Source: an archaeon
GTDB lineage: Archaea; Nanobdellota; Nanobdellia; Pacearchaeales; GW2011-AR1
NCBI GenBank assembly: GCA_018653485.1
Contig: JABHZE010000006.1
Coordinates: 262,937-326,936 of the forward strand
Direction: 5' to 3'
Length of the DNA stretch: 64,000 nucleotides
The translations under genes and the position numbers were made by a program. Shown one piece after another: positions 1 through 64,000 of the stretch. The notes beneath the pieces are model-generated. The model saw only the letters and a program-made list of their open reading frames with translations, ran no database searches and was not told the origin of the DNA. Numbering within the stretch: the stretch's first letter is position 1; every line of letters begins with the position of its first letter.

Positions 1-60
1 AGCGGCCAAGCATCTCGCCTTCTCAAGGCGGTGACCCGGGTTCGAATCCCGGTGGGGGCA
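1..60 (+). tRNA. tRNA-Glu(CUC), 3' portion only (5' end lies left of the window)
   Basis: Anticodon stem tcgcc/ggcgg with loop ttCTCaa. T-arm ccggg-ttcgaat-cccgg, acceptor 3' strand tgggggc plus discriminator a. Backbone is almost identical to the complete tRNA-Glu(UUC) at 51620-51692. Confidence 0.8.
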
Positions 61-208
61 TTCAGGGATTCGAACTGTTCGAATTGAGTAAGTTTATTTT
101 TAATTCAATTACATTTTTTTTTGAAAATGAACTTAGGAGGAGGTGGGGGCATTTATATTTTTTATATCAATTAGAAATATTTTTATAAGTTATTTTCTTA
201 ATTAATTT

Positions 209-610
209 ATGGAAGAGGCAATGTATCAACAACCAAGTTCTCTTAAGTGGTTCTTTTTTGTGATTGGAATTGTAGCAACTTTAGCTTACAGAATAATTAT
301 TATTCTTAATTTTTATAATCCTTTATGGGTTAAGATTTCTTGGTATATTGGAACTATCGGTTTTATTTTTTATTTTGGTTATTTATATAATCTTCAATCT
401 AAAAGGGCTGATTTAGCAAAACAATATAATTTATTGGGTGTTGTAAAGGGGATGAAAATAAAAGGGAAACAAAAAGAAGCTTTAAGGTACATAATTAAAT
501 CAAATATGACTTCAAAAGCAAAATATAATTCTGCAATTATTTTTATTTTATCTGTGCTTGCTTTAATTGTTGGAATTATTTTAGATTTTAGTATAATAAT
601 TCTTAAATAG
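209..610 (+). CDS. hypothetical multi-pass membrane protein
   Basis: 133-aa ORF with several long hydrophobic segments (FFFVIGIVATLAY, WYIGTIGFIFYFGYLY, AIIFILSVLALIVGIILDF). No family recognised. Confidence 0.5.
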   Translation: MEEAMYQQPSSLKWFFFVIGIVATLAYRIIIILNFYNPLWVKISWYIGTIGFIFYFGYLYNLQSKRADLAKQYNLLGVVKGMKIKGKQKEALRYIIKSNMTSKAKYNSAIIFILSVLALIVGIILDFSIIILK

Positions 611-630
611 TTTTCAGGATAGGGGTAATT

Positions 631-861
631 ATGGTATTATCACAAAAAGTAAGGGATTATTATTTAAGGACGACAGGTTTTACTATTGAAGAAGCAAATA
701 TGGATTGTGGTTGCGGTTTTGTATCTGAATCTTGTTGTGGGGCTGGGCGAAGATTAGATGATGGGATGAGAAAAATAGATGCAGAGAATGAAGTGCTAGC
801 TAGTATGATTAGTGTTCCAATTATTATGTATGAAGATAGAAGATTACCTTCTGAGGAATAG
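631..861 (+). CDS. small Cys-rich protein, unknown function
   Basis: 76-aa ORF with a CGCGFVSESCCG cysteine cluster, starting 21 nt after the previous ORF. No family recognised. Confidence 0.4.
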   Translation: MVLSQKVRDYYLRTTGFTIEEANMDCGCGFVSESCCGAGRRLDDGMRKIDAENEVLASMISVPIIMYEDRRLPSEE

Positions 862-961
862 TTGTCTTTAATGGATGTTTTTCCAAAATATTTATAAGTC
901 TTTATTGTTTTAGTAGATTATCTATTTGATATTATATATTATCAAAAGGAGGTATTGATAA

Positions 962-1201
962 ATGACATGTATGAATTGGACTTTAACTGTATTAAGTGTG
1001 TTAATATTTATATTTGCAGTTTGGCCAGGTTATGGAACTGAAGTTACAACTCAATGGGTAGTTGGTATTTCTGCGGTTTTAATACTTATTGTGGCTTGGA
1101 CTGGAGTTGAATGTAAACCTTGTGCTGTTAATAATAAAAAAGGTAAGAAAGGAAAAGGTAAAAAAGATAAAGAAGAAGAGGAAGAAAAGAAGAAAAAGTA
1201 A
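962..1201 (+). CDS. small 2-TM membrane protein with Lys/Glu-rich tail
   Basis: GGAGGT Shine-Dalgarno-like motif about 8 nt upstream of the ATG. Two hydrophobic helices, then KKGKKGKGKKDKEEEEEKKKK. Followed by an oligo-T tract. Confidence 0.55.
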   Translation: MTCMNWTLTVLSVLIFIFAVWPGYGTEVTTQWVVGISAVLILIVAWTGVECKPCAVNNKKGKKGKGKKDKEEEEEKKKK

Positions 1202-1231
1202 TTTTTTATTTTTATTTTTATTTTTTTTATT
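1202..1231 (+). terminator. oligo-T tract (archaeal-type terminator candidate)
   Basis: ttttttatttttatttttattttttttatt lies immediately after the stop codon of 962-1201. Confidence 0.45.
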
Positions 1232-1312
1232 AAAAAGAAACATTTATAAGAACTTTTTTCTTAATTAAAGTAGTAAATTAAAAACAAATTTCAAAAGGAG
1301 GTTAAAAAAAAG

Positions 1313-1519
1313 ATGGTAAAAGGAAAACCTGTTTCAAATCTTGTTGCTTTAAGTGCTTGGTTAACTGGTATTTTAGTTTCATTAGCTGTAGGTTTTGGTA
1401 TGGTAGATAAAGTTTTAGTTGTAAGATGGATGCCAGAAGTAGTTACAGTTGTTGCTGGATGGGTTGTTGTTGTATTAACTGTAATAAGTGTGATATTAGC
1501 AATAGCTGACAGAATGTAA
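1313..1519 (+). CDS. small 2-TM membrane protein
   Basis: 68-aa ORF with aaaggaggt upstream and two hydrophobic helices (LSAWLTGILVSLAVGFG, VVAGWVVVVLTVISVILAI). Confidence 0.5.
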   Translation: MVKGKPVSNLVALSAWLTGILVSLAVGFGMVDKVLVVRWMPEVVTVVAGWVVVVLTVISVILAIADRM

Positions 1520-1676
1520 ATTTGTTATTTTTATTTTTAATATTTTTTATTTTTGAATGGGAGGTGTAGGGAGTGAGATATTTTTATTAGGTAGAGTGAT
1601 ATTTTTTAAATCGATTAATGATTATGATTTTAACCCCCACAATAAGATTTTAATAGTAGTTTCTATTTCTTAATTA

Positions 1677-4310
1677 ATGGATAGTCATGTACTTTCGAGA
1701 AAAAAGGTGGTTGAAAAATTGGCTTCTCGTGCTGAGGGGTTGAATGAAAATGAGGTTGATGAAAGATTAAAGAGTTATGGAAGAAATAAGTTAAAAAAAA
1801 CTCGGCAGTTTGATTGGGTTAAAGTTTTATTTGATCAGTTTAAGTCTTATCTTATTTTAGTTTTAGTTTTTGCAGCTGTTTTGTCTTTTTTTATGGAGTC
1901 TAAGGTTGATGCAATAGTTATTTTAATTATTATTGTTTTAAATGCAGGTTTAGGTTTTTTTCAAGAGTTTAAAGCAGAGAAAGCTATTGAAGATTTAAAG
2001 AAAATGATGACCCCTTATTCTAAGGTTTTAAGAAATGGGAGAATTAAGGAAATTAATTCTGAGAGAATTGTTCCAGGAGATATTCTTATTTTGAGTGAGG
2101 GAGATAAGGTAATGGCAGATGCAAGAGTTTTGGTTTCTGAAGGTTTAAATGTCAATGAGTCTTCTTTAACAGGTGAGAGTGTTCCTGAATTTAAAATTAT
2201 TGATAAATTAAAGAAAGGTGTGCCTTTGGCGGAGAGAAATAATATGATTTATCAAGGAACAGAAGTTGTTTCTGGAAGTGGAAAAGCGATTGTTGTTGAA
2301 ACAGGTATGACTACTGAGCTTGGAAAGATTTCTGAATTAGTTCAAACTGTAAAGGCTGAAAGAAATCCGTTCAGGGATAAATTAGATGTGTTTGCAAAGC
2401 AGATTGGTATTTTTATTTTAATCTTATCTATTTTGGTTATTGGTTTATTGATTTTTGAGGGTGTTGAAGTTATTGATAGTTTTTTAGTTGCAATTAGTTT
2501 AGCTGTTTCTGCAATTCCAGAGGGATTACCTGCAATTGTTTCATTAGGTTTAGCTTTTGCAACAAGGAGAATGATTAGGAAGAATGTTTTGATTAGAAAA
2601 TTGCCTGCTTCTGAAACTTTAGGAAGGACTACTGTAATTTGTACTGATAAAACAGGAACTTTAACTGAAGAAGAAATGAATGTTATTAGTTTGTATACAA
2701 ATGGGAAATTTAATTTTGGAACTGGTTTAAAGGGTAAGGAATTATTATTGAGGACAGGAGTTCTTTGTAATGAGGCTAAGATTGAGGTTGATGAAAAAGG
2801 AAGAGAATATTCTATTGGAGATCCTACTGAGGTTGCATTGATTGTTTCTGCTAAAAATAATTTTTTAGATAAAAATAAATTAGTTAAAAAAGAACCAAGA
2901 GTTAAAACTTTTGCATTTACTAGTGAAAGGAAAATGATGTCTGTTGTTAGGGAGAGTGAAGAGGGATTAAGAAGTTATGTTAAAGGGGCTCCTGAAAAAA
3001 TAATTGAAAGATGTGATTATGAATTAAGGGATGGGAGAAAATTAAAATTAGAGGCAAAAGATAAGGAGAGATTAACTAAAGTTTATGAGAAGATGGCTGG
3101 AGAGGGTTTAAGAGTTTTAGGTTTTGCTTTTAAGAATTTAAAGGGTTCATTGCCTGAGGGCAATGAAGATTTTAATATCACAGAAAATAATTTAGTTTTT
3201 GTTGGTTTTCAAGGAATGATTGATCCTCCTAGAAAAGAAGTTAAGAATGCTATAAAATTATCTCAAGAAGCTGGAATTAAGGTGATAATGATTACTGGAG
3301 ATTCTAAATTAACTGCAGATGCTGTTGCTAAACAGATTGGATTAAAAGGAGAATCTATGAGTGCTAAAGAAATGAGTTCTATGGGTGATAGAGAATTATA
3401 TAATAGGATAAAAGATATCTCTGTTTTTTCAAGAATTTCTCCTGAAGATAAATTAAGAATTATTAATATTCTTAAACAAAGAAATGAGATTGTTGCAATG
3501 ACTGGGGATGGTGTTAATGATGCTTTGGCTTTGAAAAGGGCAGACATTGGGATAGCTATGGGAAAAAGAGGAACTGATGTTGCAAGGAGTTCTTCAGATA
3601 TTATTTTGCTTGATGATAATTTTGCATCTATTGTTGAAGGAGTTAGTGAGGGAAGAAGAATTTATGATAATGTTAAGAAATTTGTAAAGTTATTATTGTC
3701 TGCTAATTTTTCAGAAGTTTTTTTAGTTTTAACTGTTATGTTGATTTGGAGAAATCCAGAACTTTTACCCCTGTTACCGATACAGATTTTATGGATTAAT
3801 TTAGTTACAGATAGTCTTCCTGCATTAGCATTAAGTAATGAAAAGGCAGAGAGTGATGTTATGAAAAGAAAACCAAGTAAGAAGGGAATATTAAATGGGA
3901 TTATTGGATTTATTCTTTTAGCAGGATTTTTAACTTTTATAGTTGATTTTTTATTTTTTTATGGATATATGGCTGATATTGATAAAGCTAGAACAATGGC
4001 TGTTACAGCTTCTATCACTTTTGAAATGTTTTTAGCATTTAATTGTAAATCTAATAAACCTTTGTTTAAAACTAAGAGTTTTTTGGATAATAAGTATTTG
4101 ATTTATGCTGTTTTAGTTTCAATAGGTTTGCATTTATTGGTGATGTATAGTCCATTGAGTAGTTTATTTTATTTTGTTGCATTAGGATTATTTGATTGGT
4201 TAATGATTATTGGAGTGAGTCTTATTGGGTTTTTTATTATTGAAGGATATAAGGTTTGGAAAGTGAAGAAGCGGAAGAAAGGAGAAAGAATTATAAGTAA
4301 AAAAAGATAA
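1677..4310 (+). CDS. cation-transporting P-type ATPase (P2/Ca2+-ATPase-like)
   Basis: 877 aa with TGES (LTGESVP), the phosphorylation motif ICTDKTGTLT, hinge MTGDGVNDALAL, and N- and C-terminal TM bundles. Confidence 0.95.
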   Translation: MDSHVLSRKKVVEKLASRAEGLNENEVDERLKSYGRNKLKKTRQFDWVKVLFDQFKSYLILVLVFAAVLSFFMESKVDAIVILIIIVLNAGLGFFQEFKAEKAIEDLKKMMTPYSKVLRNGRIKEINSERIVPGDILILSEGDKVMADARVLVSEGLNVNESSLTGESVPEFKIIDKLKKGVPLAERNNMIYQGTEVVSGSGKAIVVETGMTTELGKISELVQTVKAERNPFRDKLDVFAKQIGIFILILSILVIGLLIFEGVEVIDSFLVAISLAVSAIPEGLPAIVSLGLAFATRRMIRKNVLIRKLPASETLGRTTVICTDKTGTLTEEEMNVISLYTNGKFNFGTGLKGKELLLRTGVLCNEAKIEVDEKGREYSIGDPTEVALIVSAKNNFLDKNKLVKKEPRVKTFAFTSERKMMSVVRESEEGLRSYVKGAPEKIIERCDYELRDGRKLKLEAKDKERLTKVYEKMAGEGLRVLGFAFKNLKGSLPEGNEDFNITENNLVFVGFQGMIDPPRKEVKNAIKLSQEAGIKVIMITGDSKLTADAVAKQIGLKGESMSAKEMSSMGDRELYNRIKDISVFSRISPEDKLRIINILKQRNEIVAMTGDGVNDALALKRADIGIAMGKRGTDVARSSSDIILLDDNFASIVEGVSEGRRIYDNVKKFVKLLLSANFSEVFLVLTVMLIWRNPELLPLLPIQILWINLVTDSLPALALSNEKAESDVMKRKPSKKGILNGIIGFILLAGFLTFIVDFLFFYGYMADIDKARTMAVTASITFEMFLAFNCKSNKPLFKTKSFLDNKYLIYAVLVSIGLHLLVMYSPLSSLFYFVALGLFDWLMIIGVSLIGFFIIEGYKVWKVKKRKKGERIISKKR

Positions 4311-4318
4311 TATAGTTT

Positions 4319-6796
4319 ATGAAAAAGAGTGTTAAGGGACAGAGTAAAATAATTACGGGAGTGTTATTAATTATGATTGTTTTAGTTGGTGTGACTATTG
4401 TTTATAATTTGGTAAATCCTATTTTACAAGAGGGAGTTTTAGAAAGTGAGGATGCTATTTCTAGATTACAATTACCTTTGTTAGGTGTTGAAGATTTAAT
4501 TGTTAATGGAAGTAATGTTAGTTTTAAATTAGATGCTGGAACTGGGGAGGGGATAATTACATTGGTGAAGATAATTTTTAAAACAAATGGTAGTGATTGT
4601 ATTGTTGAGAAAAATGTTAGTATTCAGGGATTAGAGAGTGAATTGATTAGTTTAAATGTTAGTGGTTGTGATGTTGTAAAAGATGTTAAAAGGGTGGAGG
4701 TTTTGGAGTGGGAGGAAAGTGATTCTGAAGAGGGTTCGGAAGATTCGAAGAGTGTTGAAGCTTGTTTGAGTGAGTGTCAGGATTTGACTGTGGAGGGAGG
4801 AATTTATACTTTATGTGAGGATGTGGTTCAGAATGAAAATAGTGATTGTTTTGTAATTAAAGCAGAAAATATTGAAATAGATTGTTTAAATTATAAAATT
4901 ACTTCGGATTATGAAAAAAGTGGAATCTATTCTAATGAAGATTATACAACTATTAAAAATTGCGAGGTTTCTATGAAAAAAGGTAGTTTATTTGGACGAG
5001 GAATTACTTTGGAAAATTCTAAAGGGCATTATATTTATAATAATATTTTAAATAATCAGACTATTGGTCTTCGTTTAGTTGCTATACAGGAATCAATTAT
5101 AGGGGAAAATGTAATTAGTTATAATTCTGGGGATGGGATTTATAGTTGGAATAGTCAAAATACTATTTTTAGAGATAATATTGTGGAAAATAATTTAGAT
5201 AGAGGGTTATATTTATATTCTTTTTCAGATAATAATGAGATTGAGGATAATATTTTTTGTGGTAATGGAGATAATGATATTTATTGTGTGAGGAGTAGTC
5301 ATCTTTTTGAAAATAATTATTTTGATAATGTTCTTGGTTGTGATGCTGCACGAATTCAAAATAATGAAAGATGTTCAATGCTTCGAGAAAATATTGAAAT
5401 TGATTCTTGTGGTAGTTTAAATGAGGAAGGTAAGAATTATCTTTTAACTCAGGATATTAGTAGTAATTCTGTGGATTTTAGTTGTTTATATATGTCAGAT
5501 GATACTGTTTTAGATTGTCAGGGGTATTGGATTCGTTTATATGGGAAGGGGGGTGGGATTAAGGTTAATGGTAAAGAGAATATTATAATTAAAAATTGTA
5601 ATATTGAATATCCTTCTCATAGGGGCACTGAAAGACATGCAAAGGCAATTGTTTTAGAAGGTTTAGAAGGTTTTGAATTATATAATAATCATATTATTGG
5701 GGCGAATATTGGAATATATGCTTCAGGTTCAAGTAATGGTATTATTGATGGATTAATAGTTGAAGGTAGTAGGTATGATGGGCTTTGGTTAGGAACTTCT
5801 AAAAGTGAGTTTAGAAATATTGAATCAAATGATAATGGTGAGAGTGGAATTTATATCCCAGGTGGTTTAGATAATAATTTTGAGAATATTTTAACTAATA
5901 ATAATGAGCGTGGGATGGAGTTTTGGTTTTCAAATCATTGCACTGTTAGTAATAGTGAGTTTAGGGATAGTGAAGATGTAGGGGTGGAAGTAAGTCATAG
6001 TAATTATATTTATTTGGAAAATTTGGTTATTAATAGGGTTGATGAAGAAGGGATTTATTTAGAGGATTCAAATGATTGTGTTTTGGATAATGTGGGGATT
6101 TTTAATGTAGGTACAAATGATGATGGTGCTGGAATTAGAGTTAGGGATTCAAATAATAATGTTATTCGAGATAGTATTTCTTGTGATAATGGGTTTAGGG
6201 ATTTTCGATGTTCTGGAATTGGAAATACTGGAAGTGGGAATAAGTTTGGTAAGGGTAGTGATTGCGGTGTTGAATATTCTGGTTGTTCTTGTGTAGAAAA
6301 TTGTGCTGTTTTGTATACTCTTGTATTAAGAGATTTGGATGGAAATATTTTAGGTTATTATGGGGATGATATAAAGACTTTTCAAATTAATCAGGGAGAA
6401 GAATTTTTTATTGATGTTTATTTAAAGGATTATGGAAAAAGAGGAGTTTATGCAGGTTATATGGATTTAATTTATAGTTCTAATGATTTAGTTGATTTTG
6501 TTCCAGGTTCTTTGGAGATTAATGAAGGTTTTGGAAGTGTAAATGAGGGAATGATAATAGAATCGAGAAGATCAATTAATGAAGTTGGAGGAGTAAGTGA
6601 GAATTATTATTCTCTTGGGGGTAATATGATGTGGTTGTTTAGTGTTCGTGCGATTGCGGTAATGGAGGGTATTGAGAGTTTTGAATTAAATCCTGCAGAT
6701 ATTTTTCCAGAGCATGATACTCTTATTTATGGGAATGATGAAGGGGTTAATATTAAAGATATTGTGTATAAGGGGGCAAGGTTAGAAATATTGTAA
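4319..6796 (+). CDS. large secreted/surface protein: archaeal pilin-type (class III) signal peptide + parallel beta-helix repeats + C-terminal cohesin-like domain
   Basis: N-terminus MKKSVKGQSKIITGVLLIMIVLVGV resembles archaeal type IV pilin signals. Long run of repeats such as IYNNILNNQTIGLRL and IFRDNIVENNLDRGLYL (NosD/pectate-lyase-like beta-helix). Cys-rich. Last ~160 aa (FFIDVYLKDYGKRGVYAGYMDLIYSSNDLVDFVPGSLEIN) look cohesin-like. Confidence 0.8.
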   Translation: MKKSVKGQSKIITGVLLIMIVLVGVTIVYNLVNPILQEGVLESEDAISRLQLPLLGVEDLIVNGSNVSFKLDAGTGEGIITLVKIIFKTNGSDCIVEKNVSIQGLESELISLNVSGCDVVKDVKRVEVLEWEESDSEEGSEDSKSVEACLSECQDLTVEGGIYTLCEDVVQNENSDCFVIKAENIEIDCLNYKITSDYEKSGIYSNEDYTTIKNCEVSMKKGSLFGRGITLENSKGHYIYNNILNNQTIGLRLVAIQESIIGENVISYNSGDGIYSWNSQNTIFRDNIVENNLDRGLYLYSFSDNNEIEDNIFCGNGDNDIYCVRSSHLFENNYFDNVLGCDAARIQNNERCSMLRENIEIDSCGSLNEEGKNYLLTQDISSNSVDFSCLYMSDDTVLDCQGYWIRLYGKGGGIKVNGKENIIIKNCNIEYPSHRGTERHAKAIVLEGLEGFELYNNHIIGANIGIYASGSSNGIIDGLIVEGSRYDGLWLGTSKSEFRNIESNDNGESGIYIPGGLDNNFENILTNNNERGMEFWFSNHCTVSNSEFRDSEDVGVEVSHSNYIYLENLVINRVDEEGIYLEDSNDCVLDNVGIFNVGTNDDGAGIRVRDSNNNVIRDSISCDNGFRDFRCSGIGNTGSGNKFGKGSDCGVEYSGCSCVENCAVLYTLVLRDLDGNILGYYGDDIKTFQINQGEEFFIDVYLKDYGKRGVYAGYMDLIYSSNDLVDFVPGSLEINEGFGSVNEGMIIESRRSINEVGGVSENYYSLGGNMMWLFSVRAIAVMEGIESFELNPADIFPEHDTLIYGNDEGVNIKDIVYKGARLEIL

Positions 6797-6797
6797 G

Positions 6798-7397
6798 ATG
6801 GGAACAACCCTTTTAAAAAAGGCTTGGCCCAAAACAAGATTTAAAATGAAAAGATCAATTATTTTTATAATGGGTATATTTTTGGTATTTTTAATTGTTG
6901 GAAATATATCTGCATTAAGTGTAACTCCTATTTCTATTGAAAATTGTGATGGAGCAGATATTGATAGAAACGGGATAGTTAGTGTTGAGGATATTAATTT
7001 GTTTAATGATGAAAGACTAAAGAAATGTGGGCATCTACATCCTTTAAATGCCTTGAATGTTATTAATTATTTAAATTCTGACGGACCAGGGGAGGCTTAT
7101 AGTGAGTATGAATATCTTTTAGATACAAATGCAGATGGTTTTGTTAGTCCTATTGATGCTTTGATTTTAATAAATCGTATGAATTTTTGTACTGATTTAC
7201 CTTCTGTGCCTTTAGCTTCTAATGCAGATTTTGATAAAAATGGATTTATTCAAGGGGATGATGTAGTAATATTTCTAGGTGTTTTAGAAGTTTATCCTAT
7301 TGGAATTAATTGTATGAGGAGTTTAGATAATCTGGAGATTTTTGTTTCAACTGGGAAAGATGTTTATAGTGTTGGAGAAAAGATTGAGTTGAATTAA
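6798..7397 (+). CDS. secreted dockerin-repeat protein
   Basis: Signal/TM segment SIIFIMGIFLVFLIVGNISA (true start may be the Met at 6846). Three Ca-binding dockerin-like loops: DIDRNGIVSVEDINLF, DTNADGFVSPIDALILINRMN, DFDKNGFIQGDDVVIF. The start abuts the stop of 4319-6796. Confidence 0.7.
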   Translation: MGTTLLKKAWPKTRFKMKRSIIFIMGIFLVFLIVGNISALSVTPISIENCDGADIDRNGIVSVEDINLFNDERLKKCGHLHPLNALNVINYLNSDGPGEAYSEYEYLLDTNADGFVSPIDALILINRMNFCTDLPSVPLASNADFDKNGFIQGDDVVIFLGVLEVYPIGINCMRSLDNLEIFVSTGKDVYSVGEKIELN

Positions 7398-7428
7398 ATG
7401 ATAGATTAATTTTAACTACTTTTAAACT

Positions 7429-7476
7429 ATTTTGATTTGTTCTCCCTTATCCATAGGGGGAGAAAAATAAAAATTT
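7429..7476 (+). repeat. copy 1 of a ~48-nt intergenic hairpin element
   Basis: attttgatttgttctcccttatccatagggggagaaaaataaaaattt. The stem tctccc/ggggga pairs internally. A near-identical copy lies at 18697-18745 in the same orientation. Confidence 0.7.
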
Positions 7477-7594
7477 CTGTTGATTTAGGTATTGTTAAAA
7501 AGGAATTCACTAAATCTAGTATAGTAAAGTTTATTAATCATAATTTGTTTTATAGGTTATAAAAGGTGAAATTTAAGTAAAATTTAGGTAAAAA

Positions 7595-7909
7595 ATGATA
7601 AGTTGGATAGTAATAGTGGTTTTGCTTGTTGCAGGTGTTTTTGCAATTAAGATGAATCATTTAAGGCATAGAATATTTATTGTATTTTTAATAGCTTTGG
7701 CTTTATTTTTGTATAGTTCAATGGCTTTAGTTGAAACTCAAAATGAATTAGATTTTACAACTACAGAGGGTTTTTTTAATGCTATTAAAGTTTATACTGG
7801 TTGGTTAGCTAATGGGTTTGATAATCTTAAGACTCTTACAGGAAACGTTATTGGTATGGATTGGGGCTCAACAAATGCAAGTTTTTTTGAGGGATCAGAG
7901 AATAAATAA
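7595..7909 (+). CDS. small N-terminally anchored membrane protein (paralog of 7935-8147)
   Basis: Two TM helices, then the motif YTGWLANGFDNLKTLTGNVIGMDW, shared with the next ORF (YAGWFDNLLDNGKSISGYFVKMEW). Confidence 0.55.
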   Translation: MISWIVIVVLLVAGVFAIKMNHLRHRIFIVFLIALALFLYSSMALVETQNELDFTTTEGFFNAIKVYTGWLANGFDNLKTLTGNVIGMDWGSTNASFFEGSENK

Positions 7910-7934
7910 TGAGTTATAGGATAAATAAAGAAAA

Positions 7935-8147
7935 ATGAAAATATTAATGTTTTTGATATTGTTTTTGTTTATAGGAGGATTTTTTATTATTTCTAATGAA
8001 AATATTCCTTTGAATAATGCTGAGAATATAGGTCTTTTTTTTGAGTTATATGCTGGATGGTTTGATAATTTGCTAGATAATGGGAAGAGTATTTCTGGTT
8101 ATTTTGTTAAAATGGAATGGTTGCCTGAGACTGGTGTTGAGGAATAG
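7935..8147 (+). CDS. small N-terminally anchored membrane protein (paralog of 7595-7909)
   Basis: TM helix ILMFLILFLFIGGFFII plus the shared Y-x-GW...DN...G....M-x-W motif. Confidence 0.55.
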   Translation: MKILMFLILFLFIGGFFIISNENIPLNNAENIGLFFELYAGWFDNLLDNGKSISGYFVKMEWLPETGVEE

Positions 8148-8148
8148 T

Positions 8149-8397
8149 TTAGTTGTAAATATTTTTTCTATGTCCAACTTCAATTACAAATATTTGAAGT
8201 TCTTTATTTTTGATATTTAGAATTATTCTATATTCTCCTATTCTTCCTCTAAAATATGGTGAACCTATTAATCTTTTAACATAATTATAGGGTCTTATAC
8301 GAATTCTATCCAAGTAAGATGAAACTCTGTTTTGTATTTCTATTGGAAGTTTATCAAATTGTTTTGAGGCGTTTTGAGAGAATTCTATTTTATACAT
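8149..8397 (-). CDS. relE: RelE/ParE-family type II toxin
   Basis: MYKIEFSQNASKQFDKLP...RPYNYVKRLIGSPYFRGRIGEYRIILNIKNKELQIFVIEVGHRKNIY matches the RelE consensus (yRlRiGdYRiiy...v.vghRk.iY). Start chosen at the ATG at 8397; the ORF track extends to 8433. Confidence 0.8.
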   Translation of the reverse strand: MYKIEFSQNASKQFDKLPIEIQNRVSSYLDRIRIRPYNYVKRLIGSPYFRGRIGEYRIILNIKNKELQIFVIEVGHRKNIYN

Positions 8398-8404
8398 TTT
8401 ATTA

Positions 8405-8623
8405 TCAATGAAGTCTATTTTTAATTTCTTCAAAAGATATTGTTTTTCCTTCTTTAATTTCTTTTTCAGAAATTTTTATATTTTGTTTTGTTTCATCAGA
8501 TAATTCCATTCTATCTTCGATTAAATCCCAGATGAGCTCCTCATAACTTTCTTTTTCATGAATCTTCATGTTTCTCATTTTTTCAATTAATTTATCACTT
8601 ACTTGAATTGTTGTTTGTGCCAT
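8405..8623 (-). CDS. antitoxin partner of RelE (archaeal RelB-like)
   Basis: 72-aa acidic protein ending 7 nt upstream of the RelE ATG. N-terminus TTIQVSDKLIEKMRNMK...ESYEELIWDLIE is typical of small archaeal antitoxins. Confidence 0.6.
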   Translation of the reverse strand: MAQTTIQVSDKLIEKMRNMKIHEKESYEELIWDLIEDRMELSDETKQNIKISEKEIKEGKTISFEEIKNRLH

Positions 8624-8719
8624 AGTGATTATATAAGTTACTATATTTATATAAATGTTTTGGTTATGATAATATTTAGTTAGTTTTTTAAGTATTGATT
8701 TATAGATTAGGATATTTGT

Positions 8720-8793
8720 GCCGCAATAGCTTCAGTTGGTAGAGCGCTACATTGGTAATGTAGAGGTCCTGAGTTCGATCCTCAGTTGCGGCT
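8720..8793 (+). tRNA. tRNA-Thr(GGU)
   Basis: Acceptor gccgcaa/ttgcggc, D-arm gctt..gagc, anticodon stem ctaca/tgtag with loop ttGGTaa, T-arm ctgag-ttcgatc-ctcag, discriminator t. No encoded CCA. Confidence 0.9.
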
Positions 8794-8835
8794 TTGCAAA
8801 TAACCAAGTGATTGTTTAAATTATATAATCTATTT

Positions 8836-9279
8836 TTATTTTGATTCTTTTAGTCTTAATATATATGAGAGTATTACAAATAAAAAGAATATCAATACAA
8901 TTGGAAGTGCAAATAAGAAAAATTTATTTTCAGAAAATTTATCAAAATAGATAATAAATATAATTAAACTAGCAACAAACAGAATACTACTAGAAAATAT
9001 CCCCCTTTTTAATTTATTTTTATCTCCTCTTATAAGAAATTTCCAAAAAAGTAAACTTGGATTACGAATTATTATTAGGGTAACAGGGATATAGAGAACA
9101 ATAGCTACAATAAATGAAATAAAAAGAGAAATTTTTAAAGAGATAAATTCTGGTTTATTAATTAAAGGGGTTAAAGCTATTAAAAAAAATACAAATATTA
9201 GAAAGATTATTGCTAAATAATACATTAATCTTATTGCAAAAGATTTTTGCAATTCTTTTTTAAATTCCTCTTTTTCCAT
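8836..9279 (-). CDS. hypothetical 4-TM membrane protein
   Basis: 147-aa ORF with four hydrophobic helices. No family recognised. Confidence 0.5.
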   Translation of the reverse strand: MEKEEFKKELQKSFAIRLMYYLAIIFLIFVFFLIALTPLINKPEFISLKISLFISFIVAIVLYIPVTLIIIRNPSLLFWKFLIRGDKNKLKRGIFSSSILFVASLIIFIIYFDKFSENKFFLFALPIVLIFFLFVILSYILRLKESK

Positions 9280-9407
9280 GGAAGGATAGGGTAATGAATA
9301 TTTTTAAACCTTACTAAATAATCATTTAACTGTTTATTTTGAAAAAAAGGGGCTATTTTTATTTGTGAAATATGACTGATTTTTAGAGAATAGATTGTTT
9401 ATTTCCT

Positions 9408-9974
9408 CTATTGAGTTCCAAAAAGATTCCTCTTCCCTACCTTGGCTGCTTCTACAATTAAATTTATTCTTTTAATTCTTGTTTCTTTACGTTTTCCACG
9501 CAAAATCCACCTGTAATGCATCTTTTTGATTGAAGGAGGAAAATTATTAAAGTTTTCTTTTGCCTTAGGATTTTTATCTAAAGCAGTTCTTAGTTTATTA
9601 GGCATAGAAGGATTTTTAGGAATTCCTGCATCATGAGTTGGTTTTCGTAAACCTTCTTTATAAAATTTTAATCCAGCAGGAGTCATTCTCCCTTGCTCAA
9701 TCAATTCTTTTCCATAACTAATAGTATTATTACTCCATGTACTATTTTTAGTCCTCTTTGAAAAATTTCTTATGTACTTTTCTTCATCTAATCCTTTAAT
9801 TGTAGTATCTATCCATCCAAAACAAATTGCTTCATCCATTAATTCTCGATGAGAAGGAGATTCTTTTCCAGTATGTTTTTTATAAATAATAACAGAAACC
9901 TTATTTTCATTATCATGATTTTTTACTAACCACTTACGAAAATCCTCTTTTTTGAAAACTATTATCTCTACCAT
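9408..9974 (-). CDS. YdeI/OmpD-associated (OmdA) family protein
   Basis: FRKWLVKNHDNENKVSVIIYKK...EAICFGWIDTTIKGLDEEKYIRNFSKRTKNSTWS matches YdeI/OmdA-type proteins. ATG at 9974 is preferred over the TTG at 9989. Confidence 0.65.
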   Translation of the reverse strand: MVEIIVFKKEDFRKWLVKNHDNENKVSVIIYKKHTGKESPSHRELMDEAICFGWIDTTIKGLDEEKYIRNFSKRTKNSTWSNNTISYGKELIEQGRMTPAGLKFYKEGLRKPTHDAGIPKNPSMPNKLRTALDKNPKAKENFNNFPPSIKKMHYRWILRGKRKETRIKRINLIVEAAKVGKRNLFGTQ

Positions 9975-10000
9975 TAAAAAACTATACAAAAAGGCTTTAT

Positions 10001-10165
10001 TTAAATTCGTCTTTGACCTATAAGAATATCAAAAAGGTTGTTACATATTTTTCCTTCGCAAGCTGGAGTAGGACATGAAGCATTGCACATAAATGGAACA
10101 AAGAGAACTAATAATATAATTACTATGATAATCAACCAAAACCACCACTTTCTTATTATTTTCAT
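10001..10165 (-). CDS. candidate 54-aa membrane-anchored Cys-rich peptide
   Basis: Below the ORF-track size cutoff. ATG..TAA ORF encoding MKIIRKWWFWLIIIVIILLVLFVPFMCNASCPTPACEGKICNNLFDILIGQRRI (TM helix plus 5 Cys). Confidence 0.3.
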   Translation of the reverse strand: MKIIRKWWFWLIIIVIILLVLFVPFMCNASCPTPACEGKICNNLFDILIGQRRI

Positions 10166-10225
10166 AAACAATCTAATAATTCTATCTTTAAAAACATTTC
10201 TTCTCCTAAATAATTAAGAGTTAGT

Positions 10226-10233
10226 TTTATAAA
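10226..10233 (+). promoter_or_regulatory. TATA-box candidate for 10255 CDS
   Basis: tttataaa ends 21 nt upstream of the ATG. The same spacing recurs at several genes in the window and suggests leaderless transcripts. Confidence 0.45.
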
Positions 10234-10254
10234 CTATGATAATTGAGAATTTTT

Positions 10255-10749
10255 ATGGATAAAGAAGAATGTAGTAATCTTAGTGAATTAAAAGAAAAAT
10301 ATCAGGTTTTTCAAGAGAAGTATGATTTGCCTAGTTTTGATGAAATGAATAAGTTATTTGAAATTGAAGATATTGATTCTGAGAGTGATTTTTTGTTAAG
10401 GAGAATAAGGCGAGTTGTTTCTGAGAAGATTGCAGGATATTTGAGATTTGTGGAGATTATATTAAATCCTTCAAATGCTCCTATTTTCTTTTTTAAATTA
10501 GTAAAGAAATTAGATTCTAGTGATAGTGAAATTTTAAAAGAAATTTATGATGTTTTAGGAAAGTTTGAGGTTGAAGTAATTGGATTGGATTTAGATTATA
10601 ATGAAGAAAAAGAAGCTGAATTTATTAATAAGATTTTTAAAATATTTAATGAGGATATAAGGATTAAGTTTTTAGCGATTGTTGAAAAATTAGGTAATGG
10701 TGAAGGTAAGAAGAAGAGTAAAGAGAGTAATGGAAGTTATTTTGGGTAG
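10255..10749 (+). CDS. hypothetical acidic protein
   Basis: 164-aa ORF from the ATG (the track start at 10243 is a TTG). Coiled, acidic and conserved-looking, but no family recognised. Confidence 0.55.
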   Translation: MDKEECSNLSELKEKYQVFQEKYDLPSFDEMNKLFEIEDIDSESDFLLRRIRRVVSEKIAGYLRFVEIILNPSNAPIFFFKLVKKLDSSDSEILKEIYDVLGKFEVEVIGLDLDYNEEKEAEFINKIFKIFNEDIRIKFLAIVEKLGNGEGKKKSKESNGSYFG

Positions 10750-10787
10750 AAATTAATCATTCAATGCTTGAATATCAATTTCAAGAC

Positions 10788-12449
10788 TTATTTGGCTTGA
10801 AGCTCTTGAATATCAATTTCAAGACTTGCTACAGGCATCTTGATTTTATTATTCTTTATTATTAATGGGGTTATTTCTCCGATTATTCCTACTTGTTTGT
10901 TATTGATTATTATTTTCCCACACCTTCCATTAATAAATGAGGGGTTTTCAGTTTCTTTTATTTGGTATTGTAGGTCTAACATTCTCATCATATAATCAAG
11001 GATTTGTTTTAGTTCTGTAAAATTAGCTTTTTCATATGAAAAGGATATGCTTAGGTTTTCAGATTCTTTTATTTCTGTTTTTGCTTTGCAATCATCTTCA
11101 TGACAAAATACTTTTCCTATTTCAAATATTTTTTGAGGATAAGAGGCATCTAGGTTTTCAGATAATATTTTTATTGAATTTGCTAGTAGTGAGTTTCTTA
11201 AAATATTATTTTCTGTTTTAGAATCAATTAATTCAATCATTTTACTTTGAAATTCTTTTATTCCTATTTTTTTGAATTGAGTTTCTTTTGTTGAAATATG
11301 AAATGTAGATATTTCTTGAATTCCTTGTCCTGTAAGAATTTCTGCTATTTTTCTTTTAAGTATTGATAATTTATCTTCTTCTCCAATTGTAGATATTTGA
11401 GGTATTTCTGGATTAAAATTCTCATATCCATAAGCAATTGCTACTTCTTCTGATAAATCAATTTCATGTAAAATATCTGTTCTATATGAAGGTATAAGGG
11501 CAAAATGATTTTTACCTTGTTTGAGATAGCCAATTCCCATTTTTTCAAGATTATTTTTTATTTGCTTTTCAGAAAGATTTAATCCTAATGTTTTGTTTAT
11601 GGTTTCTGGATTGAATTCTAATTTTTCTGGTTCAAGATTTGGAGAAATTGATTTAGGTTTGTCTATTATTTCCATTTGATAAATATCTCCATCCATTTCT
11701 GCTATTGCAGTTACAATCATATTAAGTGTTTTTTGTAAATATTTTGGATGAAATCCTGAACATTCAATAAAAATATCTTTAGTATTTTCATTTACTTTTC
11801 CTGTTTTTTCTGAATTAATTATTGGAGGCATTGAAAGAATTTCATCATTTGCGTCCTTAAAGATGGGGAAAACCTCTGCATCTTTTAGTAAATCTGCATA
11901 TTCTCTCCCAGTTGGATGTTGAGAGAGTATTTGTCTTCCATTAATTTCTTTTGGAAATTCTAATGGTTGGAATTTAATTTTTTCAGGAGGTAGTGCTAAA
12001 AAAGTTATTGGTAATTTTATTTGTTCAAGGGGGTAGATTCCTACTGCTAATTTTTTTCTATTTCTTCCATAACTTCCGTGAAGTTTTTCTTGAATTTCAA
12101 TTAATTCTTTTATTTTATTGCCATCTAATTTAATATTTTTTATAATTGCACAAACTGTAAATGGACGAACTTGTTTTACTGATTTGTCAATAGTTATTTT
12201 GAAATCCTCTTGAGGAGGATTAATTTTGTATTTTTTAATTCCTGGTTTTTTAAGAAATTGAATTAAAGAACGAGATAATCCTTGTAATGATAATAAATCG
12301 GGTCTATTTGGGAATATCTCTACTGAGATTTCATCTTCTGTTGAGGTTTCAACAGGCGTTCCAAACATAGTTATTCTATCTTCTATTTCAGGAGTTATTT
12401 TTCCTATTTTTTCTTCAAGTTGTTTTCTGTTTAGTGTTAAGATTGTCAT
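10788..12449 (-). CDS. pheT: phenylalanine--tRNA ligase beta subunit (archaeal type)
   Basis: 553 aa. N-terminus MTILTLNRKQLEEKIG...EIFPNRPDLLSLQGLSRSL is the archaeal PheT signature. In an operon with pheS. Confidence 0.9.
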   Translation of the reverse strand: MTILTLNRKQLEEKIGKITPEIEDRITMFGTPVETSTEDEISVEIFPNRPDLLSLQGLSRSLIQFLKKPGIKKYKINPPQEDFKITIDKSVKQVRPFTVCAIIKNIKLDGNKIKELIEIQEKLHGSYGRNRKKLAVGIYPLEQIKLPITFLALPPEKIKFQPLEFPKEINGRQILSQHPTGREYADLLKDAEVFPIFKDANDEILSMPPIINSEKTGKVNENTKDIFIECSGFHPKYLQKTLNMIVTAIAEMDGDIYQMEIIDKPKSISPNLEPEKLEFNPETINKTLGLNLSEKQIKNNLEKMGIGYLKQGKNHFALIPSYRTDILHEIDLSEEVAIAYGYENFNPEIPQISTIGEEDKLSILKRKIAEILTGQGIQEISTFHISTKETQFKKIGIKEFQSKMIELIDSKTENNILRNSLLANSIKILSENLDASYPQKIFEIGKVFCHEDDCKAKTEIKESENLSISFSYEKANFTELKQILDYMMRMLDLQYQIKETENPSFINGRCGKIIINNKQVGIIGEITPLIIKNNKIKMPVASLEIDIQELQAK

Positions 12450-12763
12450 TCTTTCTCTCCTTGATAAACTTCTTTATATTTATTGTGACTTTGAGTCATT
12501 TTTCTAATAAATATTTCAGCCATATCAATTCCTTCTTTATTTGCAATTGCTAAAGCAGTATAAAGAACATCTGCAAGTTCATCTTCTATTTCTCTACCAT
12601 CTCCATCAAACTTACTTCTTTTACCACCATATTTAAGATTTAAAGCTCTTGCTAATTCTCCAACTTCTTCAGTTAAACGGGCCATCATTGAAAGAGATTC
12701 CCAATATCCACCATATTGTTTTATTGTTTCATCAACTTTTTTTTGAGCTTCTTTTATTTCCAT
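12446..12763 (-). CDS. MazG-like nucleoside triphosphate pyrophosphohydrolase
   Basis: 105 aa with TEEVGELARAL and EDELADVLYTALAIANKEGIDM (the EExxE/ExxD MazG helices). A 4-nt overlap with pheT, and a 1-nt gap after pheS. Confidence 0.8.
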   Translation of the reverse strand: MEIKEAQKKVDETIKQYGGYWESLSMMARLTEEVGELARALNLKYGGKRSKFDGDGREIEDELADVLYTALAIANKEGIDMAEIFIRKMTQSHNKYKEVYQGEKE

Positions 12764-12764
12764 A

Positions 12765-14306
12765 TTATTTGTCCCATATTTTAATATCTCTTAATTTATT
12801 TAGATCATTTTTATACATGTCTCTTAAATCAGTTATATTAAAGAATTCCATTATTATTCTATCAAAACCAGGGCCCCAGGCTAGAACTGGAATATGTTTT
12901 CCGAAAATTGGGATTGTAACTTCTGGCCTGAACATTCCTGCTCCTCCAAATTCAACCCATTTTTTATGAACTGGATGAAAAACATCTATTTCTAGAGAGG
13001 GTTCTGTATATGGGAAATATCCTGGGCGGATTTTAATTTTTTCATATCCCATTTTTTTAAAGAATAATCTTAAGTATCCTAATAGTTGTGTGAAATTGGC
13101 ATTTTCATCTACTACAATTCCTTCTGTTTGATTGAATTCAAATCCATGACTCCAATCTACTGTTTCATTTCTAAAACATTTTCCTAATGCAAAATATTTT
13201 GCTGGAAATTCTTTATTTTCTGCTATTTTTTTTAATTTTTGAACTGATAGGCAAGTCGTATGGGTTCTTAGAAGTGTTTTTTTAGCATCTTCTTCTTTCC
13301 ATTTATATTGCCAACCTTTGCTTCCTTTAATTTTCCCTTCATGGGCATCTTTTACTAATCCAATAAGTTTCTTATTGTTTTCAGGCAATTTAGATTCTTT
13401 ATTTTTAATAAAAAATGTATCTTGCATTTCTCTTACTGGATGATCTTGCGCTGTAAATAATGAATCAAAATTATAAAATCCTGATTGAATTAAATTTCCT
13501 GTCATTTCTTTAAACCCCATTTCTAGCCAGATTCTTTTGGCGTAATCTGTAGCCTGATTTACAAAATGCCTTTTCCCCCCATAGATTTTTGGAACAGGAC
13601 TTTCTATGTCATATCTTCTGAATTTCTTTCCTTTCCATAATTGATTTTTAATAAGCTCAGGAGTTACTGCTTCAATTAAATCTTTTGAAGGAGTTATATC
13701 TGTTTTTAATAGTTTCTTACCTAATTCTGTTAATTCAAATTCAACACTCTTTTTTTCATTAATATTTATAATGTTTTTTCTTGATTTTAAATTTTCTAAT
13801 GCATATTTTTCTTCAGGTTCTAATTCTTCAGGTTTTTTTGGTAATGTTTCTAAGAATTTTTCTTCAAGAGTTTTTTCTGTTATTTCTTCTACCTTCCCTT
13901 CTAGAATGATATTTCCATTAATTAAATTAATAAGGGCTTTCTTTTTTAAAACTCCTAATGCTACTTTGAATTCGTTATCATTTAATTTAGATTCTTTTTT
14001 AGCATCTCCTATTGAAAGGGATTTTTTATCTACTAATATGTTAATTAATCGTCTTTCAGGAAGTCCTTGATTTAAGTATAATAATCCATTAATTTCTGGT
14101 TCTATTATTTTTTCAGATGTAGAAGATGTTTTGATTAAATCTTTGTTTGATAAGAATTCTAATGCTCTAACAATTGCAGTAGACTCTAGATTTGTTTTTT
14201 CTCTTAAATTATCTAGATTTTTTTCATTAAGAAAGGGAATGATTTTTCTTTCATTAGGACTTAATGATTCTATTAATTTGGTCATGTCTTTTGTTTCTTT
14301 AGGCAT
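12765..14306 (-). CDS. pheS: phenylalanine--tRNA ligase alpha subunit (archaeal type)
   Basis: 513 aa with the class II core: HPVREMQDTFF, LLRTHTTCLSV, CFRNETVDWSHGFEFNQTEG, GAGMFRPEV. Confidence 0.9.
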   Translation of the reverse strand: MPKETKDMTKLIESLSPNERKIIPFLNEKNLDNLREKTNLESTAIVRALEFLSNKDLIKTSSTSEKIIEPEINGLLYLNQGLPERRLINILVDKKSLSIGDAKKESKLNDNEFKVALGVLKKKALINLINGNIILEGKVEEITEKTLEEKFLETLPKKPEELEPEEKYALENLKSRKNIININEKKSVEFELTELGKKLLKTDITPSKDLIEAVTPELIKNQLWKGKKFRRYDIESPVPKIYGGKRHFVNQATDYAKRIWLEMGFKEMTGNLIQSGFYNFDSLFTAQDHPVREMQDTFFIKNKESKLPENNKKLIGLVKDAHEGKIKGSKGWQYKWKEEDAKKTLLRTHTTCLSVQKLKKIAENKEFPAKYFALGKCFRNETVDWSHGFEFNQTEGIVVDENANFTQLLGYLRLFFKKMGYEKIKIRPGYFPYTEPSLEIDVFHPVHKKWVEFGGAGMFRPEVTIPIFGKHIPVLAWGPGFDRIIMEFFNITDLRDMYKNDLNKLRDIKIWDK

Positions 14307-14340
14307 ATTATATAGTGTTTTTTTAATTTTATAAACTTAA

Positions 14341-15402
14341 TCAACTAAAAGCATTTTTAATTAGTCTTTCAGTAGTTTTCCAACTAATACAGGCATCTGT
14401 TTTTGATTGCCCGTAATTATCTCCTTTTCCTTCCTCTAAATAAGATTCAATCATTACACCTCTAATATTTGGATTATTTTGTCTTTGATTAAGTATATTT
14501 TGGAAAACACTTGGTTGTTCTTCATGTTTTTTATGAGAATTTGCATGACTACAATCTATTATTAGATTTTTAGGTAATTCTGCCTTTTCTAGTAATTCTT
14601 CAGATTCTTTAACAGATTCTGAATCATAATTTGGTTTATTTTTTCCACCTCTTAAAACAACATGAGTATAAGGGTTTCCATTTGTTCTGATTATGGAAAT
14701 TCTTCCATTATCATCTATTCCTGGATAATTTTGAGCATGTCTTGCAGAAGTTACTGCATCAACTGCTACATTAACATCCCCAGAAGTGCTATTTTTAAAA
14801 CCCATTGGAATTGTTAATCCTGATACAAATTCTCTATGGGGTTGTGATTCTGTTGTTCTTGCACCTATTGCTCCCCAAGAAATTAAATCTCCAATATAAT
14901 TTGGTATTTCTGGATGTAAAAATTCTGTTGCAATAGGAATTCCTAATTCATTAATTTTTATTAATAAATCTCTTGTTACTTCTAAACCTTTTTGGATTTC
15001 ATAAGAATCATTTCTTTCAGGGTCATAAAGTAATCCTTTCCAACCAATAGTTGTTCTTGGTTTTTCTAAATAAACCCTCATAACTAAAACTGCCTTATCT
15101 TTAACTTGTTCTGATAATTGTTTTAATTTCTGAGCATATTCAATTGCTGCTTGAGGATCATCAATTGAACAAGGGCCTGTAATTATTAAGAATCTATCAT
15201 CTGTTCTATCTAAAATATTTTCAATAACTTTTCTTCCTTGAAGGGTAGTTGCTCTTGCTAAATCTGAGATAGGTATTTTTGTTTTTAATTCTCTTGGTGT
15301 AATAAGTAATTCTTCTCTAACCATTTTGTCTATTCCTCTTGTTTTACCTGAATTTACAGATAGTTCTCTATTTATTAGCTTTTCTAATGTGTTTGGTTTC
15401 AT
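14341..15402 (-). CDS. 3-deoxy-7-phosphoheptulonate (DAHP) synthase, class I-alpha (AroF/G/H-like)
   Basis: 353 aa that aligns along its length with E. coli AroG-type enzymes: ITGPCSIDDP, MRVYLEKPRTTIGWKGLLYDP, SWGAIGARTTESQPHRE, GFKNSTSGD, VLRGG, IDCSHANS. Confidence 0.95.
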   Translation of the reverse strand: MKPNTLEKLINRELSVNSGKTRGIDKMVREELLITPRELKTKIPISDLARATTLQGRKVIENILDRTDDRFLIITGPCSIDDPQAAIEYAQKLKQLSEQVKDKAVLVMRVYLEKPRTTIGWKGLLYDPERNDSYEIQKGLEVTRDLLIKINELGIPIATEFLHPEIPNYIGDLISWGAIGARTTESQPHREFVSGLTIPMGFKNSTSGDVNVAVDAVTSARHAQNYPGIDDNGRISIIRTNGNPYTHVVLRGGKNKPNYDSESVKESEELLEKAELPKNLIIDCSHANSHKKHEEQPSVFQNILNQRQNNPNIRGVMIESYLEEGKGDNYGQSKTDACISWKTTERLIKNAFS

Positions 15403-15477
15403 TTTTGTTTATTTGAGTTAGGCTTTTCAGAATTAGCAAGGATTAATCTTTATTAATAAAAATTAGAGGGAATTTGC

Positions 15478-15567
15478 GTAAATCTGAAAAACAGATTTAC
15501 TATTGAAAGTAAAAATAAAACTCAGTGTTAAAACTAGTAAAATTCTTGTTTGAATTGCTAGTTTTAA
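15478..15567 (-). promoter_or_regulatory. structured leader/upstream region of the DAHP synthase gene (two perfect hairpins)
   Basis: gtaaatctg-aaaaa-cagatttac (15478-15500; 9-bp stem) and ttaaaactag-N20-ctagttttaa (15528-15567; 10-bp stem), within the 232-nt gap upstream of 14341-15402. Confidence 0.35.
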
Positions 15568-15634
15568 TTGTCATGTTAATAAAATGATTGTGGAGTATTT
15601 AAGTTTTTTCAATATTGAGGGTTATTAATAAATT

Positions 15635-15883
15635 TTAATTATGTCGCCCTAATGAAGCAGTATCTATAAAATCAAATTCTTTAACACTTTCTAAATCTAC
15701 TAATTTTGAAGTAATGTCGATTATTTCGACCTTTGTTAAAGGGGGATGAAAATTAAAACCATCTTCATCATTAAGAAATCCTCTAATCTTTCCATTAGAT
15801 CTTGCTCTTTCTGGGATTATTGGGGTTATCTTTTCTAATGTTCCAGGAACATAGGTTACATGTAATAGTGTATAATCTCCCAT
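15635..15883 (-). CDS. hypothetical protein
   Basis: 82-aa ORF. No motif recognised. Confidence 0.4.
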   Translation of the reverse strand: MGDYTLLHVTYVPGTLEKITPIIPERARSNGKIRGFLNDEDGFNFHPPLTKVEIIDITSKLVDLESVKEFDFIDTASLGRHN

Positions 15884-15920
15884 AAAAGTAGATAATTAGG
15901 GGGTTTTAAAATGTTACTAT

Positions 15921-16367
15921 TTAGGCAAATGCTTCTTTTCCTTGTTGTGTTGAAGCACCTAATGTTTGCATAAATGATTGTACTTCTTGTTTTGTTAGAT
16001 TATTTTTAGGGTAAATGATTATGGGGGTTTTTGTTCTTTTACATAGTTTTATGTTTTGAATTATTCTTGAAATGATTATTGCTTTGTCTTTAGAGTTAAG
16101 TTTTGTTATTTTGTTTAAGTCTATTCCTATTTTTATGTTATTTTTTTTTGCAAGTTTGCATAAGATTTCATTTAATCCAGAATCTCTTTGTTTTTGAAAA
16201 TCTTTTCTATCATGTAGTTCAGGGTTTAGAAAAATATCTACATCTTTGTTTTCAAGAATTTTCCTATTAAATTCAGGAGATTGAGCTTGAACTATAATTG
16301 GTTTTTTATTTTTTTTAAGTTCTTGAATTTCTTTTCTTACCTGATTTAGATTTGATGTTGTTATCAT
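15921..16367 (-). CDS. possible RNase P protein component 3 (Rpp30-like), short form
   Basis: 148 aa. The pattern DIFLNPE...RDSGLNEILCKLAKKNNIKIGIDLNKI...IIQNIKLCKRTKTPIIIYPKN...VQSFMQTLG resembles the core of archaeal Rpp30 TIM-barrel proteins. The assignment is tentative. Confidence 0.35.
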   Translation of the reverse strand: MITTSNLNQVRKEIQELKKNKKPIIVQAQSPEFNRKILENKDVDIFLNPELHDRKDFQKQRDSGLNEILCKLAKKNNIKIGIDLNKITKLNSKDKAIIISRIIQNIKLCKRTKTPIIIYPKNNLTKQEVQSFMQTLGASTQQGKEAFA

Positions 16368-16369
16368 AC

Positions 16370-17062
16370 TTAATCCTCTATTCTTGTCCCTATAAAATGT
16401 TTGTCTTCTAAAAGATTTATTAGATTTTTTAAATCTTGTCCAAGAATATATGTTGTTATATTGTATTTTTTAATTAGTTTGGCTGCTTTTTGATCTAAAA
16501 CAAAATGTTGCCCGGGTGTGAATTTTAGCTTATTTGCTATTTTTGAGAAATCTTTATGAGAGATTTCTGGAATAAATTTTGCACTTCTGAATTTCTTAGG
16601 GTTTTTATCATAAAGTCCTTTGACATTTGTTAGATTAATGAAATCTGTGTTTAAGTGATTAGCTAATTTTGCAGAGGTTGTATCTGAGGTTTGATTTGGA
16701 GAGTATCTTAATGCCCCACAAAAAATAATATTATTTCTTTTTAATGATTTTTCTACTGTTTTCATGTCATGAGGAATTCCTTTGCTTGCATCTTTTCCAA
16801 AAAAATAAGTCATAAATCTTGCATTTAATCTTGTGGAAGAGATTCCTAATAATGATTGGAAATACATTTTACTTTGAACATTGGCTCTCTCAATACCTTT
16901 GATATAATTTCTTGCAGTATTTCCTCCTCCGCAAATTATTACAAATTTGTATTTTTTTGTAAGTTTTAAAATTGTTTTCTTAAATTTTTCAAGAAATTCA
17001 ATATCAATTTTATTAGGTATGATTAAACTTCCTCCAAGACTAAGAACAATTGTTTTTTTCAT
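16370..17062 (-). CDS. pyrH: UMP kinase, archaeal type
   Basis: 230 aa with IVLSLGGSLI and ICGGGNTARNY, the amino-acid-kinase fold typical of archaeal PyrH. Confidence 0.85.
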   Translation of the reverse strand: MKKTIVLSLGGSLIIPNKIDIEFLEKFKKTILKLTKKYKFVIICGGGNTARNYIKGIERANVQSKMYFQSLLGISSTRLNARFMTYFFGKDASKGIPHDMKTVEKSLKRNNIIFCGALRYSPNQTSDTTSAKLANHLNTDFINLTNVKGLYDKNPKKFRSAKFIPEISHKDFSKIANKLKFTPGQHFVLDQKAAKLIKKYNITTYILGQDLKNLINLLEDKHFIGTRIED

Positions 17063-17066
17063 TTTT

Positions 17067-17357
17067 TTAAATAGTAAAAAGATTGTTATCTTTTACTTTG
17101 AATATTTTTAATCTTGCTCCTGCATCAATCCATCCATGGGCGTAATTTAGGGCTGCGAAAGCATTTACATAATCTTTGTTTTTTTCAAAATGTTGAGAGT
17201 CAGATAAATAACATTCTACCATTAAAACAATTTCTTTTGCTTGTTTTTCCTTTCCTTTTGCAATTGATTTTTTAGCTATTTTAATTGCTTTGCTAGAAAG
17301 ATTATAATATTTTTTTATTTTTTCTTTTGTTATTTTATTTTTTAATTGAGCTTTCAT
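17067..17357 (-). CDS. DUF357-like protein
   Basis: 96 aa. ECYLSDSQHFEKNKDYVNAFAALNYAHGWIDAGARL matches the DUF357 signature (Y..Ds..f...gd...A.a...Ya.GwlDag). Confidence 0.6.
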   Translation of the reverse strand: MKAQLKNKITKEKIKKYYNLSSKAIKIAKKSIAKGKEKQAKEIVLMVECYLSDSQHFEKNKDYVNAFAALNYAHGWIDAGARLKIFKVKDNNLFTI

Positions 17358-17574
17358 TTTAATTAACTATATTGTTCTAATGATTTGTAAGTTTAAATAT
17401 ATTTTCTAATCTGTTATTTAGGGAAATAGGGTTTGAAATATTGTTTTTTAGATATTCATCATTAAGTTACCTAAATTGTTTAAAAAAGAAATTTGTTATT
17501 ATAATTACCAAAAAGGGGAATAGGGGAGTTTTTCTCCCCTCCTTTTTTAAATTAGAGGTAAAAAATCCTTGATA

Positions 17575-18231
17575 TTATGGTTTTTTAATGAGATTATAAG
17601 GAGTTATTTTATTTATTATAAATTTTGAGCCTATGAATTCTGAAGTCACTGCAGAGATTATTAAATCATCTACTGCTGCCTTTAATATTCCTCCGACTAC
17701 AGGAATATTAGATTGCTCTGAAAAGTTATTGATTATTTTACTTATATCTTCTTGAGAAAGAATTAATCGTGTTGCATTTATCTTATTATATCTTTTAACT
17801 AAAATATTTTTTCCAGGCCCTGGACATTCAAGTGATTGAATTGTTTTATCTTTTAATAATTGTTTGATTTTCTCTATTGGAGGGAGATTTTGTTGTATTT
17901 TAATTGTTTGAGGTTTAACAGGCCTTGTTAATGATTTTATATGGGATGGAACTCTTGAGGTTTTTGGAATAAATCTTTTTTTAAGTTGTGCAGGAGGTCT
18001 ATCAATTGGTTTTGTTTTTATGATAGGATAATGGGGTTGCTTTAATATTTGTGTTTGAGCTATTTTTTCAAAAGTTTTTTCAGGAGGTTCTAATGGTTCT
18101 AAGAATTTTTGTTTTAATTTTTCTATTTCTACTCTTTTTTTAGTCTTATGTTTTTTTGAAAGTGTTAAAATTATTTCTTGTGTAAACTTTCTTAAAAATA
18201 TAATTCTTGCAGAATCAGTTATTTGAGGCAT
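17575..18231 (-). CDS. Pro/Lys-rich protein ending in a stand-alone T2SS/FlaI-ATPase N-terminal-like domain
   Basis: The C-terminal ~90 aa (IQSLECPGPGKNILVKRYNKINATRLILSQEDISKIINNFSEQSNIPVVGGILKAAVDDLIISAVTSEFIGSKFIINK) resemble the N-domain of FlaI/PilB/VirB11-type ATPases. The protein stops where the ATPase core would begin. Confidence 0.45.
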   Translation of the reverse strand: MPQITDSARIIFLRKFTQEIILTLSKKHKTKKRVEIEKLKQKFLEPLEPPEKTFEKIAQTQILKQPHYPIIKTKPIDRPPAQLKKRFIPKTSRVPSHIKSLTRPVKPQTIKIQQNLPPIEKIKQLLKDKTIQSLECPGPGKNILVKRYNKINATRLILSQEDISKIINNFSEQSNIPVVGGILKAAVDDLIISAVTSEFIGSKFIINKITPYNLIKKP

Positions 18232-18232
18232 T

Positions 18233-18640
18233 TTAATATCTTGGAAGAGGTCTTGTTCTTGAACCTAACCTCATATCTTTCCTTATTGGATTTAAAGAAG
18301 AAGGATCTTTTATTCTCATTTTTTCTTCTATTAACATTATTCCCTTTGAAATTGTTTTATTTTGATCTAATAATGTATTAACCTTTTCAGCGAGTGCTTT
18401 ATCTTCTGATTCTTCAGGGTGTTTTTCTGCAAAGTTTTTAGCAGATATTTCGAAAACATCAAGTAATTTTGACATGTTTGAGGAAAGCTCATCAAATTTT
18501 AATGATAAATTTGTTAAGACTTTTTGAAGGTTAACAAAATTATCTAATAGTGTTTCATCAAATTCTGACTTAGTCATTTTTTTTGTTTTAGGAGTTTTTT
18601 TAATAGTTTCAGAATTGTTCATCATCTCTTTTTTTGCCAT
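18233..18640 (-). CDS. hypothetical coiled-coil protein
   Basis: 135-aa ORF whose stop is 1 nt from the start of 17575-18231 (operon). No family recognised. Confidence 0.5.
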   Translation of the reverse strand: MAKKEMMNNSETIKKTPKTKKMTKSEFDETLLDNFVNLQKVLTNLSLKFDELSSNMSKLLDVFEISAKNFAEKHPEESEDKALAEKVNTLLDQNKTISKGIMLIEEKMRIKDPSSLNPIRKDMRLGSRTRPLPRY

Positions 18641-18696
18641 GTTAAGTTTAGGAATCTATAATTTATAAAGATTCGGGTTTTGTTTTTTGTAAAATT

Positions 18697-18745
18697 ATTT
18701 TGATTTATTCTCCCTCATTCATAGGGGGAGAAAAATAAAAAATTT
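18697..18745 (+). repeat. copy 2 of the ~48-nt intergenic hairpin element
   Basis: attttgatttattctccctcattcatagggggagaaaaataaaaaattt; compare 7429-7476. Lies just downstream (in the minus-strand sense) of tRNA-Trp. Confidence 0.7.
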
Positions 18746-18765
18746 ATTCTGGTTAGCTTGAAAAA

Positions 18766-18836
18766 TGGGCACGGGGAGAATCGAACTCCCAGCTGTAGGT
18801 CTGGAGCCAACTGTTTTACCATTAAACTACGCACCC
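18766..18836 (-). tRNA. tRNA-Trp(CCA)
   Basis: Reverse complement gggtgcg-ta-gttt-aatggta-aaac-a-gttgg-ctCCAga-cctac-agct-gggag-ttcgatt-ctccc-cgtgccc-a. One U-U mismatch in the anticodon stem and two G-U pairs in the acceptor stem. Confidence 0.85.
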
Positions 18837-18884
18837 ATTACTCTTAGTTTTATTAGAATTATTAGTTTTAAAAAGTTATAGTTT

Positions 18885-19559
18885 TTACTTTATTCTCAAA
18901 ATTTCTCTGATTTCTTCTTCTGACACTGAACAACCTTTATATTTAATCCCATATAACATGGCTTCTAATGCTCTTGGATCTTTTAAATCAAATAATCCTT
19001 TTTTATAGGCTATATAAATTAATTCTGTTGAACGTATTACTTTGAATTGTTTGAAGAATTCATAATTTTTAGAATTGGCTTTGACATTGGTATGTAGTTT
19101 TTTTTGAAGAAGTTTTCTTAAATTTTCAGGATTTTCACATAACATTCTTGTGGTTCTTTCATCTATTGCAATAACTGAATTTTTTTTCATAGATGCTAAA
19201 GCTAATACTTCTGCTTCTCCATGGTGAATTAGGTTAAGCATTTTTCTTTTTGTTTTGAAAGTAGTATTTGCTATATTCATTATTTCATTTGTTTTTTTAT
19301 TAAGTTCTTTTAATTCTGCTTTTGAAAGTTGAGGTGTTTCAATTATTTTATCCTTAAAAAGAGTTTCTAATTGTAATGCTCCTAATTGGAATTTTTTAGT
19401 TGTTTCAGGATAATCCATTGTTTCTTCTTTTACTTTTGAGGGAATTATGAATTTCCCTGGAAATTCTTTTTTTAATCTTCTTAAAAGATGAAGGAGATTA
19501 TTCATTGAAAAGTTTATCAAAGGTCCTGAGTCAAATATGAGGTATTTTTCGTTGTTCAT
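18885..19559 (-). CDS. PIN-domain protein (COG2405/DUF3368-like), enlarged
   Basis: N-terminus YLIFDSGPLINFSMNNLLHLLRRL...IIPSKVKEE, plus HHGEAEVLALAS and VIAIDERTTR, match the acidic-residue layout of DUF3368-type PIN nucleases. 224 aa is longer than typical toxins. Confidence 0.6.
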   Translation of the reverse strand: MNNEKYLIFDSGPLINFSMNNLLHLLRRLKKEFPGKFIIPSKVKEETMDYPETTKKFQLGALQLETLFKDKIIETPQLSKAELKELNKKTNEIMNIANTTFKTKRKMLNLIHHGEAEVLALASMKKNSVIAIDERTTRMLCENPENLRKLLQKKLHTNVKANSKNYEFFKQFKVIRSTELIYIAYKKGLFDLKDPRALEAMLYGIKYKGCSVSEEEIREILRIK

Positions 19560-20116
19560 TTGAAAATTTCCTCTGCGATTTTAATTCTTTGTTTTATTGG
19601 CATTGTTACTGCTAAATTTACATCTGCTATTCTTGTTGTTCCAACATATTCTGATAATTCCCAGATAGATACTCCTAGAATTTTAGCTGTTTTTTCCATA
19701 GAAATACCGTGTTCATATAATCTTGAGGCTTTGTTTATCTTTGCTCTTCTAAAAACTTCACTAATGTATTTTTTTAAATCTCCTGTAAGGGTATTTATTA
19801 GGGTTCTATTTTCATTTATTTCTTTTCTAAACTCTTCGATATTTTCTGATTCAAGTGTTTTAATCATATCATCAATATTGCTAGTAAAATTATTATAAAA
19901 TTTATTCCAATTTTTTCTTTCTTGATAATCTTTTCTTTCTACTAATTTGCTTAATGTGTAAATTATTACTGTTAAGGCAACTATGTCTGGGTCTTGATTA
20001 ATTGATGCATGATGAATTAATTTATTACTCAAATGCCTTATTTTATCATTCTTTTTTTCTTTAAGTGCTTTAGAAGTTTCTTTTAAAATTTTTAAGATAT
20101 GAGTTGTTTCTTCCAT
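19556..20116 (-). CDS. helical protein with C-terminal UPF0175-like HTH (candidate antitoxin/regulator)
   Basis: C-terminus ASRLYEHGISMEKTAKILGVSIWELSEYVG resembles UPF0175 antitoxins, which pair with DUF3368 PIN toxins. A 4-nt ATGA overlap with the downstream PIN gene. Confidence 0.5.
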   Translation of the reverse strand: MEETTHILKILKETSKALKEKKNDKIRHLSNKLIHHASINQDPDIVALTVIIYTLSKLVERKDYQERKNWNKFYNNFTSNIDDMIKTLESENIEEFRKEINENRTLINTLTGDLKKYISEVFRRAKINKASRLYEHGISMEKTAKILGVSIWELSEYVGTTRIADVNLAVTMPIKQRIKIAEEIFK

Positions 20117-20220
20117 TATTTATGTACCTTTTTTGTTCTTATTTAGACAACTCTTTTAAGTTATTTAAATCTATAGAAATTTTTGCTAGATTTTTTAAAC
20201 TATGATTTCCTCTTTTAATA

Positions 20221-20601
20221 ATGGGAAAAGTAATATTGGATACTAACTTTGTGATTTATTGCGCTAAGAATAAATTAGATTATGTTGAAGAGATAAGACA
20301 TTTATTAAATGAGGATTATGAATTAGTTGTTCCTAAACAGGTTATTCAAGAACTTAAGAGATTAAAGGTTAGGACTAAAAAGGGTAAGGATAAGGTTGCT
20401 TCGGATTTAGCATTAAAATTATTAAAACATAATCAAGTAAAGGAAGTTTCTGTTAAAGGAAAGAGTGTTGATGATGGGATAATTAATCTTTCTAATGAAA
20501 ATAAGAAAAATATTGTTGCTACATTAGATAGAGAAATGAGAGGTATTTTAGGAAGAGTTATTTTAATAAGTCGCGGAAAGAAATTGATTATTACTAAATA
20601 A
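20221..20601 (+). CDS. Fcf1/Utp24-like PIN-domain nuclease (archaeal rRNA-processing PIN)
   Basis: 126 aa with VILDTNFVIY, VVPKQVIQELKRL and IVATLDREMR. Its position upstream of rpoE'/spt4 is typical for archaea. Confidence 0.7.
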   Translation: MGKVILDTNFVIYCAKNKLDYVEEIRHLLNEDYELVVPKQVIQELKRLKVRTKKGKDKVASDLALKLLKHNQVKEVSVKGKSVDDGIINLSNENKKNIVATLDREMRGILGRVILISRGKKLIITK

Positions 20602-20602
20602 T

Positions 20603-21010
20603 TTAATCATTAAACAATGTTTCTTCATCTGAATTTTTAATTTTTTTAAAGATTCTTGGTTTAACTTCAATTAGATTAAATTTACTATCTGATGTGATAT
20701 GCCTACAAATTTCATCTGAAAAGGTTTCATAGGTGATAAAACTGATAGCAGAGATTTCTGCGAATTTCTTTAATTCTTCAGAAATACTAAAGATTATTGG
20801 AGTGTCTTTTTCTATTTTTAACAATAATGAAAGATTTCTATTTGGTAATTCAATTAGGGATTCTCCTAATATTAATTCTCCATGTTCTGAATTTGCTTCA
20901 TAACTCCAAGATTTATCGTCGGTTTCGATGATTCTTGCTACTTCAAAGATCCCTGATTCTTTTTCAATTAATAAGTGAGGATTGGTATTAAACACCTTTA
21001 TTTTTTTCAT
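20603..21010 (-). CDS. hypothetical protein
   Basis: 135-aa ORF. No motif recognised. Confidence 0.45.
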   Translation of the reverse strand: MKKIKVFNTNPHLLIEKESGIFEVARIIETDDKSWSYEANSEHGELILGESLIELPNRNLSLLLKIEKDTPIIFSISEELKKFAEISAISFITYETFSDEICRHITSDSKFNLIEVKPRIFKKIKNSDEETLFND

Positions 21011-21098
21011 GTCTTTTTTAGTATGTGTTTGATTTTATAAATTTTGCTATATTCTTTCAATATTCATCCATTTTCTGAGATTTTTCACTTTCAAAAAC

Positions 21099-21106
21099 TT
21101 TATAAA
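21099..21106 (+). promoter_or_regulatory. TATA-box candidate for rpoE'
   Basis: tttataaa ends about 24 nt upstream of the ATG at 21131. Confidence 0.5.
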
Positions 21107-21130
21107 CACACTTTTTTTAGTAATTTTACA

Positions 21131-21709
21131 ATGTTCTATATAGTTGAAGTTGAAGATTATGTTAGAGTAGAACCAAGGTTATTTGGGCTTAAGACTAGCG
21201 ATGCTGTTGCTAAACAACTTCAAGAGATTTATGAAAATTACCATGATAAGGAAATTGGAGAGGTTATTGGTATAATCTCTGTTTTAGAAGTAGGGGACGG
21301 AGTTATAATCCCAGGTGATGGTGCTGCCTATTATAATTCAAGGTTTAAATTGATTGTATGGAGACCAGAATTACAAGAACTTGTTTATGGTCTTGTAGAA
21401 GAGATTACTAATTTTGGTGCTTTTATGAACTTAGGAGTTATGAAGGGTATGATTCATATAAGTCAAACAATGGATGATTATGTAAGTTTTTCAACAACAA
21501 GTACATTATTAGGAAAAGATTCAAAAAGAGTTTTGAAAAAGAAAGACGCTTGTTTAGCTAGAACTGTTGCAGTTTCTTATAAGGGAGATGATCCTAAAAT
21601 TGGTTTAACTATGAGGCAACCTGGATTAGGGAAATTAGATTGGATAAAAGAAGAAAAAAAGAAAGCTAAAGCAGGTATTAAAAAAATTGTTAAGAGTGAG
21701 AAGAAATAA
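21131..21709 (+). CDS. rpoE: DNA-directed RNA polymerase subunit E' (Rpo7) with S1 domain
   Basis: MFYIVEVEDYVRVEPRLFG... followed by the S1 fold (GLVEEITNFGAFMNLGVMKGMIHISQ). The track ORF start at 21044 lies upstream of the TATA box, so the ATG at 21131 is preferred. Confidence 0.9.
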   Translation: MFYIVEVEDYVRVEPRLFGLKTSDAVAKQLQEIYENYHDKEIGEVIGIISVLEVGDGVIIPGDGAAYYNSRFKLIVWRPELQELVYGLVEEITNFGAFMNLGVMKGMIHISQTMDDYVSFSTTSTLLGKDSKRVLKKKDACLARTVAVSYKGDDPKIGLTMRQPGLGKLDWIKEEKKKAKAGIKKIVKSEKK

Positions 21710-21894
21710 TGGCAAAAGAAAAAGCTTGTAAAACTTGTAAATTAATTTATGAAGGTAGTGTTTGCCCAAGTTGTGATAAGAAAGATGTTTCAGAAAATTT
21801 TAAGGGAAAAATTGAAATTGTTAATCCTGAAAAATCTGAAGTGGGTAAAGAATTAAAAATTACTAAAGAAGGATTATATGCTATTAAATTATAA
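21709..21894 (+). CDS. spt4: transcription elongation factor Spt4 (RpoE'')
   Basis: 61 aa with zinc ribbon CKTC...CPSC, then FKGKIEIVNPEKSEVGKELKITKEGLYAIKL. The start overlaps the rpoE stop. Confidence 0.85.
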   Translation: MAKEKACKTCKLIYEGSVCPSCDKKDVSENFKGKIEIVNPEKSEVGKELKITKEGLYAIKL

Positions 21895-21929
21895 GTAATT
21901 TTAAAAATTGATTGTGATATTTTAATAAA

Positions 21930-22433
21930 ATGGATATTAAAAAAGATTTAAAAAATGAATTGTTTAAAAGACAAGAACTAGAGATAGTTATTGAAAATGA
22001 TAAAAATTTAAGTTTTGATGAAGTTAGAAAAATGATTTCTGAGGAATTAGGAAAACCTGAAGAAAATATAGATGTTTTTAATATTCTTAATGGATTTGGA
22101 AGAAATGTTTTTATTGTAAGAGCGCATGTTTATGATAGTGTTGAAGATAAGAATAAAATTCTTAATATGAAGAAAACAAAAAAACAAAAGAAAGAAGAAG
22201 CTAAGGCTGTTGAGGAAGCTAAGAAGGCTGAAGAAAAACCTGTTGAAGAAAAAACTAATGGCGCAGAAGCTGTTGATAAACCTGAGCAAGTAGAAGAGAA
22301 AGGTTCAGAAAAAGATTCTAAGGCTAGTAAGGATGCTCCTGTTGAAGAAAAACCAGAAGATGAGGCAAAAGGGGAAGATGTTTCAGAACAAAATTCTGAA
22401 GATTCTAAAAATGCAGAAGAAAGTAAGGAATAA
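21930..22433 (+). CDS. rps24e: 30S ribosomal protein S24e with Lys/Glu-rich C-terminal extension
   Basis: NELFKRQELEIVIENDKNLSFDEVRKMISEELGKPEENIDVFNILNGFGRNVFIVRAHVYDSVED fits the S24e pattern. A ~80-aa acidic/lysine tail is appended. Confidence 0.8.
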   Translation: MDIKKDLKNELFKRQELEIVIENDKNLSFDEVRKMISEELGKPEENIDVFNILNGFGRNVFIVRAHVYDSVEDKNKILNMKKTKKQKKEEAKAVEEAKKAEEKPVEEKTNGAEAVDKPEQVEEKGSEKDSKASKDAPVEEKPEDEAKGEDVSEQNSEDSKNAEESKE

Positions 22434-22495
22434 TTTTTTAGATATTTTTTAAATTTAGGATATAATTTATATAGTTTATTTTTATTAATTATATT

Positions 22496-24616
22496 ATGGA
22501 AAAGAGGTTTAGGTTAGGTATAGTTTTTAGTGTAATCTTATTATTTATGATTATTAATATTAATTTAAGTTTTGCAGAAGTTGTTGAAGATGAATTTGGG
22601 AGAGAGTATTCTGGTTATATTATTGAATTTGAAGATGATTCTATCCTTGAGAGAAAAAGTGAAGTAGATGAGGTTGCATTAGAGAATGAAAATTATATTG
22701 ATAATGCATTTATCTTGAATCCTATTGCATTATATAAAAGGATTTTCTCAATTAGGGAAGGAGATGTGGATAGAATTGTTAAGGATTATTCTAAGGATTT
22801 AGATATTAAGAATGATAAGATTAAAGAGAATGTTTTGAAAGAGGGTTTTGTTTCTATGAATGAATTTAAAAATGTTTTTAATGGGATAAGTTTGAATATT
22901 AGTGATAATGAAGCAGAGGAGATTAAACAGATTCCAGGAGTTAAGAGAGTTTATAAAAATTTAAAAGTAAAGCCTTTGCTTGATTCTTCTGTTTCTTATT
23001 TAGGGGTTGATGAATATTGGGATAAAAATATTCATGGAGGAGATTGTGATGGAGAGGATTGTTTAGATGGTAGTGGAGTAAGTGTGGCTATTATTGATAC
23101 TGGTTTAAGTTATGATCATCCTGATTTCGGTGAATGTAATGATGCTGAGTTCTTAGCAGGAAATTGTGAAAGAGTTAAGGGAGGGTATGATTTTGTTAAT
23201 GATGATGCTATTCCTGAAGATAAGTATGATGGGCATGGGACTCATGTTGCAGGAATTGTTGGTGCTGATGGAGTTATGAAAGGAGTTGCTCCTGGAGTAG
23301 ATTTTTATGCTTATAAGGTTTTAACAATGGCGGGAGGAGAGTTAGATCATCTTGTTGCAGGAATTAATAGGGCTATGGATCCTAATAATGATGGTGATTT
23401 TAGTGATAGGATAGATATTATTAGTATGAGTTTGGGTACTGATTGTAATGGAGTTTATAATCTTGATTGCGGACCTGAAGATGCAATTAGTTCTGCTGTT
23501 TTAGATGCGATTAATGCTGGTTCAATTGTTGTTGTTTCAGCAGGTAATGATGGGCCTGAACCTGGAACAATTACTTCTCCTGCTGTTTTAGATGAAATAA
23601 TAAGTGTTGGAGCACATTATAATAATGATAATGCAGGAGTTAATTCTAATCTTGTGGTGGTAGGAAGTGGAAGAAATATTGTTTCTTTTCCATTGACTAA
23701 AGTTACTTCCGAGGAATTGAATGGGGAAGTGGTTAATGTTGGGGAAGGAGAATCTGAGGATTATGTTGGTAAAAATGTTGAAGGAAAAATTGTTTTAATA
23801 AGTATTAATAAAGGGGAATTATTCTTTAGTAAAATTTATGAAGCAGAAAAAAATGAAGCCATAGGGGTTATATTTTATAGAACTTCTATGAATGAAATTG
23901 AAAGACATTATGTTGGACAACATATTCCTAGTGTTTTTATTGGGAAAGATGATGGTTTGTTTTTGGCAAGTAGAACAAATGATGTTGTTAAGATAAATAT
24001 TGAAAATAGCCCTAATGCTGTTGCATATTTTAGTTCTAGAGGGCCTGTGAATTATGACGGAGATAGTTATTCTAAACCTGATATTTTAGCTCCCGGAGTC
24101 TCTATAACTTCTTCAAATGCCTTATGGTTGTTGGGGGGAAGTTATCCTAATTGGGAATATCATGTTTCATGGTCTGGAACAAGTATGGCTGCACCTCATG
24201 TTAGTGGAGTTATTGCATTAATTAAACAAATGAATCCAGATATAACTCATAAGGAAGTTAAGGAATTGTTAATGGGAAATGCTAAAGAAATTTCTGGTGT
24301 TGATGTTAATTCCCAAGGGGCGGGAATGATTAATTTTGAAGGTTTAATTAAATTTAAAGAAAATTCTAGGGTAATTAATTCAGGTAATAGTTTATCTGGA
24401 AATTTAATTATTCGTTTAGAAAAATTTGAAAGTAATAATTGGTTAATTCAAGATAGTTTTTCTCAACAAATAGTTGTGGAGGAAAATTTTGATTTAAGGG
24501 AATTTTGGAATTCTGAAGATATTGGTGCAGATGAACCTGGATTATATAGGGTTCAGGTAATCTTTGTGACTGAGAGGGGAATTGCTAGTTCAGATTATGA
24601 GTTTATAGTGGAATGA
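22496..24616 (+). CDS. secreted subtilisin-like serine protease (S8) with PA-domain insert
   Basis: Signal peptide, then catalytic triad motifs VAIIDTGLSYDHPDF (Asp), HGTHVAGIVGA (His) and GTSMAAPHVSGVIALI (Ser). A PA-like insert (GKNVEGKIVLIS...) lies between His and Ser. Confidence 0.9.
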   Translation: MEKRFRLGIVFSVILLFMIININLSFAEVVEDEFGREYSGYIIEFEDDSILERKSEVDEVALENENYIDNAFILNPIALYKRIFSIREGDVDRIVKDYSKDLDIKNDKIKENVLKEGFVSMNEFKNVFNGISLNISDNEAEEIKQIPGVKRVYKNLKVKPLLDSSVSYLGVDEYWDKNIHGGDCDGEDCLDGSGVSVAIIDTGLSYDHPDFGECNDAEFLAGNCERVKGGYDFVNDDAIPEDKYDGHGTHVAGIVGADGVMKGVAPGVDFYAYKVLTMAGGELDHLVAGINRAMDPNNDGDFSDRIDIISMSLGTDCNGVYNLDCGPEDAISSAVLDAINAGSIVVVSAGNDGPEPGTITSPAVLDEIISVGAHYNNDNAGVNSNLVVVGSGRNIVSFPLTKVTSEELNGEVVNVGEGESEDYVGKNVEGKIVLISINKGELFFSKIYEAEKNEAIGVIFYRTSMNEIERHYVGQHIPSVFIGKDDGLFLASRTNDVVKINIENSPNAVAYFSSRGPVNYDGDSYSKPDILAPGVSITSSNALWLLGGSYPNWEYHVSWSGTSMAAPHVSGVIALIKQMNPDITHKEVKELLMGNAKEISGVDVNSQGAGMINFEGLIKFKENSRVINSGNSLSGNLIIRLEKFESNNWLIQDSFSQQIVVEENFDLREFWNSEDIGADEPGLYRVQVIFVTERGIASSDYEFIVE

Positions 24617-24678
24617 ATTATAGAATAGTTTTTAATGATAGAATAGTTTTTAAATTAAAAAGTGTTTAATAAGACATA

Positions 24679-24855
24679 ATGAAAAAGAAAAAAGTTGAAA
24701 AGGGTTTTAAAGGAAATTTGAAAAAAGAAATTTTGGAAGCTGAAAAATGGATGCATGAAAGAAAAAGATTTTTGATTAAATTAGCATGGGTTGTTGGTTT
24801 TATAACTATTTTATTAATTTTTTCTAATTTTTATCTGAATGTAAAAGGTGTTTGA
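24679..24855 (+). CDS. candidate 58-aa tail-anchored membrane protein
   Basis: Below the ORF-track cutoff. Encodes MKKKKVEKGFKGNLKKEILEAEKWMHERKRFLIKLAWVVGFITILLIFSNFYLNVKGV. Confidence 0.3.
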   Translation: MKKKKVEKGFKGNLKKEILEAEKWMHERKRFLIKLAWVVGFITILLIFSNFYLNVKGV

Positions 24856-24899
24856 AATTGATTCAAAACCTTTAAAAACTCTAATTCTAGTCTATTTTT

Positions 24900-25115
24900 A
24901 TGGGAAAGAAGAAAGAAGCAAAAGGAAAGAAACCTGCAAAGAACAAGCCTACTTCTAAGAAGTATTCTAAATATAAGATTGAAGGAGATAAAATTGTTTC
25001 AAAGGCAAAGAGTTGTCCAAGATGTGGTCCAGGTGTTTTTTTAATGGAAGCTAAGGATAGAGTGTATTGTGGAAAATGCAGATATACTGAGTTTTTAGGA
25101 AAGAGTTCTGAGTAA
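24900..25115 (+). CDS. rps27ae: 30S ribosomal protein S27ae
   Basis: Basic N-terminus plus zinc ribbon [27 protein letters not shown]. Confidence 0.9.
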
Positions 25116-25134
25116 GGTTTTGGAGATTATTAAG

Positions 25135-25308
25135 ATGTTATGTAAATGTGGAAATGAAATTAAGATTAGAATGGGTGCGAGAGTTGATTGTGATGGGTGT
25201 AAGATTTTAACTTCTATGACAACTATAATAACTGCAGAATGTAGTAAATGTGGTGAAAGATTTCAAGTTCCTGTTTCTAGTAGTAATTATATTATGAACG
25301 AAAAATAA
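25135..25308 (+). CDS. small zinc-ribbon protein
   Basis: MLCKCGNE...CDGC...CSKCGERF contains CxC/CxxC pairs. ATG at 25135 is preferred to the TTG at 25120. Confidence 0.5.
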   Translation: MLCKCGNEIKIRMGARVDCDGCKILTSMTTIITAECSKCGERFQVPVSSSNYIMNEK

Positions 25309-25327
25309 TCTGTTGTTATTCTAAAGA

Positions 25328-25335
25328 TTTATAAG
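25328..25335 (+). promoter_or_regulatory. TATA-box candidate for 25357 CDS
   Basis: tttataag ends 21 nt upstream of the ATG. Confidence 0.4.
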
Positions 25336-25356
25336 TTTAGTTATTTATTAATATTT

Positions 25357-25845
25357 ATGGTAGAAAAAGAGGCTAGTCCTGCACCAATTGAAGATGTAGC
25401 TGAGAGTTCTGAACCAAGTTCAGAACCTGGTGAAGAATCAAATCCTGCAGATGAAGGAGGTTCGAAATTTAGTTTAAAAAATTTAGTTTCAAAATTAAAT
25501 GTTTGGAAGGGTTCTTCTAAGATAACAAAGATTTTGATTGTCTTATTTATTGTGATTATTGTAGCTGGTTTAATTGGATTTTTCTTTTTTAATCCTTTTG
25601 CAAAAGAAGGAGATGTAGAGAATGATAATTTAAGTGAGGGTAATATTGAACTTTTTCTTCAAAGATGTGGTAATTCTTGCGGAGGTTTTTGTGCGAGTAT
25701 TGCCGGGATTTATGATGGACAAGTTAGTGTTGAGGGTGCTGAACCTAATGAATGTTTTTGTAGTTGTGGGATTATTGGGTGGGCTTATTTTAATATCAAT
25801 ACTGGAGAAGAAATAGTAAAAGATAATGTTGGAAGTTTTTCTTAG
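25357..25845 (+). CDS. membrane-anchored Cys-rich protein with acidic N-terminus
   Basis: 162 aa with TM helix ILIVLFIVIIVAGLIGFFFF, then CGNSCGGFCAS...CFCSCG. Confidence 0.55.
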   Translation: MVEKEASPAPIEDVAESSEPSSEPGEESNPADEGGSKFSLKNLVSKLNVWKGSSKITKILIVLFIVIIVAGLIGFFFFNPFAKEGDVENDNLSEGNIELFLQRCGNSCGGFCASIAGIYDGQVSVEGAEPNECFCSCGIIGWAYFNINTGEEIVKDNVGSFS

Positions 25846-26134
25846 AAGGTTGAGAGAGATAATTGATTAGAGGATAATTAATAATTCAGTGCCCCATTCT
25901 AGAAGGGATTAAATTACTAATTTAGTCATAAAAGATTATAAACCCGAGAAAAGCCGGTGTCACACAAAAAAGTATGTCCTGACTCTTCTGGGGAAAAAGA
26001 GGTGATAGTATATGTAGTGAATAGAAGTATATAAAGCTTTCGGTGTGTCGTAACTGCTAAATGACACTAGTGTTTTTGTGTTTTGATTATAGTTAGATTT
26101 GTAGAGTAGTGTTTATAAGGTTAATTGTTTTTGA

Positions 26135-27355
26135 ATGAATATGGACTTTAAAGAGTTTTTGCCGGATAGTATTTCTAATTCTGATGAATTAGAAGGCATG
26201 ACAAATGCTGATTCTAAAGAATCAGTTAACAAAGATTTAAATGATGGTATTTCTAATTCTGATGAAGAAGGTGCTTTGGAATCAGAAGATTCCAAAGATT
26301 TAGAAAATGCAGAAAGCATGAAAATAGGACAAAATCAGGTTTATGATGTTATTGTTGGAAGAAAACCTGATTGGCAGAGTATTATTTATGATTTGATTCA
26401 TACTGAACAATTAGATCCTTGGGATATTGATATTGTTGTTTTAACTCAAAAATATTTTGAAAAAATTTATGAGTTAGAGGATGAACCTGATTTTTATATT
26501 TCAAGTAAGGTTTTGTTTGCAGCTGCTTTGCTTTTAAGAATTAAGTCTGAATTTTTATTAAATAAATATATTAAGAGTATTGATGAAATTTTATTTGGTA
26601 GAAAAGATGAGGAAAAATTAGTTGTTGAAAAAATTGAAATCGATATTGATGAGTTGCCTTTATTGATTCCTAAAACTCCTTTACCTAGGGCAAGAAGAGT
26701 TACTTTGCCTGAATTAATGAGTGCATTAAATAAGGCAATTAATACAGAGTCAAGAAGAATTAAAAGAGAGGTTGCAATTACTAGGGCTAGAAAACTTTCA
26801 GAGGTTGATATTCCTGAAATAAAAAGAGTTGATTTGAAAGATAGGATAAAACAATTTTATGCTAGGGTTTTAACTGGTGTAAAAAAGAAAGCTGAAACTG
26901 CAGATAAACATTTGAATAAAATTTGTTATCATGATTTAATTGGAAAAGAAAAAGAAGAAAAGTTGGCTTGTTTTCTTCCATTGCTTCATTTAAGTAATAC
27001 TAAAAAATTATGGTTAGAGCAAGAAGAACATTTAGATGATATTTGGATTTATTTGTATAATTATTTTGATAAGAATCGGGATAAATTTATTGAAGAGTTA
27101 GAAGAAGATATTGAGGAGATGAGGGATGATATTTTGGAATCAGAAGATTCCAAAGATTTAAAAAATGCTGATTCGGATAAATCTGAATCAGTTAATGAAA
27201 TGAATCTTTCAGGATTAGAAAAAGCAAGATTAAAAAGAGAAGAGAAAAAAAGAATGACTGAAGAAATTAAAAAAGAATTAGAAGCAGAGTTAGGAATTGT
27301 GAATAAAGATGAAAAGCTCGACGAGGTAACAGGTTTTAGTGAAGAAAAGTTTTGA
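26135..27355 (+). CDS. scpA: segregation and condensation protein A (ScpA/kleisin-like) with acidic repeat flanks
   Basis: Core IYDLIHTEQLDPWDIDIVVLTQKYFEKI...ISSKVLFAAALLLRIKSE matches the ScpA N-terminal domain. Acidic SEDSKDL-containing repeats sit at both ends. Confidence 0.75.
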   Translation: MNMDFKEFLPDSISNSDELEGMTNADSKESVNKDLNDGISNSDEEGALESEDSKDLENAESMKIGQNQVYDVIVGRKPDWQSIIYDLIHTEQLDPWDIDIVVLTQKYFEKIYELEDEPDFYISSKVLFAAALLLRIKSEFLLNKYIKSIDEILFGRKDEEKLVVEKIEIDIDELPLLIPKTPLPRARRVTLPELMSALNKAINTESRRIKREVAITRARKLSEVDIPEIKRVDLKDRIKQFYARVLTGVKKKAETADKHLNKICYHDLIGKEKEEKLACFLPLLHLSNTKKLWLEQEEHLDDIWIYLYNYFDKNRDKFIEELEEDIEEMRDDILESEDSKDLKNADSDKSESVNEMNLSGLEKARLKREEKKRMTEEIKKELEAELGIVNKDEKLDEVTGFSEEKF

Positions 27356-27431
27356 GTTTTTTTATTTTTCTTCAAAAGGTAAGACTTCTAAATTATTTGC
27401 AAAAAGTTGGTAATCTTTAGATTTAATTTCT

Positions 27432-27893
27432 TTAAACCTTTAAATCAGTCTCTGTATCTGCTTTTCTTATTGTATCATCTTTGCTTTCTTCTGCTTTTTC
27501 ATCATATGGTAAAACCATTAGGCAATAAAGTGGGCCAAGTTGAATTATATCTTTATCATATATTTGTGTTCTTTCTGTTACTTCTATTCTTTCTGGTTTT
27601 CCATTAGGATTTTCAGAGTCCTTTTCTCTAGAAATATAAGTTCCGTTTCTACCTTTTTTATTCCATATAGCCATTGTCCCATTTGTTTCATAAACTATTT
27701 CTGCATGACATCTTGATACTGTTCTAGCTAAGGGACTATTTGATGTAACTATATCGCAATTTGGATGTCTCCCTATTGTTTTTGGTTTATTATCTGGGAG
27801 TAGGATATATGTGTAGTTAATATCTTGATCTGTTTCTTGAGAACTACGGGCTAGATTTTTTTTAAATAAATCTACTAATCTTTTTGCTTTCAT
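27432..27893 (-). CDS. FHA-domain protein
   Basis: TIGRHPNCDIVTSNSPLARTVSRCHAEIVYETNGTMAIWNKKGRNGTYIS carries the FHA signature (G-R...SR-H...NGT). Confidence 0.8.
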   Translation of the reverse strand: MKAKRLVDLFKKNLARSSQETDQDINYTYILLPDNKPKTIGRHPNCDIVTSNSPLARTVSRCHAEIVYETNGTMAIWNKKGRNGTYISREKDSENPNGKPERIEVTERTQIYDKDIIQLGPLYCLMVLPYDEKAEESKDDTIRKADTETDLKV

Positions 27894-27924
27894 GATTGAT
27901 AGAGGTGAATGATTTTTATAAATA

Positions 27925-27932
27925 TTTATATA
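27925..27932 (+). promoter_or_regulatory. TATA-box candidate for gltX
   Basis: tttatata ends 21 nt upstream of the ATG at 27954. Confidence 0.4.
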
Positions 27933-27953
27933 ATGATGTTTGTTTTAGATTAT

Positions 27954-29162
27954 ATGATTAGTAAGAAGATAATTAGGGCGTATGTTTTAAAAAATGCTTT
28001 AGAGCATAAAGGTAATGTTAATCCTGGAAGTGTTGTGAGTGGGTTGTTTAATCATGGTTTGAAAAAAGATAAAATTAAGGATGTTATGAAAGATATTGTG
28101 GAATCTATTAATGAGATTAAAGGATTGAAAATGGAGGGAATGGAAGATGAGTTTGAGGGTTTGAAAGATTTAATTGGGCATAGGGTTGAAAGAGAGGGAA
28201 TACCTGAATTAGAAAATGTTGGAAAAAATGGAGTTATTATGAGGTTTTCGCCTTCGCCTTCTGGAGCATTGCATATTGGACATGCCTTAACTGCAAGTTT
28301 GAGTTATTTATATATTAAAAAATATGGTGGGAAATTTTATATTAGAATTGAAGATACTAATCCTGATAATATTTATGTTCCTGCATATAAGATGATTGAG
28401 AGAGAATCTAAATGGTTGTTTGAAAATAATGTTGAGATGGTGATTCAATCTGAGAGAATGGAATTATATTATAGGTATGTTGATAAATTATTAAAAAAAG
28501 GAGCTTGTTATGTTTGTGAATGTGATTCTGATGATTTTAGAGAGTTGATTAAAAATAAGCAAGCTTGTGAATGTAGAGGTTTGGATATGAAAGAGCATAA
28601 GAGAAGATGGAGGGCAATGTTGAATGGTGGTTATGAACAAGGAGAAGCTGTTTTAAGATTTAAAACTCCTGAAGAGTTTGGAGGAATTAAACATAAGAAT
28701 GTTGCTATGAGAGATTTTCCATTGGCTAGGATTAATGAGGGAAGACATCCTTTAAGAGGGAAGGAATTTAGAGTTTGGCCATTAATGAATTTAGCTGTTA
28801 GTGTTGATGATATTGAAATGAAGATGACACATATTATTAGGGCTAAAGATCATAGGGATAATGCTGAAAGACAGAGAATGATTTTTGAAGTTTTAGGTAA
28901 GAAGTTTCCATGGGTTGGATTTTTAGGAAGAATTCATTTAAAGGATATTGAATTATCTTCATCTAAAATAAGGGAAGGAGTTATTGCTGGGAAATATTCT
29001 AATTGGAGTGATAAAAAATTATTTACAATTGCTTCATTAAAGAAACAAGGATATAAACCTGAAGCTTTTTGGAAATTAGCAGAACAAATTGGATTAAAGG
29101 AAGTTGATAAAAAGATTGATAAAAAAGAATTTTTATTATTGTTAGATGGGTTTAATAGATGA
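27954..29162 (+). CDS. gltX: glutamate--tRNA ligase, archaeal type, lacking the C-terminal anticodon-binding domain
   Basis: N-terminal AL-x-NA-x-H-x-G-x-x-NPG helix region, HIGH motif (GALHIGHAL), IRIEDTNP, VWPLMNLAVSVDD and a KMSKS-like ELSSSK. The ORF stops ~50 aa after that motif and is followed by an intergenic region and the pilin gene. Confidence 0.85.
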   Translation: MISKKIIRAYVLKNALEHKGNVNPGSVVSGLFNHGLKKDKIKDVMKDIVESINEIKGLKMEGMEDEFEGLKDLIGHRVEREGIPELENVGKNGVIMRFSPSPSGALHIGHALTASLSYLYIKKYGGKFYIRIEDTNPDNIYVPAYKMIERESKWLFENNVEMVIQSERMELYYRYVDKLLKKGACYVCECDSDDFRELIKNKQACECRGLDMKEHKRRWRAMLNGGYEQGEAVLRFKTPEEFGGIKHKNVAMRDFPLARINEGRHPLRGKEFRVWPLMNLAVSVDDIEMKMTHIIRAKDHRDNAERQRMIFEVLGKKFPWVGFLGRIHLKDIELSSSKIREGVIAGKYSNWSDKKLFTIASLKKQGYKPEAFWKLAEQIGLKEVDKKIDKKEFLLLLDGFNR

Positions 29163-29211
29163 TTAAAATTAATTAAAGATAATTTTTAAAAAATTTAAAA
29201 AATTTAAAAAA

Positions 29212-29231
29212 CATTTTCCCGAGGGAAAATG
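29212..29231 (+). promoter_or_regulatory. 8-bp hairpin abutting the pilin-gene TATA box
   Basis: cattttcc-cgag-ggaaaatg, immediately followed by tttataaa. Preceded by the tandem aatttaaaaa repeats. Confidence 0.35.
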
Positions 29232-29312
29232 TTTATAAAGGAGTTTATCTTTTGTTAGATAATAAATTATATAGTTAAAAAGAGGAATGAAAGGAGGTTA
29301 TTAAATTTTAAG

Positions 29313-29828
29313 ATGAAAAAAGCTCAATCACAGATTATAACAACTGTATTGATAATTCTATTGGTTCTTGCTGCAATCGTAATTGTATGGCAAGTAGTTC
29401 AGAATGCTGTTACTACAACTAGTGAAGAAGCTGAAGGACAAGCATCTTGTGTGGGTGTTGGTTTGGAAATAACTGATGTGACTGTTGGTGGTGTTGCTAC
29501 TGCTGCGAGTTGTACTGGTGGAATGGCTACAGGTAATGAGGTAGATAGTTCTGCTTGTACTAGTGCAGGTGGAACATGGACTCCGGCTGTTGCTGCGGGA
29601 ACAGGTGCTGTAACTGTTAAGAGAAGTGCTGCTAAGGCAGATGTCGAATTTGTTGATGTTACTGTTGTTGTAGGAGATACTGCATATCCTGGAGAAATTT
29701 CTGATTTAGGAGTTTTAGGAAGTGATACTGCTAGTGTTACTGTTGCTGATGGGGATGAAGTTGAAGTTGCTGCATTAATTGATGGCTTTCAATGTGAACC
29801 AGTGGATAGTGTAACTGCAAGTGCATAG
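29313..29828 (+). CDS. archaeal type IV pilin-like protein (class III signal peptide)
   Basis: MKKAQSQIITTVLIILLVLAAIVIVWQVV shares the QS-x-IIT-x-VLxI..VL N-terminus with 4319-6796. The mature part is Ala/Thr/Gly/Val-rich and visibly richer in G+C than its surroundings. Confidence 0.75.
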   Translation: MKKAQSQIITTVLIILLVLAAIVIVWQVVQNAVTTTSEEAEGQASCVGVGLEITDVTVGGVATAASCTGGMATGNEVDSSACTSAGGTWTPAVAAGTGAVTVKRSAAKADVEFVDVTVVVGDTAYPGEISDLGVLGSDTASVTVADGDEVEVAALIDGFQCEPVDSVTASA

Positions 29829-29867
29829 TTTTTATTTTTATTTTTTTAAATTTTTTTTATTTTTTTA
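29829..29867 (+). terminator. oligo-T terminator candidate after the pilin gene
   Basis: tttttatttttatttttttaaattttttttattttttt lies directly after the stop codon. Confidence 0.5.
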
Positions 29868-30048
29868 GGGGTTAGTGAGAACTGAGATGTTTTTATTTTA
29901 GATGGCGGAGATGATTAGCGAGAGTTTGATGGGATGTTTTAAGAAGTTTTATATACTGATTTTTTGAATGATTTATATATGTTGGAATATATGTTTTAAT
30001 GTATTAGATATAAAATTTATATTATAATAAAATAGATAATTTTACAAT

Positions 30049-31470
30049 ATGGAAATACCAAAAGCTGGAGAAGTTCGGAAACCGTCAAAGACACTGGCAG
30101 GTGTGACTCCTGTGGCTGTTATGTGTAAGCCTAGAGGTTGTAAGCATGGAGTGTGTTTGTATTGTCCATCACTTAATGTTCCTCAAAGTTATACTCCTAA
30201 GAGTCCTCCTGTTCTTCGTGCAGTTAGATTAAAGTATGATTCTTATGAACAGATTCTTTCTAGACTTCGGGCATTTAAATTAATGAATCATCCTGTTGAT
30301 AAAATTGAATTAATTATTATGGGTGGAAATTTTTTAGAGTATCCTCCTAAGTATCAGTATGAGTTTGTTAAGAAATGTTATGATGCACTTAATGGTAAAG
30401 TTAGTAAGAGTTTGGAAGAAGCTAAGAAGAGGAATATGAAAGCTAAGCATAGGTGTGTTGCATTGTGTATTGAGACTCGTCCAGATAGTATAAATGCTAA
30501 GAATATTGAGAAGATGTTGGATTGGGGGGCTACTCGTGTGGAGTTAGGTGTTCAAGCTTTAGATGATGAGATTTATAAAAAAGTTAATCGAGGACATGAT
30601 GTTAAAGCTGTAGTAAAAAGTAGCAAACATCTGCGGGATGCTGGGTTTAAGATAGGATATCATATGATGTTAGGTTTGCCTGGAAGTGATAAGAAAAAAG
30701 ATTTGCAAATGTTTAAAATGTTGTTTAATGATGAGAGATTTAAACCAGATCAGTTGAAGATATATCCTTGTCAGGTTATTAAGGGGGCTGAGTTGGAAGA
30801 ATTACATAAAAAGGGTAAGTATATGCCTTATTCTCAAAAAGATGTTCAGAATTTGATTATAAAGATAATGAAACTTATACCTAATTATTGCAGGGTTATG
30901 AGGGTGATGAGAGAGATTCCTCCAGATTATTTGACAGAAGGTATTTTGAGAATTGATTTAAGGAAAGATATTGAATTGGCTTTGAGGGTGGAGGGAGTGG
31001 AAATTAAAGAGATAAGATTTAGAGAAATTGGTTTTGCAATTAGGGATTTGAAAAAGGGTGAGAGTATTGATAATAAATTGGAATTAAAGATTAGTAAATA
31101 TAAATGTTCTGGAGGAAAGGAGTATTTTCTAGAGTTTGTTAATAAAGATAATATTTTATTTGGTTTGTGTAGGTTAAGAGTTATTGAGGAGAGGAATAAG
31201 ATGATTGGGGATGGTGAGAGTGATGATGGAAAAAATGCTTTTTTGAGGGAGTTGCATGTTTATGGGCAGTCTTTAAAGGTTGGTGAAAAAGGAAAAGATT
31301 TTGGACAGCATAAAGGATTAGGTAAAAAGTTGATGGCTAAGGCTGAAGAGATTTGTAAATCTGAGGGTGTTGAAGAGTTGAAAGTTATTTCAGGTGTAGG
31401 GGTGAGAGAGTATTATAAAAAGTTAGGATATAAGTTGAATAAAGAAGGTTATATGGTGAAGAAGTTTTAA
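30049..31470 (+). CDS. elp3: Elp3-type tRNA uridine(34) carboxymethyl-forming radical SAM/acetyltransferase
   Basis: Radical-SAM cysteine cluster CKHGVCLYCP, the Elp3 core (CIETRPD, RVELGVQALDDEIY, GYHMMLGLPG) and a C-terminal GNAT motif QHKGLGKKLMAKAEE. Confidence 0.9.
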   Translation: MEIPKAGEVRKPSKTLAGVTPVAVMCKPRGCKHGVCLYCPSLNVPQSYTPKSPPVLRAVRLKYDSYEQILSRLRAFKLMNHPVDKIELIIMGGNFLEYPPKYQYEFVKKCYDALNGKVSKSLEEAKKRNMKAKHRCVALCIETRPDSINAKNIEKMLDWGATRVELGVQALDDEIYKKVNRGHDVKAVVKSSKHLRDAGFKIGYHMMLGLPGSDKKKDLQMFKMLFNDERFKPDQLKIYPCQVIKGAELEELHKKGKYMPYSQKDVQNLIIKIMKLIPNYCRVMRVMREIPPDYLTEGILRIDLRKDIELALRVEGVEIKEIRFREIGFAIRDLKKGESIDNKLELKISKYKCSGGKEYFLEFVNKDNILFGLCRLRVIEERNKMIGDGESDDGKNAFLRELHVYGQSLKVGEKGKDFGQHKGLGKKLMAKAEEICKSEGVEELKVISGVGVREYYKKLGYKLNKEGYMVKKF

Positions 31471-31484
31471 GTTTTTTAAATAAA

Positions 31485-32180
31485 ATGACAGTTCCAATAA
31501 AAATAATTAGTAAGAAAGAATTTTTAGAAAAGCATGATAAACCTAGTCAGGAAGAAATTTGGGATAGTATTTCTGTTCCTTGGGGAAAGTATGTTGTAAA
31601 GAATCTTCCTTTTGTTGAAGAATTCTTAAAAGGGAAACAAGGGAATGTAGTGGATTTAGGTTGTGGAAGTGGGAGAAATATGATTAAAGGAAAGGGATTA
31701 AAATATTGGTGTGTTGATTTTTCTGCTAATCAGTTAGAACATGCTAAGAAATATGCTGAAGATGAAGGAATTGATGCTGAAGTTTTTAAAATGGATTTGA
31801 AGAAGTTAGATGGAGAAGTGTTTAAGGATAGAATGTTTGATTATGGAGTATTTATTGCTACATTGCATTGTTTGGAAAGTAAAAAAGCTAGATTAAATGC
31901 TTTGAAGGAATTTTATAGGATTTTAAAAAAGGGTGGAGAAGGTTTAATAAGTGTTTGGGATGCAGAAGATAAAAGATTTGATGTTGTTGGGAATAAAGGA
32001 GATATCTATATGAATTGGAGAAATGAAGGTAATGAGTATTTTAGATATTATTATTTGTATTCTAAAGATGAATTATTGAAATTATTGAAGGATGTTGGGT
32101 TTAAGGTTTTAGAAGTTTATGGAGAAGATTTGCATGATAGATTTTCTAAAAAGAATTTAGTTGTTAAGGTTGGGAAGTGA
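31485..32180 (+). CDS. class I SAM-dependent methyltransferase, Trm9/ALKBH8-MTase-like
   Basis: Motif I VVDLGCGSGRN, then FIATLHCLESKKARLNALKEFYRILKKGGEGLISVWDAED and EYFRYYYLYSKDELLKLL. These resemble Trm9-family signatures (VWA-EQ ... RYYH-F...EL). Confidence 0.65.
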   Translation: MTVPIKIISKKEFLEKHDKPSQEEIWDSISVPWGKYVVKNLPFVEEFLKGKQGNVVDLGCGSGRNMIKGKGLKYWCVDFSANQLEHAKKYAEDEGIDAEVFKMDLKKLDGEVFKDRMFDYGVFIATLHCLESKKARLNALKEFYRILKKGGEGLISVWDAEDKRFDVVGNKGDIYMNWRNEGNEYFRYYYLYSKDELLKLLKDVGFKVLEVYGEDLHDRFSKKNLVVKVGK

Positions 32181-32398
32181 GGGTAAATTTTAAATAGGGC
32201 TATTTTCTAGTATATTTATGAAAGCTAAAATAATTGGGAGTTATCCCCATCATTGTAAAATCGCAAGATTTTACGAGGCAGGGAAGTTTAAAAATTCCCA
32301 TCATCAGAGAAATAGATAATTTTAGCTTGGCTTCTAATAGTATAAATTTAAGAAATGACAAAGTTTTTATAAGGTTTTTAACTAAATTTTTATATAAT

Positions 32399-32470
32399 GG
32401 CGATTGTAGTTCAGTGGTAGAACGCACGGTTGTGGTCCGTGAAACAGGAGTTCGATTCTCCTCTCTCGCT
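32399..32470 (+). tRNA. tRNA-His(GUG) with encoded G-1 and two acceptor-stem mismatches
   Basis: g(-1)-gcgattg-ta-gttc-agtggta-gaac-g-cacgg-ttGTGgt-ccgtg-aaac-aggag-ttcgatt-ctcct-ctctcgc-t. Good D, anticodon and T arms. Acceptor pairs 5:68 (U-C) and 6:67 (U-U) are mismatched, and position 73 is U. Confidence 0.65.
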
Positions 32471-32537
32471 TTTCTAAGAACTAAAGAAACATTATTAAAT
32501 CAAGATGAATTAAATAGTTTAAGAGAAGAGGTATAAA

Positions 32538-34870
<2,333 letters not shown>

Positions 34871-34881
34871 TTATATTAAAA

Positions 34882-35511
34882 ATGGTAAAGAAAATCTCTT
34901 TTTATTTCTTATGGTTATCGGGGATTATCTTAATTATGTTCTTTTTACAGCAAATATCTGGTTTTACGGAGATTTTTGTATTAAATGATTTGGTTTATTC
35001 AGGGCAGATTTGGAGATTAGTTAGTTCTATGTTTTTACATGGAGGGATGGCTCATTTATTTTATAATTTATTTGCGCTTTTACTTTTTGGATTTATATTA
35101 GAAAAATTAATTGGTTCACAAAAGTTTTTGATTGTATTTTTTGTAAGCGGGATTATATCTAATCTTATTGCAGTTAATTTTTATGATTCTTCATTAGGTG
35201 CTAGTGGGGCGATTTATGGTGTTTTAGGTTGTATAATTATTCTTCGTCCTATGATGTTGATTTGGGCTTTTGGAATAATGATGCCAATGTTTGTTGCAGG
35301 AATTTTATGGATAATTGGAGATATAATGGGGATATTTGGTTTTGGAAGAGAGGGGATTGGAAATATCGCTCATTTATCTGGTATGGGGTTTGGATTAATT
35401 TATGGTATTTGGTTGAGGGCATTTGTTAGTAGGGTATTTCATAAGAATGAGAAATTTGATATCCCTGAGGAATATATTGATGAATGGGAAAGAAAATATA
35501 TGGGGAAATAG
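34882..35511 (+). CDS. rhomboid family intramembrane serine protease
   Basis: HGGMAHLFYNLFALLLFG, the catalytic GASGAIYGVLG and AHLSGMGFG. Confidence 0.85.
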   Translation: MVKKISFYFLWLSGIILIMFFLQQISGFTEIFVLNDLVYSGQIWRLVSSMFLHGGMAHLFYNLFALLLFGFILEKLIGSQKFLIVFFVSGIISNLIAVNFYDSSLGASGAIYGVLGCIIILRPMMLIWAFGIMMPMFVAGILWIIGDIMGIFGFGREGIGNIAHLSGMGFGLIYGIWLRAFVSRVFHKNEKFDIPEEYIDEWERKYMGK

Positions 35512-35560
35512 GTTGTATAAATTTAGAGAAATTTATATAGTTTAGATTTTATTTTATTAT

Positions 35561-36025
35561 ATGATTAAGAAAGAAAAAAGAATATTATTTGGAGTGTTTG
35601 TGTTTTTTTTAGTTATGCTTTTACTTTCAATCTATGTTCGATATGATGTTGAAAGAGAATTATTTGAAAAAGGATTTTATGAAAATATTGAGGGGGATGG
35701 GGAATTAGGGAGTTTTATTGGAGAATCTCCCGCAGTTTATATTAAAGGAGAAGATGGGAAACTTGATTGGCTGTATCTTGGATTAATTTTAATAGTAATT
35801 TTAGGGATTATTGCAGTGTTTATTTTTTTATTTTTATTTTTATTTGATAGGTTTAAGATTAAAAAACTTTCAAATAAGATTCAGAGGAATGAAGAAAGAC
35901 TAGGAAAAGCTAAAGAGTTTGTTTTAACATTAAGAGAAAAGGATTATTCTGAAGATAAAATAAAAAAGATATTTTTGGATAAAGGTTGGCCTGAGATTGT
36001 TGTTGAAGAGAAATTGTTGAAGTGA
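35561..36025 (+). CDS. hypothetical 2-TM membrane protein
   Basis: 154-aa ORF with a TATA-like aatttatata about 30 nt upstream. No family recognised. Confidence 0.5.
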   Translation: MIKKEKRILFGVFVFFLVMLLLSIYVRYDVERELFEKGFYENIEGDGELGSFIGESPAVYIKGEDGKLDWLYLGLILIVILGIIAVFIFLFLFLFDRFKIKKLSNKIQRNEERLGKAKEFVLTLREKDYSEDKIKKIFLDKGWPEIVVEEKLLK

Positions 36026-36094
36026 TTTTAGAATTTTTTATCTTTATTTTTGATTCCCCTCCCTCGCACCACTCTTGATAGGATAAAAATTATT

Positions 36095-36868
36095 TTATAT
36101 TTTTATTGAGTTTTTTATATTGTATTTTCCTAGTTTTGTTCTTTGAAGGTTTAATAGAATTGCAGAGGTGTTTAATTTTTTCCCTAAATCATTTGCAATT
36201 GTTCGAATATATGTTCCTGATGAACAAGAAATTGTTATCTCTGCTATTAGGTATTTTGTCGTGGGTTGTTTTTGTAGGATTTGTTTCCATTTAGTTTGTA
36301 TTTGTTTTTGTCTAAAATTACCTTTTAGTTTTTTTATTTTGGTTTGTATTTGTTTTAGGAGTGTTTGTGAAGTAGAACTTTTGAGAGAATTAAGTGAAAT
36401 TGATTTGATTTCTACTTTTTTATTTGGAATTTTAATTTCTGATAATTTATTTTCTCTTGCATAGTGAAAGAGAGGTTTGCCTTTTATTCTATATGAGGAG
36501 TAAGGGGGAAGTTTTTGGGTTTGAGTTCCTTTGAATTTTTTGATTTGTTTTTTTAAGTTGGTTTCAAAATCTTTGTTTTTTTCTGGGATGGCTTTTGCTT
36601 TTTTTGGTAGTCCTAGAATATCAAAAGAATCTGTTGAAAAGCCAAAGAGCACTTTGGCTTTGTAAGTTTTATCTAGATTCATATATTTAGTTATTTCTTT
36701 GTTTTTATCTTCTATTAAAAGTAAGAGAATTCCTTCTGCCATTGGATCTAATCTTCCAGCATATCCTATTTTTTTATTTTTATATTCTGGATTCTTTTTT
36801 TGAAATTTTTTAACTGCTTCTAAAGGAGTTATGCTTATTGGTTTGTTTAGGTTTATTATTTGTTTCAT
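36095..36868 (-). CDS. truB: tRNA pseudouridine synthase, bacterial TruB-like (no PUA domain)
   Basis: GYAGRLDPMAEGILLLL (catalytic Asp motif), DKTYKAKVLFGFSTDSFDILG and SSGTYIRTIANDLG. Confidence 0.8.
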   Translation of the reverse strand: MKQIINLNKPISITPLEAVKKFQKKNPEYKNKKIGYAGRLDPMAEGILLLLIEDKNKEITKYMNLDKTYKAKVLFGFSTDSFDILGLPKKAKAIPEKNKDFETNLKKQIKKFKGTQTQKLPPYSSYRIKGKPLFHYARENKLSEIKIPNKKVEIKSISLNSLKSSTSQTLLKQIQTKIKKLKGNFRQKQIQTKWKQILQKQPTTKYLIAEITISCSSGTYIRTIANDLGKKLNTSAILLNLQRTKLGKYNIKNSIKI

Positions 36869-36889
36869 GGTTTGTTTATCATAATAATC

Positions 36890-36897
36890 TTTATAAA
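36890..36897 (+). promoter_or_regulatory. TATA-box candidate for the RHH gene at 36918
   Basis: tttataaa ends 20 nt upstream of the ATG. Confidence 0.4.
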
Positions 36898-36917
36898 TTA
36901 TTAGAATATTTAATTGG

Positions 36918-37169
36918 ATGAAAGGATCACCTAAAGTGTTTAGATTGCAAATAAATGTTCGTCCTTCATTACTTGAAGTTGTGGATGAAGTTGTTTCTGA
37001 AACAGGGGGTGCAACTAGAGCAGAATTTGTAAGAGATGCTATGGATTTATTAATTAATCATGTTAGAAGAACAAAAGAAGGTTATAAGTGTGTTTATGAA
37101 AAAGAAGATAATCCTGAAGAGAGGATTGAAGTTGTTCTTCCAGGTTATTCTCATTTAAACAGGGAGTAG
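36918..37169 (+). CDS. ribbon-helix-helix (CopG/Arc-like) DNA-binding protein
   Basis: FRLQINVRPSLLEVVDEVVSETGGATRAEFVRDAMDLLINHV shows a beta-strand then two helices typical of RHH regulators. First gene of the signalling island. Confidence 0.55.
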   Translation: MKGSPKVFRLQINVRPSLLEVVDEVVSETGGATRAEFVRDAMDLLINHVRRTKEGYKCVYEKEDNPEERIEVVLPGYSHLNRE

Positions 37170-37170
37170 T

Positions 37171-37204
37171 TTAGTTTGGAAACCTTAGAAAAGGTTTAAA
37201 AAAT
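37171..37204 (+). promoter_or_regulatory. repeated promoter/operator box, copy 1
   Basis: ttagtttggaaaccttagaaaaggtttaaaaaat. The first 21 nt are identical to 37458-37478. It contains the inverted repeat aaacctt-agaa-aaggttt and a gtttaaaaa TATA-like element 22-31 nt upstream of the ATG at 37224. Confidence 0.55.
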
Positions 37205-37223
37205 ATTAATTCTTAGATTAAAT

Positions 37224-37418
37224 ATGGAAAAGAAATCAAATACAAAAGGAAATCAAACAAGAGGGAAGATTATGGTTTTTGTTGGGTTTATTATGATTTT
37301 ATTTAATGCATTAAATTATATCTTGGCTTGGGAGAGGGATTTAGTAGTTCTGGGGATTCTTGGTTTGGTTTTTGTTGGGGTTGGTTTAAGGATGGCTCGA
37401 GGAAAGAGTAAGTTTTAA
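37224..37418 (+). CDS. small 2-TM membrane protein
   Basis: 64-aa ORF with helices IMVFVGFIMILFNALNYILA and VVLGILGLVFVGVGL. Confidence 0.45.
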   Translation: MEKKSNTKGNQTRGKIMVFVGFIMILFNALNYILAWERDLVVLGILGLVFVGVGLRMARGKSKF

Positions 37419-37457
37419 GAGGGTTTTTTATGAGTGTATTTGTTTTTTAGTTTAATA

Positions 37458-37488
37458 TTAGTTTGGAAACCTTAGAAATGTTTAAAAA
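37458..37488 (+). promoter_or_regulatory. repeated promoter/operator box, copy 2
   Basis: ttagtttggaaaccttagaaatgtttaaaaa lies upstream of the receiver gene at 37531. Its agaaatgtttaaaaa core recurs at 49341-49355. Confidence 0.55.
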
Positions 37489-37530
37489 TGAAAGATATCT
37501 TATAATTTTATAATTATAAGGATTAAAAAA

Positions 37531-37884
37531 ATGGCAAAGAAAAAAGTTTTAATTGTTGATGATGATAAAAATGATTTAGAAACTATGAAAATGGTTCTTG
37601 AGAAAGATGGTTGTCAGGTAATTAGTGTTGAAAATGGTGCTGATGCTTTGGATGAACTAGAGGATGATGGTTATGATTTGATAATAATTGATATAAAAAT
37701 GCCTACATTATCTGGTTATGATTTGTTAAGATTAATGAGACAGAGGGTTAATCATAAAATAAAAATGATTTATGTTTCAATTGTTCCTGAACAAGAAGTT
37801 GATATGAATGATATTGAGGGCTTTATTCAAAAGCCGTTTTCTCCTGAAGAGTTTTTGAAAAAAGTTAAGGAAATTATTGGTTAG
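37531..37884 (+). CDS. stand-alone response-regulator receiver (CheY-like)
   Basis: VLIVDDDKND (acidic pocket), DLIIIDIKMPTLSG (phospho-acceptor Asp) and FIQKPF (conserved Lys). No output domain. Confidence 0.9.
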   Translation: MAKKKVLIVDDDKNDLETMKMVLEKDGCQVISVENGADALDELEDDGYDLIIIDIKMPTLSGYDLLRLMRQRVNHKIKMIYVSIVPEQEVDMNDIEGFIQKPFSPEEFLKKVKEIIG

Positions 37885-37980
37885 GAGAATTATATTTTAT
37901 GGGGGAGATTGGGAGAGTTTTATTTTTGGGAGAGTTTTATGAAAGAGAGAATTTAAATATACTTGATTATTTGTTTTATT

Positions 37981-38403
37981 ATGAATTTAATACCTCAATT
38001 AAAAAAAGAGCATGTAGAAATTATGCATTCGTTTGAATCAATTAAAGAAGGAGTTTCTAGTGGTAAATCAGGTGATGCTGATTTGATTGGTGAATTAAGA
38101 GAGTTAAAAAGAATTTTAGTTGCTCATTTAGATTTGGAAGATAAAATGTTGTATCCTGCTCTGTTGAATTCAGATGATAAAAAAGCAAAGGATTTAGGGA
38201 AAAAGTTTTCTGAAGAAATGTTAGGGATTTCAAAAGTGGCTTTGGCTTTTTTTGGAAAATATATGAGTGAAAGTATTTCTGATTTAATGAAGAGTTCTGA
38301 ATTTAGAAAAGAATTAGATGATGTTATTAAGGCTGTTACAAAAAGAGTTGATGCAGAGGAGAATATTCTTTATTTAGCATATGAGGAATGTTGTGAGAAG
38401 TGA
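37981..38403 (+). CDS. hemerythrin HHE cation-binding domain protein
   Basis: LKKEHVEIMHSFE...LKRILVAHLDLEDKMLYPAL... shows the H/E spacing typical of HHE-type hemerythrin-like domains. ATG at 37981 is preferred to the TTG at 37963. Confidence 0.65.
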   Translation: MNLIPQLKKEHVEIMHSFESIKEGVSSGKSGDADLIGELRELKRILVAHLDLEDKMLYPALLNSDDKKAKDLGKKFSEEMLGISKVALAFFGKYMSESISDLMKSSEFRKELDDVIKAVTKRVDAEENILYLAYEECCEK

Positions 38404-38504
38404 TTGTTGAGGGATTATTTGAGATAATAAATTGAATGATAATTTGTTGTGAATAAATTTATAAATGGTAAATGATTAAGGTTTGTATAAAAAGGTGAAA
38501 TATA

Positions 38505-38858
38505 ATGAGTAAAACAATTATGGTTGTGGATGATGAAGGAGATATTAGAGAGACTGTTAAGACTGTTTTAGAAAAAGAAGGTTATTCTGTTATAACTGCT
38601 ATAAGTGGAGATGATGCTTTGAAAAAATGGACTAAGCAGAAACCTGATTTAATTCTTATGGATATTATGATGCCTGGAACTCCTGTTAAGGATATTATTC
38701 CTAAGATGACTGGAACTAAGGTTGCTTATCTTTCTGTTGTTAGAACTTCTGAGGCTGAAAAAGAGGATTTAATGAAGAGTAAGAATATTGTGGATTTTAT
38801 ACAGAAGCCTTTTGATATAAAAGAATTGGTTAAAAAAGTTAAAAAATTGGTGGGTTAA
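38505..38858 (+). CDS. stand-alone response-regulator receiver (CheY-like)
   Basis: IMVVDDEGD, DLILMDIMMPG and FIQKPF. No output domain. The stop is 1 nt before the next start. Confidence 0.9.
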   Translation: MSKTIMVVDDEGDIRETVKTVLEKEGYSVITAISGDDALKKWTKQKPDLILMDIMMPGTPVKDIIPKMTGTKVAYLSVVRTSEAEKEDLMKSKNIVDFIQKPFDIKELVKKVKKLVG

Positions 38859-38859
38859 G

Positions 38860-39462
38860 ATGATAGATATGAAATCATCGCTTTCTTCAAATCAAATATT
38901 ACTTTTAGTTATGCCTAGTGCAGAATATAATGAGGTTCTTGTTGATGCAATGAAACAATTGTCAGGGAATATTTGCTATGTTACTTCAAATAAAACTTTT
39001 GATTCTTTAAAAGAAACTTTTAAAAAAAGTAAGGTGAATATTGATAATGTAGTTTTTATTGATTCTATTTCAAAGACTTTGAAGAAAACTCCTGACCAGG
39101 CAGATAGTGTTTATTATGTTTCTTCTCCTGGAGCATTGACTGAATTGTCTTTAGTTATTAATAAATTTTTAAGGCATGAATTTGATTATTTGATTTTTGA
39201 TTCTGTTACTAATCTTGCTGTATATCAAAAAAAGAATATGACTTCTAAGTTTATTTCTAGTTTGGCTGATAAAATTAAGAAGACTAAAACAAAAGCTATT
39301 TTTTATGCTTTGGATAGTGTTGAGCAAGCTTGGGTAATTGATCATGCTGGAATGGTTGTGGATAAGGTGATTAAGAGTGGTGGGGTGGATGGTGTTAAGG
39401 GGGAAGGGAAAGTTATTAAGAAGAGACTAAGTAAAAAAAAGAAAGAGGAGAAGGAGGTGTAA
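38860..39462 (+). CDS. KaiC/RecA-fold-like protein lacking a Walker A P-loop (paralog of 48703-49221)
   Basis: By eye it aligns with the KaiC domain of 47059-48690. QILLLVMPSAEYNEV occupies the P-loop position, GNICYVTSNK matches KKCLYMSFEE, and a Walker-B-like YLIFDSVTNL matches FIALDSLTAI. No GxxxxGK[ST] anywhere. Confidence 0.6.
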   Translation: MIDMKSSLSSNQILLLVMPSAEYNEVLVDAMKQLSGNICYVTSNKTFDSLKETFKKSKVNIDNVVFIDSISKTLKKTPDQADSVYYVSSPGALTELSLVINKFLRHEFDYLIFDSVTNLAVYQKKNMTSKFISSLADKIKKTKTKAIFYALDSVEQAWVIDHAGMVVDKVIKSGGVDGVKGEGKVIKKRLSKKKKEEKEV

Positions 39463-39463
39463 A

Positions 39464-39811
39464 ATGGCAGTAGGTCCAATGACTTTTGAAGGAGATTTGT
39501 TATTGATGGTAGCTATTGTTTTAGGATTAATTGCAACAGTTATAACTTTTTTAAATAGTCGGAAATTAAAAGGAGATGTTTTTGAAAAACCTTTTGTTTA
39601 TCTTTCAGTAGGTATTTTTTTAGCAACTTTTTCTTTAATCGCTGTAACTTTTTTTCAAGGAGTTTTTAGTGAATTAACTGTTGGTTTAATTCATGATATT
39701 AGTTTTATTCTGGGGTTAGGTTTAATGTTTTTAGCCTCTATACAGATTACAAAATTTTTAAAAGGATTAGGAAGTTTTGAACAAAAGTTACCTAAGAAGA
39801 TTAAGAAATAA
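39464..39811 (+). CDS. small 3-TM membrane protein, island family member 1
   Basis: 115 aa. TM1 is followed by FLNSRKLKGDVFEK, then two more TMs and a Lys tail. Same length and layout as 43723-44070. The start is 1 nt after the previous stop, with aaggaggt upstream. Confidence 0.55.
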   Translation: MAVGPMTFEGDLLLMVAIVLGLIATVITFLNSRKLKGDVFEKPFVYLSVGIFLATFSLIAVTFFQGVFSELTVGLIHDISFILGLGLMFLASIQITKFLKGLGSFEQKLPKKIKK

Positions 39812-39834
39812 TTTTGTTAGGGATTTTATTTTTT

Positions 39835-39860
39835 GGAGCTTTGCTCCTTTTTTATTTTTA
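39835..39860 (+). terminator. hairpin plus oligo-T terminator candidate
   Basis: ggagc-tttg-ctcc followed by ttttttattttta. Confidence 0.5.
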
Positions 39861-39945
39861 TTTTGTTGATTGATTTGTTTTTGAAATGCGAAGATATAAA
39901 TAATCAGGATTGTTATTTATAATGTGATTAAAAGGAGTAATTAAA

Positions 39946-40323
39946 ATGAAATTTGAAATGTTTTTTGCGTTTAGTATGTTTTTGTTAGGGGTAGGAGGGT
40001 TTTTCTTAGCTAGTTCTGTTTTGACAATGACTGGATTGTCGATAGCAGAGGTTGATGGGGGTGGTTCTTCGTCATCATTATTGTTGTTTATAGGTATAGG
40101 AGTAATTATTGCAGGTATTTTTGGAGTTATGATTGCAAAGAAATTTTATAAACATGATGGAGTGGATAAAAAAAGTATTAAGGGTAAGAAAGTTGGTGGT
40201 AAGGGTGGGAGAAAGGATAATAAGGTTGATAAGAAAAAGGATGAGAAGAAGGATGAGAAGAAAAAAAAGATGAAGGATAAAAAGAAGGATGATGTGAATA
40301 GTGGTAAGAAAGATAAGAAATAA
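39946..40323 (+). CDS. 2-TM membrane protein with long poly-Lys/Asp tail
   Basis: 125 aa with two hydrophobic helices, then KGKKVGGKGGRKDNKVDKKKDEKKDEKKKKMKDKKKDD. Confidence 0.5.
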   Translation: MKFEMFFAFSMFLLGVGGFFLASSVLTMTGLSIAEVDGGGSSSSLLLFIGIGVIIAGIFGVMIAKKFYKHDGVDKKSIKGKKVGGKGGRKDNKVDKKKDEKKDEKKKKMKDKKKDDVNSGKKDKK

Positions 40324-40413
40324 GGAAGCGAGAATATAAAAAGGTTTTTTTCTAATTAGATTATATAATAAATCTGTTTATTTAATAATGGATTTATATA
40401 ATAAAAAGGTTAA

Positions 40414-43400
40414 TTGAAAAAGAGGTTAATTGAAAAAGTGGTAAAACAATTGGGATTAAAGAAATTTATATTTGTAAGTGTGTTTTTGAGTTTGTTTTTA
40501 ATAAATGTTAATTTAGTATTTGCTCAAGAATCTTTGAATAAAGATTTTTTATCTCAAAAAGTATTAACTGAACTTAATTTTATTGAAGATGATTTAATAT
40601 TTTTAAAGGAGTTGCCTGATTTTAATGCTTTTATTAATGGAGATTTATCTCGTAAAGAGCATTTACAGGATACTTTTTTTAGTTTTTCAAAAAATAAACA
40701 GATTTATTATCAAGTAAGATATATTGATGAGAGTGGAAAGGAAATTATTAGGGTAGATAATATTGAAGGAGAGACTGAGATTATCTCTGAAGATAATCTT
40801 CAGAATAAAAAAGGAAGATATTATTTTGATGATGCTTTTCTTTTAGATGATGGAGATATTTTTGTTTCACCTTTGGATTTAAATATTGAACAAGGTAAAT
40901 TAGAAAATAGGGGGAGTGAAGGAAACCCTGTTTATGTTCCTGTTATAAGATATGCTACTCCTGTTTTTGATTCAGAAAAGAAAAAAGTAGGGATAATTAT
41001 TCTTAATGTTTATGCAGATTATATTTTGGATATTTTTAAGAAAAATGGTGCAGGGTTGTCTGAAGATAGGGGATATCTTGTAAATAAGGAGGGTTATTTT
41101 TTATTTCATTCTGATTCTTCAAAAGAATTTGGTTTTATGTTTGAGAATGATATTACTTTAAGAAATGAATTTGGAGGAGAGTTTAGTCGAGTTTTTGATA
41201 GTGATGAGGGTGAATTTAATTTTAATGGAAAAACTTATGATTATATTAAAATTTTTCCTTCTGATTTGGAAATAATTTCAAGTAGTGGTTCTCCTAAGAG
41301 TTATGCCCCTAGTCTATCTAAGGTTCAGGGTAAAGATTATTTTTGGATTTTAATTGTTGAATCTCCTATTGTTAAGGGTGTTGTTGATTTCATGGCTCCT
41401 GTTTTTTTAGGTATTTATATTTTTTTAGGTATTCTTATTTTTTTAGGGATTTATTTTATTTTCTTTAAGAAAAAGAAAGAAAAAGAAAAAGAGAAAGAAA
41501 AAGATATTAGTGGCTTTTTCTTTAGTAAATTAAATAGGAAGATTATTTTAGGATTTTTAATTGTTGCATTATTGTTTGGAGTTATTGCGGGAGCAGGTAG
41601 TTTTTATTTGGAAAAAGCAGCTAAATCTGATTATATTAATGCTATTAATGAGATTGAAGCAGATTTTAATGATTTTAGGGAAGGAGATATAAGGACTTTA
41701 TCGGTAGGTTTGGAAATTGCTGTTCAGGATAAGGATTTGAAGGAAGTTTATTTAGAAAAGGATAGGGATAAACTTTATAATTATGGGCAAAATTTATTCA
41801 ATGAATTAAAGGATAAGTATGCTGTTACTCATTTTTATTTTATTGAACCTGATGGGAATTGTTTTGTTAGGTTGCATAATAAGGATAAGTTTAATGATGA
41901 AATTAAAAGGGCTACTTTTTTAAAGTCTAAAGAGACAAAAGATATTGGAGCTGGAATTGAATTAGGAAAAACTGCGTTTGCATTAAGAGTTGTTAAGCCT
42001 TATTATAATGATAATGAATTAATTGGTTATATGGAATTAGGTGAAGAAATAGATCATTTTTTAGAAGAGATGAAGAAAGGTAAAAATAATGAATTTTCAA
42101 TTATTATTGATAAGGAGTTTATAGATGAAGAAAATTGGGCTTCTGTTAGGGAGGTTAAAGGATTAGAGAATAATTGGGATAAGTTAGAGAATCATGTTGC
42201 TATTGAATCTACTATTGAAAATAATGTGCATTGTTTTAATTCTGATAATGTTGTAAAGGTTTTAGATGGAGAAAGGGTTTTTGGGACTTTTGATTCTGAA
42301 AAAGGAGATTTTGTATGTGGTGGTTTTCCTTTAATTGATGCTTCTGGAAATGAAGTTGGAGCTATGTTTGCATTGATTGATTCTTCTAAGAAGATTGGTT
42401 TTATAACTGCTATAAAATATGGTTTATTGTTTATGGTTGTTCTTTTTATTTTGGCAATTATTATTCTTAGTTTTTTTATTAAATTAAAAATTATAAATCC
42501 TATTGCTAAATTGAATAATGCAACTTCTGAGATTCAAAAAAGAAATTTTAAAGCAAGGGTTGATATTAATACAGGAGATGAATTACAGGTTTTAGGAGAA
42601 TCTTTTAATAAAACTGCAAAAGTTTTGCAACATATGGATGAAGAACATAAGCAATTGGAAAAAGCTAAGACTGAATTTTTGAGTATTACTTCGCATGAAT
42701 TAAGAAGTCCGATGACTCCAATGCAAGCTCAGTTGCAAATGTTACTTGGAGAGTATTATGGAAAATTAAATCCTAAACAAAAAAATTCATTAGATATTGT
42801 TGCAAGAAATACGAAAAGATTGGATAATATTATTGTTGATTTTTTGGAGATTTCTCGTATAGAGGCTGCGAGATTAAAGTTTAGATTTGTTAAAAAAGAT
42901 TTGACTGGTTCTATTAAAAGGTTAATGAAAGAGATGGTTGGTTTTATGCCTGAGAAGAAAGTTAAGTTATATAGTAAGATTGGTAAATTGCCTGTGATTG
43001 AAGTTGATCCAGATAGAGTTATGCAGGTTTTGAGAAATTTGATTAATAATGCTATTAAGTTTTCTCCTGAAGGAAAGAAAGTTGTTGTTTCTGCAGGATT
43101 AAAAGGAAATATGATTGAGTTTTCTGTTAAAGATGAAGGTATTGGTATTAAGGCAGAAGATCAGAAGAGAATTTTTGAACCATTTTTTCAAGCAGAACAG
43201 ACTATGTATAGGGAGCATCAAGGGACTGGATTAGGATTAGCAATTATTAGAGGAATTGTTGAGTCTCAAGAAGGGAATGTTTGGTTAGAGTCTGAAGAGG
43301 GTAAGGGAACAACTTTCTTTTTTACTATTCCTTTGAAACCTGTTAGGAATGTTAAGGCAATTAAATTATTGTTTTCTGAATCTAAAAATATTGAAAAAGA

Positions 43401-43722
43401 AATTAAGAAAGTTTTCTTAGATGTTTTGGGGCCTATGGGGAGTCAAGAGTTTGAAAATTTAGAGAAAAGAAATCAATTAGATAAAAAGAATTTAATTTGG
43501 TATTCGGATTTTTTAATTAAGAAAGGTATTTTGAGTGAAGAGAAGGGGAAGTTATTTAAAGATAAATTGTTATTTATATTAGGTGAGAAAAAAAGAGGTA
43601 TTGGGACTAACGAATTAGTTAAGAAGGGGTTGATTTCATCTCCTAAGAAAAAATTGGTTGCAGAGGATATATTAAAGAAAGAGTCTAAATTAAATATCAA
43701 TAAAAAAGAAGTAAGAAAATAA
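40414..43722 (+). CDS. sensor histidine kinase with two extracytoplasmic sensor domains, HAMP, HisKA, HATPase_c and a C-terminal extension
   Basis: 1102 aa. Layout is TM, a ~290-aa Cache-like domain, TM, KKKKEKEKEKEKD loop, TM, a second ~300-aa sensor domain (THFYFIEPDGNCFVRLHNKDKFNDEI...GYMELGEEIDH), TM, then HAMP. H-box FLSITSHELRSPMTP, N-box NLINNAIKFSP, G-boxes DEGIGI and GTGLGLAI. The TTG start is uncertain. Confidence 0.9.
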   Translation: MKKRLIEKVVKQLGLKKFIFVSVFLSLFLINVNLVFAQESLNKDFLSQKVLTELNFIEDDLIFLKELPDFNAFINGDLSRKEHLQDTFFSFSKNKQIYYQVRYIDESGKEIIRVDNIEGETEIISEDNLQNKKGRYYFDDAFLLDDGDIFVSPLDLNIEQGKLENRGSEGNPVYVPVIRYATPVFDSEKKKVGIIILNVYADYILDIFKKNGAGLSEDRGYLVNKEGYFLFHSDSSKEFGFMFENDITLRNEFGGEFSRVFDSDEGEFNFNGKTYDYIKIFPSDLEIISSSGSPKSYAPSLSKVQGKDYFWILIVESPIVKGVVDFMAPVFLGIYIFLGILIFLGIYFIFFKKKKEKEKEKEKDISGFFFSKLNRKIILGFLIVALLFGVIAGAGSFYLEKAAKSDYINAINEIEADFNDFREGDIRTLSVGLEIAVQDKDLKEVYLEKDRDKLYNYGQNLFNELKDKYAVTHFYFIEPDGNCFVRLHNKDKFNDEIKRATFLKSKETKDIGAGIELGKTAFALRVVKPYYNDNELIGYMELGEEIDHFLEEMKKGKNNEFSIIIDKEFIDEENWASVREVKGLENNWDKLENHVAIESTIENNVHCFNSDNVVKVLDGERVFGTFDSEKGDFVCGGFPLIDASGNEVGAMFALIDSSKKIGFITAIKYGLLFMVVLFILAIIILSFFIKLKIINPIAKLNNATSEIQKRNFKARVDINTGDELQVLGESFNKTAKVLQHMDEEHKQLEKAKTEFLSITSHELRSPMTPMQAQLQMLLGEYYGKLNPKQKNSLDIVARNTKRLDNIIVDFLEISRIEAARLKFRFVKKDLTGSIKRLMKEMVGFMPEKKVKLYSKIGKLPVIEVDPDRVMQVLRNLINNAIKFSPEGKKVVVSAGLKGNMIEFSVKDEGIGIKAEDQKRIFEPFFQAEQTMYREHQGTGLGLAIIRGIVESQEGNVWLESEEGKGTTFFFTIPLKPVRNVKAIKLLFSESKNIEKEIKKVFLDVLGPMGSQEFENLEKRNQLDKKNLIWYSDFLIKKGILSEEKGKLFKDKLLFILGEKKRGIGTNELVKKGLISSPKKKLVAEDILKKESKLNINKKEVRK

Positions 43723-44070
43723 ATGGTTAATATAATAACAATAAATTGGATAATTGGAGGAGTTGCAGGAATTTTAATGTTCTATGCTTCTTTTATTACA
43801 TTTATGGCTGCAAAAAAAATGACAGGAGAATTAAAGAAATCTATTTTATTATTACTTGGCGCTTTATTATTTTATTTATTTATGGGATTTGGAATAGGAA
43901 TAATGGCTGTTAAAGATATTCATTATAGTGAGAGAGTTTGGTTGATTATTTCAACTTTTTCTTTAATAGGGGGAATTTTATTTGTAGTCGGTGCTAGAAA
44001 ATTGTTTAAGGTTTTGTTAAATGTTTCTGAAAATGATAAAAAGATAAATAAAAAGGAGGTTAAAAAATGA
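43723..44070 (+). CDS. small 3-TM membrane protein, island family member 2
   Basis: 115 aa. The start is immediately adjacent to the HK stop. TM1 is followed by FMAAKKMTGELKKS, then two more TMs and a Lys tail. Confidence 0.55.
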   Translation: MVNIITINWIIGGVAGILMFYASFITFMAAKKMTGELKKSILLLLGALLFYLFMGFGIGIMAVKDIHYSERVWLIISTFSLIGGILFVVGARKLFKVLLNVSENDKKINKKEVKK

Positions 44071-44492
44071 AGAAAAATATTTTGGTGTTAGTAATGTTAG
44101 GATTAATGTTTGCTATGCCTTTTATTAGTGCTGCTACAGAACATAGTGATAATAGTATTGGAATTGCTTCTCACTGGATATCTATGGTATTAATTGTTGT
44201 TGTAATTGTTTTTGCTTTTATGGCTGCGGGAATGTTTGCTGAAGGTTTAGGAAAGGCAATGAAATTAATTGGAGTCGGAATGGCTTTTCTTGGTATAAAT
44301 AGTGTTATGGAAGAATTTGCCCATATGGAGTTTCTTATTATTCCAGAAGGAGTTTTACACTCTTTGACATATCATGGTTTAGTGGCTGTTGCTTATATTT
44401 TCCTTGCATATGGATTTTATAGGGTTTACAAAGTAGCTAAAGGTGTTTCAGGAAATTCTGTTGGTAAATCTGTTCAAAAGGGGGCTAAGTAA
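44067..44492 (+). CDS. small membrane protein (signal peptide + 3 TM), island family member 3
   Basis: ATGA overlap with the previous gene. FMAAGMFAEGLGKAMKL mirrors the post-TM1 motif of 43723-44070. Confidence 0.55.
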   Translation: MKKNILVLVMLGLMFAMPFISAATEHSDNSIGIASHWISMVLIVVVIVFAFMAAGMFAEGLGKAMKLIGVGMAFLGINSVMEEFAHMEFLIIPEGVLHSLTYHGLVAVAYIFLAYGFYRVYKVAKGVSGNSVGKSVQKGAK

Positions 44493-44508
44493 TTAATTAC
44501 TAAATAAA

Positions 44509-44685
44509 ATGAAAGAGAAAATTGTAACAATTGGAACTTTGCTAGAGAAGGGTTTAATTAAAGAAAGTACTAAAATTAGAATTAGTATTGAAAATCTAAA
44601 AGAGATTGATTTGATTAAACCTCTTGATAAGAAAAAAGTTGTTAAGATAACTGAGCTTGATGAAATGGGGTTGATAAAAAAATAA
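44509..44685 (+). CDS. candidate 58-aa protein with SHOCT-like G-L-I-K motifs
   Basis: Below the ORF-track cutoff. Encodes MKEKIVTIGTLLEKGLIKESTKIRISIENLKEIDLIKPLDKKKVVKITELDEMGLIKK. The same (E/K)KG(L/I)(I/L) motif occurs twice in the HK C-terminal extension. Confidence 0.35.
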   Translation: MKEKIVTIGTLLEKGLIKESTKIRISIENLKEIDLIKPLDKKKVVKITELDEMGLIKK

Positions 44686-44744
44686 TTTAAAATGAAAATT
44701 AAAAAATTTTCAAATTCTCATTTAAGGAGGTTAAATTTCGGAAA

Positions 44745-46409
44745 ATGAAAATAGCATTTATCTTAATTATCTCATTTGTAATTGTAGCAGTACTTGGTAG
44801 TATTGGTGGAAGTTATTATTTTTATTTGGAATCTGGAGATTTATTAGAGCATCAGGTTATAAATCATTTAGATTCTGTTGCACAAGGAATGGAAAACTCT
44901 ATTAATGGTTTTTTAGAAGAGCAAATTGATAAGTTGAATATCGTTGCAACACATGGAGAACTTTCAGTTGAAGAATTAATTGAGATAAGGGATTTGCAGG
45001 ATGAATTTTATGAGGTTTTTGTTTTAGATTCTAAGGGGATTATTATTGCAAGTTCGGATGTTTCAAAAATTGGTTTAGATAGGGCTGAGGATGATTATTT
45101 TATTGGAGGAATAAAAGGAGATCATATTAAAACAGCTTATTTTTCAGATATAACTTTTATAGAATCAATTGCGGTTTCTACTCCTTATAATGGAGGAGTT
45201 TTAGTTGCAAGAATTGAATTAGAAGCATTTAATAAATTAATTTCGGATAGGACTGGATTAGGTGAAACAGGAGAGAGTTTATTAGGTTATAAGGGTGATG
45301 ATGGAGAAGCTGTTTTTTTTACTGAGTTGAAATTTGAGGTAGGTCCTGATGGACATGAAGCAGAACATGTAACCTTACCTATAGAGGAAGCATTAGATGG
45401 GAAGGAAGAAATATTTTTTGAATATGATTATCGTCATGTGCCTGTAATTGCTGCAACAAGATATATTGAGGATGTAGATATGGGGCTTGTTACTAAAATT
45501 GATGAAGCAGAGGCATTAGGTATTGCTAGGAATAGATTATTTAGAACTTCTTTGATTGTGATAATTATAATTACTTTGATTATTACTTTAGTTGGTTTTT
45601 TTGTTTCGCGTTTAATTTCAAAACCTATTAAGAAATTAACACAAGATGTTGACGAAATAACAAAAGGTAAATTAGATCTTCAATTAGGTAAGAGTAATCT
45701 TTTTGAAATTCAAGGATTAGTTAATTCATTGAATCGGATTTTAGCTTCATTAAAGCTGGCTATTTTGAAAACAGGTTCTGCAAAGGGATCGTTAGGTTTA
45801 GGGGAGGTTGTTAAGGCTAAACAAGAGGCTGAAGAGAAATATAAGATTCTTTATGAAACTTCACAGGATGCAATTATGATATTAGAGCCTCCTAAATGGA
45901 ATTTTACTGCGGGAAATCCTGCAACTGTTAAAATGTTTGGTGCTAAGGATGAGAAAGATTTTATTTCCTATGGTCCTGGAAAATTATCTCCTAAAAATCA
46001 GTTGAATGGGAAATTATCTTCTGAAGAAGCTAAGAAAATGATTGGTATTGCTATGAAAAAAGGAAGTTATTCTTTTTATTGGACTCATAAAAAAATTAAT
46101 GGTAAAAGTTTTTATGCAAGTGTTTTGTTAACTAAGATGAAATTAAATGGTAAAGATGTTTTACAAGCAACTGTTCGGGATTTATCAGGGAAGAAAGGAG
46201 AGGGGGAGAAACAAGTTCTTGCCAAGAAATCTGAAGGTAAGGTTGTTAATAAATTGGTTAAGAGTGTTAAGAAAGATATGGTTAGTGGAAATAAAAAAAA
46301 TAAAGAAGAGGTGAAGAAAAAAAATATTAAAAAGGAATTAGTTCCTCCAAGTCCTGTTTCTAAGTCTGTTATTAAAAAAAATGTTGATAAGGAAGAGGTG
46401 AAAAAATAA
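44745..46409 (+). CDS. membrane sensor: Cache-like domain + HAMP + PAS, no recognisable output domain
   Basis: 554 aa. Layout is TM, a ~250-aa extracytoplasmic domain, TM, HAMP (ISKPIKKLTQDVDEITKGKLDLQL...LVNSLNRILASLK), then PAS (YKILYETSQDAIMILEP...LQATVRDLSGKK). It ends in a Lys-rich tail with no HisKA, HATPase, GGDEF or MCP signalling domain. Confidence 0.8.
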   Translation: MKIAFILIISFVIVAVLGSIGGSYYFYLESGDLLEHQVINHLDSVAQGMENSINGFLEEQIDKLNIVATHGELSVEELIEIRDLQDEFYEVFVLDSKGIIIASSDVSKIGLDRAEDDYFIGGIKGDHIKTAYFSDITFIESIAVSTPYNGGVLVARIELEAFNKLISDRTGLGETGESLLGYKGDDGEAVFFTELKFEVGPDGHEAEHVTLPIEEALDGKEEIFFEYDYRHVPVIAATRYIEDVDMGLVTKIDEAEALGIARNRLFRTSLIVIIIITLIITLVGFFVSRLISKPIKKLTQDVDEITKGKLDLQLGKSNLFEIQGLVNSLNRILASLKLAILKTGSAKGSLGLGEVVKAKQEAEEKYKILYETSQDAIMILEPPKWNFTAGNPATVKMFGAKDEKDFISYGPGKLSPKNQLNGKLSSEEAKKMIGIAMKKGSYSFYWTHKKINGKSFYASVLLTKMKLNGKDVLQATVRDLSGKKGEGEKQVLAKKSEGKVVNKLVKSVKKDMVSGNKKNKEEVKKKNIKKELVPPSPVSKSVIKKNVDKEEVKK

Positions 46410-46810
46410 TGGTATTTATGGAATGGAGTGATGAATTAAGTGTCAAAGTTAAAGAAATTGATGAACAACATAAAGAGTTGATTGAGATTATCAATCAAGC
46501 TCATAAGATTAATATGGGAGAGGATAAGAAAAAAGGAAATGAGATTTTAAATAAATTAATTGAATTTACTCGAGTGCATTTTACTACTGAAGAAAAATAC
46601 TTTAAAAAATGTAAATATCCTAAGAGTGAAGAACATATTGTAGAACATGTTGAATTAATTGAAAAAGTTTTGAAATTTAAAAGAGATTATGAAATTGGGA
46701 AGTGTAATTGTGAAGAGTTTTTAGGGTTTCTTAAGGATTGGTTGGAAAATCATTTGAAAGTTATGGATATGAAGTATGTTGATAATTTTCAAAAATGTGG
46801 GTTGAAGTAA
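46409..46810 (+). CDS. bacteriohemerythrin-like protein
   Basis: MEWSDELSVKVKEIDEQHKELIEIIN...HFTTEEKYF...EEHIVEH...WLENHLKVMDMKY contains all the His/Glu/Asp di-iron ligand positions. Its ATG overlaps the upstream stop (TAATG). Confidence 0.85.
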   Translation: MVFMEWSDELSVKVKEIDEQHKELIEIINQAHKINMGEDKKKGNEILNKLIEFTRVHFTTEEKYFKKCKYPKSEEHIVEHVELIEKVLKFKRDYEIGKCNCEEFLGFLKDWLENHLKVMDMKYVDNFQKCGLK

Positions 46811-46895
46811 TGTTTTGATTTGGGTTTTTGATAAGACATGTTTGAGAAGGGAGTTAGTTAAAAAATAGGTTCGCTATGCTCACACTTATTTTATG

Positions 46896-46927
46896 GAAAA
46901 TTGAATGACTTTGTTAATTCAATTTTC
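46896..46927 (+). promoter_or_regulatory. perfect 11-bp inverted repeat between the hemerythrin and hemerythrin-KaiC genes
   Basis: gaaaattgaat-N10-attcaattttc. It could be a terminator hairpin or an operator. Confidence 0.4.
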
Positions 46928-47058
46928 TAATTCTTCTAATAAATCTATAAATTTTTTATTTAAGTTATAGAGAAAGAATTGTTATTATTGGGTAGAGCTG
47001 TATTTTGTTTTTTTGTGAGGCATAAGATAGATTTAAATAATATTTTTTTCTTATTTTA

Positions 47059-48690
47059 ATGGGTGATGATTATATGGTTAGAAAAAAGAAAGTGAAAAGA
47101 AAAAAGAGTGTAGAAAAGAAGAAGGATACTAAGAAGGAGAAGGCTGAGAAGAAGAAGGTTGAGGAGAAGGCTGAGAAGAAGGTTGAGAGGAAGGCTGAGA
47201 AGGAGAAAGTGGATAAGAGAAAAAAGAATGTGAAGAAAAAGAAGAATTCTAAGGAAAAGGTTGAGAGGGTTGGAAAAGTTGATGAAGTAAGAAAAGTTGA
47301 AAATAATTCTAAGAAAAAAGATTCTAAAGAAATAGTTAGTTGGAGTTCTGCATTAAGTGTTGGTGAGAAAACAATTGATAGTCAACATAAGAAATTGATT
47401 GGGCAGATTGAAGAGTTAGAAAAGAATTTGAAGGAAGATAATTCTCTGCCTGGAGTTAGGAAGTGTATTCATTTTTTAGATAGTTATGTTAAGGAACATT
47501 TTACCTATGAAGAAGCTTATATGAAAAAAAATAAATATTCGGGTTTAGAAGAACATAAGAGAATTCATAATGAATTTATTAAATTTTATGAGGAGTTTAA
47601 AAAAGAATTAACTCTAAAGCTGACTAAGGTTGTAGATGCAAAATCTTTTGCAAAAGAACATGTGAAAAAGGTTCACGAGTTTTTAGGTAATTGGATTATT
47701 GAACATATTAAAGGAGAGGATAAGAAATATTGTGAAGAGATTAACCCTAAAAAATGTGGTAAATTGGATAAAGAGGTTATTAAAAATAAAGATGTTGCTG
47801 AAAAGCCAATAAAAGAAAAGAAAAAAGGTAAAATAGATGTTTCTGAGATTGCTAAAGAAATTAAGGAAGAACAAATTAAAGAACAGAGAGAACCTGTTAG
47901 TGACTTGGCTAATGAGGGGAAGGATAAGAAAATAAAAAAAGGTTCTGGAAGATATGTTGTTACTGGTGTGCCTGGGTTTGATGATTTATTAGAACAAGGA
48001 ATTCCTAAAGGAAATGCTCTTTTAATTGCATGTGGTGCTGGAAGTGGAAAGACTATTTTTAGTTTGCAATCTCTTGTGCATCAGGCTAAAAAGGGTAAGA
48101 AATGTTTGTATATGAGTTTTGAAGAAAGAGAGAGTAGGTTGATTTCTCATATGGAAGATTTTGGATGGAATCCTAAAGAGTTAATTGAGAAAGGAAATTT
48201 AAAAATTATGAGGATAAATCCTTTTGATATTACGAGAAATGTTGATGCCTTATTGGCTAAACAAAAGGGAGAATTATTAATTGAGATAGACCCTGTGATT
48301 ATTCCTAAGGATTTTAAGCCTGATTTTATTGCTCTTGATAGTTTAACTGCTATTGCTAGTGCTTTTACTGGGAAAGAAGAAAATTATAGAATTTATATTG
48401 AACAATTATTTAGATTTTTTGAAAAAATTGGGGCTACAAGTTTTTTGATTACAGAGACTGAACAAATACCTAAGATATTTAGTAAGACTGGTGTTGAAGA
48501 GTTTTTAGCAGATGGTGTAATTGTGTTTTATAATTTAAAGCATGGAAATGTTAGAGAGAATGCTATTGAGATTTTGAAACTAAGAGGGGCTGCACATCAG
48601 AAAAAAATTGTTGCAATGCAGATTACTGGTAAGGGAATAATGGTTTATCCTGAACAGGAAGTTTTTTCAGAGATTTCTGAGAGTGGGTGA
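47059..48690 (+). CDS. Lys-rich repeat + bacteriohemerythrin domain + KaiC-like (RecA-superfamily) ATPase fusion protein
   Basis: 543 aa. About 90 aa of KKKVEEKAEKK-type repeats come first. Then hemerythrin (WSSALSVGEKTIDSQHKKLI...EHFTYEEAYM...EEHKRIHNEF...WIIEHIKGEDKKY). Then KaiC-like GVPGFDDLLEQGIPKGNALLIACGAGSGKT (Walker A), FIALDSLTAI (Walker B) and ILKLRGAAH. Confidence 0.85.
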   Translation: MGDDYMVRKKKVKRKKSVEKKKDTKKEKAEKKKVEEKAEKKVERKAEKEKVDKRKKNVKKKKNSKEKVERVGKVDEVRKVENNSKKKDSKEIVSWSSALSVGEKTIDSQHKKLIGQIEELEKNLKEDNSLPGVRKCIHFLDSYVKEHFTYEEAYMKKNKYSGLEEHKRIHNEFIKFYEEFKKELTLKLTKVVDAKSFAKEHVKKVHEFLGNWIIEHIKGEDKKYCEEINPKKCGKLDKEVIKNKDVAEKPIKEKKKGKIDVSEIAKEIKEEQIKEQREPVSDLANEGKDKKIKKGSGRYVVTGVPGFDDLLEQGIPKGNALLIACGAGSGKTIFSLQSLVHQAKKGKKCLYMSFEERESRLISHMEDFGWNPKELIEKGNLKIMRINPFDITRNVDALLAKQKGELLIEIDPVIIPKDFKPDFIALDSLTAIASAFTGKEENYRIYIEQLFRFFEKIGATSFLITETEQIPKIFSKTGVEEFLADGVIVFYNLKHGNVRENAIEILKLRGAAHQKKIVAMQITGKGIMVYPEQEVFSEISESG

Positions 48691-48702
48691 TAGGGGGTTA
48701 AA

Positions 48703-49221
48703 ATGAAACATAAACTTGTATTTTTATTAGGGCATGAGGGTTATCTTAAAGAAATAAGAGAAATTATTAAAAAAAAGGGAAGTAAGATTTGTTATATAAC
48801 TTTGAATAAGAGTTGTGAGTATTTGAATGGGAAATTAAATGTTAGTAATTTTGATGAGGATAAATTTTATTTTATTGATGGTGTTTCTCCTATAATTAAA
48901 AAGCCTGGAGATGTTGGAAATTGTGATTTTGTCAAAATGTCTGATGGTTTTACTAAATTAATCGGTTATGTTAAAAAGGGTTTGAAAAATGGGGCAAATG
49001 TAGTTGTTTTAGATTCTGTATCTAATGTTTTGACATATCATTCTTCTACAAAAGGAACTTGTTCTTTTATAGATAGACTTTCAAAACTTGTTGAAAAACA
49101 TAATGCTACTTTAGTTGTTTTTTGTAATAAGAATGATGAAGAGAGAATTGCTAATGGGGTTTGCATTTCTAATTTTAAGGTTTATAAGAAACCTTTTGAG
49201 TTATTGGGGCATAGGGAATAA
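48703..49221 (+). CDS. KaiC/RecA-fold-like protein lacking a Walker A P-loop (paralog of 38860-39462)
   Basis: LVFLLGHEGYLKE sits at the P-loop position, KICYITLNK follows, and NVVVLDSVSNVL is Walker-B-like. Starts 12 nt after the hemerythrin-KaiC gene, with a gggggt SD-like motif. Confidence 0.6.
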   Translation: MKHKLVFLLGHEGYLKEIREIIKKKGSKICYITLNKSCEYLNGKLNVSNFDEDKFYFIDGVSPIIKKPGDVGNCDFVKMSDGFTKLIGYVKKGLKNGANVVVLDSVSNVLTYHSSTKGTCSFIDRLSKLVEKHNATLVVFCNKNDEERIANGVCISNFKVYKKPFELLGHRE

Positions 49222-49295
49222 GGGTTTTGTTGAGTAATGTGGAGTAGATTTTAGGATTGTTTTTTATTAATTATTATCTAGAATATAGTGATATC

Positions 49296-49355
49296 TTTCT
49301 GTATTTCTATGGAAGTATAAAGAAGTATATAGAATTCTACAGAAATGTTTAAAAA
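49296..49355 (+). promoter_or_regulatory. operator-like repeats plus shared promoter core upstream of the RHH gene at 49396
   Basis: Inverted repeat tttctgta (49296-49303) / tacagaaa (49338-49345) brackets two gaagtata direct repeats spaced 10 nt apart (49312-49319, 49322-49329). agaaatgtttaaaaa (49341-49355) is identical to the core of 37458-37488. Confidence 0.45.
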
Positions 49356-49395
49356 GGAAAATTACTTAGAATAATTGTAGCTTGGAGTTTAAAAA

Positions 49396-49542
49396 ATGCA
49401 AAAAAAGGTGACCTTAAGTATCGACGATGAAGTCTATGGAAATTTTCAAAAATTTTGTGAAGAGAATGATGTAATGCTTTCTAAGAGAGTTGAAAGATTG
49501 ATTAAAAAACATTTAGAGGAGGGTGAGAAAAATGATAAATGA
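49396..49542 (+). CDS. ribbon-helix-helix (CopG-like) protein, 48 aa
   Basis: Below the ORF-track cutoff. MQKKVTLSIDDEVYGNFQKFCEENDVMLSKRVERLIKKHLEEGEKNDK has the classic RHH beta-strand (VTLSID) plus two helices. It overlaps the next ORF's start. Confidence 0.5.
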   Translation: MQKKVTLSIDDEVYGNFQKFCEENDVMLSKRVERLIKKHLEEGEKNDK

Positions 49543-50185
49543 AATTTATCAAAATGTATTGTATTTTTTAGAATTAAGTTTTGATAAAAATGTTTTATGG
49601 ATAGTTTTTCCTTTGTTGATTGCAACAATAATTATGTTATTTTATTTTGAAAAATATAAGGATGAAAAACCTGGATGGAATACTCATGTTTCAAATTCAC
49701 TTGTTTTGTTATTTGTTGCTATGATTTTATTTAGACAGATTTATAATATTGATGGGTTGGGAATGATTAATTTTGTTGAGAATATAAGTAAATTTGTTGT
49801 ATCTTTAGTTATATTGTTGATAGGAATTATAATTTTGTTTTTGAATTTTGAACATTTTCTTCCTGAAAAAATAGCAAGATATGTGAGTTCTCCTTTAACA
49901 TTAAATTTAATTGCTTATGTTGTAATTCTTTATGTTTTTTCTGAGATACAAGATGGTTGGGGAATTTTTATTTCTCTTTTAATTATATTTGCTTTATTAA
50001 TTGTGATTTTAAATTTAATAAGAATTCCTTTGAGGAATTTATTTGAGTATATTAAGAAGATGAAAGAAAAAGAAAAAGTAGAGGAGATAAAAGGAGAGAA
50101 AAAACCAATTCATGAGAAGAAAAAAATGATTAAGAAAGAAGAGGTTTTGATTAGAAAAGAGAAGAAAGAAAAGGAAAAAAAGTAG
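49532..50185 (+). CDS. multi-pass membrane protein with Lys/Glu-rich tail
   Basis: About 217 aa from the ATG at 49532 (a GTG at 49523 is also possible). Five or six hydrophobic helices, then KKMKEKEKVEEIKGEKKP...KEKKEKEKK. Confidence 0.55.
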   Translation: MINEIYQNVLYFLELSFDKNVLWIVFPLLIATIIMLFYFEKYKDEKPGWNTHVSNSLVLLFVAMILFRQIYNIDGLGMINFVENISKFVVSLVILLIGIIILFLNFEHFLPEKIARYVSSPLTLNLIAYVVILYVFSEIQDGWGIFISLLIIFALLIVILNLIRIPLRNLFEYIKKMKEKEKVEEIKGEKKPIHEKKKMIKKEEVLIRKEKKEKEKK

Positions 50186-50276
50186 AAAAAAAGGTAAGAA
50201 AAAGAAATAGGTAAGCCAATATATTAAAAATAATTAATCTTACGGCAATGGGCTTTGTGTTAGCTTGTCCTTAGGG

Positions 50277-50519
50277 TTAATTGCTTGGATACTGCCCCTG
50301 TTTGCAGATATTACAACAATTCTGATTATTACTATTAGATTTATTAATATCATTTACAAATTCTTTTTCGCAACTACTACCCAACATTTCTTCAACAACC
50401 TCTTTTTCAACATCTTCATAGCCTACAAAATTTATACCGCAAATTCTACATTTTAACATTTTTAATTCTGAAAAAGTTATGTCTGAAACTTCGCCAAATT
50501 CAACAACTAAATCTTTCAT
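50277..50519 (-). CDS. small zinc-ribbon protein coupled to the integrase
   Basis: 80 aa with CRICG...CCNIC. Its start overlaps the integrase stop (ATGA). Confidence 0.5.
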   Translation of the reverse strand: MKDLVVEFGEVSDITFSELKMLKCRICGINFVGYEDVEKEVVEEMLGSSCEKEFVNDINKSNSNNQNCCNICKQGQYPSN

Positions 50520-51562
50520 TTTACAATCTCCATTTCTTTACTATAATCTTTTCTAATAAAATTGTCTTGAAGATTTAATAATACATCTTTATAATTATCA
50601 TTCATTAATGCGATTTCTTTTTTAAGATTTTCAATTTCTAATTCCATTTTGTTTTTTTCTGGTTCGGTTAATTCTTGAGTTGGAAAAAAATCTTTTAACA
50701 TACTTTCTTCAACATCATCGTCATCTAAATTATTATAAAATTGGGATGCCTTAGAATTATGCCCGGCGAATTTACAACTTAATTTTTCAGGCAAAGTTTT
50801 CTGAATATCGTATAATCGTGTATGCCGTAGTAAGTAAGGGAATATGTGCCTTATTTTAGCCTTTTCTGAAAGCCTTTTAAACATTTGAGTTATTACTCCG
50901 TCCCCCATAGGTTTTTCTTTATCGTGTTGAGAAGGGAAAACATAATCGTTATAGCCCCTATTCGCAAAACTATATTCATCTTTCCATCTCTTTAAATGAA
51001 GAATGCAATCTCTTACCGGAATATATCTTTCTTTTTGAGTTTTAGGCGAAACAATATGAATTCTACAAATATTTTTATTTTCATCAAAATTCAAGTCTTT
51101 CCATTTCAATATTCTAATTTCGCAAGGACGCAAAGCCCCTTCATACATTAAAGAAATTAAGGCTTTCCATTTTAGGTTATTCGCAATTCTAATCAAAGCT
51201 TCAAGTTCTTCGGGTTTTAGTAAGGTATTTTTATTTATTTTATCTTTATTTCTTAGTAAATCATCTGAAACAAGTCTAAAAGCTTCTTTAAGCCTCAAAT
51301 CTTCTAAATCTATTTTATTTTTATATTGTATTTTTAAAAATCTTTTAAAGATTTTCTTAGTGTCATTTTTAGTATGCAAAGAATAATCAGAATTATTTAG
51401 GTAGGCTAAATATTTTATAATGTCTGTAATAGTTAATTTTGTTAAATCTTTTTTTAGAAACTTCTTAATATTCTTTAAAGTGTTCTTAATTTTATAAATT
51501 CTTCTTTCTCCGCAAGTCGTAGAGCAGAACTCGTAAAATTCATTAAGCTGTTTTTTTTCCAT
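50516..51562 (-). CDS. tyrosine recombinase/integrase (XerC/D-phage integrase family)
   Basis: 348 aa. N-terminal SAM-like domain, then the catalytic pattern LMYEGALRPCEI (Arg), HIFPYLLRHTRLYD (His-x-x-Arg) and AGHNSKASQFY (His...Tyr). The gene faces the 3' end of tRNA-Glu 58 nt away. Confidence 0.85.
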   Translation of the reverse strand: MEKKQLNEFYEFCSTTCGERRIYKIKNTLKNIKKFLKKDLTKLTITDIIKYLAYLNNSDYSLHTKNDTKKIFKRFLKIQYKNKIDLEDLRLKEAFRLVSDDLLRNKDKINKNTLLKPEELEALIRIANNLKWKALISLMYEGALRPCEIRILKWKDLNFDENKNICRIHIVSPKTQKERYIPVRDCILHLKRWKDEYSFANRGYNDYVFPSQHDKEKPMGDGVITQMFKRLSEKAKIRHIFPYLLRHTRLYDIQKTLPEKLSCKFAGHNSKASQFYNNLDDDDVEESMLKDFFPTQELTEPEKNKMELEIENLKKEIALMNDNYKDVLLNLQDNFIRKDYSKEMEIVK

Positions 51563-51619
51563 AAATTTCTGTTAATTTAAGGATTTTTAAAGGTTTAGGG
51601 CTTTTTTATCTTTCGTAAA

Positions 51620-51692
51620 TGCCCCGACCGGGATTCGAACCCGGGTCACGGCCTTGAAAGGGCCGGATGCTTGGCCGCTGCACTATCGGGGC
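51620..51692 (-). tRNA. tRNA-Glu(UUC)
   Basis: Reverse complement gccccga-ta-gtgc-agcggccaa-gcat-c-cggcc-ctTTCaa-ggccg-tgac-ccggg-ttcgaat-cccgg-tcggggc-a. Confidence 0.9.
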
Positions 51693-51777
51693 CTATTAAT
51701 TATTAGAATTAATAACTAATATAAAATTTAAAGATAAATTTGGTTTTTAAAGTTGTTGGTTTGTTGGATGAAGAGAT

Positions 51778-52125
51778 TTAAAGGTCTATTTTTTCAGCCC
51801 AATAACTTACTATTGGGATGTTCTTTTTCTCTCCTGAAAGTGCATATATCCAGGATAATAACCATATTATAAAAATTAAGATTTTAAGTGCAAAGGAAAT
51901 TAATCCTCCCATTAATGAGATCCAGAAAATAAATTTTAAAATTATTCCTGAGATGGTGCCTATGACGAATATAACTAAAGATTGTTTTGCATAAAACATT
52001 ACATATTTGTTTTTTGGTTTTACAATTAAGGCTATTACAAATCCTATTATACTTAGGAAAGTTGCTAAGAATGCAAATACTATTTTGTCATTGTTTTGGT
52101 TTGATTTTTTATTTGTTTTTGCCAT
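51778..52125 (-). CDS. small 3-TM membrane protein (DUF4870-like)
   Basis: 115 aa. FAFLATFLSIIGFVIALIV...YAKQSLVIFVI resembles DUF4870-type proteins. Confidence 0.5.
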   Translation of the reverse strand: MAKTNKKSNQNNDKIVFAFLATFLSIIGFVIALIVKPKNKYVMFYAKQSLVIFVIGTISGIILKFIFWISLMGGLISFALKILIFIIWLLSWIYALSGEKKNIPIVSYWAEKIDL

Positions 52126-52369
52126 TTTGTGATTCTGCTATTAGTTTAATTCCAGTTACAATCCCCCATATCCAGGCTGTGAAGATAAGGACAATTCCTA
52201 GGAATATTAATATTAAGGGAATACCTATTATAAATAATACTATTTGCCAGATTCCTTCTTTTGGTTTTTTACCAATTATTGAACCTATTCCAGGGAGTAT
52301 TAAATTTATTAGTAATACTATAATTGCTATTGTTAATGTTGGTTTGGTTTGAGGTTTTTGTTTAGGCAT
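52109..52369 (-). CDS. small 2-3-TM membrane protein
   Basis: 86 aa with LPGIGSIIGKKPKEGIWQIVLFIIG. It overlaps the downstream ORF by 17 nt. Confidence 0.45.
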   Translation of the reverse strand: MPKQKPQTKPTLTIAIIVLLINLILPGIGSIIGKKPKEGIWQIVLFIIGIPLILIFLGIVLIFTAWIWGIVTGIKLIAESQNGKNK

Positions 52370-52565
52370 TTTGATGGTCTCTTAATTATTTGGAAGGTTA
52401 TGTTAATTAGAGGCTGTTTTGGTTTATAAGTTTTTTTGGAAGTATTGATAATTGATAAATTTTTTAGGTTGAGAGATATAATGAATCATACTTAGAGATT
52501 TGAATAAATTTTATATGAAAAAAGATTATAATAATCTATAAAAAGTATGTTTTGTTTAATTATTT

Positions 52566-52886
52566 ATGGAAAAAATTTCTGTTGAAGAAGCAATTGAAAG
52601 ATTTTTACCTGAAGAGGTTGTTGATGATTTAAGGAAGAGGTTTAGAATAGGACAGGATAGTCAAACAACAGAGAGAAAACTCGGATTAGCTCTTGAGATG
52701 TTTTGTTATGAAGATGAATTTTCAAAAACAGATGAAGGGAGTGAATGGTATCATGAAAATTATGGGATGGATTTAGGACTTATAAGTTTAGAAGCTCATG
52801 AAGTTGCATTGAGGTATGTGGAGTCAAGACAAGAGGGAGTTAGAAGAACTTGTTCAAAATTAAGAAGGTTGCGTTTTACTGGTTGA
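52566..52886 (+). CDS. hypothetical acidic protein
   Basis: 106-aa ORF. No family recognised. Confidence 0.45.
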   Translation: MEKISVEEAIERFLPEEVVDDLRKRFRIGQDSQTTERKLGLALEMFCYEDEFSKTDEGSEWYHENYGMDLGLISLEAHEVALRYVESRQEGVRRTCSKLRRLRFTG

Positions 52887-52967
52887 TTTTGCTTTTCTTG
52901 ATTGGTTTGAGATACATTAAAAAACTTTAAAAGCATGTTATTTGTTGATTTATTGTATTAAACATAC

Positions 52968-53042
52968 GAGCCTATAGCTCAGTCAGGTCAGAGCACTGCT
53001 CTTATAAGGCAGGGGTCCCAAGTTCAAATCTTGGTAGGCTCA
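52968..53042 (+). tRNA. tRNA-Ile(UAU)
   Basis: gagccta-ta-gctc-agtcaggtca-gagc-a-ctgct-ctTATaa-ggcag-gggtc-ccaag-ttcaaat-cttgg-taggctc-a. All four stems pair, with one G-U. Confidence 0.85.
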
Positions 53043-53091
53043 TTTAAGGAAGATAAATTAATCTGATAGGATTTATGGAGAATAATGTAAA

Positions 53092-54273
53092 ATGTTAATT
53101 GGTTTGGTTGGTAAGCCTAGTTCGGGAAAAAGTACGTTCTTTAAAGCTGCGACTCTGGCAGATGTTTTAATTGCAGCTTATCCTTTTGCAACTATTAAGC
53201 CTAATCAGGGCGTGGGTTATGTTCGTGTTGAGTGTATTGATAAGGAATTTAATGCTCAATGTAATCCTTCAAAAGGTTATTGTGTGAAAGGAACTAGGTT
53301 TGTTCCAATTGATTTATTGGATGTTGCAGGATTAGTTGAAGGAGCTTCAGAGGGGAAAGGATTGGGTAATCAATTTTTAGATAATTTAACTTCTGCAGAT
53401 GCTTTTATTCATATTGTAGATGTTAGTGGAGAGACTGATGCTGAAGGAAAAGAAACAAAAGGGTATAATCCTGTAAAAGATATTGATATGTTAGAGAATG
53501 AATTAGATTTGTGGTATCTTGGAATTTTAAAAAAAGTTTGGAAAACTTTTTCAAAAAGTATACAAAATACAAAAGGAGAGTTTGCAAAGTCTGTTGCAAT
53601 TCAATTTTCTGGATTAAAAGTTAGTGAAGATGATATTAGGGAAGTTATTTTAAAAGATAAATTTGATATTGAAAAACCTTCTGAATGGGATGATGATGAA
53701 TTAAAAAGATTTTCTCATGAATTAAGACATTTAACTAAACCAATGATTATTGCAGCTAATAAAATTGATAAAGAAACTTCAAAAGAAAATTTAGAAAAAT
53801 TAAAAGAAGCTTACCCTGAATTAATGATTGTTCCATGTTCTGCGGATTCAGAGTTAGCATTAAGAGAAGCAAATAAGGCTGGATTAATTGATTATCTTCC
53901 AGGTTCTAAAAGTTTTAAAATTAAAGGAGATATTAATGAAAAACAGAAAAGTGCTTTAGAGAATATTCAGAAAAATGTTTTAGAGGTTTATGGAAGTACT
54001 GGTGTGCAAGATATCTTAGATAAAGTTATTTTTGATTTATTGAAATATATTGGAGTCTTTCCTGCTTCGGCAAATAAGTTAGCAGATAGTAAGGGGAATA
54101 TTTTACCTGATTGTTTTTTAATTAAAGATGGAAGCACTGCTTTAGATTTTGCATTTGCTATACATAGTGATTTAGGGAATAATTTTATTAGAGCAATTAA
54201 TGCAAGAACTAAACAAGCTGTTGGTAAGGAGCATAAGTTGAAGCATAGGGATGGGTTGGAAATAATCACTTAA
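53092..54273 (+). CDS. YchF/OLA1-like P-loop GTPase/ATPase with C-terminal TGS domain
   Basis: LIGLVGKPSSGKSTFF (G1), DVAGLVEGAS (G3), ANKID (G4), and a TGS-like C-terminus ending LKHRDGLEII. Confidence 0.85.
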   Translation: MLIGLVGKPSSGKSTFFKAATLADVLIAAYPFATIKPNQGVGYVRVECIDKEFNAQCNPSKGYCVKGTRFVPIDLLDVAGLVEGASEGKGLGNQFLDNLTSADAFIHIVDVSGETDAEGKETKGYNPVKDIDMLENELDLWYLGILKKVWKTFSKSIQNTKGEFAKSVAIQFSGLKVSEDDIREVILKDKFDIEKPSEWDDDELKRFSHELRHLTKPMIIAANKIDKETSKENLEKLKEAYPELMIVPCSADSELALREANKAGLIDYLPGSKSFKIKGDINEKQKSALENIQKNVLEVYGSTGVQDILDKVIFDLLKYIGVFPASANKLADSKGNILPDCFLIKDGSTALDFAFAIHSDLGNNFIRAINARTKQAVGKEHKLKHRDGLEIIT

Positions 54274-54545
54274 ATTTTTTTCATTTATTTTTGAAATGTT
54301 GTAAAATTTATATTATTGTGGCGAGTAGATTTGAGAGATCTGGGTTTATTAATAATCTAATTTGATTATTGTTAATAGAAAATATAATTTAGAAATTATA
54401 TAAGGATTTCTAATTCATAAAAAATCTGAAGAATTTTTAGACTTAGAAAGTGGTTCTTTATTTATAATATTATTGTAGTAGAATTACAGATATTGTATTG
54501 CAATTTTGTTTATAAAGAATTTTTTTTGTTTTTTATTATTGAAAA

Positions 54546-57320
54546 ATGGTTGATAAAAAATATGTTTATAGTTTTAAGGAAGGAAGTAAAGATATGAAGG
54601 AGATTTTGGGTGGAAAGGGGGCAAATCTTTCTGAGATGACAAATATTGGTATGCCTGTTCCTCCTGGATTTACAATTTCTACAGAAGCTTGTGATAATTT
54701 TTATAAAGATGGTAAAAGATTAAATGAGGTTGTTAAAAATCAAATTTCTGTAAAGTTAAAAGAATTAGAAACTGATATGAATAAACGATTTGGAGATTCA
54801 AACGATCCTTTATTAGTTAGTGTTCGAAGTGGAGCTGCTGTTTCAATGCCTGGAATGATGGATACTGTTCTTAATTTAGGATTAAATGATGAAAGTGTTC
54901 AAGGATTGATTCAGAAAACTGGAAATGAAAGATTTGTTTATGATTCTTATAGAAGATTTATTCAAATGTTTGGAGATGTTGTTATGAATGTTAAACATGA
55001 ATTATTTGAAGAAATTTTACAAAGAGTTAAAGATGGTAAGGGTGTTAAAGTTGATACTGAATTAGAAATTGAAGATTTAAAGAGAATTGTTAGTATGTAT
55101 AAGGAAGTAATTCAGGCAAAAACAGGGAGGCTGTTTCCGAATAATGTTCATGAACAATTAGAGATGGCTATTAATGCTGTTTTTTCAAGTTGGAATAATA
55201 ATCGTGCAATTGTTTATAGAAGAATGAATAATATTCATGGTTTAATTGGAACTGCGGTTAATGTTCAATCAATGGTTTATGGAAATATGGGTAATGATTC
55301 TGGAACAGGTGTTTGTTTTACTAGAAATCCTTCAACTGGTGAAAATAAATTTTATGGAGAATTTTTAATGAATGCTCAAGGGGAAGATGTTGTTGCAGGT
55401 ATAAGAACTCCTAAAAAAATTGAAGATTTAGGAGAGATAATGCCTGAAGTTTATAATCAATTATTGAAAATAAGAAATGATTTAGAATTACATTATAAGG
55501 ATATGCAAGATGTTGAATTTACAATTCAGCAAGGAAGATTATTTATTTTGCAAACTAGAAATGGAAAAAGAACTGCTCATGCTGCTGTGAGAAATGCTGT
55601 TGAAATGGTTAATGAAAGTTTGATAACTAAAGAAGAAGCTATTGTAAGGGTTGAAGCAGATAGTTTAGATCAATTATTGCATAAACAATTAGATGAAGTT
55701 CATAAAAAAGATTCTAAGGTTGTTGCTAGAGGGTTGCCTGCCTCACCTGGTGCAGCTGTTGGAAAGGTAGTGTTTAATGCAGAAGATGCTAAGGTTTTGG
55801 CTGGAAAGGGAGAGAAGTGTATTTTAGTTAGAATTGAAACAAGTCCTGAAGATATTGAAGGGATGGATGCTGCTGATGGTATTTTAACTGCTAGGGGTGG
55901 AATGACTTCACATGCCGCGGTTGTTGCAAGAGGGATGGGTAAATGTTGTGTTGCAGGTTGCTCTGATTTATCAATTAATGAAAATGCTAAATCTTTTGAT
56001 GCAAGTGGAATGCAATTTAGGGAAGGAGATATTATTAGTTTAGATGGAAGTAGTGGGGAGGTTTTTGTAGGTGAATTAAGATTAGTTTCTCCAACTTTGA
56101 GTGGAGATTTTGAAACTTTAATGCAATGGGCTGATAATTTAAGAAAATTAAAAGTTAGAACAAATGCAGATACTCCTAAAGATGCAAAGATGGCTATTTC
56201 ATTTGGTGCAGAAGGAATTGGATTATGTAGAACAGAACATATGTTTTTTGAAGAGTCAAGAATTAAGGCGGTTAGAGAAATGATTTTATCTGATAATGTG
56301 GAGGGAAGAAAAAATGCTTTAAATAAAATTCTTCCAATGCAAAGAGGAGATTTTAGAATGCTTTTTGAAGTTATGGATGGAAGACCTGTTACAATTAGAT
56401 TTTTAGATCCACCTTTACATGAATTTTTACCAAGAGAAGAGAGAGAAATAGAAGAACTTTCAAGGGATATGGGTGTTAGTGTTGAAAAAATAAAAAGTAA
56501 AATAGAAGAGTTACATGAGTTTAATCCGATGTTAGGGCATAGAGGGTGTAGATTAGCTGTAACTTATCCTGAAATCGCTGAGATGCAGTCTAGAGCTGTT
56601 TTTGAAGCTTGTTGTGAATGTATTGGAAATGGAAAAAACATAGTACCTGAAGTTATGATTCCATTAGTTGGAAATACAAAAGAATTTGAACATCAAAAAG
56701 AAATAGTTGATAGGGTTGCTAAGGAAGTTAAGGAAGAGAAGGGTATTAATTTTGAATATAAAGTTGGAACAATGATTGAAGTTCCACGAGGCGCTGTTAC
56801 TGCTGATAAGATTGCAAATAGTGCTGAATTTTTTTCTTTTGGAACAAATGATTTAACTCAAATGGGTTGTGGGTTTTCAAGAGATGACTCTGGTAAATTT
56901 TTAAAGGAATATGTTGATTTAGGAATTTTCAAAAGAGATCCATTTCAAGCCTTAGATCAAGAAGGTATTGGAGAGTTAATGAAAATTGCAGTGTCAAAGG
57001 GGAAAAGTGTTAGGAAAGATTTAAAGTTAGGAATTTGTGGTGAACATGGTGGAGAACCTAGTTCAATTGAATTTTGTCATGATATTGGCTTAGACTATGT
57101 TTCATGTTCTCCATTTAGAGTTCCTATTGCTCGTCTTGCAGCAGCGCAAGCAAGTGTTAAAGCAAAAAAGAAAAAAGAAGAAAAAGCATACAAAGAAATT
57201 GTTAAAAATTCTGTTGAAGAAATTAAAGGGAAGTATGGTAGTTCAATTAGTATGGAAGATTTAGAAAAAGAATTAAGTAGTAAGATAAGTCCTGATGTTT
57301 TAAGAAGAGTTAGAGGTTAG
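54546..57320 (+). CDS. ppdK: pyruvate, phosphate dikinase
   Basis: 924 aa. YVYSFKEG...LGGKGANLSEMTNIGMPVPPGFTIST, the phospho-His loop GGMTSHAAVVARGMG, and the PEP-utilising TIM barrel (GLCRTEHMF, FFSFGTNDLTQ, CGEHGGEP). A ~50-aa Lys-rich tail follows. Confidence 0.95.
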   Translation: MVDKKYVYSFKEGSKDMKEILGGKGANLSEMTNIGMPVPPGFTISTEACDNFYKDGKRLNEVVKNQISVKLKELETDMNKRFGDSNDPLLVSVRSGAAVSMPGMMDTVLNLGLNDESVQGLIQKTGNERFVYDSYRRFIQMFGDVVMNVKHELFEEILQRVKDGKGVKVDTELEIEDLKRIVSMYKEVIQAKTGRLFPNNVHEQLEMAINAVFSSWNNNRAIVYRRMNNIHGLIGTAVNVQSMVYGNMGNDSGTGVCFTRNPSTGENKFYGEFLMNAQGEDVVAGIRTPKKIEDLGEIMPEVYNQLLKIRNDLELHYKDMQDVEFTIQQGRLFILQTRNGKRTAHAAVRNAVEMVNESLITKEEAIVRVEADSLDQLLHKQLDEVHKKDSKVVARGLPASPGAAVGKVVFNAEDAKVLAGKGEKCILVRIETSPEDIEGMDAADGILTARGGMTSHAAVVARGMGKCCVAGCSDLSINENAKSFDASGMQFREGDIISLDGSSGEVFVGELRLVSPTLSGDFETLMQWADNLRKLKVRTNADTPKDAKMAISFGAEGIGLCRTEHMFFEESRIKAVREMILSDNVEGRKNALNKILPMQRGDFRMLFEVMDGRPVTIRFLDPPLHEFLPREEREIEELSRDMGVSVEKIKSKIEELHEFNPMLGHRGCRLAVTYPEIAEMQSRAVFEACCECIGNGKNIVPEVMIPLVGNTKEFEHQKEIVDRVAKEVKEEKGINFEYKVGTMIEVPRGAVTADKIANSAEFFSFGTNDLTQMGCGFSRDDSGKFLKEYVDLGIFKRDPFQALDQEGIGELMKIAVSKGKSVRKDLKLGICGEHGGEPSSIEFCHDIGLDYVSCSPFRVPIARLAAAQASVKAKKKKEEKAYKEIVKNSVEEIKGKYGSSISMEDLEKELSSKISPDVLRRVRG

Positions 57321-57374
57321 TTTTTAATTGTATTGTTGAGTATAGTAATGGTTATATTTTTAAGAAATAATTTT

Positions 57375-58001
57375 TTATCTAATATTTAATCTTTCTAAGA
57401 TTTCTGTTGCAATCTTTTGGATTGTTTGTTCACCATTAATTGTGATTAATAAATTATCATAAATTTCTAAAACAGGTTGTGTTTCTTGTTTATAGATTTC
57501 TAATCTTTTTTTAACTGCTTCTTTTGTATCATCATTTCTTTTTATTAAATCTCCATTACATTTATCGCAAATTCCTTTTTGTTTTGGTTTAGGTGCTGTT
57601 AATTCATTATAATTTGCATTACAATTTTCACAATTTACTCTTCCTGAAAGTCTTTTGATTGCTTCTTCATCTGAAAGAGTTATTTCAATTACATTATCTA
57701 TTTTAGTTATTTCTTCAAGAAGTTTTGCCTGAGCAGTATTTCTTGGAAATCCATCAAGTATAAATCCATTATCTGTATCTGGTTTTTCAATTCTTTGTTT
57801 TAAAATTTTTATGATTAATTTATCTGGAACTAACTTTCCCTCATTCATATAATTATCAAGTTCTTCTTTAAGTTCTCCTTTTGCTTCTCTAAGTAAATCT
57901 CCTGTAGAGATATGAGGTATAGAAAGTTTCTCTGCAAGTATTTTTGCTTGAGTTCCTTTACCACTTCCTTGAGGGCCAATAAAAATTAATTTTTGTGTCA
58001 T
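57375..58001 (-). CDS. adk: adenylate kinase, long bacterial-type with zinc LID
   Basis: LIFIGPQGSGKGTQ, ILDGFPR, and LID cysteines CENCNANY...CDKCNGDL. ATG at 58001 is preferred to the TTG at 58025. Confidence 0.9.
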   Translation of the reverse strand: MTQKLIFIGPQGSGKGTQAKILAEKLSIPHISTGDLLREAKGELKEELDNYMNEGKLVPDKLIIKILKQRIEKPDTDNGFILDGFPRNTAQAKLLEEITKIDNVIEITLSDEEAIKRLSGRVNCENCNANYNELTAPKPKQKGICDKCNGDLIKRNDDTKEAVKKRLEIYKQETQPVLEIYDNLLITINGEQTIQKIATEILERLNIR

Positions 58002-58114
58002 TTTTCTTTTTTTATATTTTTTCAAAAGAAAAAGGGTTTTTAAATATTCTTATTGTTTGAAAATATTAAAATTATCTATTTATGTCTGGGTATAAAATGT
58101 TTAGATTTAATGTT

Positions 58115-58861
58115 TTAATTTTGTTTACTTTTCCATCCAAGTTTTTTCATAATTTTTAAATCACTTTCTGTTTTGTATTTGTCTATTGTTGTTTCTAAAG
58201 TTACTGTTGCATTTTTTGGAATTAATTTTACTATCTTTTTTAAATCTATATTTGATTCTGATAATTGAAGATGTGTTTCATCTCCTTTTATTAAATTTAG
58301 GAAATTCCAAGTTTTTTGTCCTCCTAAATGAAAGTGAGTTGGTTTTAGTTTAATGAATTCTTTAATAAATTTTATTTGATTTTTTCCTAATTTATTTGCA
58401 ACAGAAATTGCATGATTAAAATCTAAACAAAATCCTTTTCCTGTTAATTTCATAAATTCTTTCATTTCTTTTGGAGTTTTGCAAAGGGCGGTTTTCATGT
58501 CAGTTATATTCTCAATTACAATTCTTTTATCGTCGAGATTTTTAGCAAATTTAATTGCAGTTTCTTTTGAACAATTTTTGTTTACAATTCTTCCTGGATG
58601 CATAACTATTTTTTTTGCATTTGTTTTGTCTGCTAATTTTCTTGCAAAATTAATTGATTTTAAATTTTTGTTTTTTAATTTAGAATCGGTATTATTTATT
58701 CCAAACCCTTGATGTTCTGCATGAATTATTATAGGTTTTTTGAAATTTTTTAGAAAATCATAATTATTTTTTTGAATTGCTTGAATTTCAAAGAAGTCGC
58801 ATTTATTTTGGAAGTGCCTTAGGAAATCTTCATTATCATATGTTTTAACACCTATTTTCAT
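58115..58861 (-). CDS. xylose-isomerase-like TIM-barrel protein (AP endonuclease 2 / sugar-phosphate isomerase family)
   Basis: 248 aa with the metal-ligand-like series IIIHAEH, VMHPG, VIENI, LDFNHA, HFHLGG and TLETT. Confidence 0.6.
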   Translation of the reverse strand: MKIGVKTYDNEDFLRHFQNKCDFFEIQAIQKNNYDFLKNFKKPIIIHAEHQGFGINNTDSKLKNKNLKSINFARKLADKTNAKKIVMHPGRIVNKNCSKETAIKFAKNLDDKRIVIENITDMKTALCKTPKEMKEFMKLTGKGFCLDFNHAISVANKLGKNQIKFIKEFIKLKPTHFHLGGQKTWNFLNLIKGDETHLQLSESNIDLKKIVKLIPKNATVTLETTIDKYKTESDLKIMKKLGWKSKQN

Positions 58862-58973
58862 GATATGGTTAATTGGTTAAGGTATTTAAATTTTATTTAT
58901 TACATAAATACTTTAATAGGTGTGTTAGGTTTATTAAAGGATTAAAAAGTAGAAATAAAATTTTACAAATAGA

Positions 58974-59663
58974 ATGATAGCCTATGCAGGGTGGACAAAA
59001 AATGAAATAAAGTTTTTTTATATCCCTTCAGTTTTGTTAAGTTTTGAATATACTGAAGGGCGTGAAGAAAAAATTAGACATATTTATGATCCAGAGAAAT
59101 TAAGTTTAGTTGGTAAATTAATTAGAACTAATGGGGGGGAAGATTATTTTGATAATAAGGGGTGGTCTATTGCTAGTTTGAAGATTTCTAAATCTAAGAT
59201 TAAGAAATTTGTTAGTGCTTGTTTTAAAAATAAATCTCCTAGAAAATTAAGAAAAAAACAGAAGAAATTATTTAGAATTGTTAGAAGTGTTTTTGAAGAT
59301 CTTCAAGCTTTTGAAGATAAGGTATATAAAAAACTTGCTGAAGAGGGCGATGATTTTTATGATGGTTCTAGGGAAGAATTAGGTAGAGAATCAGATTATG
59401 TTAAACAATTTGAAAAAGATTATCCTTATGATAAAGAAGATTATCTTAATGATTGGTGGTTAAGGGGCGAAGAGAGTGATCCATTGTGGGATGATTATTG
59501 GGGCAGGGATGATTGGAGTGAGAATGAGGTTGAGGGTGATAATAAGGAGAATTTGGAGGAAAATGTGGGTGAAGAAGATTATGATGATAATGAGATGGAT
59601 ACTCCTAATGCAATAATTTATTTTCCGTATCTTCATGGAGGGCCTTGGAGTAAACGAGTTTAA
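58974..59663 (+). CDS. hypothetical protein with acidic Trp/Asp-rich C-terminus
   Basis: 229-aa ORF. No family recognised. Confidence 0.5.
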   Translation: MIAYAGWTKNEIKFFYIPSVLLSFEYTEGREEKIRHIYDPEKLSLVGKLIRTNGGEDYFDNKGWSIASLKISKSKIKKFVSACFKNKSPRKLRKKQKKLFRIVRSVFEDLQAFEDKVYKKLAEEGDDFYDGSREELGRESDYVKQFEKDYPYDKEDYLNDWWLRGEESDPLWDDYWGRDDWSENEVEGDNKENLEENVGEEDYDDNEMDTPNAIIYFPYLHGGPWSKRV

Positions 59664-59687
59664 TTAATGTAGTTAAAATTATAAATC

Positions 59688-60194
59688 ATGAATTTATTTG
59701 TTAAATATAAAATGGGTATAAAATATGGTATTGCAGAGGATTTGCAAGAGATTATGAATGAAATTGCTAGTATGCTTTTTCCACATGTTAAAATAGATTC
59801 TGTTATTTGTCTTCGGAGTGTTGGAAGTAGTTCTCGAGGAGTAATTGCAAGATGTCATGCATTAGGAAAGGCAATGCAGATGGCTATGGGAAGAAAAGGA
59901 TTTTATGTTATTGAAGTTATTTCAGAAAGATTTGATAATCAAAAAAAAGAAGATCAAATTAGAACTTTAATTCATGAGTTGATGCATATTCCAAAAAGTT
60001 TTGGAGGGGGTTTTAAGTATCATGATTATGTTACTGATAGAAATGTTGAAGTAGAGTATCAAAGATATGTTAATCTTAAAAAAAAGGAAGAGAAAAATTA
60101 TAATAATGCAGAAGATTTAATTGAAGAGGCTAATGAGGTTGAAGAAGTTGAAGAAGTTGAAGAAACTAATTATGGCAGTAAAAAATGGTGGTAG
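59688..60194 (+). CDS. predicted zinc metallopeptidase (HExxH), archaeal COG4900-like
   Basis: IRTLIHELMHIPKSFGGGFKYHD carries the HExxH motif. An acidic EVEEVEE tail follows. Confidence 0.55.
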   Translation: MNLFVKYKMGIKYGIAEDLQEIMNEIASMLFPHVKIDSVICLRSVGSSSRGVIARCHALGKAMQMAMGRKGFYVIEVISERFDNQKKEDQIRTLIHELMHIPKSFGGGFKYHDYVTDRNVEVEYQRYVNLKKKEEKNYNNAEDLIEEANEVEEVEEVEETNYGSKKWW

Positions 60195-60231
60195 GATGAG
60201 CTTTTTTTAACTAAAATTTTAAAAAAGAAAA

Positions 60232-60570
60232 ATGAAAACAAAAAAATTTAAATTTAATTATCGAGGAGAAAATATGGAATTAGATGTTGAAGTTTGTGAT
60301 AATGTTTTTTCTCAGGCAAAAGGTTTGATGTTTAGAAATGATGGGAAAGCATTATTATTTATTTTTTCAAATAGTAAACTTCGTGCAATTCATTCTTTTT
60401 TTTGTAAGCCTTTTTTTGCAATATGGTTTGATAAAATGCATGTTATCGACGATAAATTAGTTGATAAATGGAAGCCATCTATTTATCCTTCTGAAAAATT
60501 TGATATGCTTTTAGAAATTCCTGCTAGGAATAAAATGTTTGGAGAGATTTCTCGTCGGAGAAACCTTTAA
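60232..60570 (+). CDS. DUF192-like protein
   Basis: AKGLMFRNDGKALLFIF...IHSFFCKPFFAIWFD resembles the DUF192 (COG1430) signature. Confidence 0.6.
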   Translation: MKTKKFKFNYRGENMELDVEVCDNVFSQAKGLMFRNDGKALLFIFSNSKLRAIHSFFCKPFFAIWFDKMHVIDDKLVDKWKPSIYPSEKFDMLLEIPARNKMFGEISRRRNL

Positions 60571-60619
60571 ATACTAAAACGACTTTTAATAATTAATTTA
60601 TAGAGAAGGAGGTAAAAAA

Positions 60620-60811
60620 ATGGGAAAAGTTGTTGCAAAAAAAGTTGTTGAAAGAAAATCTGGTTACCTTTATTATGTAGATGGTCAAGGGAATGTTTGT
60701 GAAGCTAAGATGGCAAGAGGCGGTAAAAAGAAAAAGAAAAAAGTCGCTAAAAAGCCTGTAAAGAAAAAAGCCGCAAAGAAAAAACCAGCTAAAAAGAAAA
60801 AGAAAAAATAA
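60620..60811 (+). CDS. small highly basic protein (possible nucleic-acid-binding)
   Basis: GGAGGT lies 8 nt upstream. A folded-looking N-terminus KSGYLYYVDGQGNVCEAKM is followed by a histone-H1-like tail KKKKKKVAKKPVKKKAAKKKPAKKKKKK. Confidence 0.5.
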   Translation: MGKVVAKKVVERKSGYLYYVDGQGNVCEAKMARGGKKKKKKVAKKPVKKKAAKKKPAKKKKKK

Positions 60812-61020
60812 TATTTAATTTTCTGAGGAAAAAGAGGTGATTTTTATTTTTTTATTGTTTATATTTTTTATTTTTGTTTGAGTGACGGGGGTTTTTATGA
60901 GGGGGGAGATTTATTATGGGGGGTGATATTTTTTAGAGAGAGGTTTTATTTTTGGGAAGATATTATTATCGATAAAATGCATTTAGTTAAATTTATATAA
61001 AAATTTGACTTATTATAATT

Positions 61021-61122
61021 ATGAAATTAATTGAATTGTTACAAAGAATTGGATTAGTAGTAGGAATATTATTAATTATTTTTTTGATAATTTTAAATAT
61101 TAATGTATGGTTTTTAGGATGA
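61021..61122 (+). CDS. micro-ORF 1 (33 aa, single TM)
   Basis: MKLIELLQRIGLVVGILLIIFLIILNINVWFLG. Its TGA overlaps the ATG of the next ORF (ATGA). Confidence 0.3.
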   Translation: MKLIELLQRIGLVVGILLIIFLIILNINVWFLG

Positions 61123-61298
61123 TAAGAACATCTAATATTTTGAATATAATTATTGCCTTAACAACTCTTGCATTGATTTTATATTGGATTGGAAGATTTA
61201 ATGGAACTGATTGTTTTGCTTGGTTTGATTATTTTATCTCTTTTGGAACTCTTTTTATAAATTTAGGAATAAATATTTTGGCTGCTTTTGGAAAATGA
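61119..61298 (+). CDS. micro-ORF 2 (59 aa, 2 TM)
   Basis: MIRTSNILNIIIALTTLALILYWIG...ISFGTLFINLGINILAAFGK. ATGA overlaps occur at both ends; the track start at 61107 is also possible. Confidence 0.4.
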   Translation: MIRTSNILNIIIALTTLALILYWIGRFNGTDCFAWFDYFISFGTLFINLGINILAAFGK

Positions 61299-61393
61299 AA
61301 AAAGATATGATTGAGATTTTTGTAAGTTTTATAGTTATTTTATCTTTTTTCATTGGGATTAGTTTTTTGTTCATGGCTTTTTATTATCGATAG
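61295..61393 (+). CDS. micro-ORF 3 (32 aa, single TM)
   Basis: MKKDMIEIFVSFIVILSFFIGISFLFMAFYYR. Its start overlaps the stop of micro-ORF 2. Confidence 0.3.
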   Translation: MKKDMIEIFVSFIVILSFFIGISFLFMAFYYR

Positions 61394-61423
61394 AATTATA
61401 AATTAAATTTTTGTTTGTTATTT

Positions 61424-62416
61424 ATGGCAATCATTATTGGGATTGAATCAACTGCACATACTTTTGGAGTTGGTGTTGTTAAGAATGGAAAAGTTTTGAG
61501 TAATGTTAGAGAGATGTATACTACTGAAAAGGGTGGAATTATTCCAATTGAATCTGCAAAACATCATGCTAAAATTGCTGATAATGTTTGGGTTAAGGGG
61601 TTGGAGGAAGCAGGTATTGATGAGAAAGATATTGATGCGATTGCTTTTTCGCAATCTCCAGGATTAGCTCCTTGTTTAATTGAAGGTATGAAATTTGCTA
61701 AGGGGAAAGCTGAGGAGTTGGGAGTTGGTTTGGTTGGTGTTAATCATTGTGTTGCGCATTTAGAAATTGGTAGAATTACTGGTGCTGTCGACCCTGTTTT
61801 ACTTTATGCTTCTGGTGCAAATACTCAAATAATTGCTTATGAATCTGGAAAGTATAGAGTATTTGGAGAAACATTGGATATAGGTGTTGGAAATTTTATT
61901 GATAATTTTGCAAGAGTTATTGGTGTTGGTTTTCCTGGAGGGCCTAAGATTATGGAATTAGCTAAAAAAGGAAAATATATTGATGAAGTTCCTTATAAGT
62001 TAAAAGGAATGGATGTTGCGTTTTCTGGAATTTTAACTAAGTTACAACAAATGTATAAAAGTGGTAATTATAAAATTGAAGATTTGGCTTTTACATTGCA
62101 GGAAACTGTTTTTGCTATGTTAGTTGAATCTGCTGAAAGAGCTTTGGCTCATACTGGTAAAAATGAATTGTTATTAGGTGGAGGAGTTGGATGTAATGGA
62201 AGATTTCAGGAAATGTGTGAGATAATGTGTAAAGAAAGAGGGTGTAAATTTTTTGTTCCTGAAAGGCCTTTGTTAGTTGATAATGGTGCAATGATTGCTT
62301 ATCTTGGTGAGATAATGTTTAGGAAGGGTATTTTTGTCGAAGATGAAGGCATTGAGAAAATAGATATTGATGCTAGAGAGAGAACAGATGATGTGGATGT
62401 TAAATGGAAGGAATAA
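61424..62416 (+). CDS. kae1: tRNA N6-adenosine threonylcarbamoyltransferase Kae1
   Basis: IIGIESTAHTFGVGVV, GVNHCVAHLEIG, YASGANTQ and LLGGGVGCN. ttataaa ends 21 nt upstream of the ATG at 61424. Confidence 0.9.
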   Translation: MAIIIGIESTAHTFGVGVVKNGKVLSNVREMYTTEKGGIIPIESAKHHAKIADNVWVKGLEEAGIDEKDIDAIAFSQSPGLAPCLIEGMKFAKGKAEELGVGLVGVNHCVAHLEIGRITGAVDPVLLYASGANTQIIAYESGKYRVFGETLDIGVGNFIDNFARVIGVGFPGGPKIMELAKKGKYIDEVPYKLKGMDVAFSGILTKLQQMYKSGNYKIEDLAFTLQETVFAMLVESAERALAHTGKNELLLGGGVGCNGRFQEMCEIMCKERGCKFFVPERPLLVDNGAMIAYLGEIMFRKGIFVEDEGIEKIDIDARERTDDVDVKWKE

Positions 62417-62500
62417 AAATTTTATTTTTATAAAATAGGAATATTTATAAACCTAATTTTTGTTTGTTTTTTATAAACCAATGACTGATAGGAGGTTAAA

Positions 62501-62818
62501 ATGGTTTCTGTATACGAATTGATTGAAAAAGCAAGAAAGACTGGAAAAATTGAGAAAGGTACTAATGAAGTAACCAAAGCTATAGAGCGAGGTACTGCTA
62601 AGTTAGTTGCTTATGCTACAGATGTTGAACCAAAAGAAATAGTTCAGCACATTCCAATCTTATGTAAGGAAAAAGAAATTCCTTGTATAGATGCAGATAA
62701 TAAAGAGAAATTAGGTATATCTGTTGGCTTGAATATCAAATGCGCTTCTGTTGCAATTATTGAAGCAGGTGACGCAGAGAAAGATCTTGAAGCTTTTATT
62801 AAAACTCAAGTTAAGTAA
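62501..62818 (+). CDS. rpl7ae: 50S ribosomal protein L7Ae
   Basis: GTNEVTKAIERGTAKLVAYATDVEPKEIVQHIPILCKEKEIPC. GGAGGT lies 4 nt upstream. Confidence 0.9.
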   Translation: MVSVYELIEKARKTGKIEKGTNEVTKAIERGTAKLVAYATDVEPKEIVQHIPILCKEKEIPCIDADNKEKLGISVGLNIKCASVAIIEAGDAEKDLEAFIKTQVK

Positions 62819-62859
62819 ATTTCTTTTCACAAAGAAGTTTATTGGGACATTAATTAAGA

Positions 62860-63153
62860 ATGGGAAGTAAAACTCAAAAAACTAAAGAAGGGCAAGGAAG
62901 TGGCTCAAAAGGAGCTGAAAGCTTATTAGCAGAAAATGCTGTTCCAGCTGTTGTTGAATCAATTGTTGGAAGAACTGGTTCTAAAGGAGAAGTTACTCAG
63001 GTTAAATGCAGAATTTTACAAGGATATGATAAAGGAAAAGTTATGAGAAGAAATGTTAAAGGACCTATAAGAAAAAAAGATATTTTAATGTTAAGAGAGA
63101 CACAAATTGAAGCAAGAAGAATTAAAGGTAAATATTCTAAGGGTGGTGCTTAA
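62860..63153 (+). CDS. rps28e: 30S ribosomal protein S28e (with N-terminal extension)
   Basis: [60 protein letters not shown]. Confidence 0.9.
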
Positions 63154-63154
63154 G

Positions 63155-63352
63155 ATGGATCCTAAATATGATCATTCAAGACTTAGATCAAGATGTAATA
63201 AACGTCCTAGAACTTTTGTAAATGATTTTGGACATTATGGCAAAGTTAATTATGATGCTTTTAGATCTCAGGCTAGTACTGGAGAAGTTTCTCTTTCTGG
63301 ACTTGGGAAATTATTATGTGGAATTCTTTTGGTAAGCGGAGGAGTAAAATAA
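63155..63352 (+). CDS. candidate 65-aa ORF wedged between S28e and L24e
   Basis: ATG lies 1 nt after the S28e stop, and its stop is 1 nt before the L24e ATG. Encodes MDPKYDHSRLRSRCNKRPRTFVNDFGHYGKVNYDAFRSQASTGEVSLSGLGKLLCGILLVSGGVK. No family recognised. Confidence 0.3.
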   Translation: MDPKYDHSRLRSRCNKRPRTFVNDFGHYGKVNYDAFRSQASTGEVSLSGLGKLLCGILLVSGGVK

Positions 63353-63353
63353 A

Positions 63354-63638
63354 ATGCCAGTTTGTTCATTTTGTAAGAAAAATTATCATGAGCATAAGGG
63401 AGTGACTGTGTTTGCTTTTGATGGTAAGACACATCATTTTTGTTCTAGTAAATGTAGGAATAATCTTGCCTTGAAAAGAGATCCAAAAAAAGTTAATTGG
63501 GTTAAAAGAGAAAAGAAGGTAAAGCAAGATAATGTTACTAATAAAGTAGTGGAAAAAAATTTAGAATCAAAAGATGTTAAGAGTTCAGAATCAAAAGATT
63601 CTGAAAGTGGCTCTGAAGATTCAAAAAATAAGAAATAA
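63354..63638 (+). CDS. rpl24e: 50S ribosomal protein L24e (with Ser/Lys/Asp-rich tail)
   Basis: MPVCSFCKKNYHEHKGVTVFAFDGKTHHFCSSKCRNNLALKRDPKKVNWV. Confidence 0.9.
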   Translation: MPVCSFCKKNYHEHKGVTVFAFDGKTHHFCSSKCRNNLALKRDPKKVNWVKREKKVKQDNVTNKVVEKNLESKDVKSSESKDSESGSEDSKNKK

Positions 63639-63802
63639 TTTTAGTTTATGATTTGTTTTAGGAATGTTTTAAGTTGTTTTTTTGATAATTTAATTATTTT
63701 AGGTTTATTGAGGGTGTTTTGTTGGTTGTTCCCACATATTTTTATTTTTAGAAAACCTTTTTAAAGTCAAAGAGGTTATTAAAATTAAGAAAGGTGTTGT
63801 TA

Positions 63803-64000
63803 ATGGCGTATAAGAGGTATGTTTATAAAAAAGGGAAAAAGTTTGGACCTTATTATTATGAATCTTATAGGGATGCAGAGGGGAATGTTGGTAAAAAATA
63901 TGTTGGGACAGAGGATCCTAATAATTTGAATAAAGGGGTTGTTCCCACTAATTTTAGTCTAATATTTATTGTTTCTTTGATATTTTTATTAGGAAGTATT
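63803..64000 (+). CDS. 5'-partial view of a membrane/surface protein (continues beyond the window)
   Basis: Open frame from the ATG at 63803 to the window end: MAYKRYVYKKGKKFGPYYYESYRDAEGNVGKKYVG...NFSLIFIVSLIFLLGS (basic beta-hairpin-like N-terminus, then a TM helix). Absent from the ORF track because no stop is reached. Confidence 0.5.
   Translation, partial: MAYKRYVYKKGKKFGPYYYESYRDAEGNVGKKYVGTEDPNNLNKGVVPTNFSLIFIVSLIFLLGSI

Follow-up and report, generated by a model that had tools for sequence, protein, structure and literature searches.

The locus and its genes

The gene studied here, iKaiC2, lies on the forward strand of a stretch of 64,000 nucleotides of DNA (hereafter, the window) from a marine DPANN-type archaeon. 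Its open reading frame runs from ATG to TAA, exactly as first proposed, and it closes a syntenic signalling island (37.5–49.2 kb) that also harbors its paralog, iKaiC1. The features of the island and its 3′ border are as follows.

37531..37884, forward strand: REC1, a single-domain receiver with no adjacent iKaiC gene of its own
37963..38403, forward strand: stand-alone hemerythrin, between REC1 and REC2
38505..38858, forward strand: REC2, a single-domain receiver directly 5′ of iKaiC1
38860..39462, forward strand: iKaiC1 (the paralog), 200 aa, a Pfam DUF7090 member, starting 2 nt past the REC2 stop
40414..43722, forward strand: membrane sensor histidine kinase, 1102 aa; Cache-type sensor, HAMP, HisKA and HATPase in orthologues
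44745..46409, forward strand: sensor protein, dCache-HAMP-PAS without a kinase domain, kept 5′ of the hemerythrin and KaiC genes
46409..46810, forward strand: stand-alone hemerythrin, directly 5′ of KaiC at every orthologous locus
47059..48690, forward strand: hemerythrin-KaiC, with a Lys-rich N-terminus, hemerythrin at about aa 93–230 and a KaiC-like ATPase at about aa 300–533
48688..48702, forward strand: KaiC–iKaiC2 junction, with a TGA TAG double stop, GGGGG (48693–48697) and a 12-nt gap
48703..49221, forward strand: iKaiC2, a stand-alone inactivated KaiC-like (iKaiC) protein, 172 aa
49222..49395, forward strand: intergenic spacer as read from the sequence, AT-rich, about 175 nt, with T-runs (e.g., T6 at 49260–49265)

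The 5′ half of the island reads REC1, hemerythrin, REC2, iKaiC1, two membrane proteins and the sensor histidine kinase; the 3′ half continues with two further membrane proteins, a 58-aa ORF, dCache-HAMP-PAS, hemerythrin, hemerythrin-KaiC and iKaiC2. Three hemerythrin domains are carried in all, and the same order is found in other DPANN genomes (L001, L009, L132 and L044). The integrase/tRNA-Glu region yielded no att-like repeat. It had been suggested in the earlier note that such a pseudo-ATPase pairs once with REC and once with KaiC. Both pairings are indeed conserved elsewhere, but they cannot be counted as independent modules, since the two paralogs sit 10 kb apart within one island. REC1, having no iKaiC neighbor, is a candidate alternative partner of iKaiC2.

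The gene directly upstream of iKaiC2 matches the Pfam models for hemerythrin (PF01814, 49 bits) and KaiC (PF06745, 172 bits). Its KaiC domain retains an intact GAGSGKT P-loop, the FEERE catalytic glutamates, an ALDS Walker B and the KLRG motif, and its previous description as “active-looking” is, therefore, a fair one. The hemerythrin fusion itself varies among loci and is not tied to the presence of an iKaiC gene.

The 12-nt gap between the KaiC gene and iKaiC2 implies co-transcription, and the GGGGG run, which resembles a Shine–Dalgarno sequence, is placed 5 nt before the iKaiC2 ATG. The two ORFs are in the same frame, and we considered read-through or a recent fission; both are ruled out by the TGA TAG double stop, by the Shine–Dalgarno-like motif and by the fact that the frame is not kept in the orthologous locus L001. 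On the 3′ side, the next gene past the spacer is a separate 48-aa ORF. The spacer is likely the end of the transcription unit, with its T-runs as a putative terminator. The tight junction with its GGGGG run upstream, together with the T-runs and AT-rich spacer downstream, suggests that the KaiC transcription unit ends with iKaiC2. A search for transcripts in three metatranscriptomes of the same study returned no contig from this locus, which was present in the DNA runs only.

Kinship with the paralog and with KaiC

Pairwise comparison of the two iKaiC proteins gave a significant similarity, with 27% identity over 123 aa (BLASTP, E = 2e-11). Three motifs recur in both: KICYITLNK (aa 28–36), FYFIDGVS (55–62) and VVLDSVSNVL (101–110) in iKaiC2 correspond to NICYVTSNK, VVFIDSIS and LIFDSVTNLA in iKaiC1. 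These are the motifs listed in the earlier note, with the trivial correction that the first begins with (K/N)ICY and not (I/K)ICY. Within them, Y31, T33, N35, K36, F57, D59, D104 and S105 are invariant or nearly so across the whole family.

The relationship with KaiC is more distant. A BLASTP comparison of iKaiC2 with the upstream KaiC protein found no match (best E of 4.0). The PF06745 profile aligns to iKaiC2 along positions 45–182 of its 231, with 26.4 bits and an E-value of 5.4e-6, a score that falls short of the whole-protein gathering cut-off of 26.6 bits and so leaves the protein outside the Pfam family; a newer precomputed version of PF06745 has it as a weak match. Using hhalign, the 150-sequence family aligned with a diverse KaiC-like set at a probability of 95.2% (E of 2.8e-8) and the iKaiC2 subgroup did so at 93.2% (E of 3e-7). 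Significance was reached only with this diverse set: against close KaiC orthologues alone, a very narrow alignment (Neff 2.2), the E-value was 0.007 and the probability 5%. The family profile also matches FlaH (PDB 4yds), in the Walker B region only (E of 0.0024).

Structural prediction points in the same direction. The AlphaFold2 model of iKaiC2, built from an alignment with 71 relatives, has a pLDDT of 82.6 and a pTM of 0.83, and in a Foldseek search its top PDB match is PH0284 (E of 1e-6, TMq 0.69), with dozens of KaiC CI chains ranking next. Since BLASTP finds nothing while profiles and structure do, the homology between iKaiC2 and KaiC is visible only at those two levels. The idea of a second P-loop-less KaiC-like paralog was to be abandoned if profile–profile comparison revealed no significant similarity; such similarity was found, GK[ST] occurs nowhere in iKaiC2, and the idea, thus, stands. 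A phmmer search of PDB sequences with iKaiC2 alone returned nothing but weak matches that we consider spurious, such as the DddA deaminase (E of 0.05).

Loss of the ATPase machinery

In the hhalign register, the P-loop of iKaiC2 has suffered a 6-residue deletion that spares β1, leaving GHEGY where KaiC has GAGSGKTIFSLQ. The catalytic Glu-Glu pair is replaced by Asn35-Lys36, and the protein ends after β6, so that the KLRG Arg-finger segment and β7–β9 are absent. Overall, about 25 residues of the KaiC domain are missing from the N-terminus and about 45 from the C-terminus, while Asp104-Ser105 of Walker B are retained. Across 274 family proteins inspected, the P-loop position lacks GK[ST] in every one. 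Judged from these replacements, iKaiC2 cannot be an ATPase, given the P-loop deletion, the change from EE to NK and the missing Arg-finger region. The Walker A, catalytic glutamates and Arg finger of a functional PF06745 ATPase are all wanting in it.

Although catalysis is impossible, the former nucleotide site keeps ten residues that do not vary, whether the member is KaiC-coupled or placed before or after a REC gene. The polar ones among the invariant residues (Y14, T33, N35, K36, D59, D104 and S105) map to the C-terminal ends of β1–β4, where the nucleotide was once bound; in rings of the RecA type, this site lies opposite the Arg finger of the neighboring subunit.

Placement within the iKaiC class

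Inactivated KaiC-like ATPase domains, or iKaiC, have been described as output domains of response regulators, including DUF835 and MEDS, in architectures such as iKaiC-REC, REC-DUF835 and MEDS-REC (Galperin et al. 2018, PMC5847659). The class is credited there to Makarova, Galperin and Koonin (2017, mBio 8:e01959-17). iKaiC2 belongs to this already described class. Homology and fold of the KaiC/RecA type are seen in the Pfam, hhalign, Foldseek and FlaH matches, Walker A and the catalytic Glu are disrupted, and the gene follows KaiC in an island of REC, histidine kinase (HK), Cache and hemerythrin genes, in keeping with the fusions or operons with REC, HK or KaiC that are typical of the class.

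Placement below the level of class is less straightforward. The paralog scores 35.3 bits with PF23365 (DUF7090; cut-off of 27) and is a member, and its family is large and well conserved, with at least 228 clusters at 55–72% identity in Pace-, Woese- and Nanoarchaeota and some other archaea, which in Pfam fall into DUF7090 and DUF7504. iKaiC2 scores 15.1 bits with the same model, 11.9 bits with PF24336 (DUF7504; cut-off of 27) and 13.4 bits with PF05763 (DUF835, one of the domains called iKaiC in PMC5847659; cut-off of 33.1); these three sub-threshold matches overlap on the protein. Of the 20 members of its subgroup, nine match KaiC weakly and four DUF835 weakly, none matches DUF7090 at E ≤ 0.01, and one weakly matches the Pfam family ELP6 (E of 4.7e-4). 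The SSPGALTE motif, near-invariant in the DPANN DUF7090 group, is absent from iKaiC2.

A word-indexed search with iKaiC2 retrieved only the protein itself and two orthologues, and an exhaustive HMMER search 563 representative clusters at E ≤ 1e-3, only about 13 of them above 90 bits. In sum, the subgroup to which iKaiC2 belongs evolves fast and escapes every Pfam model at threshold, and the protein descends from the REC-associated iKaiC family, in the neighborhood of DUF7090, DUF7504 and DUF835. Specialized KaiC relatives are poor candidates. With the model of the circadian-clock KaiC, a protein with two KaiC domains (NCBIfam NF006799/TIGR02655; equivalog cut-off of 408 bits), the protein reaches 14 bits (E of 0.014) over one truncated domain, and the NCBIfam ArlH model (equivalog cut-off of 215 bits) gives no match, with no archaellum genes nearby.

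Gene neighborhoods across the family

Using the subgroup profile, 40 genome and 80 metagenome loci were fetched and their genes annotated with HMMs made from the domains encoded in the window itself; the counts that follow refer to the approximately 150 non-redundant iKaiC genes in these loci. A REC gene lies directly upstream of about 79 of them, 26 of which are followed by an HK gene (REC, iKaiC, HK), and directly downstream of 17. REC followed by iKaiC is the dominant arrangement of the family, and at two loci (L045 and L057) the two are fused. A true KaiC ATPase is the direct neighbor in few cases (the clade of the window, L092, L032 and L081), and KaiC is found within the flanks in 12 of the 51 loci of at least 8 kb. 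The nearest relatives of iKaiC2 outside its clade have iKaiC followed by REC (L011, L012, L013, L050, L056, L058 and L062), with the full order iKaiC, REC, iKaiC, HK in L012. Two other loci, L027 and L034, carry REC1, iKaiC, REC2 and iKaiC in alternation.

The REC–iKaiC fusions and the tight REC–iKaiC pairs show that iKaiC domains act as protein-partner modules in signalling. A search for the family and its neighbors in metagenomes had been recommended in the earlier note, in the expectation of a common adaptor, and its outcome was mixed: the REC–iKaiC pair is very widespread and the KaiC–iKaiC pair holds in one monophyletic subclade, but the usual partner is REC. The family-wide partner is REC, and the coupling to KaiC is a lineage-specific derivation.

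The KaiC-coupled subclade

Adjacency of KaiC and iKaiC was found in five sequence lineages, whose iKaiC members are down to 36% identical to iKaiC2: that of the window, P0002, P0003, P0124 and P0126. At L001 a 65% identical orthologue begins after a 1-nt gap from KaiC, and at L135 an 82% identical one has the KaiC C-terminus directly upstream. The more distant P0124 (L137; 39% identity) overlaps the KaiC stop by 4 nt, and P0126 (36%) starts 16 nt after the KaiC orthologue P0274. The partner KaiC domains are 78–89% identical to that of the window, with which a search for orthologues gave 2,947 matches at E ≤ 1e-10. In a neighbor-joining tree of 150 family members, resting on short and divergent sequences, the clade descending from the common ancestor of the five contains exactly those five, and in bootstraps on a 32-taxon subset the clade was free of REC-adjacent members in 89 of 100 replicates. 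iKaiC2, starting within 16 nt of a DPANN KaiC orthologue and grouping with the other four, is a member of the subclade by position and by descent.

The adjacency is not universal among close KaiC orthologues. P0277, P0278 and the KaiC gene of L009 have no iKaiC gene on their 3′ side, where a small ORF comes first and the gene for a giant surface protein next; downstream of another orthologue, P0280, lie genes for a PAS kinase and a REC and one that weakly resembles iKaiC. iKaiC2 is under purifying selection and evolves several-fold faster than KaiC (dN/dS of 0.21–0.40 and 0.09, respectively).

Positions K4, E39, Y40, C120, V139, F140 and C154 set the clade apart from its relatives, and the sub-lineage of the window has no P-x-x-L motif, which is part of SSPGALTE in the REC-coupled group. 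These clade-specific residues and the loss of P-x-x-L/SSPGALTE fit with a change of partner. A tail motif, F-x-x-Y-x-x-x-F-x-P-x-G, was tried as a marker of KaiC coupling and discarded: only some members have it, and it also occurs outside the clade, in P0130, P0135, P0143 and P0167.

Proposed role and alternatives

We hypothesize, with a probability of about one half, that iKaiC2 is a non-catalytic partner or adaptor of the neighboring KaiC ATPase, descended from the REC-associated family and coupled to KaiC in this lineage specifically. The two proteins would be made from one transcript with coupled translation, and iKaiC2 would be a stoichiometric subunit with a regulatory or adaptor function. 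Docking probably involves the former nucleotide-site face formed by Y14, T33, N35, K36, D59, D104 and S105, an obvious candidate for a surface that binds a partner or senses phosphate. Since iKaiC2 has no Arg-finger face and would engage KaiC on one side only, capping or peripheral binding is favored, i.e., it may cap or flank the KaiC oligomer, or form a heterodimer, more readily than enter a closed mixed hexamer as a regular subunit. In this way, iKaiC2 would link the state of the KaiC ATPase to the two-component (REC/HK) branch of the island. Some observations count against a KaiC partner: the island can do without iKaiC2, which is missing at P0277, P0278 and L009; a fast-evolving iKaiC2 beside a nearly frozen KaiC is unlike a tightly co-evolving interface; and REC is what the nearest out-of-clade relatives, and most of the family, pair with.

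The last of these could also be taken at face value. iKaiC2 would then serve a single-domain receiver, REC1 or REC2, as partner or output module, and its adjacency to KaiC would be a matter of co-regulation only. We regard this as somewhat unlikely, although it explains readily why REC adjoins most family genes on one side or the other, why fusions exist, why the closest out-of-clade relatives are all iKaiC–REC pairs and why two receivers accompany two iKaiC genes in the island, much as they alternate at L027 and L034. What it does not account for is that the KaiC-adjacent members form a clade of their own, with tight or overlapping junctions with KaiC in five lineages and with clade-specific residues, and that P-x-x-L has been lost in the sub-lineage of the window. 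Furthermore, the islands without iKaiC2 at L009 and L132 keep REC1, which is, therefore, independent of it. A broader proposal would join both kinds of partner: iKaiC proteins in general may be dead-ATPase adaptors that physically wire REC signalling to archaeal KaiC oligomers, with the two paralogs as the two ends of a relay and the invariant pocket as their shared docking or phospho-sensing site. The signal would pass from hemerythrin/Cache sensing to HK, REC, iKaiC1, iKaiC2 and finally KaiC. We find such a relay rather doubtful; if true, it would give the “KaiC hub” proposed for signal transduction in archaea a concrete mechanism that can be tested.

Mixed hexamers, raised as a possibility in the earlier note, would place iKaiC2 inside a KaiC/iKaiC ring as a “dead” subunit, there to tune or poison the ATPase. 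In Elongator, the Elp456 subunits are RecA-like with degenerate ATPase motifs and form hetero-hexamers, a precedent to which the weak ELP6 match of one subgroup member may be added, and iKaiC2 shares with KaiC a core fold, a putative translational coupling and a MAFFT alignment in which the family is stacked onto the KaiC domain. Only positions 45–182 of the 231 of the KaiC profile are covered, however, and the Arg finger is missing, so that no more than one of the two interfaces of a closed ring could form; the gene is, in addition, missing from loci of close KaiC orthologues. We consider this an improbable role, and a closed mixed hexamer is structurally unlikely. The conservation of ten residues at a site where catalysis is impossible would suit a sensor of small ligands or phosphate, in which the polar pocket binds a metabolite or nucleotide-derived signal and relays it to KaiC or REC. 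Deletion of the P-loop makes canonical nucleotide binding unlikely, the protein matches neither MEDS nor any ligand-binding family, and the conserved face might just as well serve to contact another protein; a sensor thus seems to us still less probable, despite the classification of MEDS as an iKaiC-type sensory domain in PMC5847659. Finally, the fast evolution of the gene (36–39% identity within the clade against 78–89% for KaiC) and its patchy presence might suggest a decaying, functionless duplicate of the DUF7090 gene of the island. We give this hardly any credence, as the ORFs are intact in all five lineages with dN/dS of 0.21–0.40, every family-invariant residue is kept and the tight junction with KaiC is conserved.

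Significance and comparison with known systems

No new kind of system is revealed by this locus. The new findings are modest, namely an iKaiC subclade that evolves fast, lies below Pfam thresholds and is dedicated to a KaiC ATPase, and a very wide conservation of the REC, iKaiC and HK module in DPANN and other archaea. The gain in annotation is from “hypothetical protein” to a defined subfamily, in a fast-evolving branch that the DUF7090, DUF7504 and DUF835 models miss. Moreover, a very conserved active KaiC and its putative dedicated partner with a dead KaiC fold make up a compact natural pair. This is a convenient system for asking what iKaiC domains bind, whether they regulate the activity of KaiC ATPases and what role the invariant pocket has.

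The closest known counterparts are the iKaiC domains of response regulators (PMC5847659, and Makarova 2017 as credited there), which share with iKaiC2 a KaiC/RecA-like fold with ruined ATPase motifs, a neighborhood of two-component and KaiC genes and, in its relatives, fusion with or adjacency to REC. iKaiC2 differs from them in being a stand-alone protein of 172 aa and not a REC-fused output domain, and in belonging to a clade coupled to an active KaiC. With DUF7090, DUF7504 and DUF835 it has in common the CYxTxNK, FxD and DSxxN motifs, but it scores below all three cut-offs and lacks SSPGALTE. Among single-domain archaeal KaiC-like ATPases, PH0284 (PDB 2dr3) is the best structural match and ArlH/FlaH (4yds) the best PDB match of the sequence profile. 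Both, like cyanobacterial KaiC CI, are hexamer-forming proteins equipped with Walker A, the catalytic glutamates and an Arg finger, whereas iKaiC2 is without these motifs and about 65 residues shorter.

Catalytically dead RecA-like proteins with a structural role are known from other processes. Elp4, Elp5 and Elp6 of Elongator and the Rad51 paralogs Psy3-Csm2 of the yeast Shu complex have a RecA fold with degenerate ATPase motifs and serve as structural partners. They offer a possible model for iKaiC2, that of a motif-less RecA-like core acting as an assembly or regulatory partner of its active relatives, although no homology beyond the superfamily has been demonstrated and they belong to another domain of life and another process. 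A role as central hubs of signalling has been proposed for the KaiC-like ATPases of archaea, whose link to two-component systems has been little tested. In the cyanobacterial clock, KaiC output runs through the histidine kinases SasA and CikA and the receiver RpaA, and KaiA contains a pseudo-receiver. The resemblance to the present island is that of a KaiC ATPase tied to histidine kinases and receivers via small adaptors. The wiring differs in that the island has no KaiA or KaiB homologues, its KaiC is single-domain and the proposed adaptor would itself be a dead KaiC domain.

The Signalling Island

The inactivated KaiC-like protein without a P-loop that we call iKaiC2 is the last gene of a signalling island that forms a single syntenic unit:

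Window 37531-49221, signalling island, about 12 kb

Its gene order is REC, hemerythrin, REC, iKaiC, TM, TM, HK, TM, TM, small ORF, dCache/HAMP/PAS, hemerythrin, hemerythrin-KaiC and iKaiC, and this order is kept in several DPANN genomes (L001, L009, L132 and L044). The presence of three hemerythrin domains, taken together with this conservation, suggests an O2-, iron- or redox-responsive system. The island at another relative's locus, L137, is syntenic apart from one insertion between the hemerythrin and KaiC genes (L137 1888-2815), which holds an NTP_transf_2 nucleotidyltransferase gene and a 133-aa gene and looks like a toxin-antitoxin pair.

The KaiC Gene and Its Junction with iKaiC2

Window 47059-47950, 5' half of the KaiC gene

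Between KaiC orthologues with 75-89% identity in the ATPase domain, the N-terminal extensions are swapped, being a hemerythrin, a winged-helix/HTH domain or almost nothing (P0278, P0293, P0296, P0357, P0277 and the window protein). The first ~90 residues of the window KaiC are Lys-rich and of low complexity, so translation may in truth begin at a codon downstream of the called start. At its other end, the gene shares a reading frame with iKaiC2, from which it is separated by just TGA TAG and three codons (window 48688-48705). The junction compared in L001 lacks this shared frame, and we judged the arrangement to be coincidental.

Fusions, Motif and Gene Call in the iKaiC Family

L045 5527-6486 and L057 1264-2028, natural REC-iKaiC fusion proteins
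P0142, tandem iKaiC-iKaiC protein, 339 aa

These fusion and tandem proteins provide "Rosetta stone" evidence and are also ready-made constructs for structure prediction. The motif Y-x-x-S-S-P-G-A-L-T-E is nearly invariant in the DPANN DUF7090 group (alignment A3, target-numbered columns 75-85) and was lost in the lineage of the window's iKaiC2. In the iKaiC2 orthologue P0002 (L135 110-643), the database protein treats an in-frame TAG near the C-terminus as a residue, while the contig translation ends there; the read-through probably reflects an artefact of gene calling, the contig having low coverage.

Downstream of the Island

Window 49396-50185, 48-aa ORF and overlapping membrane protein gene
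Window 50516-51692, minus strand, tyrosine recombinase (PF00589, 69 bits), beside tRNA-Glu(UUC)
Window 52968-53042, tRNA-Ile, anticodon UAU

The 48-aa ORF, which matches DUF6364 below threshold (24.9 bits), overlaps the start of the ~217-aa membrane protein gene. L001, L136 and L009-type loci carry this pair as well, directly behind the island. The UAU anticodon of the tRNA-Ile is an uncommon means of reading AUA. The tyrosine recombinase abutting tRNA-Glu(UUC) resembles an integrated element; a search of window 49200-53200 for an att-like direct repeat found none. At the recombinase/tRNA-Glu position, relatives carry a giant Big_13-like protein (about 2,000-2,300 aa) that is missing from the window.
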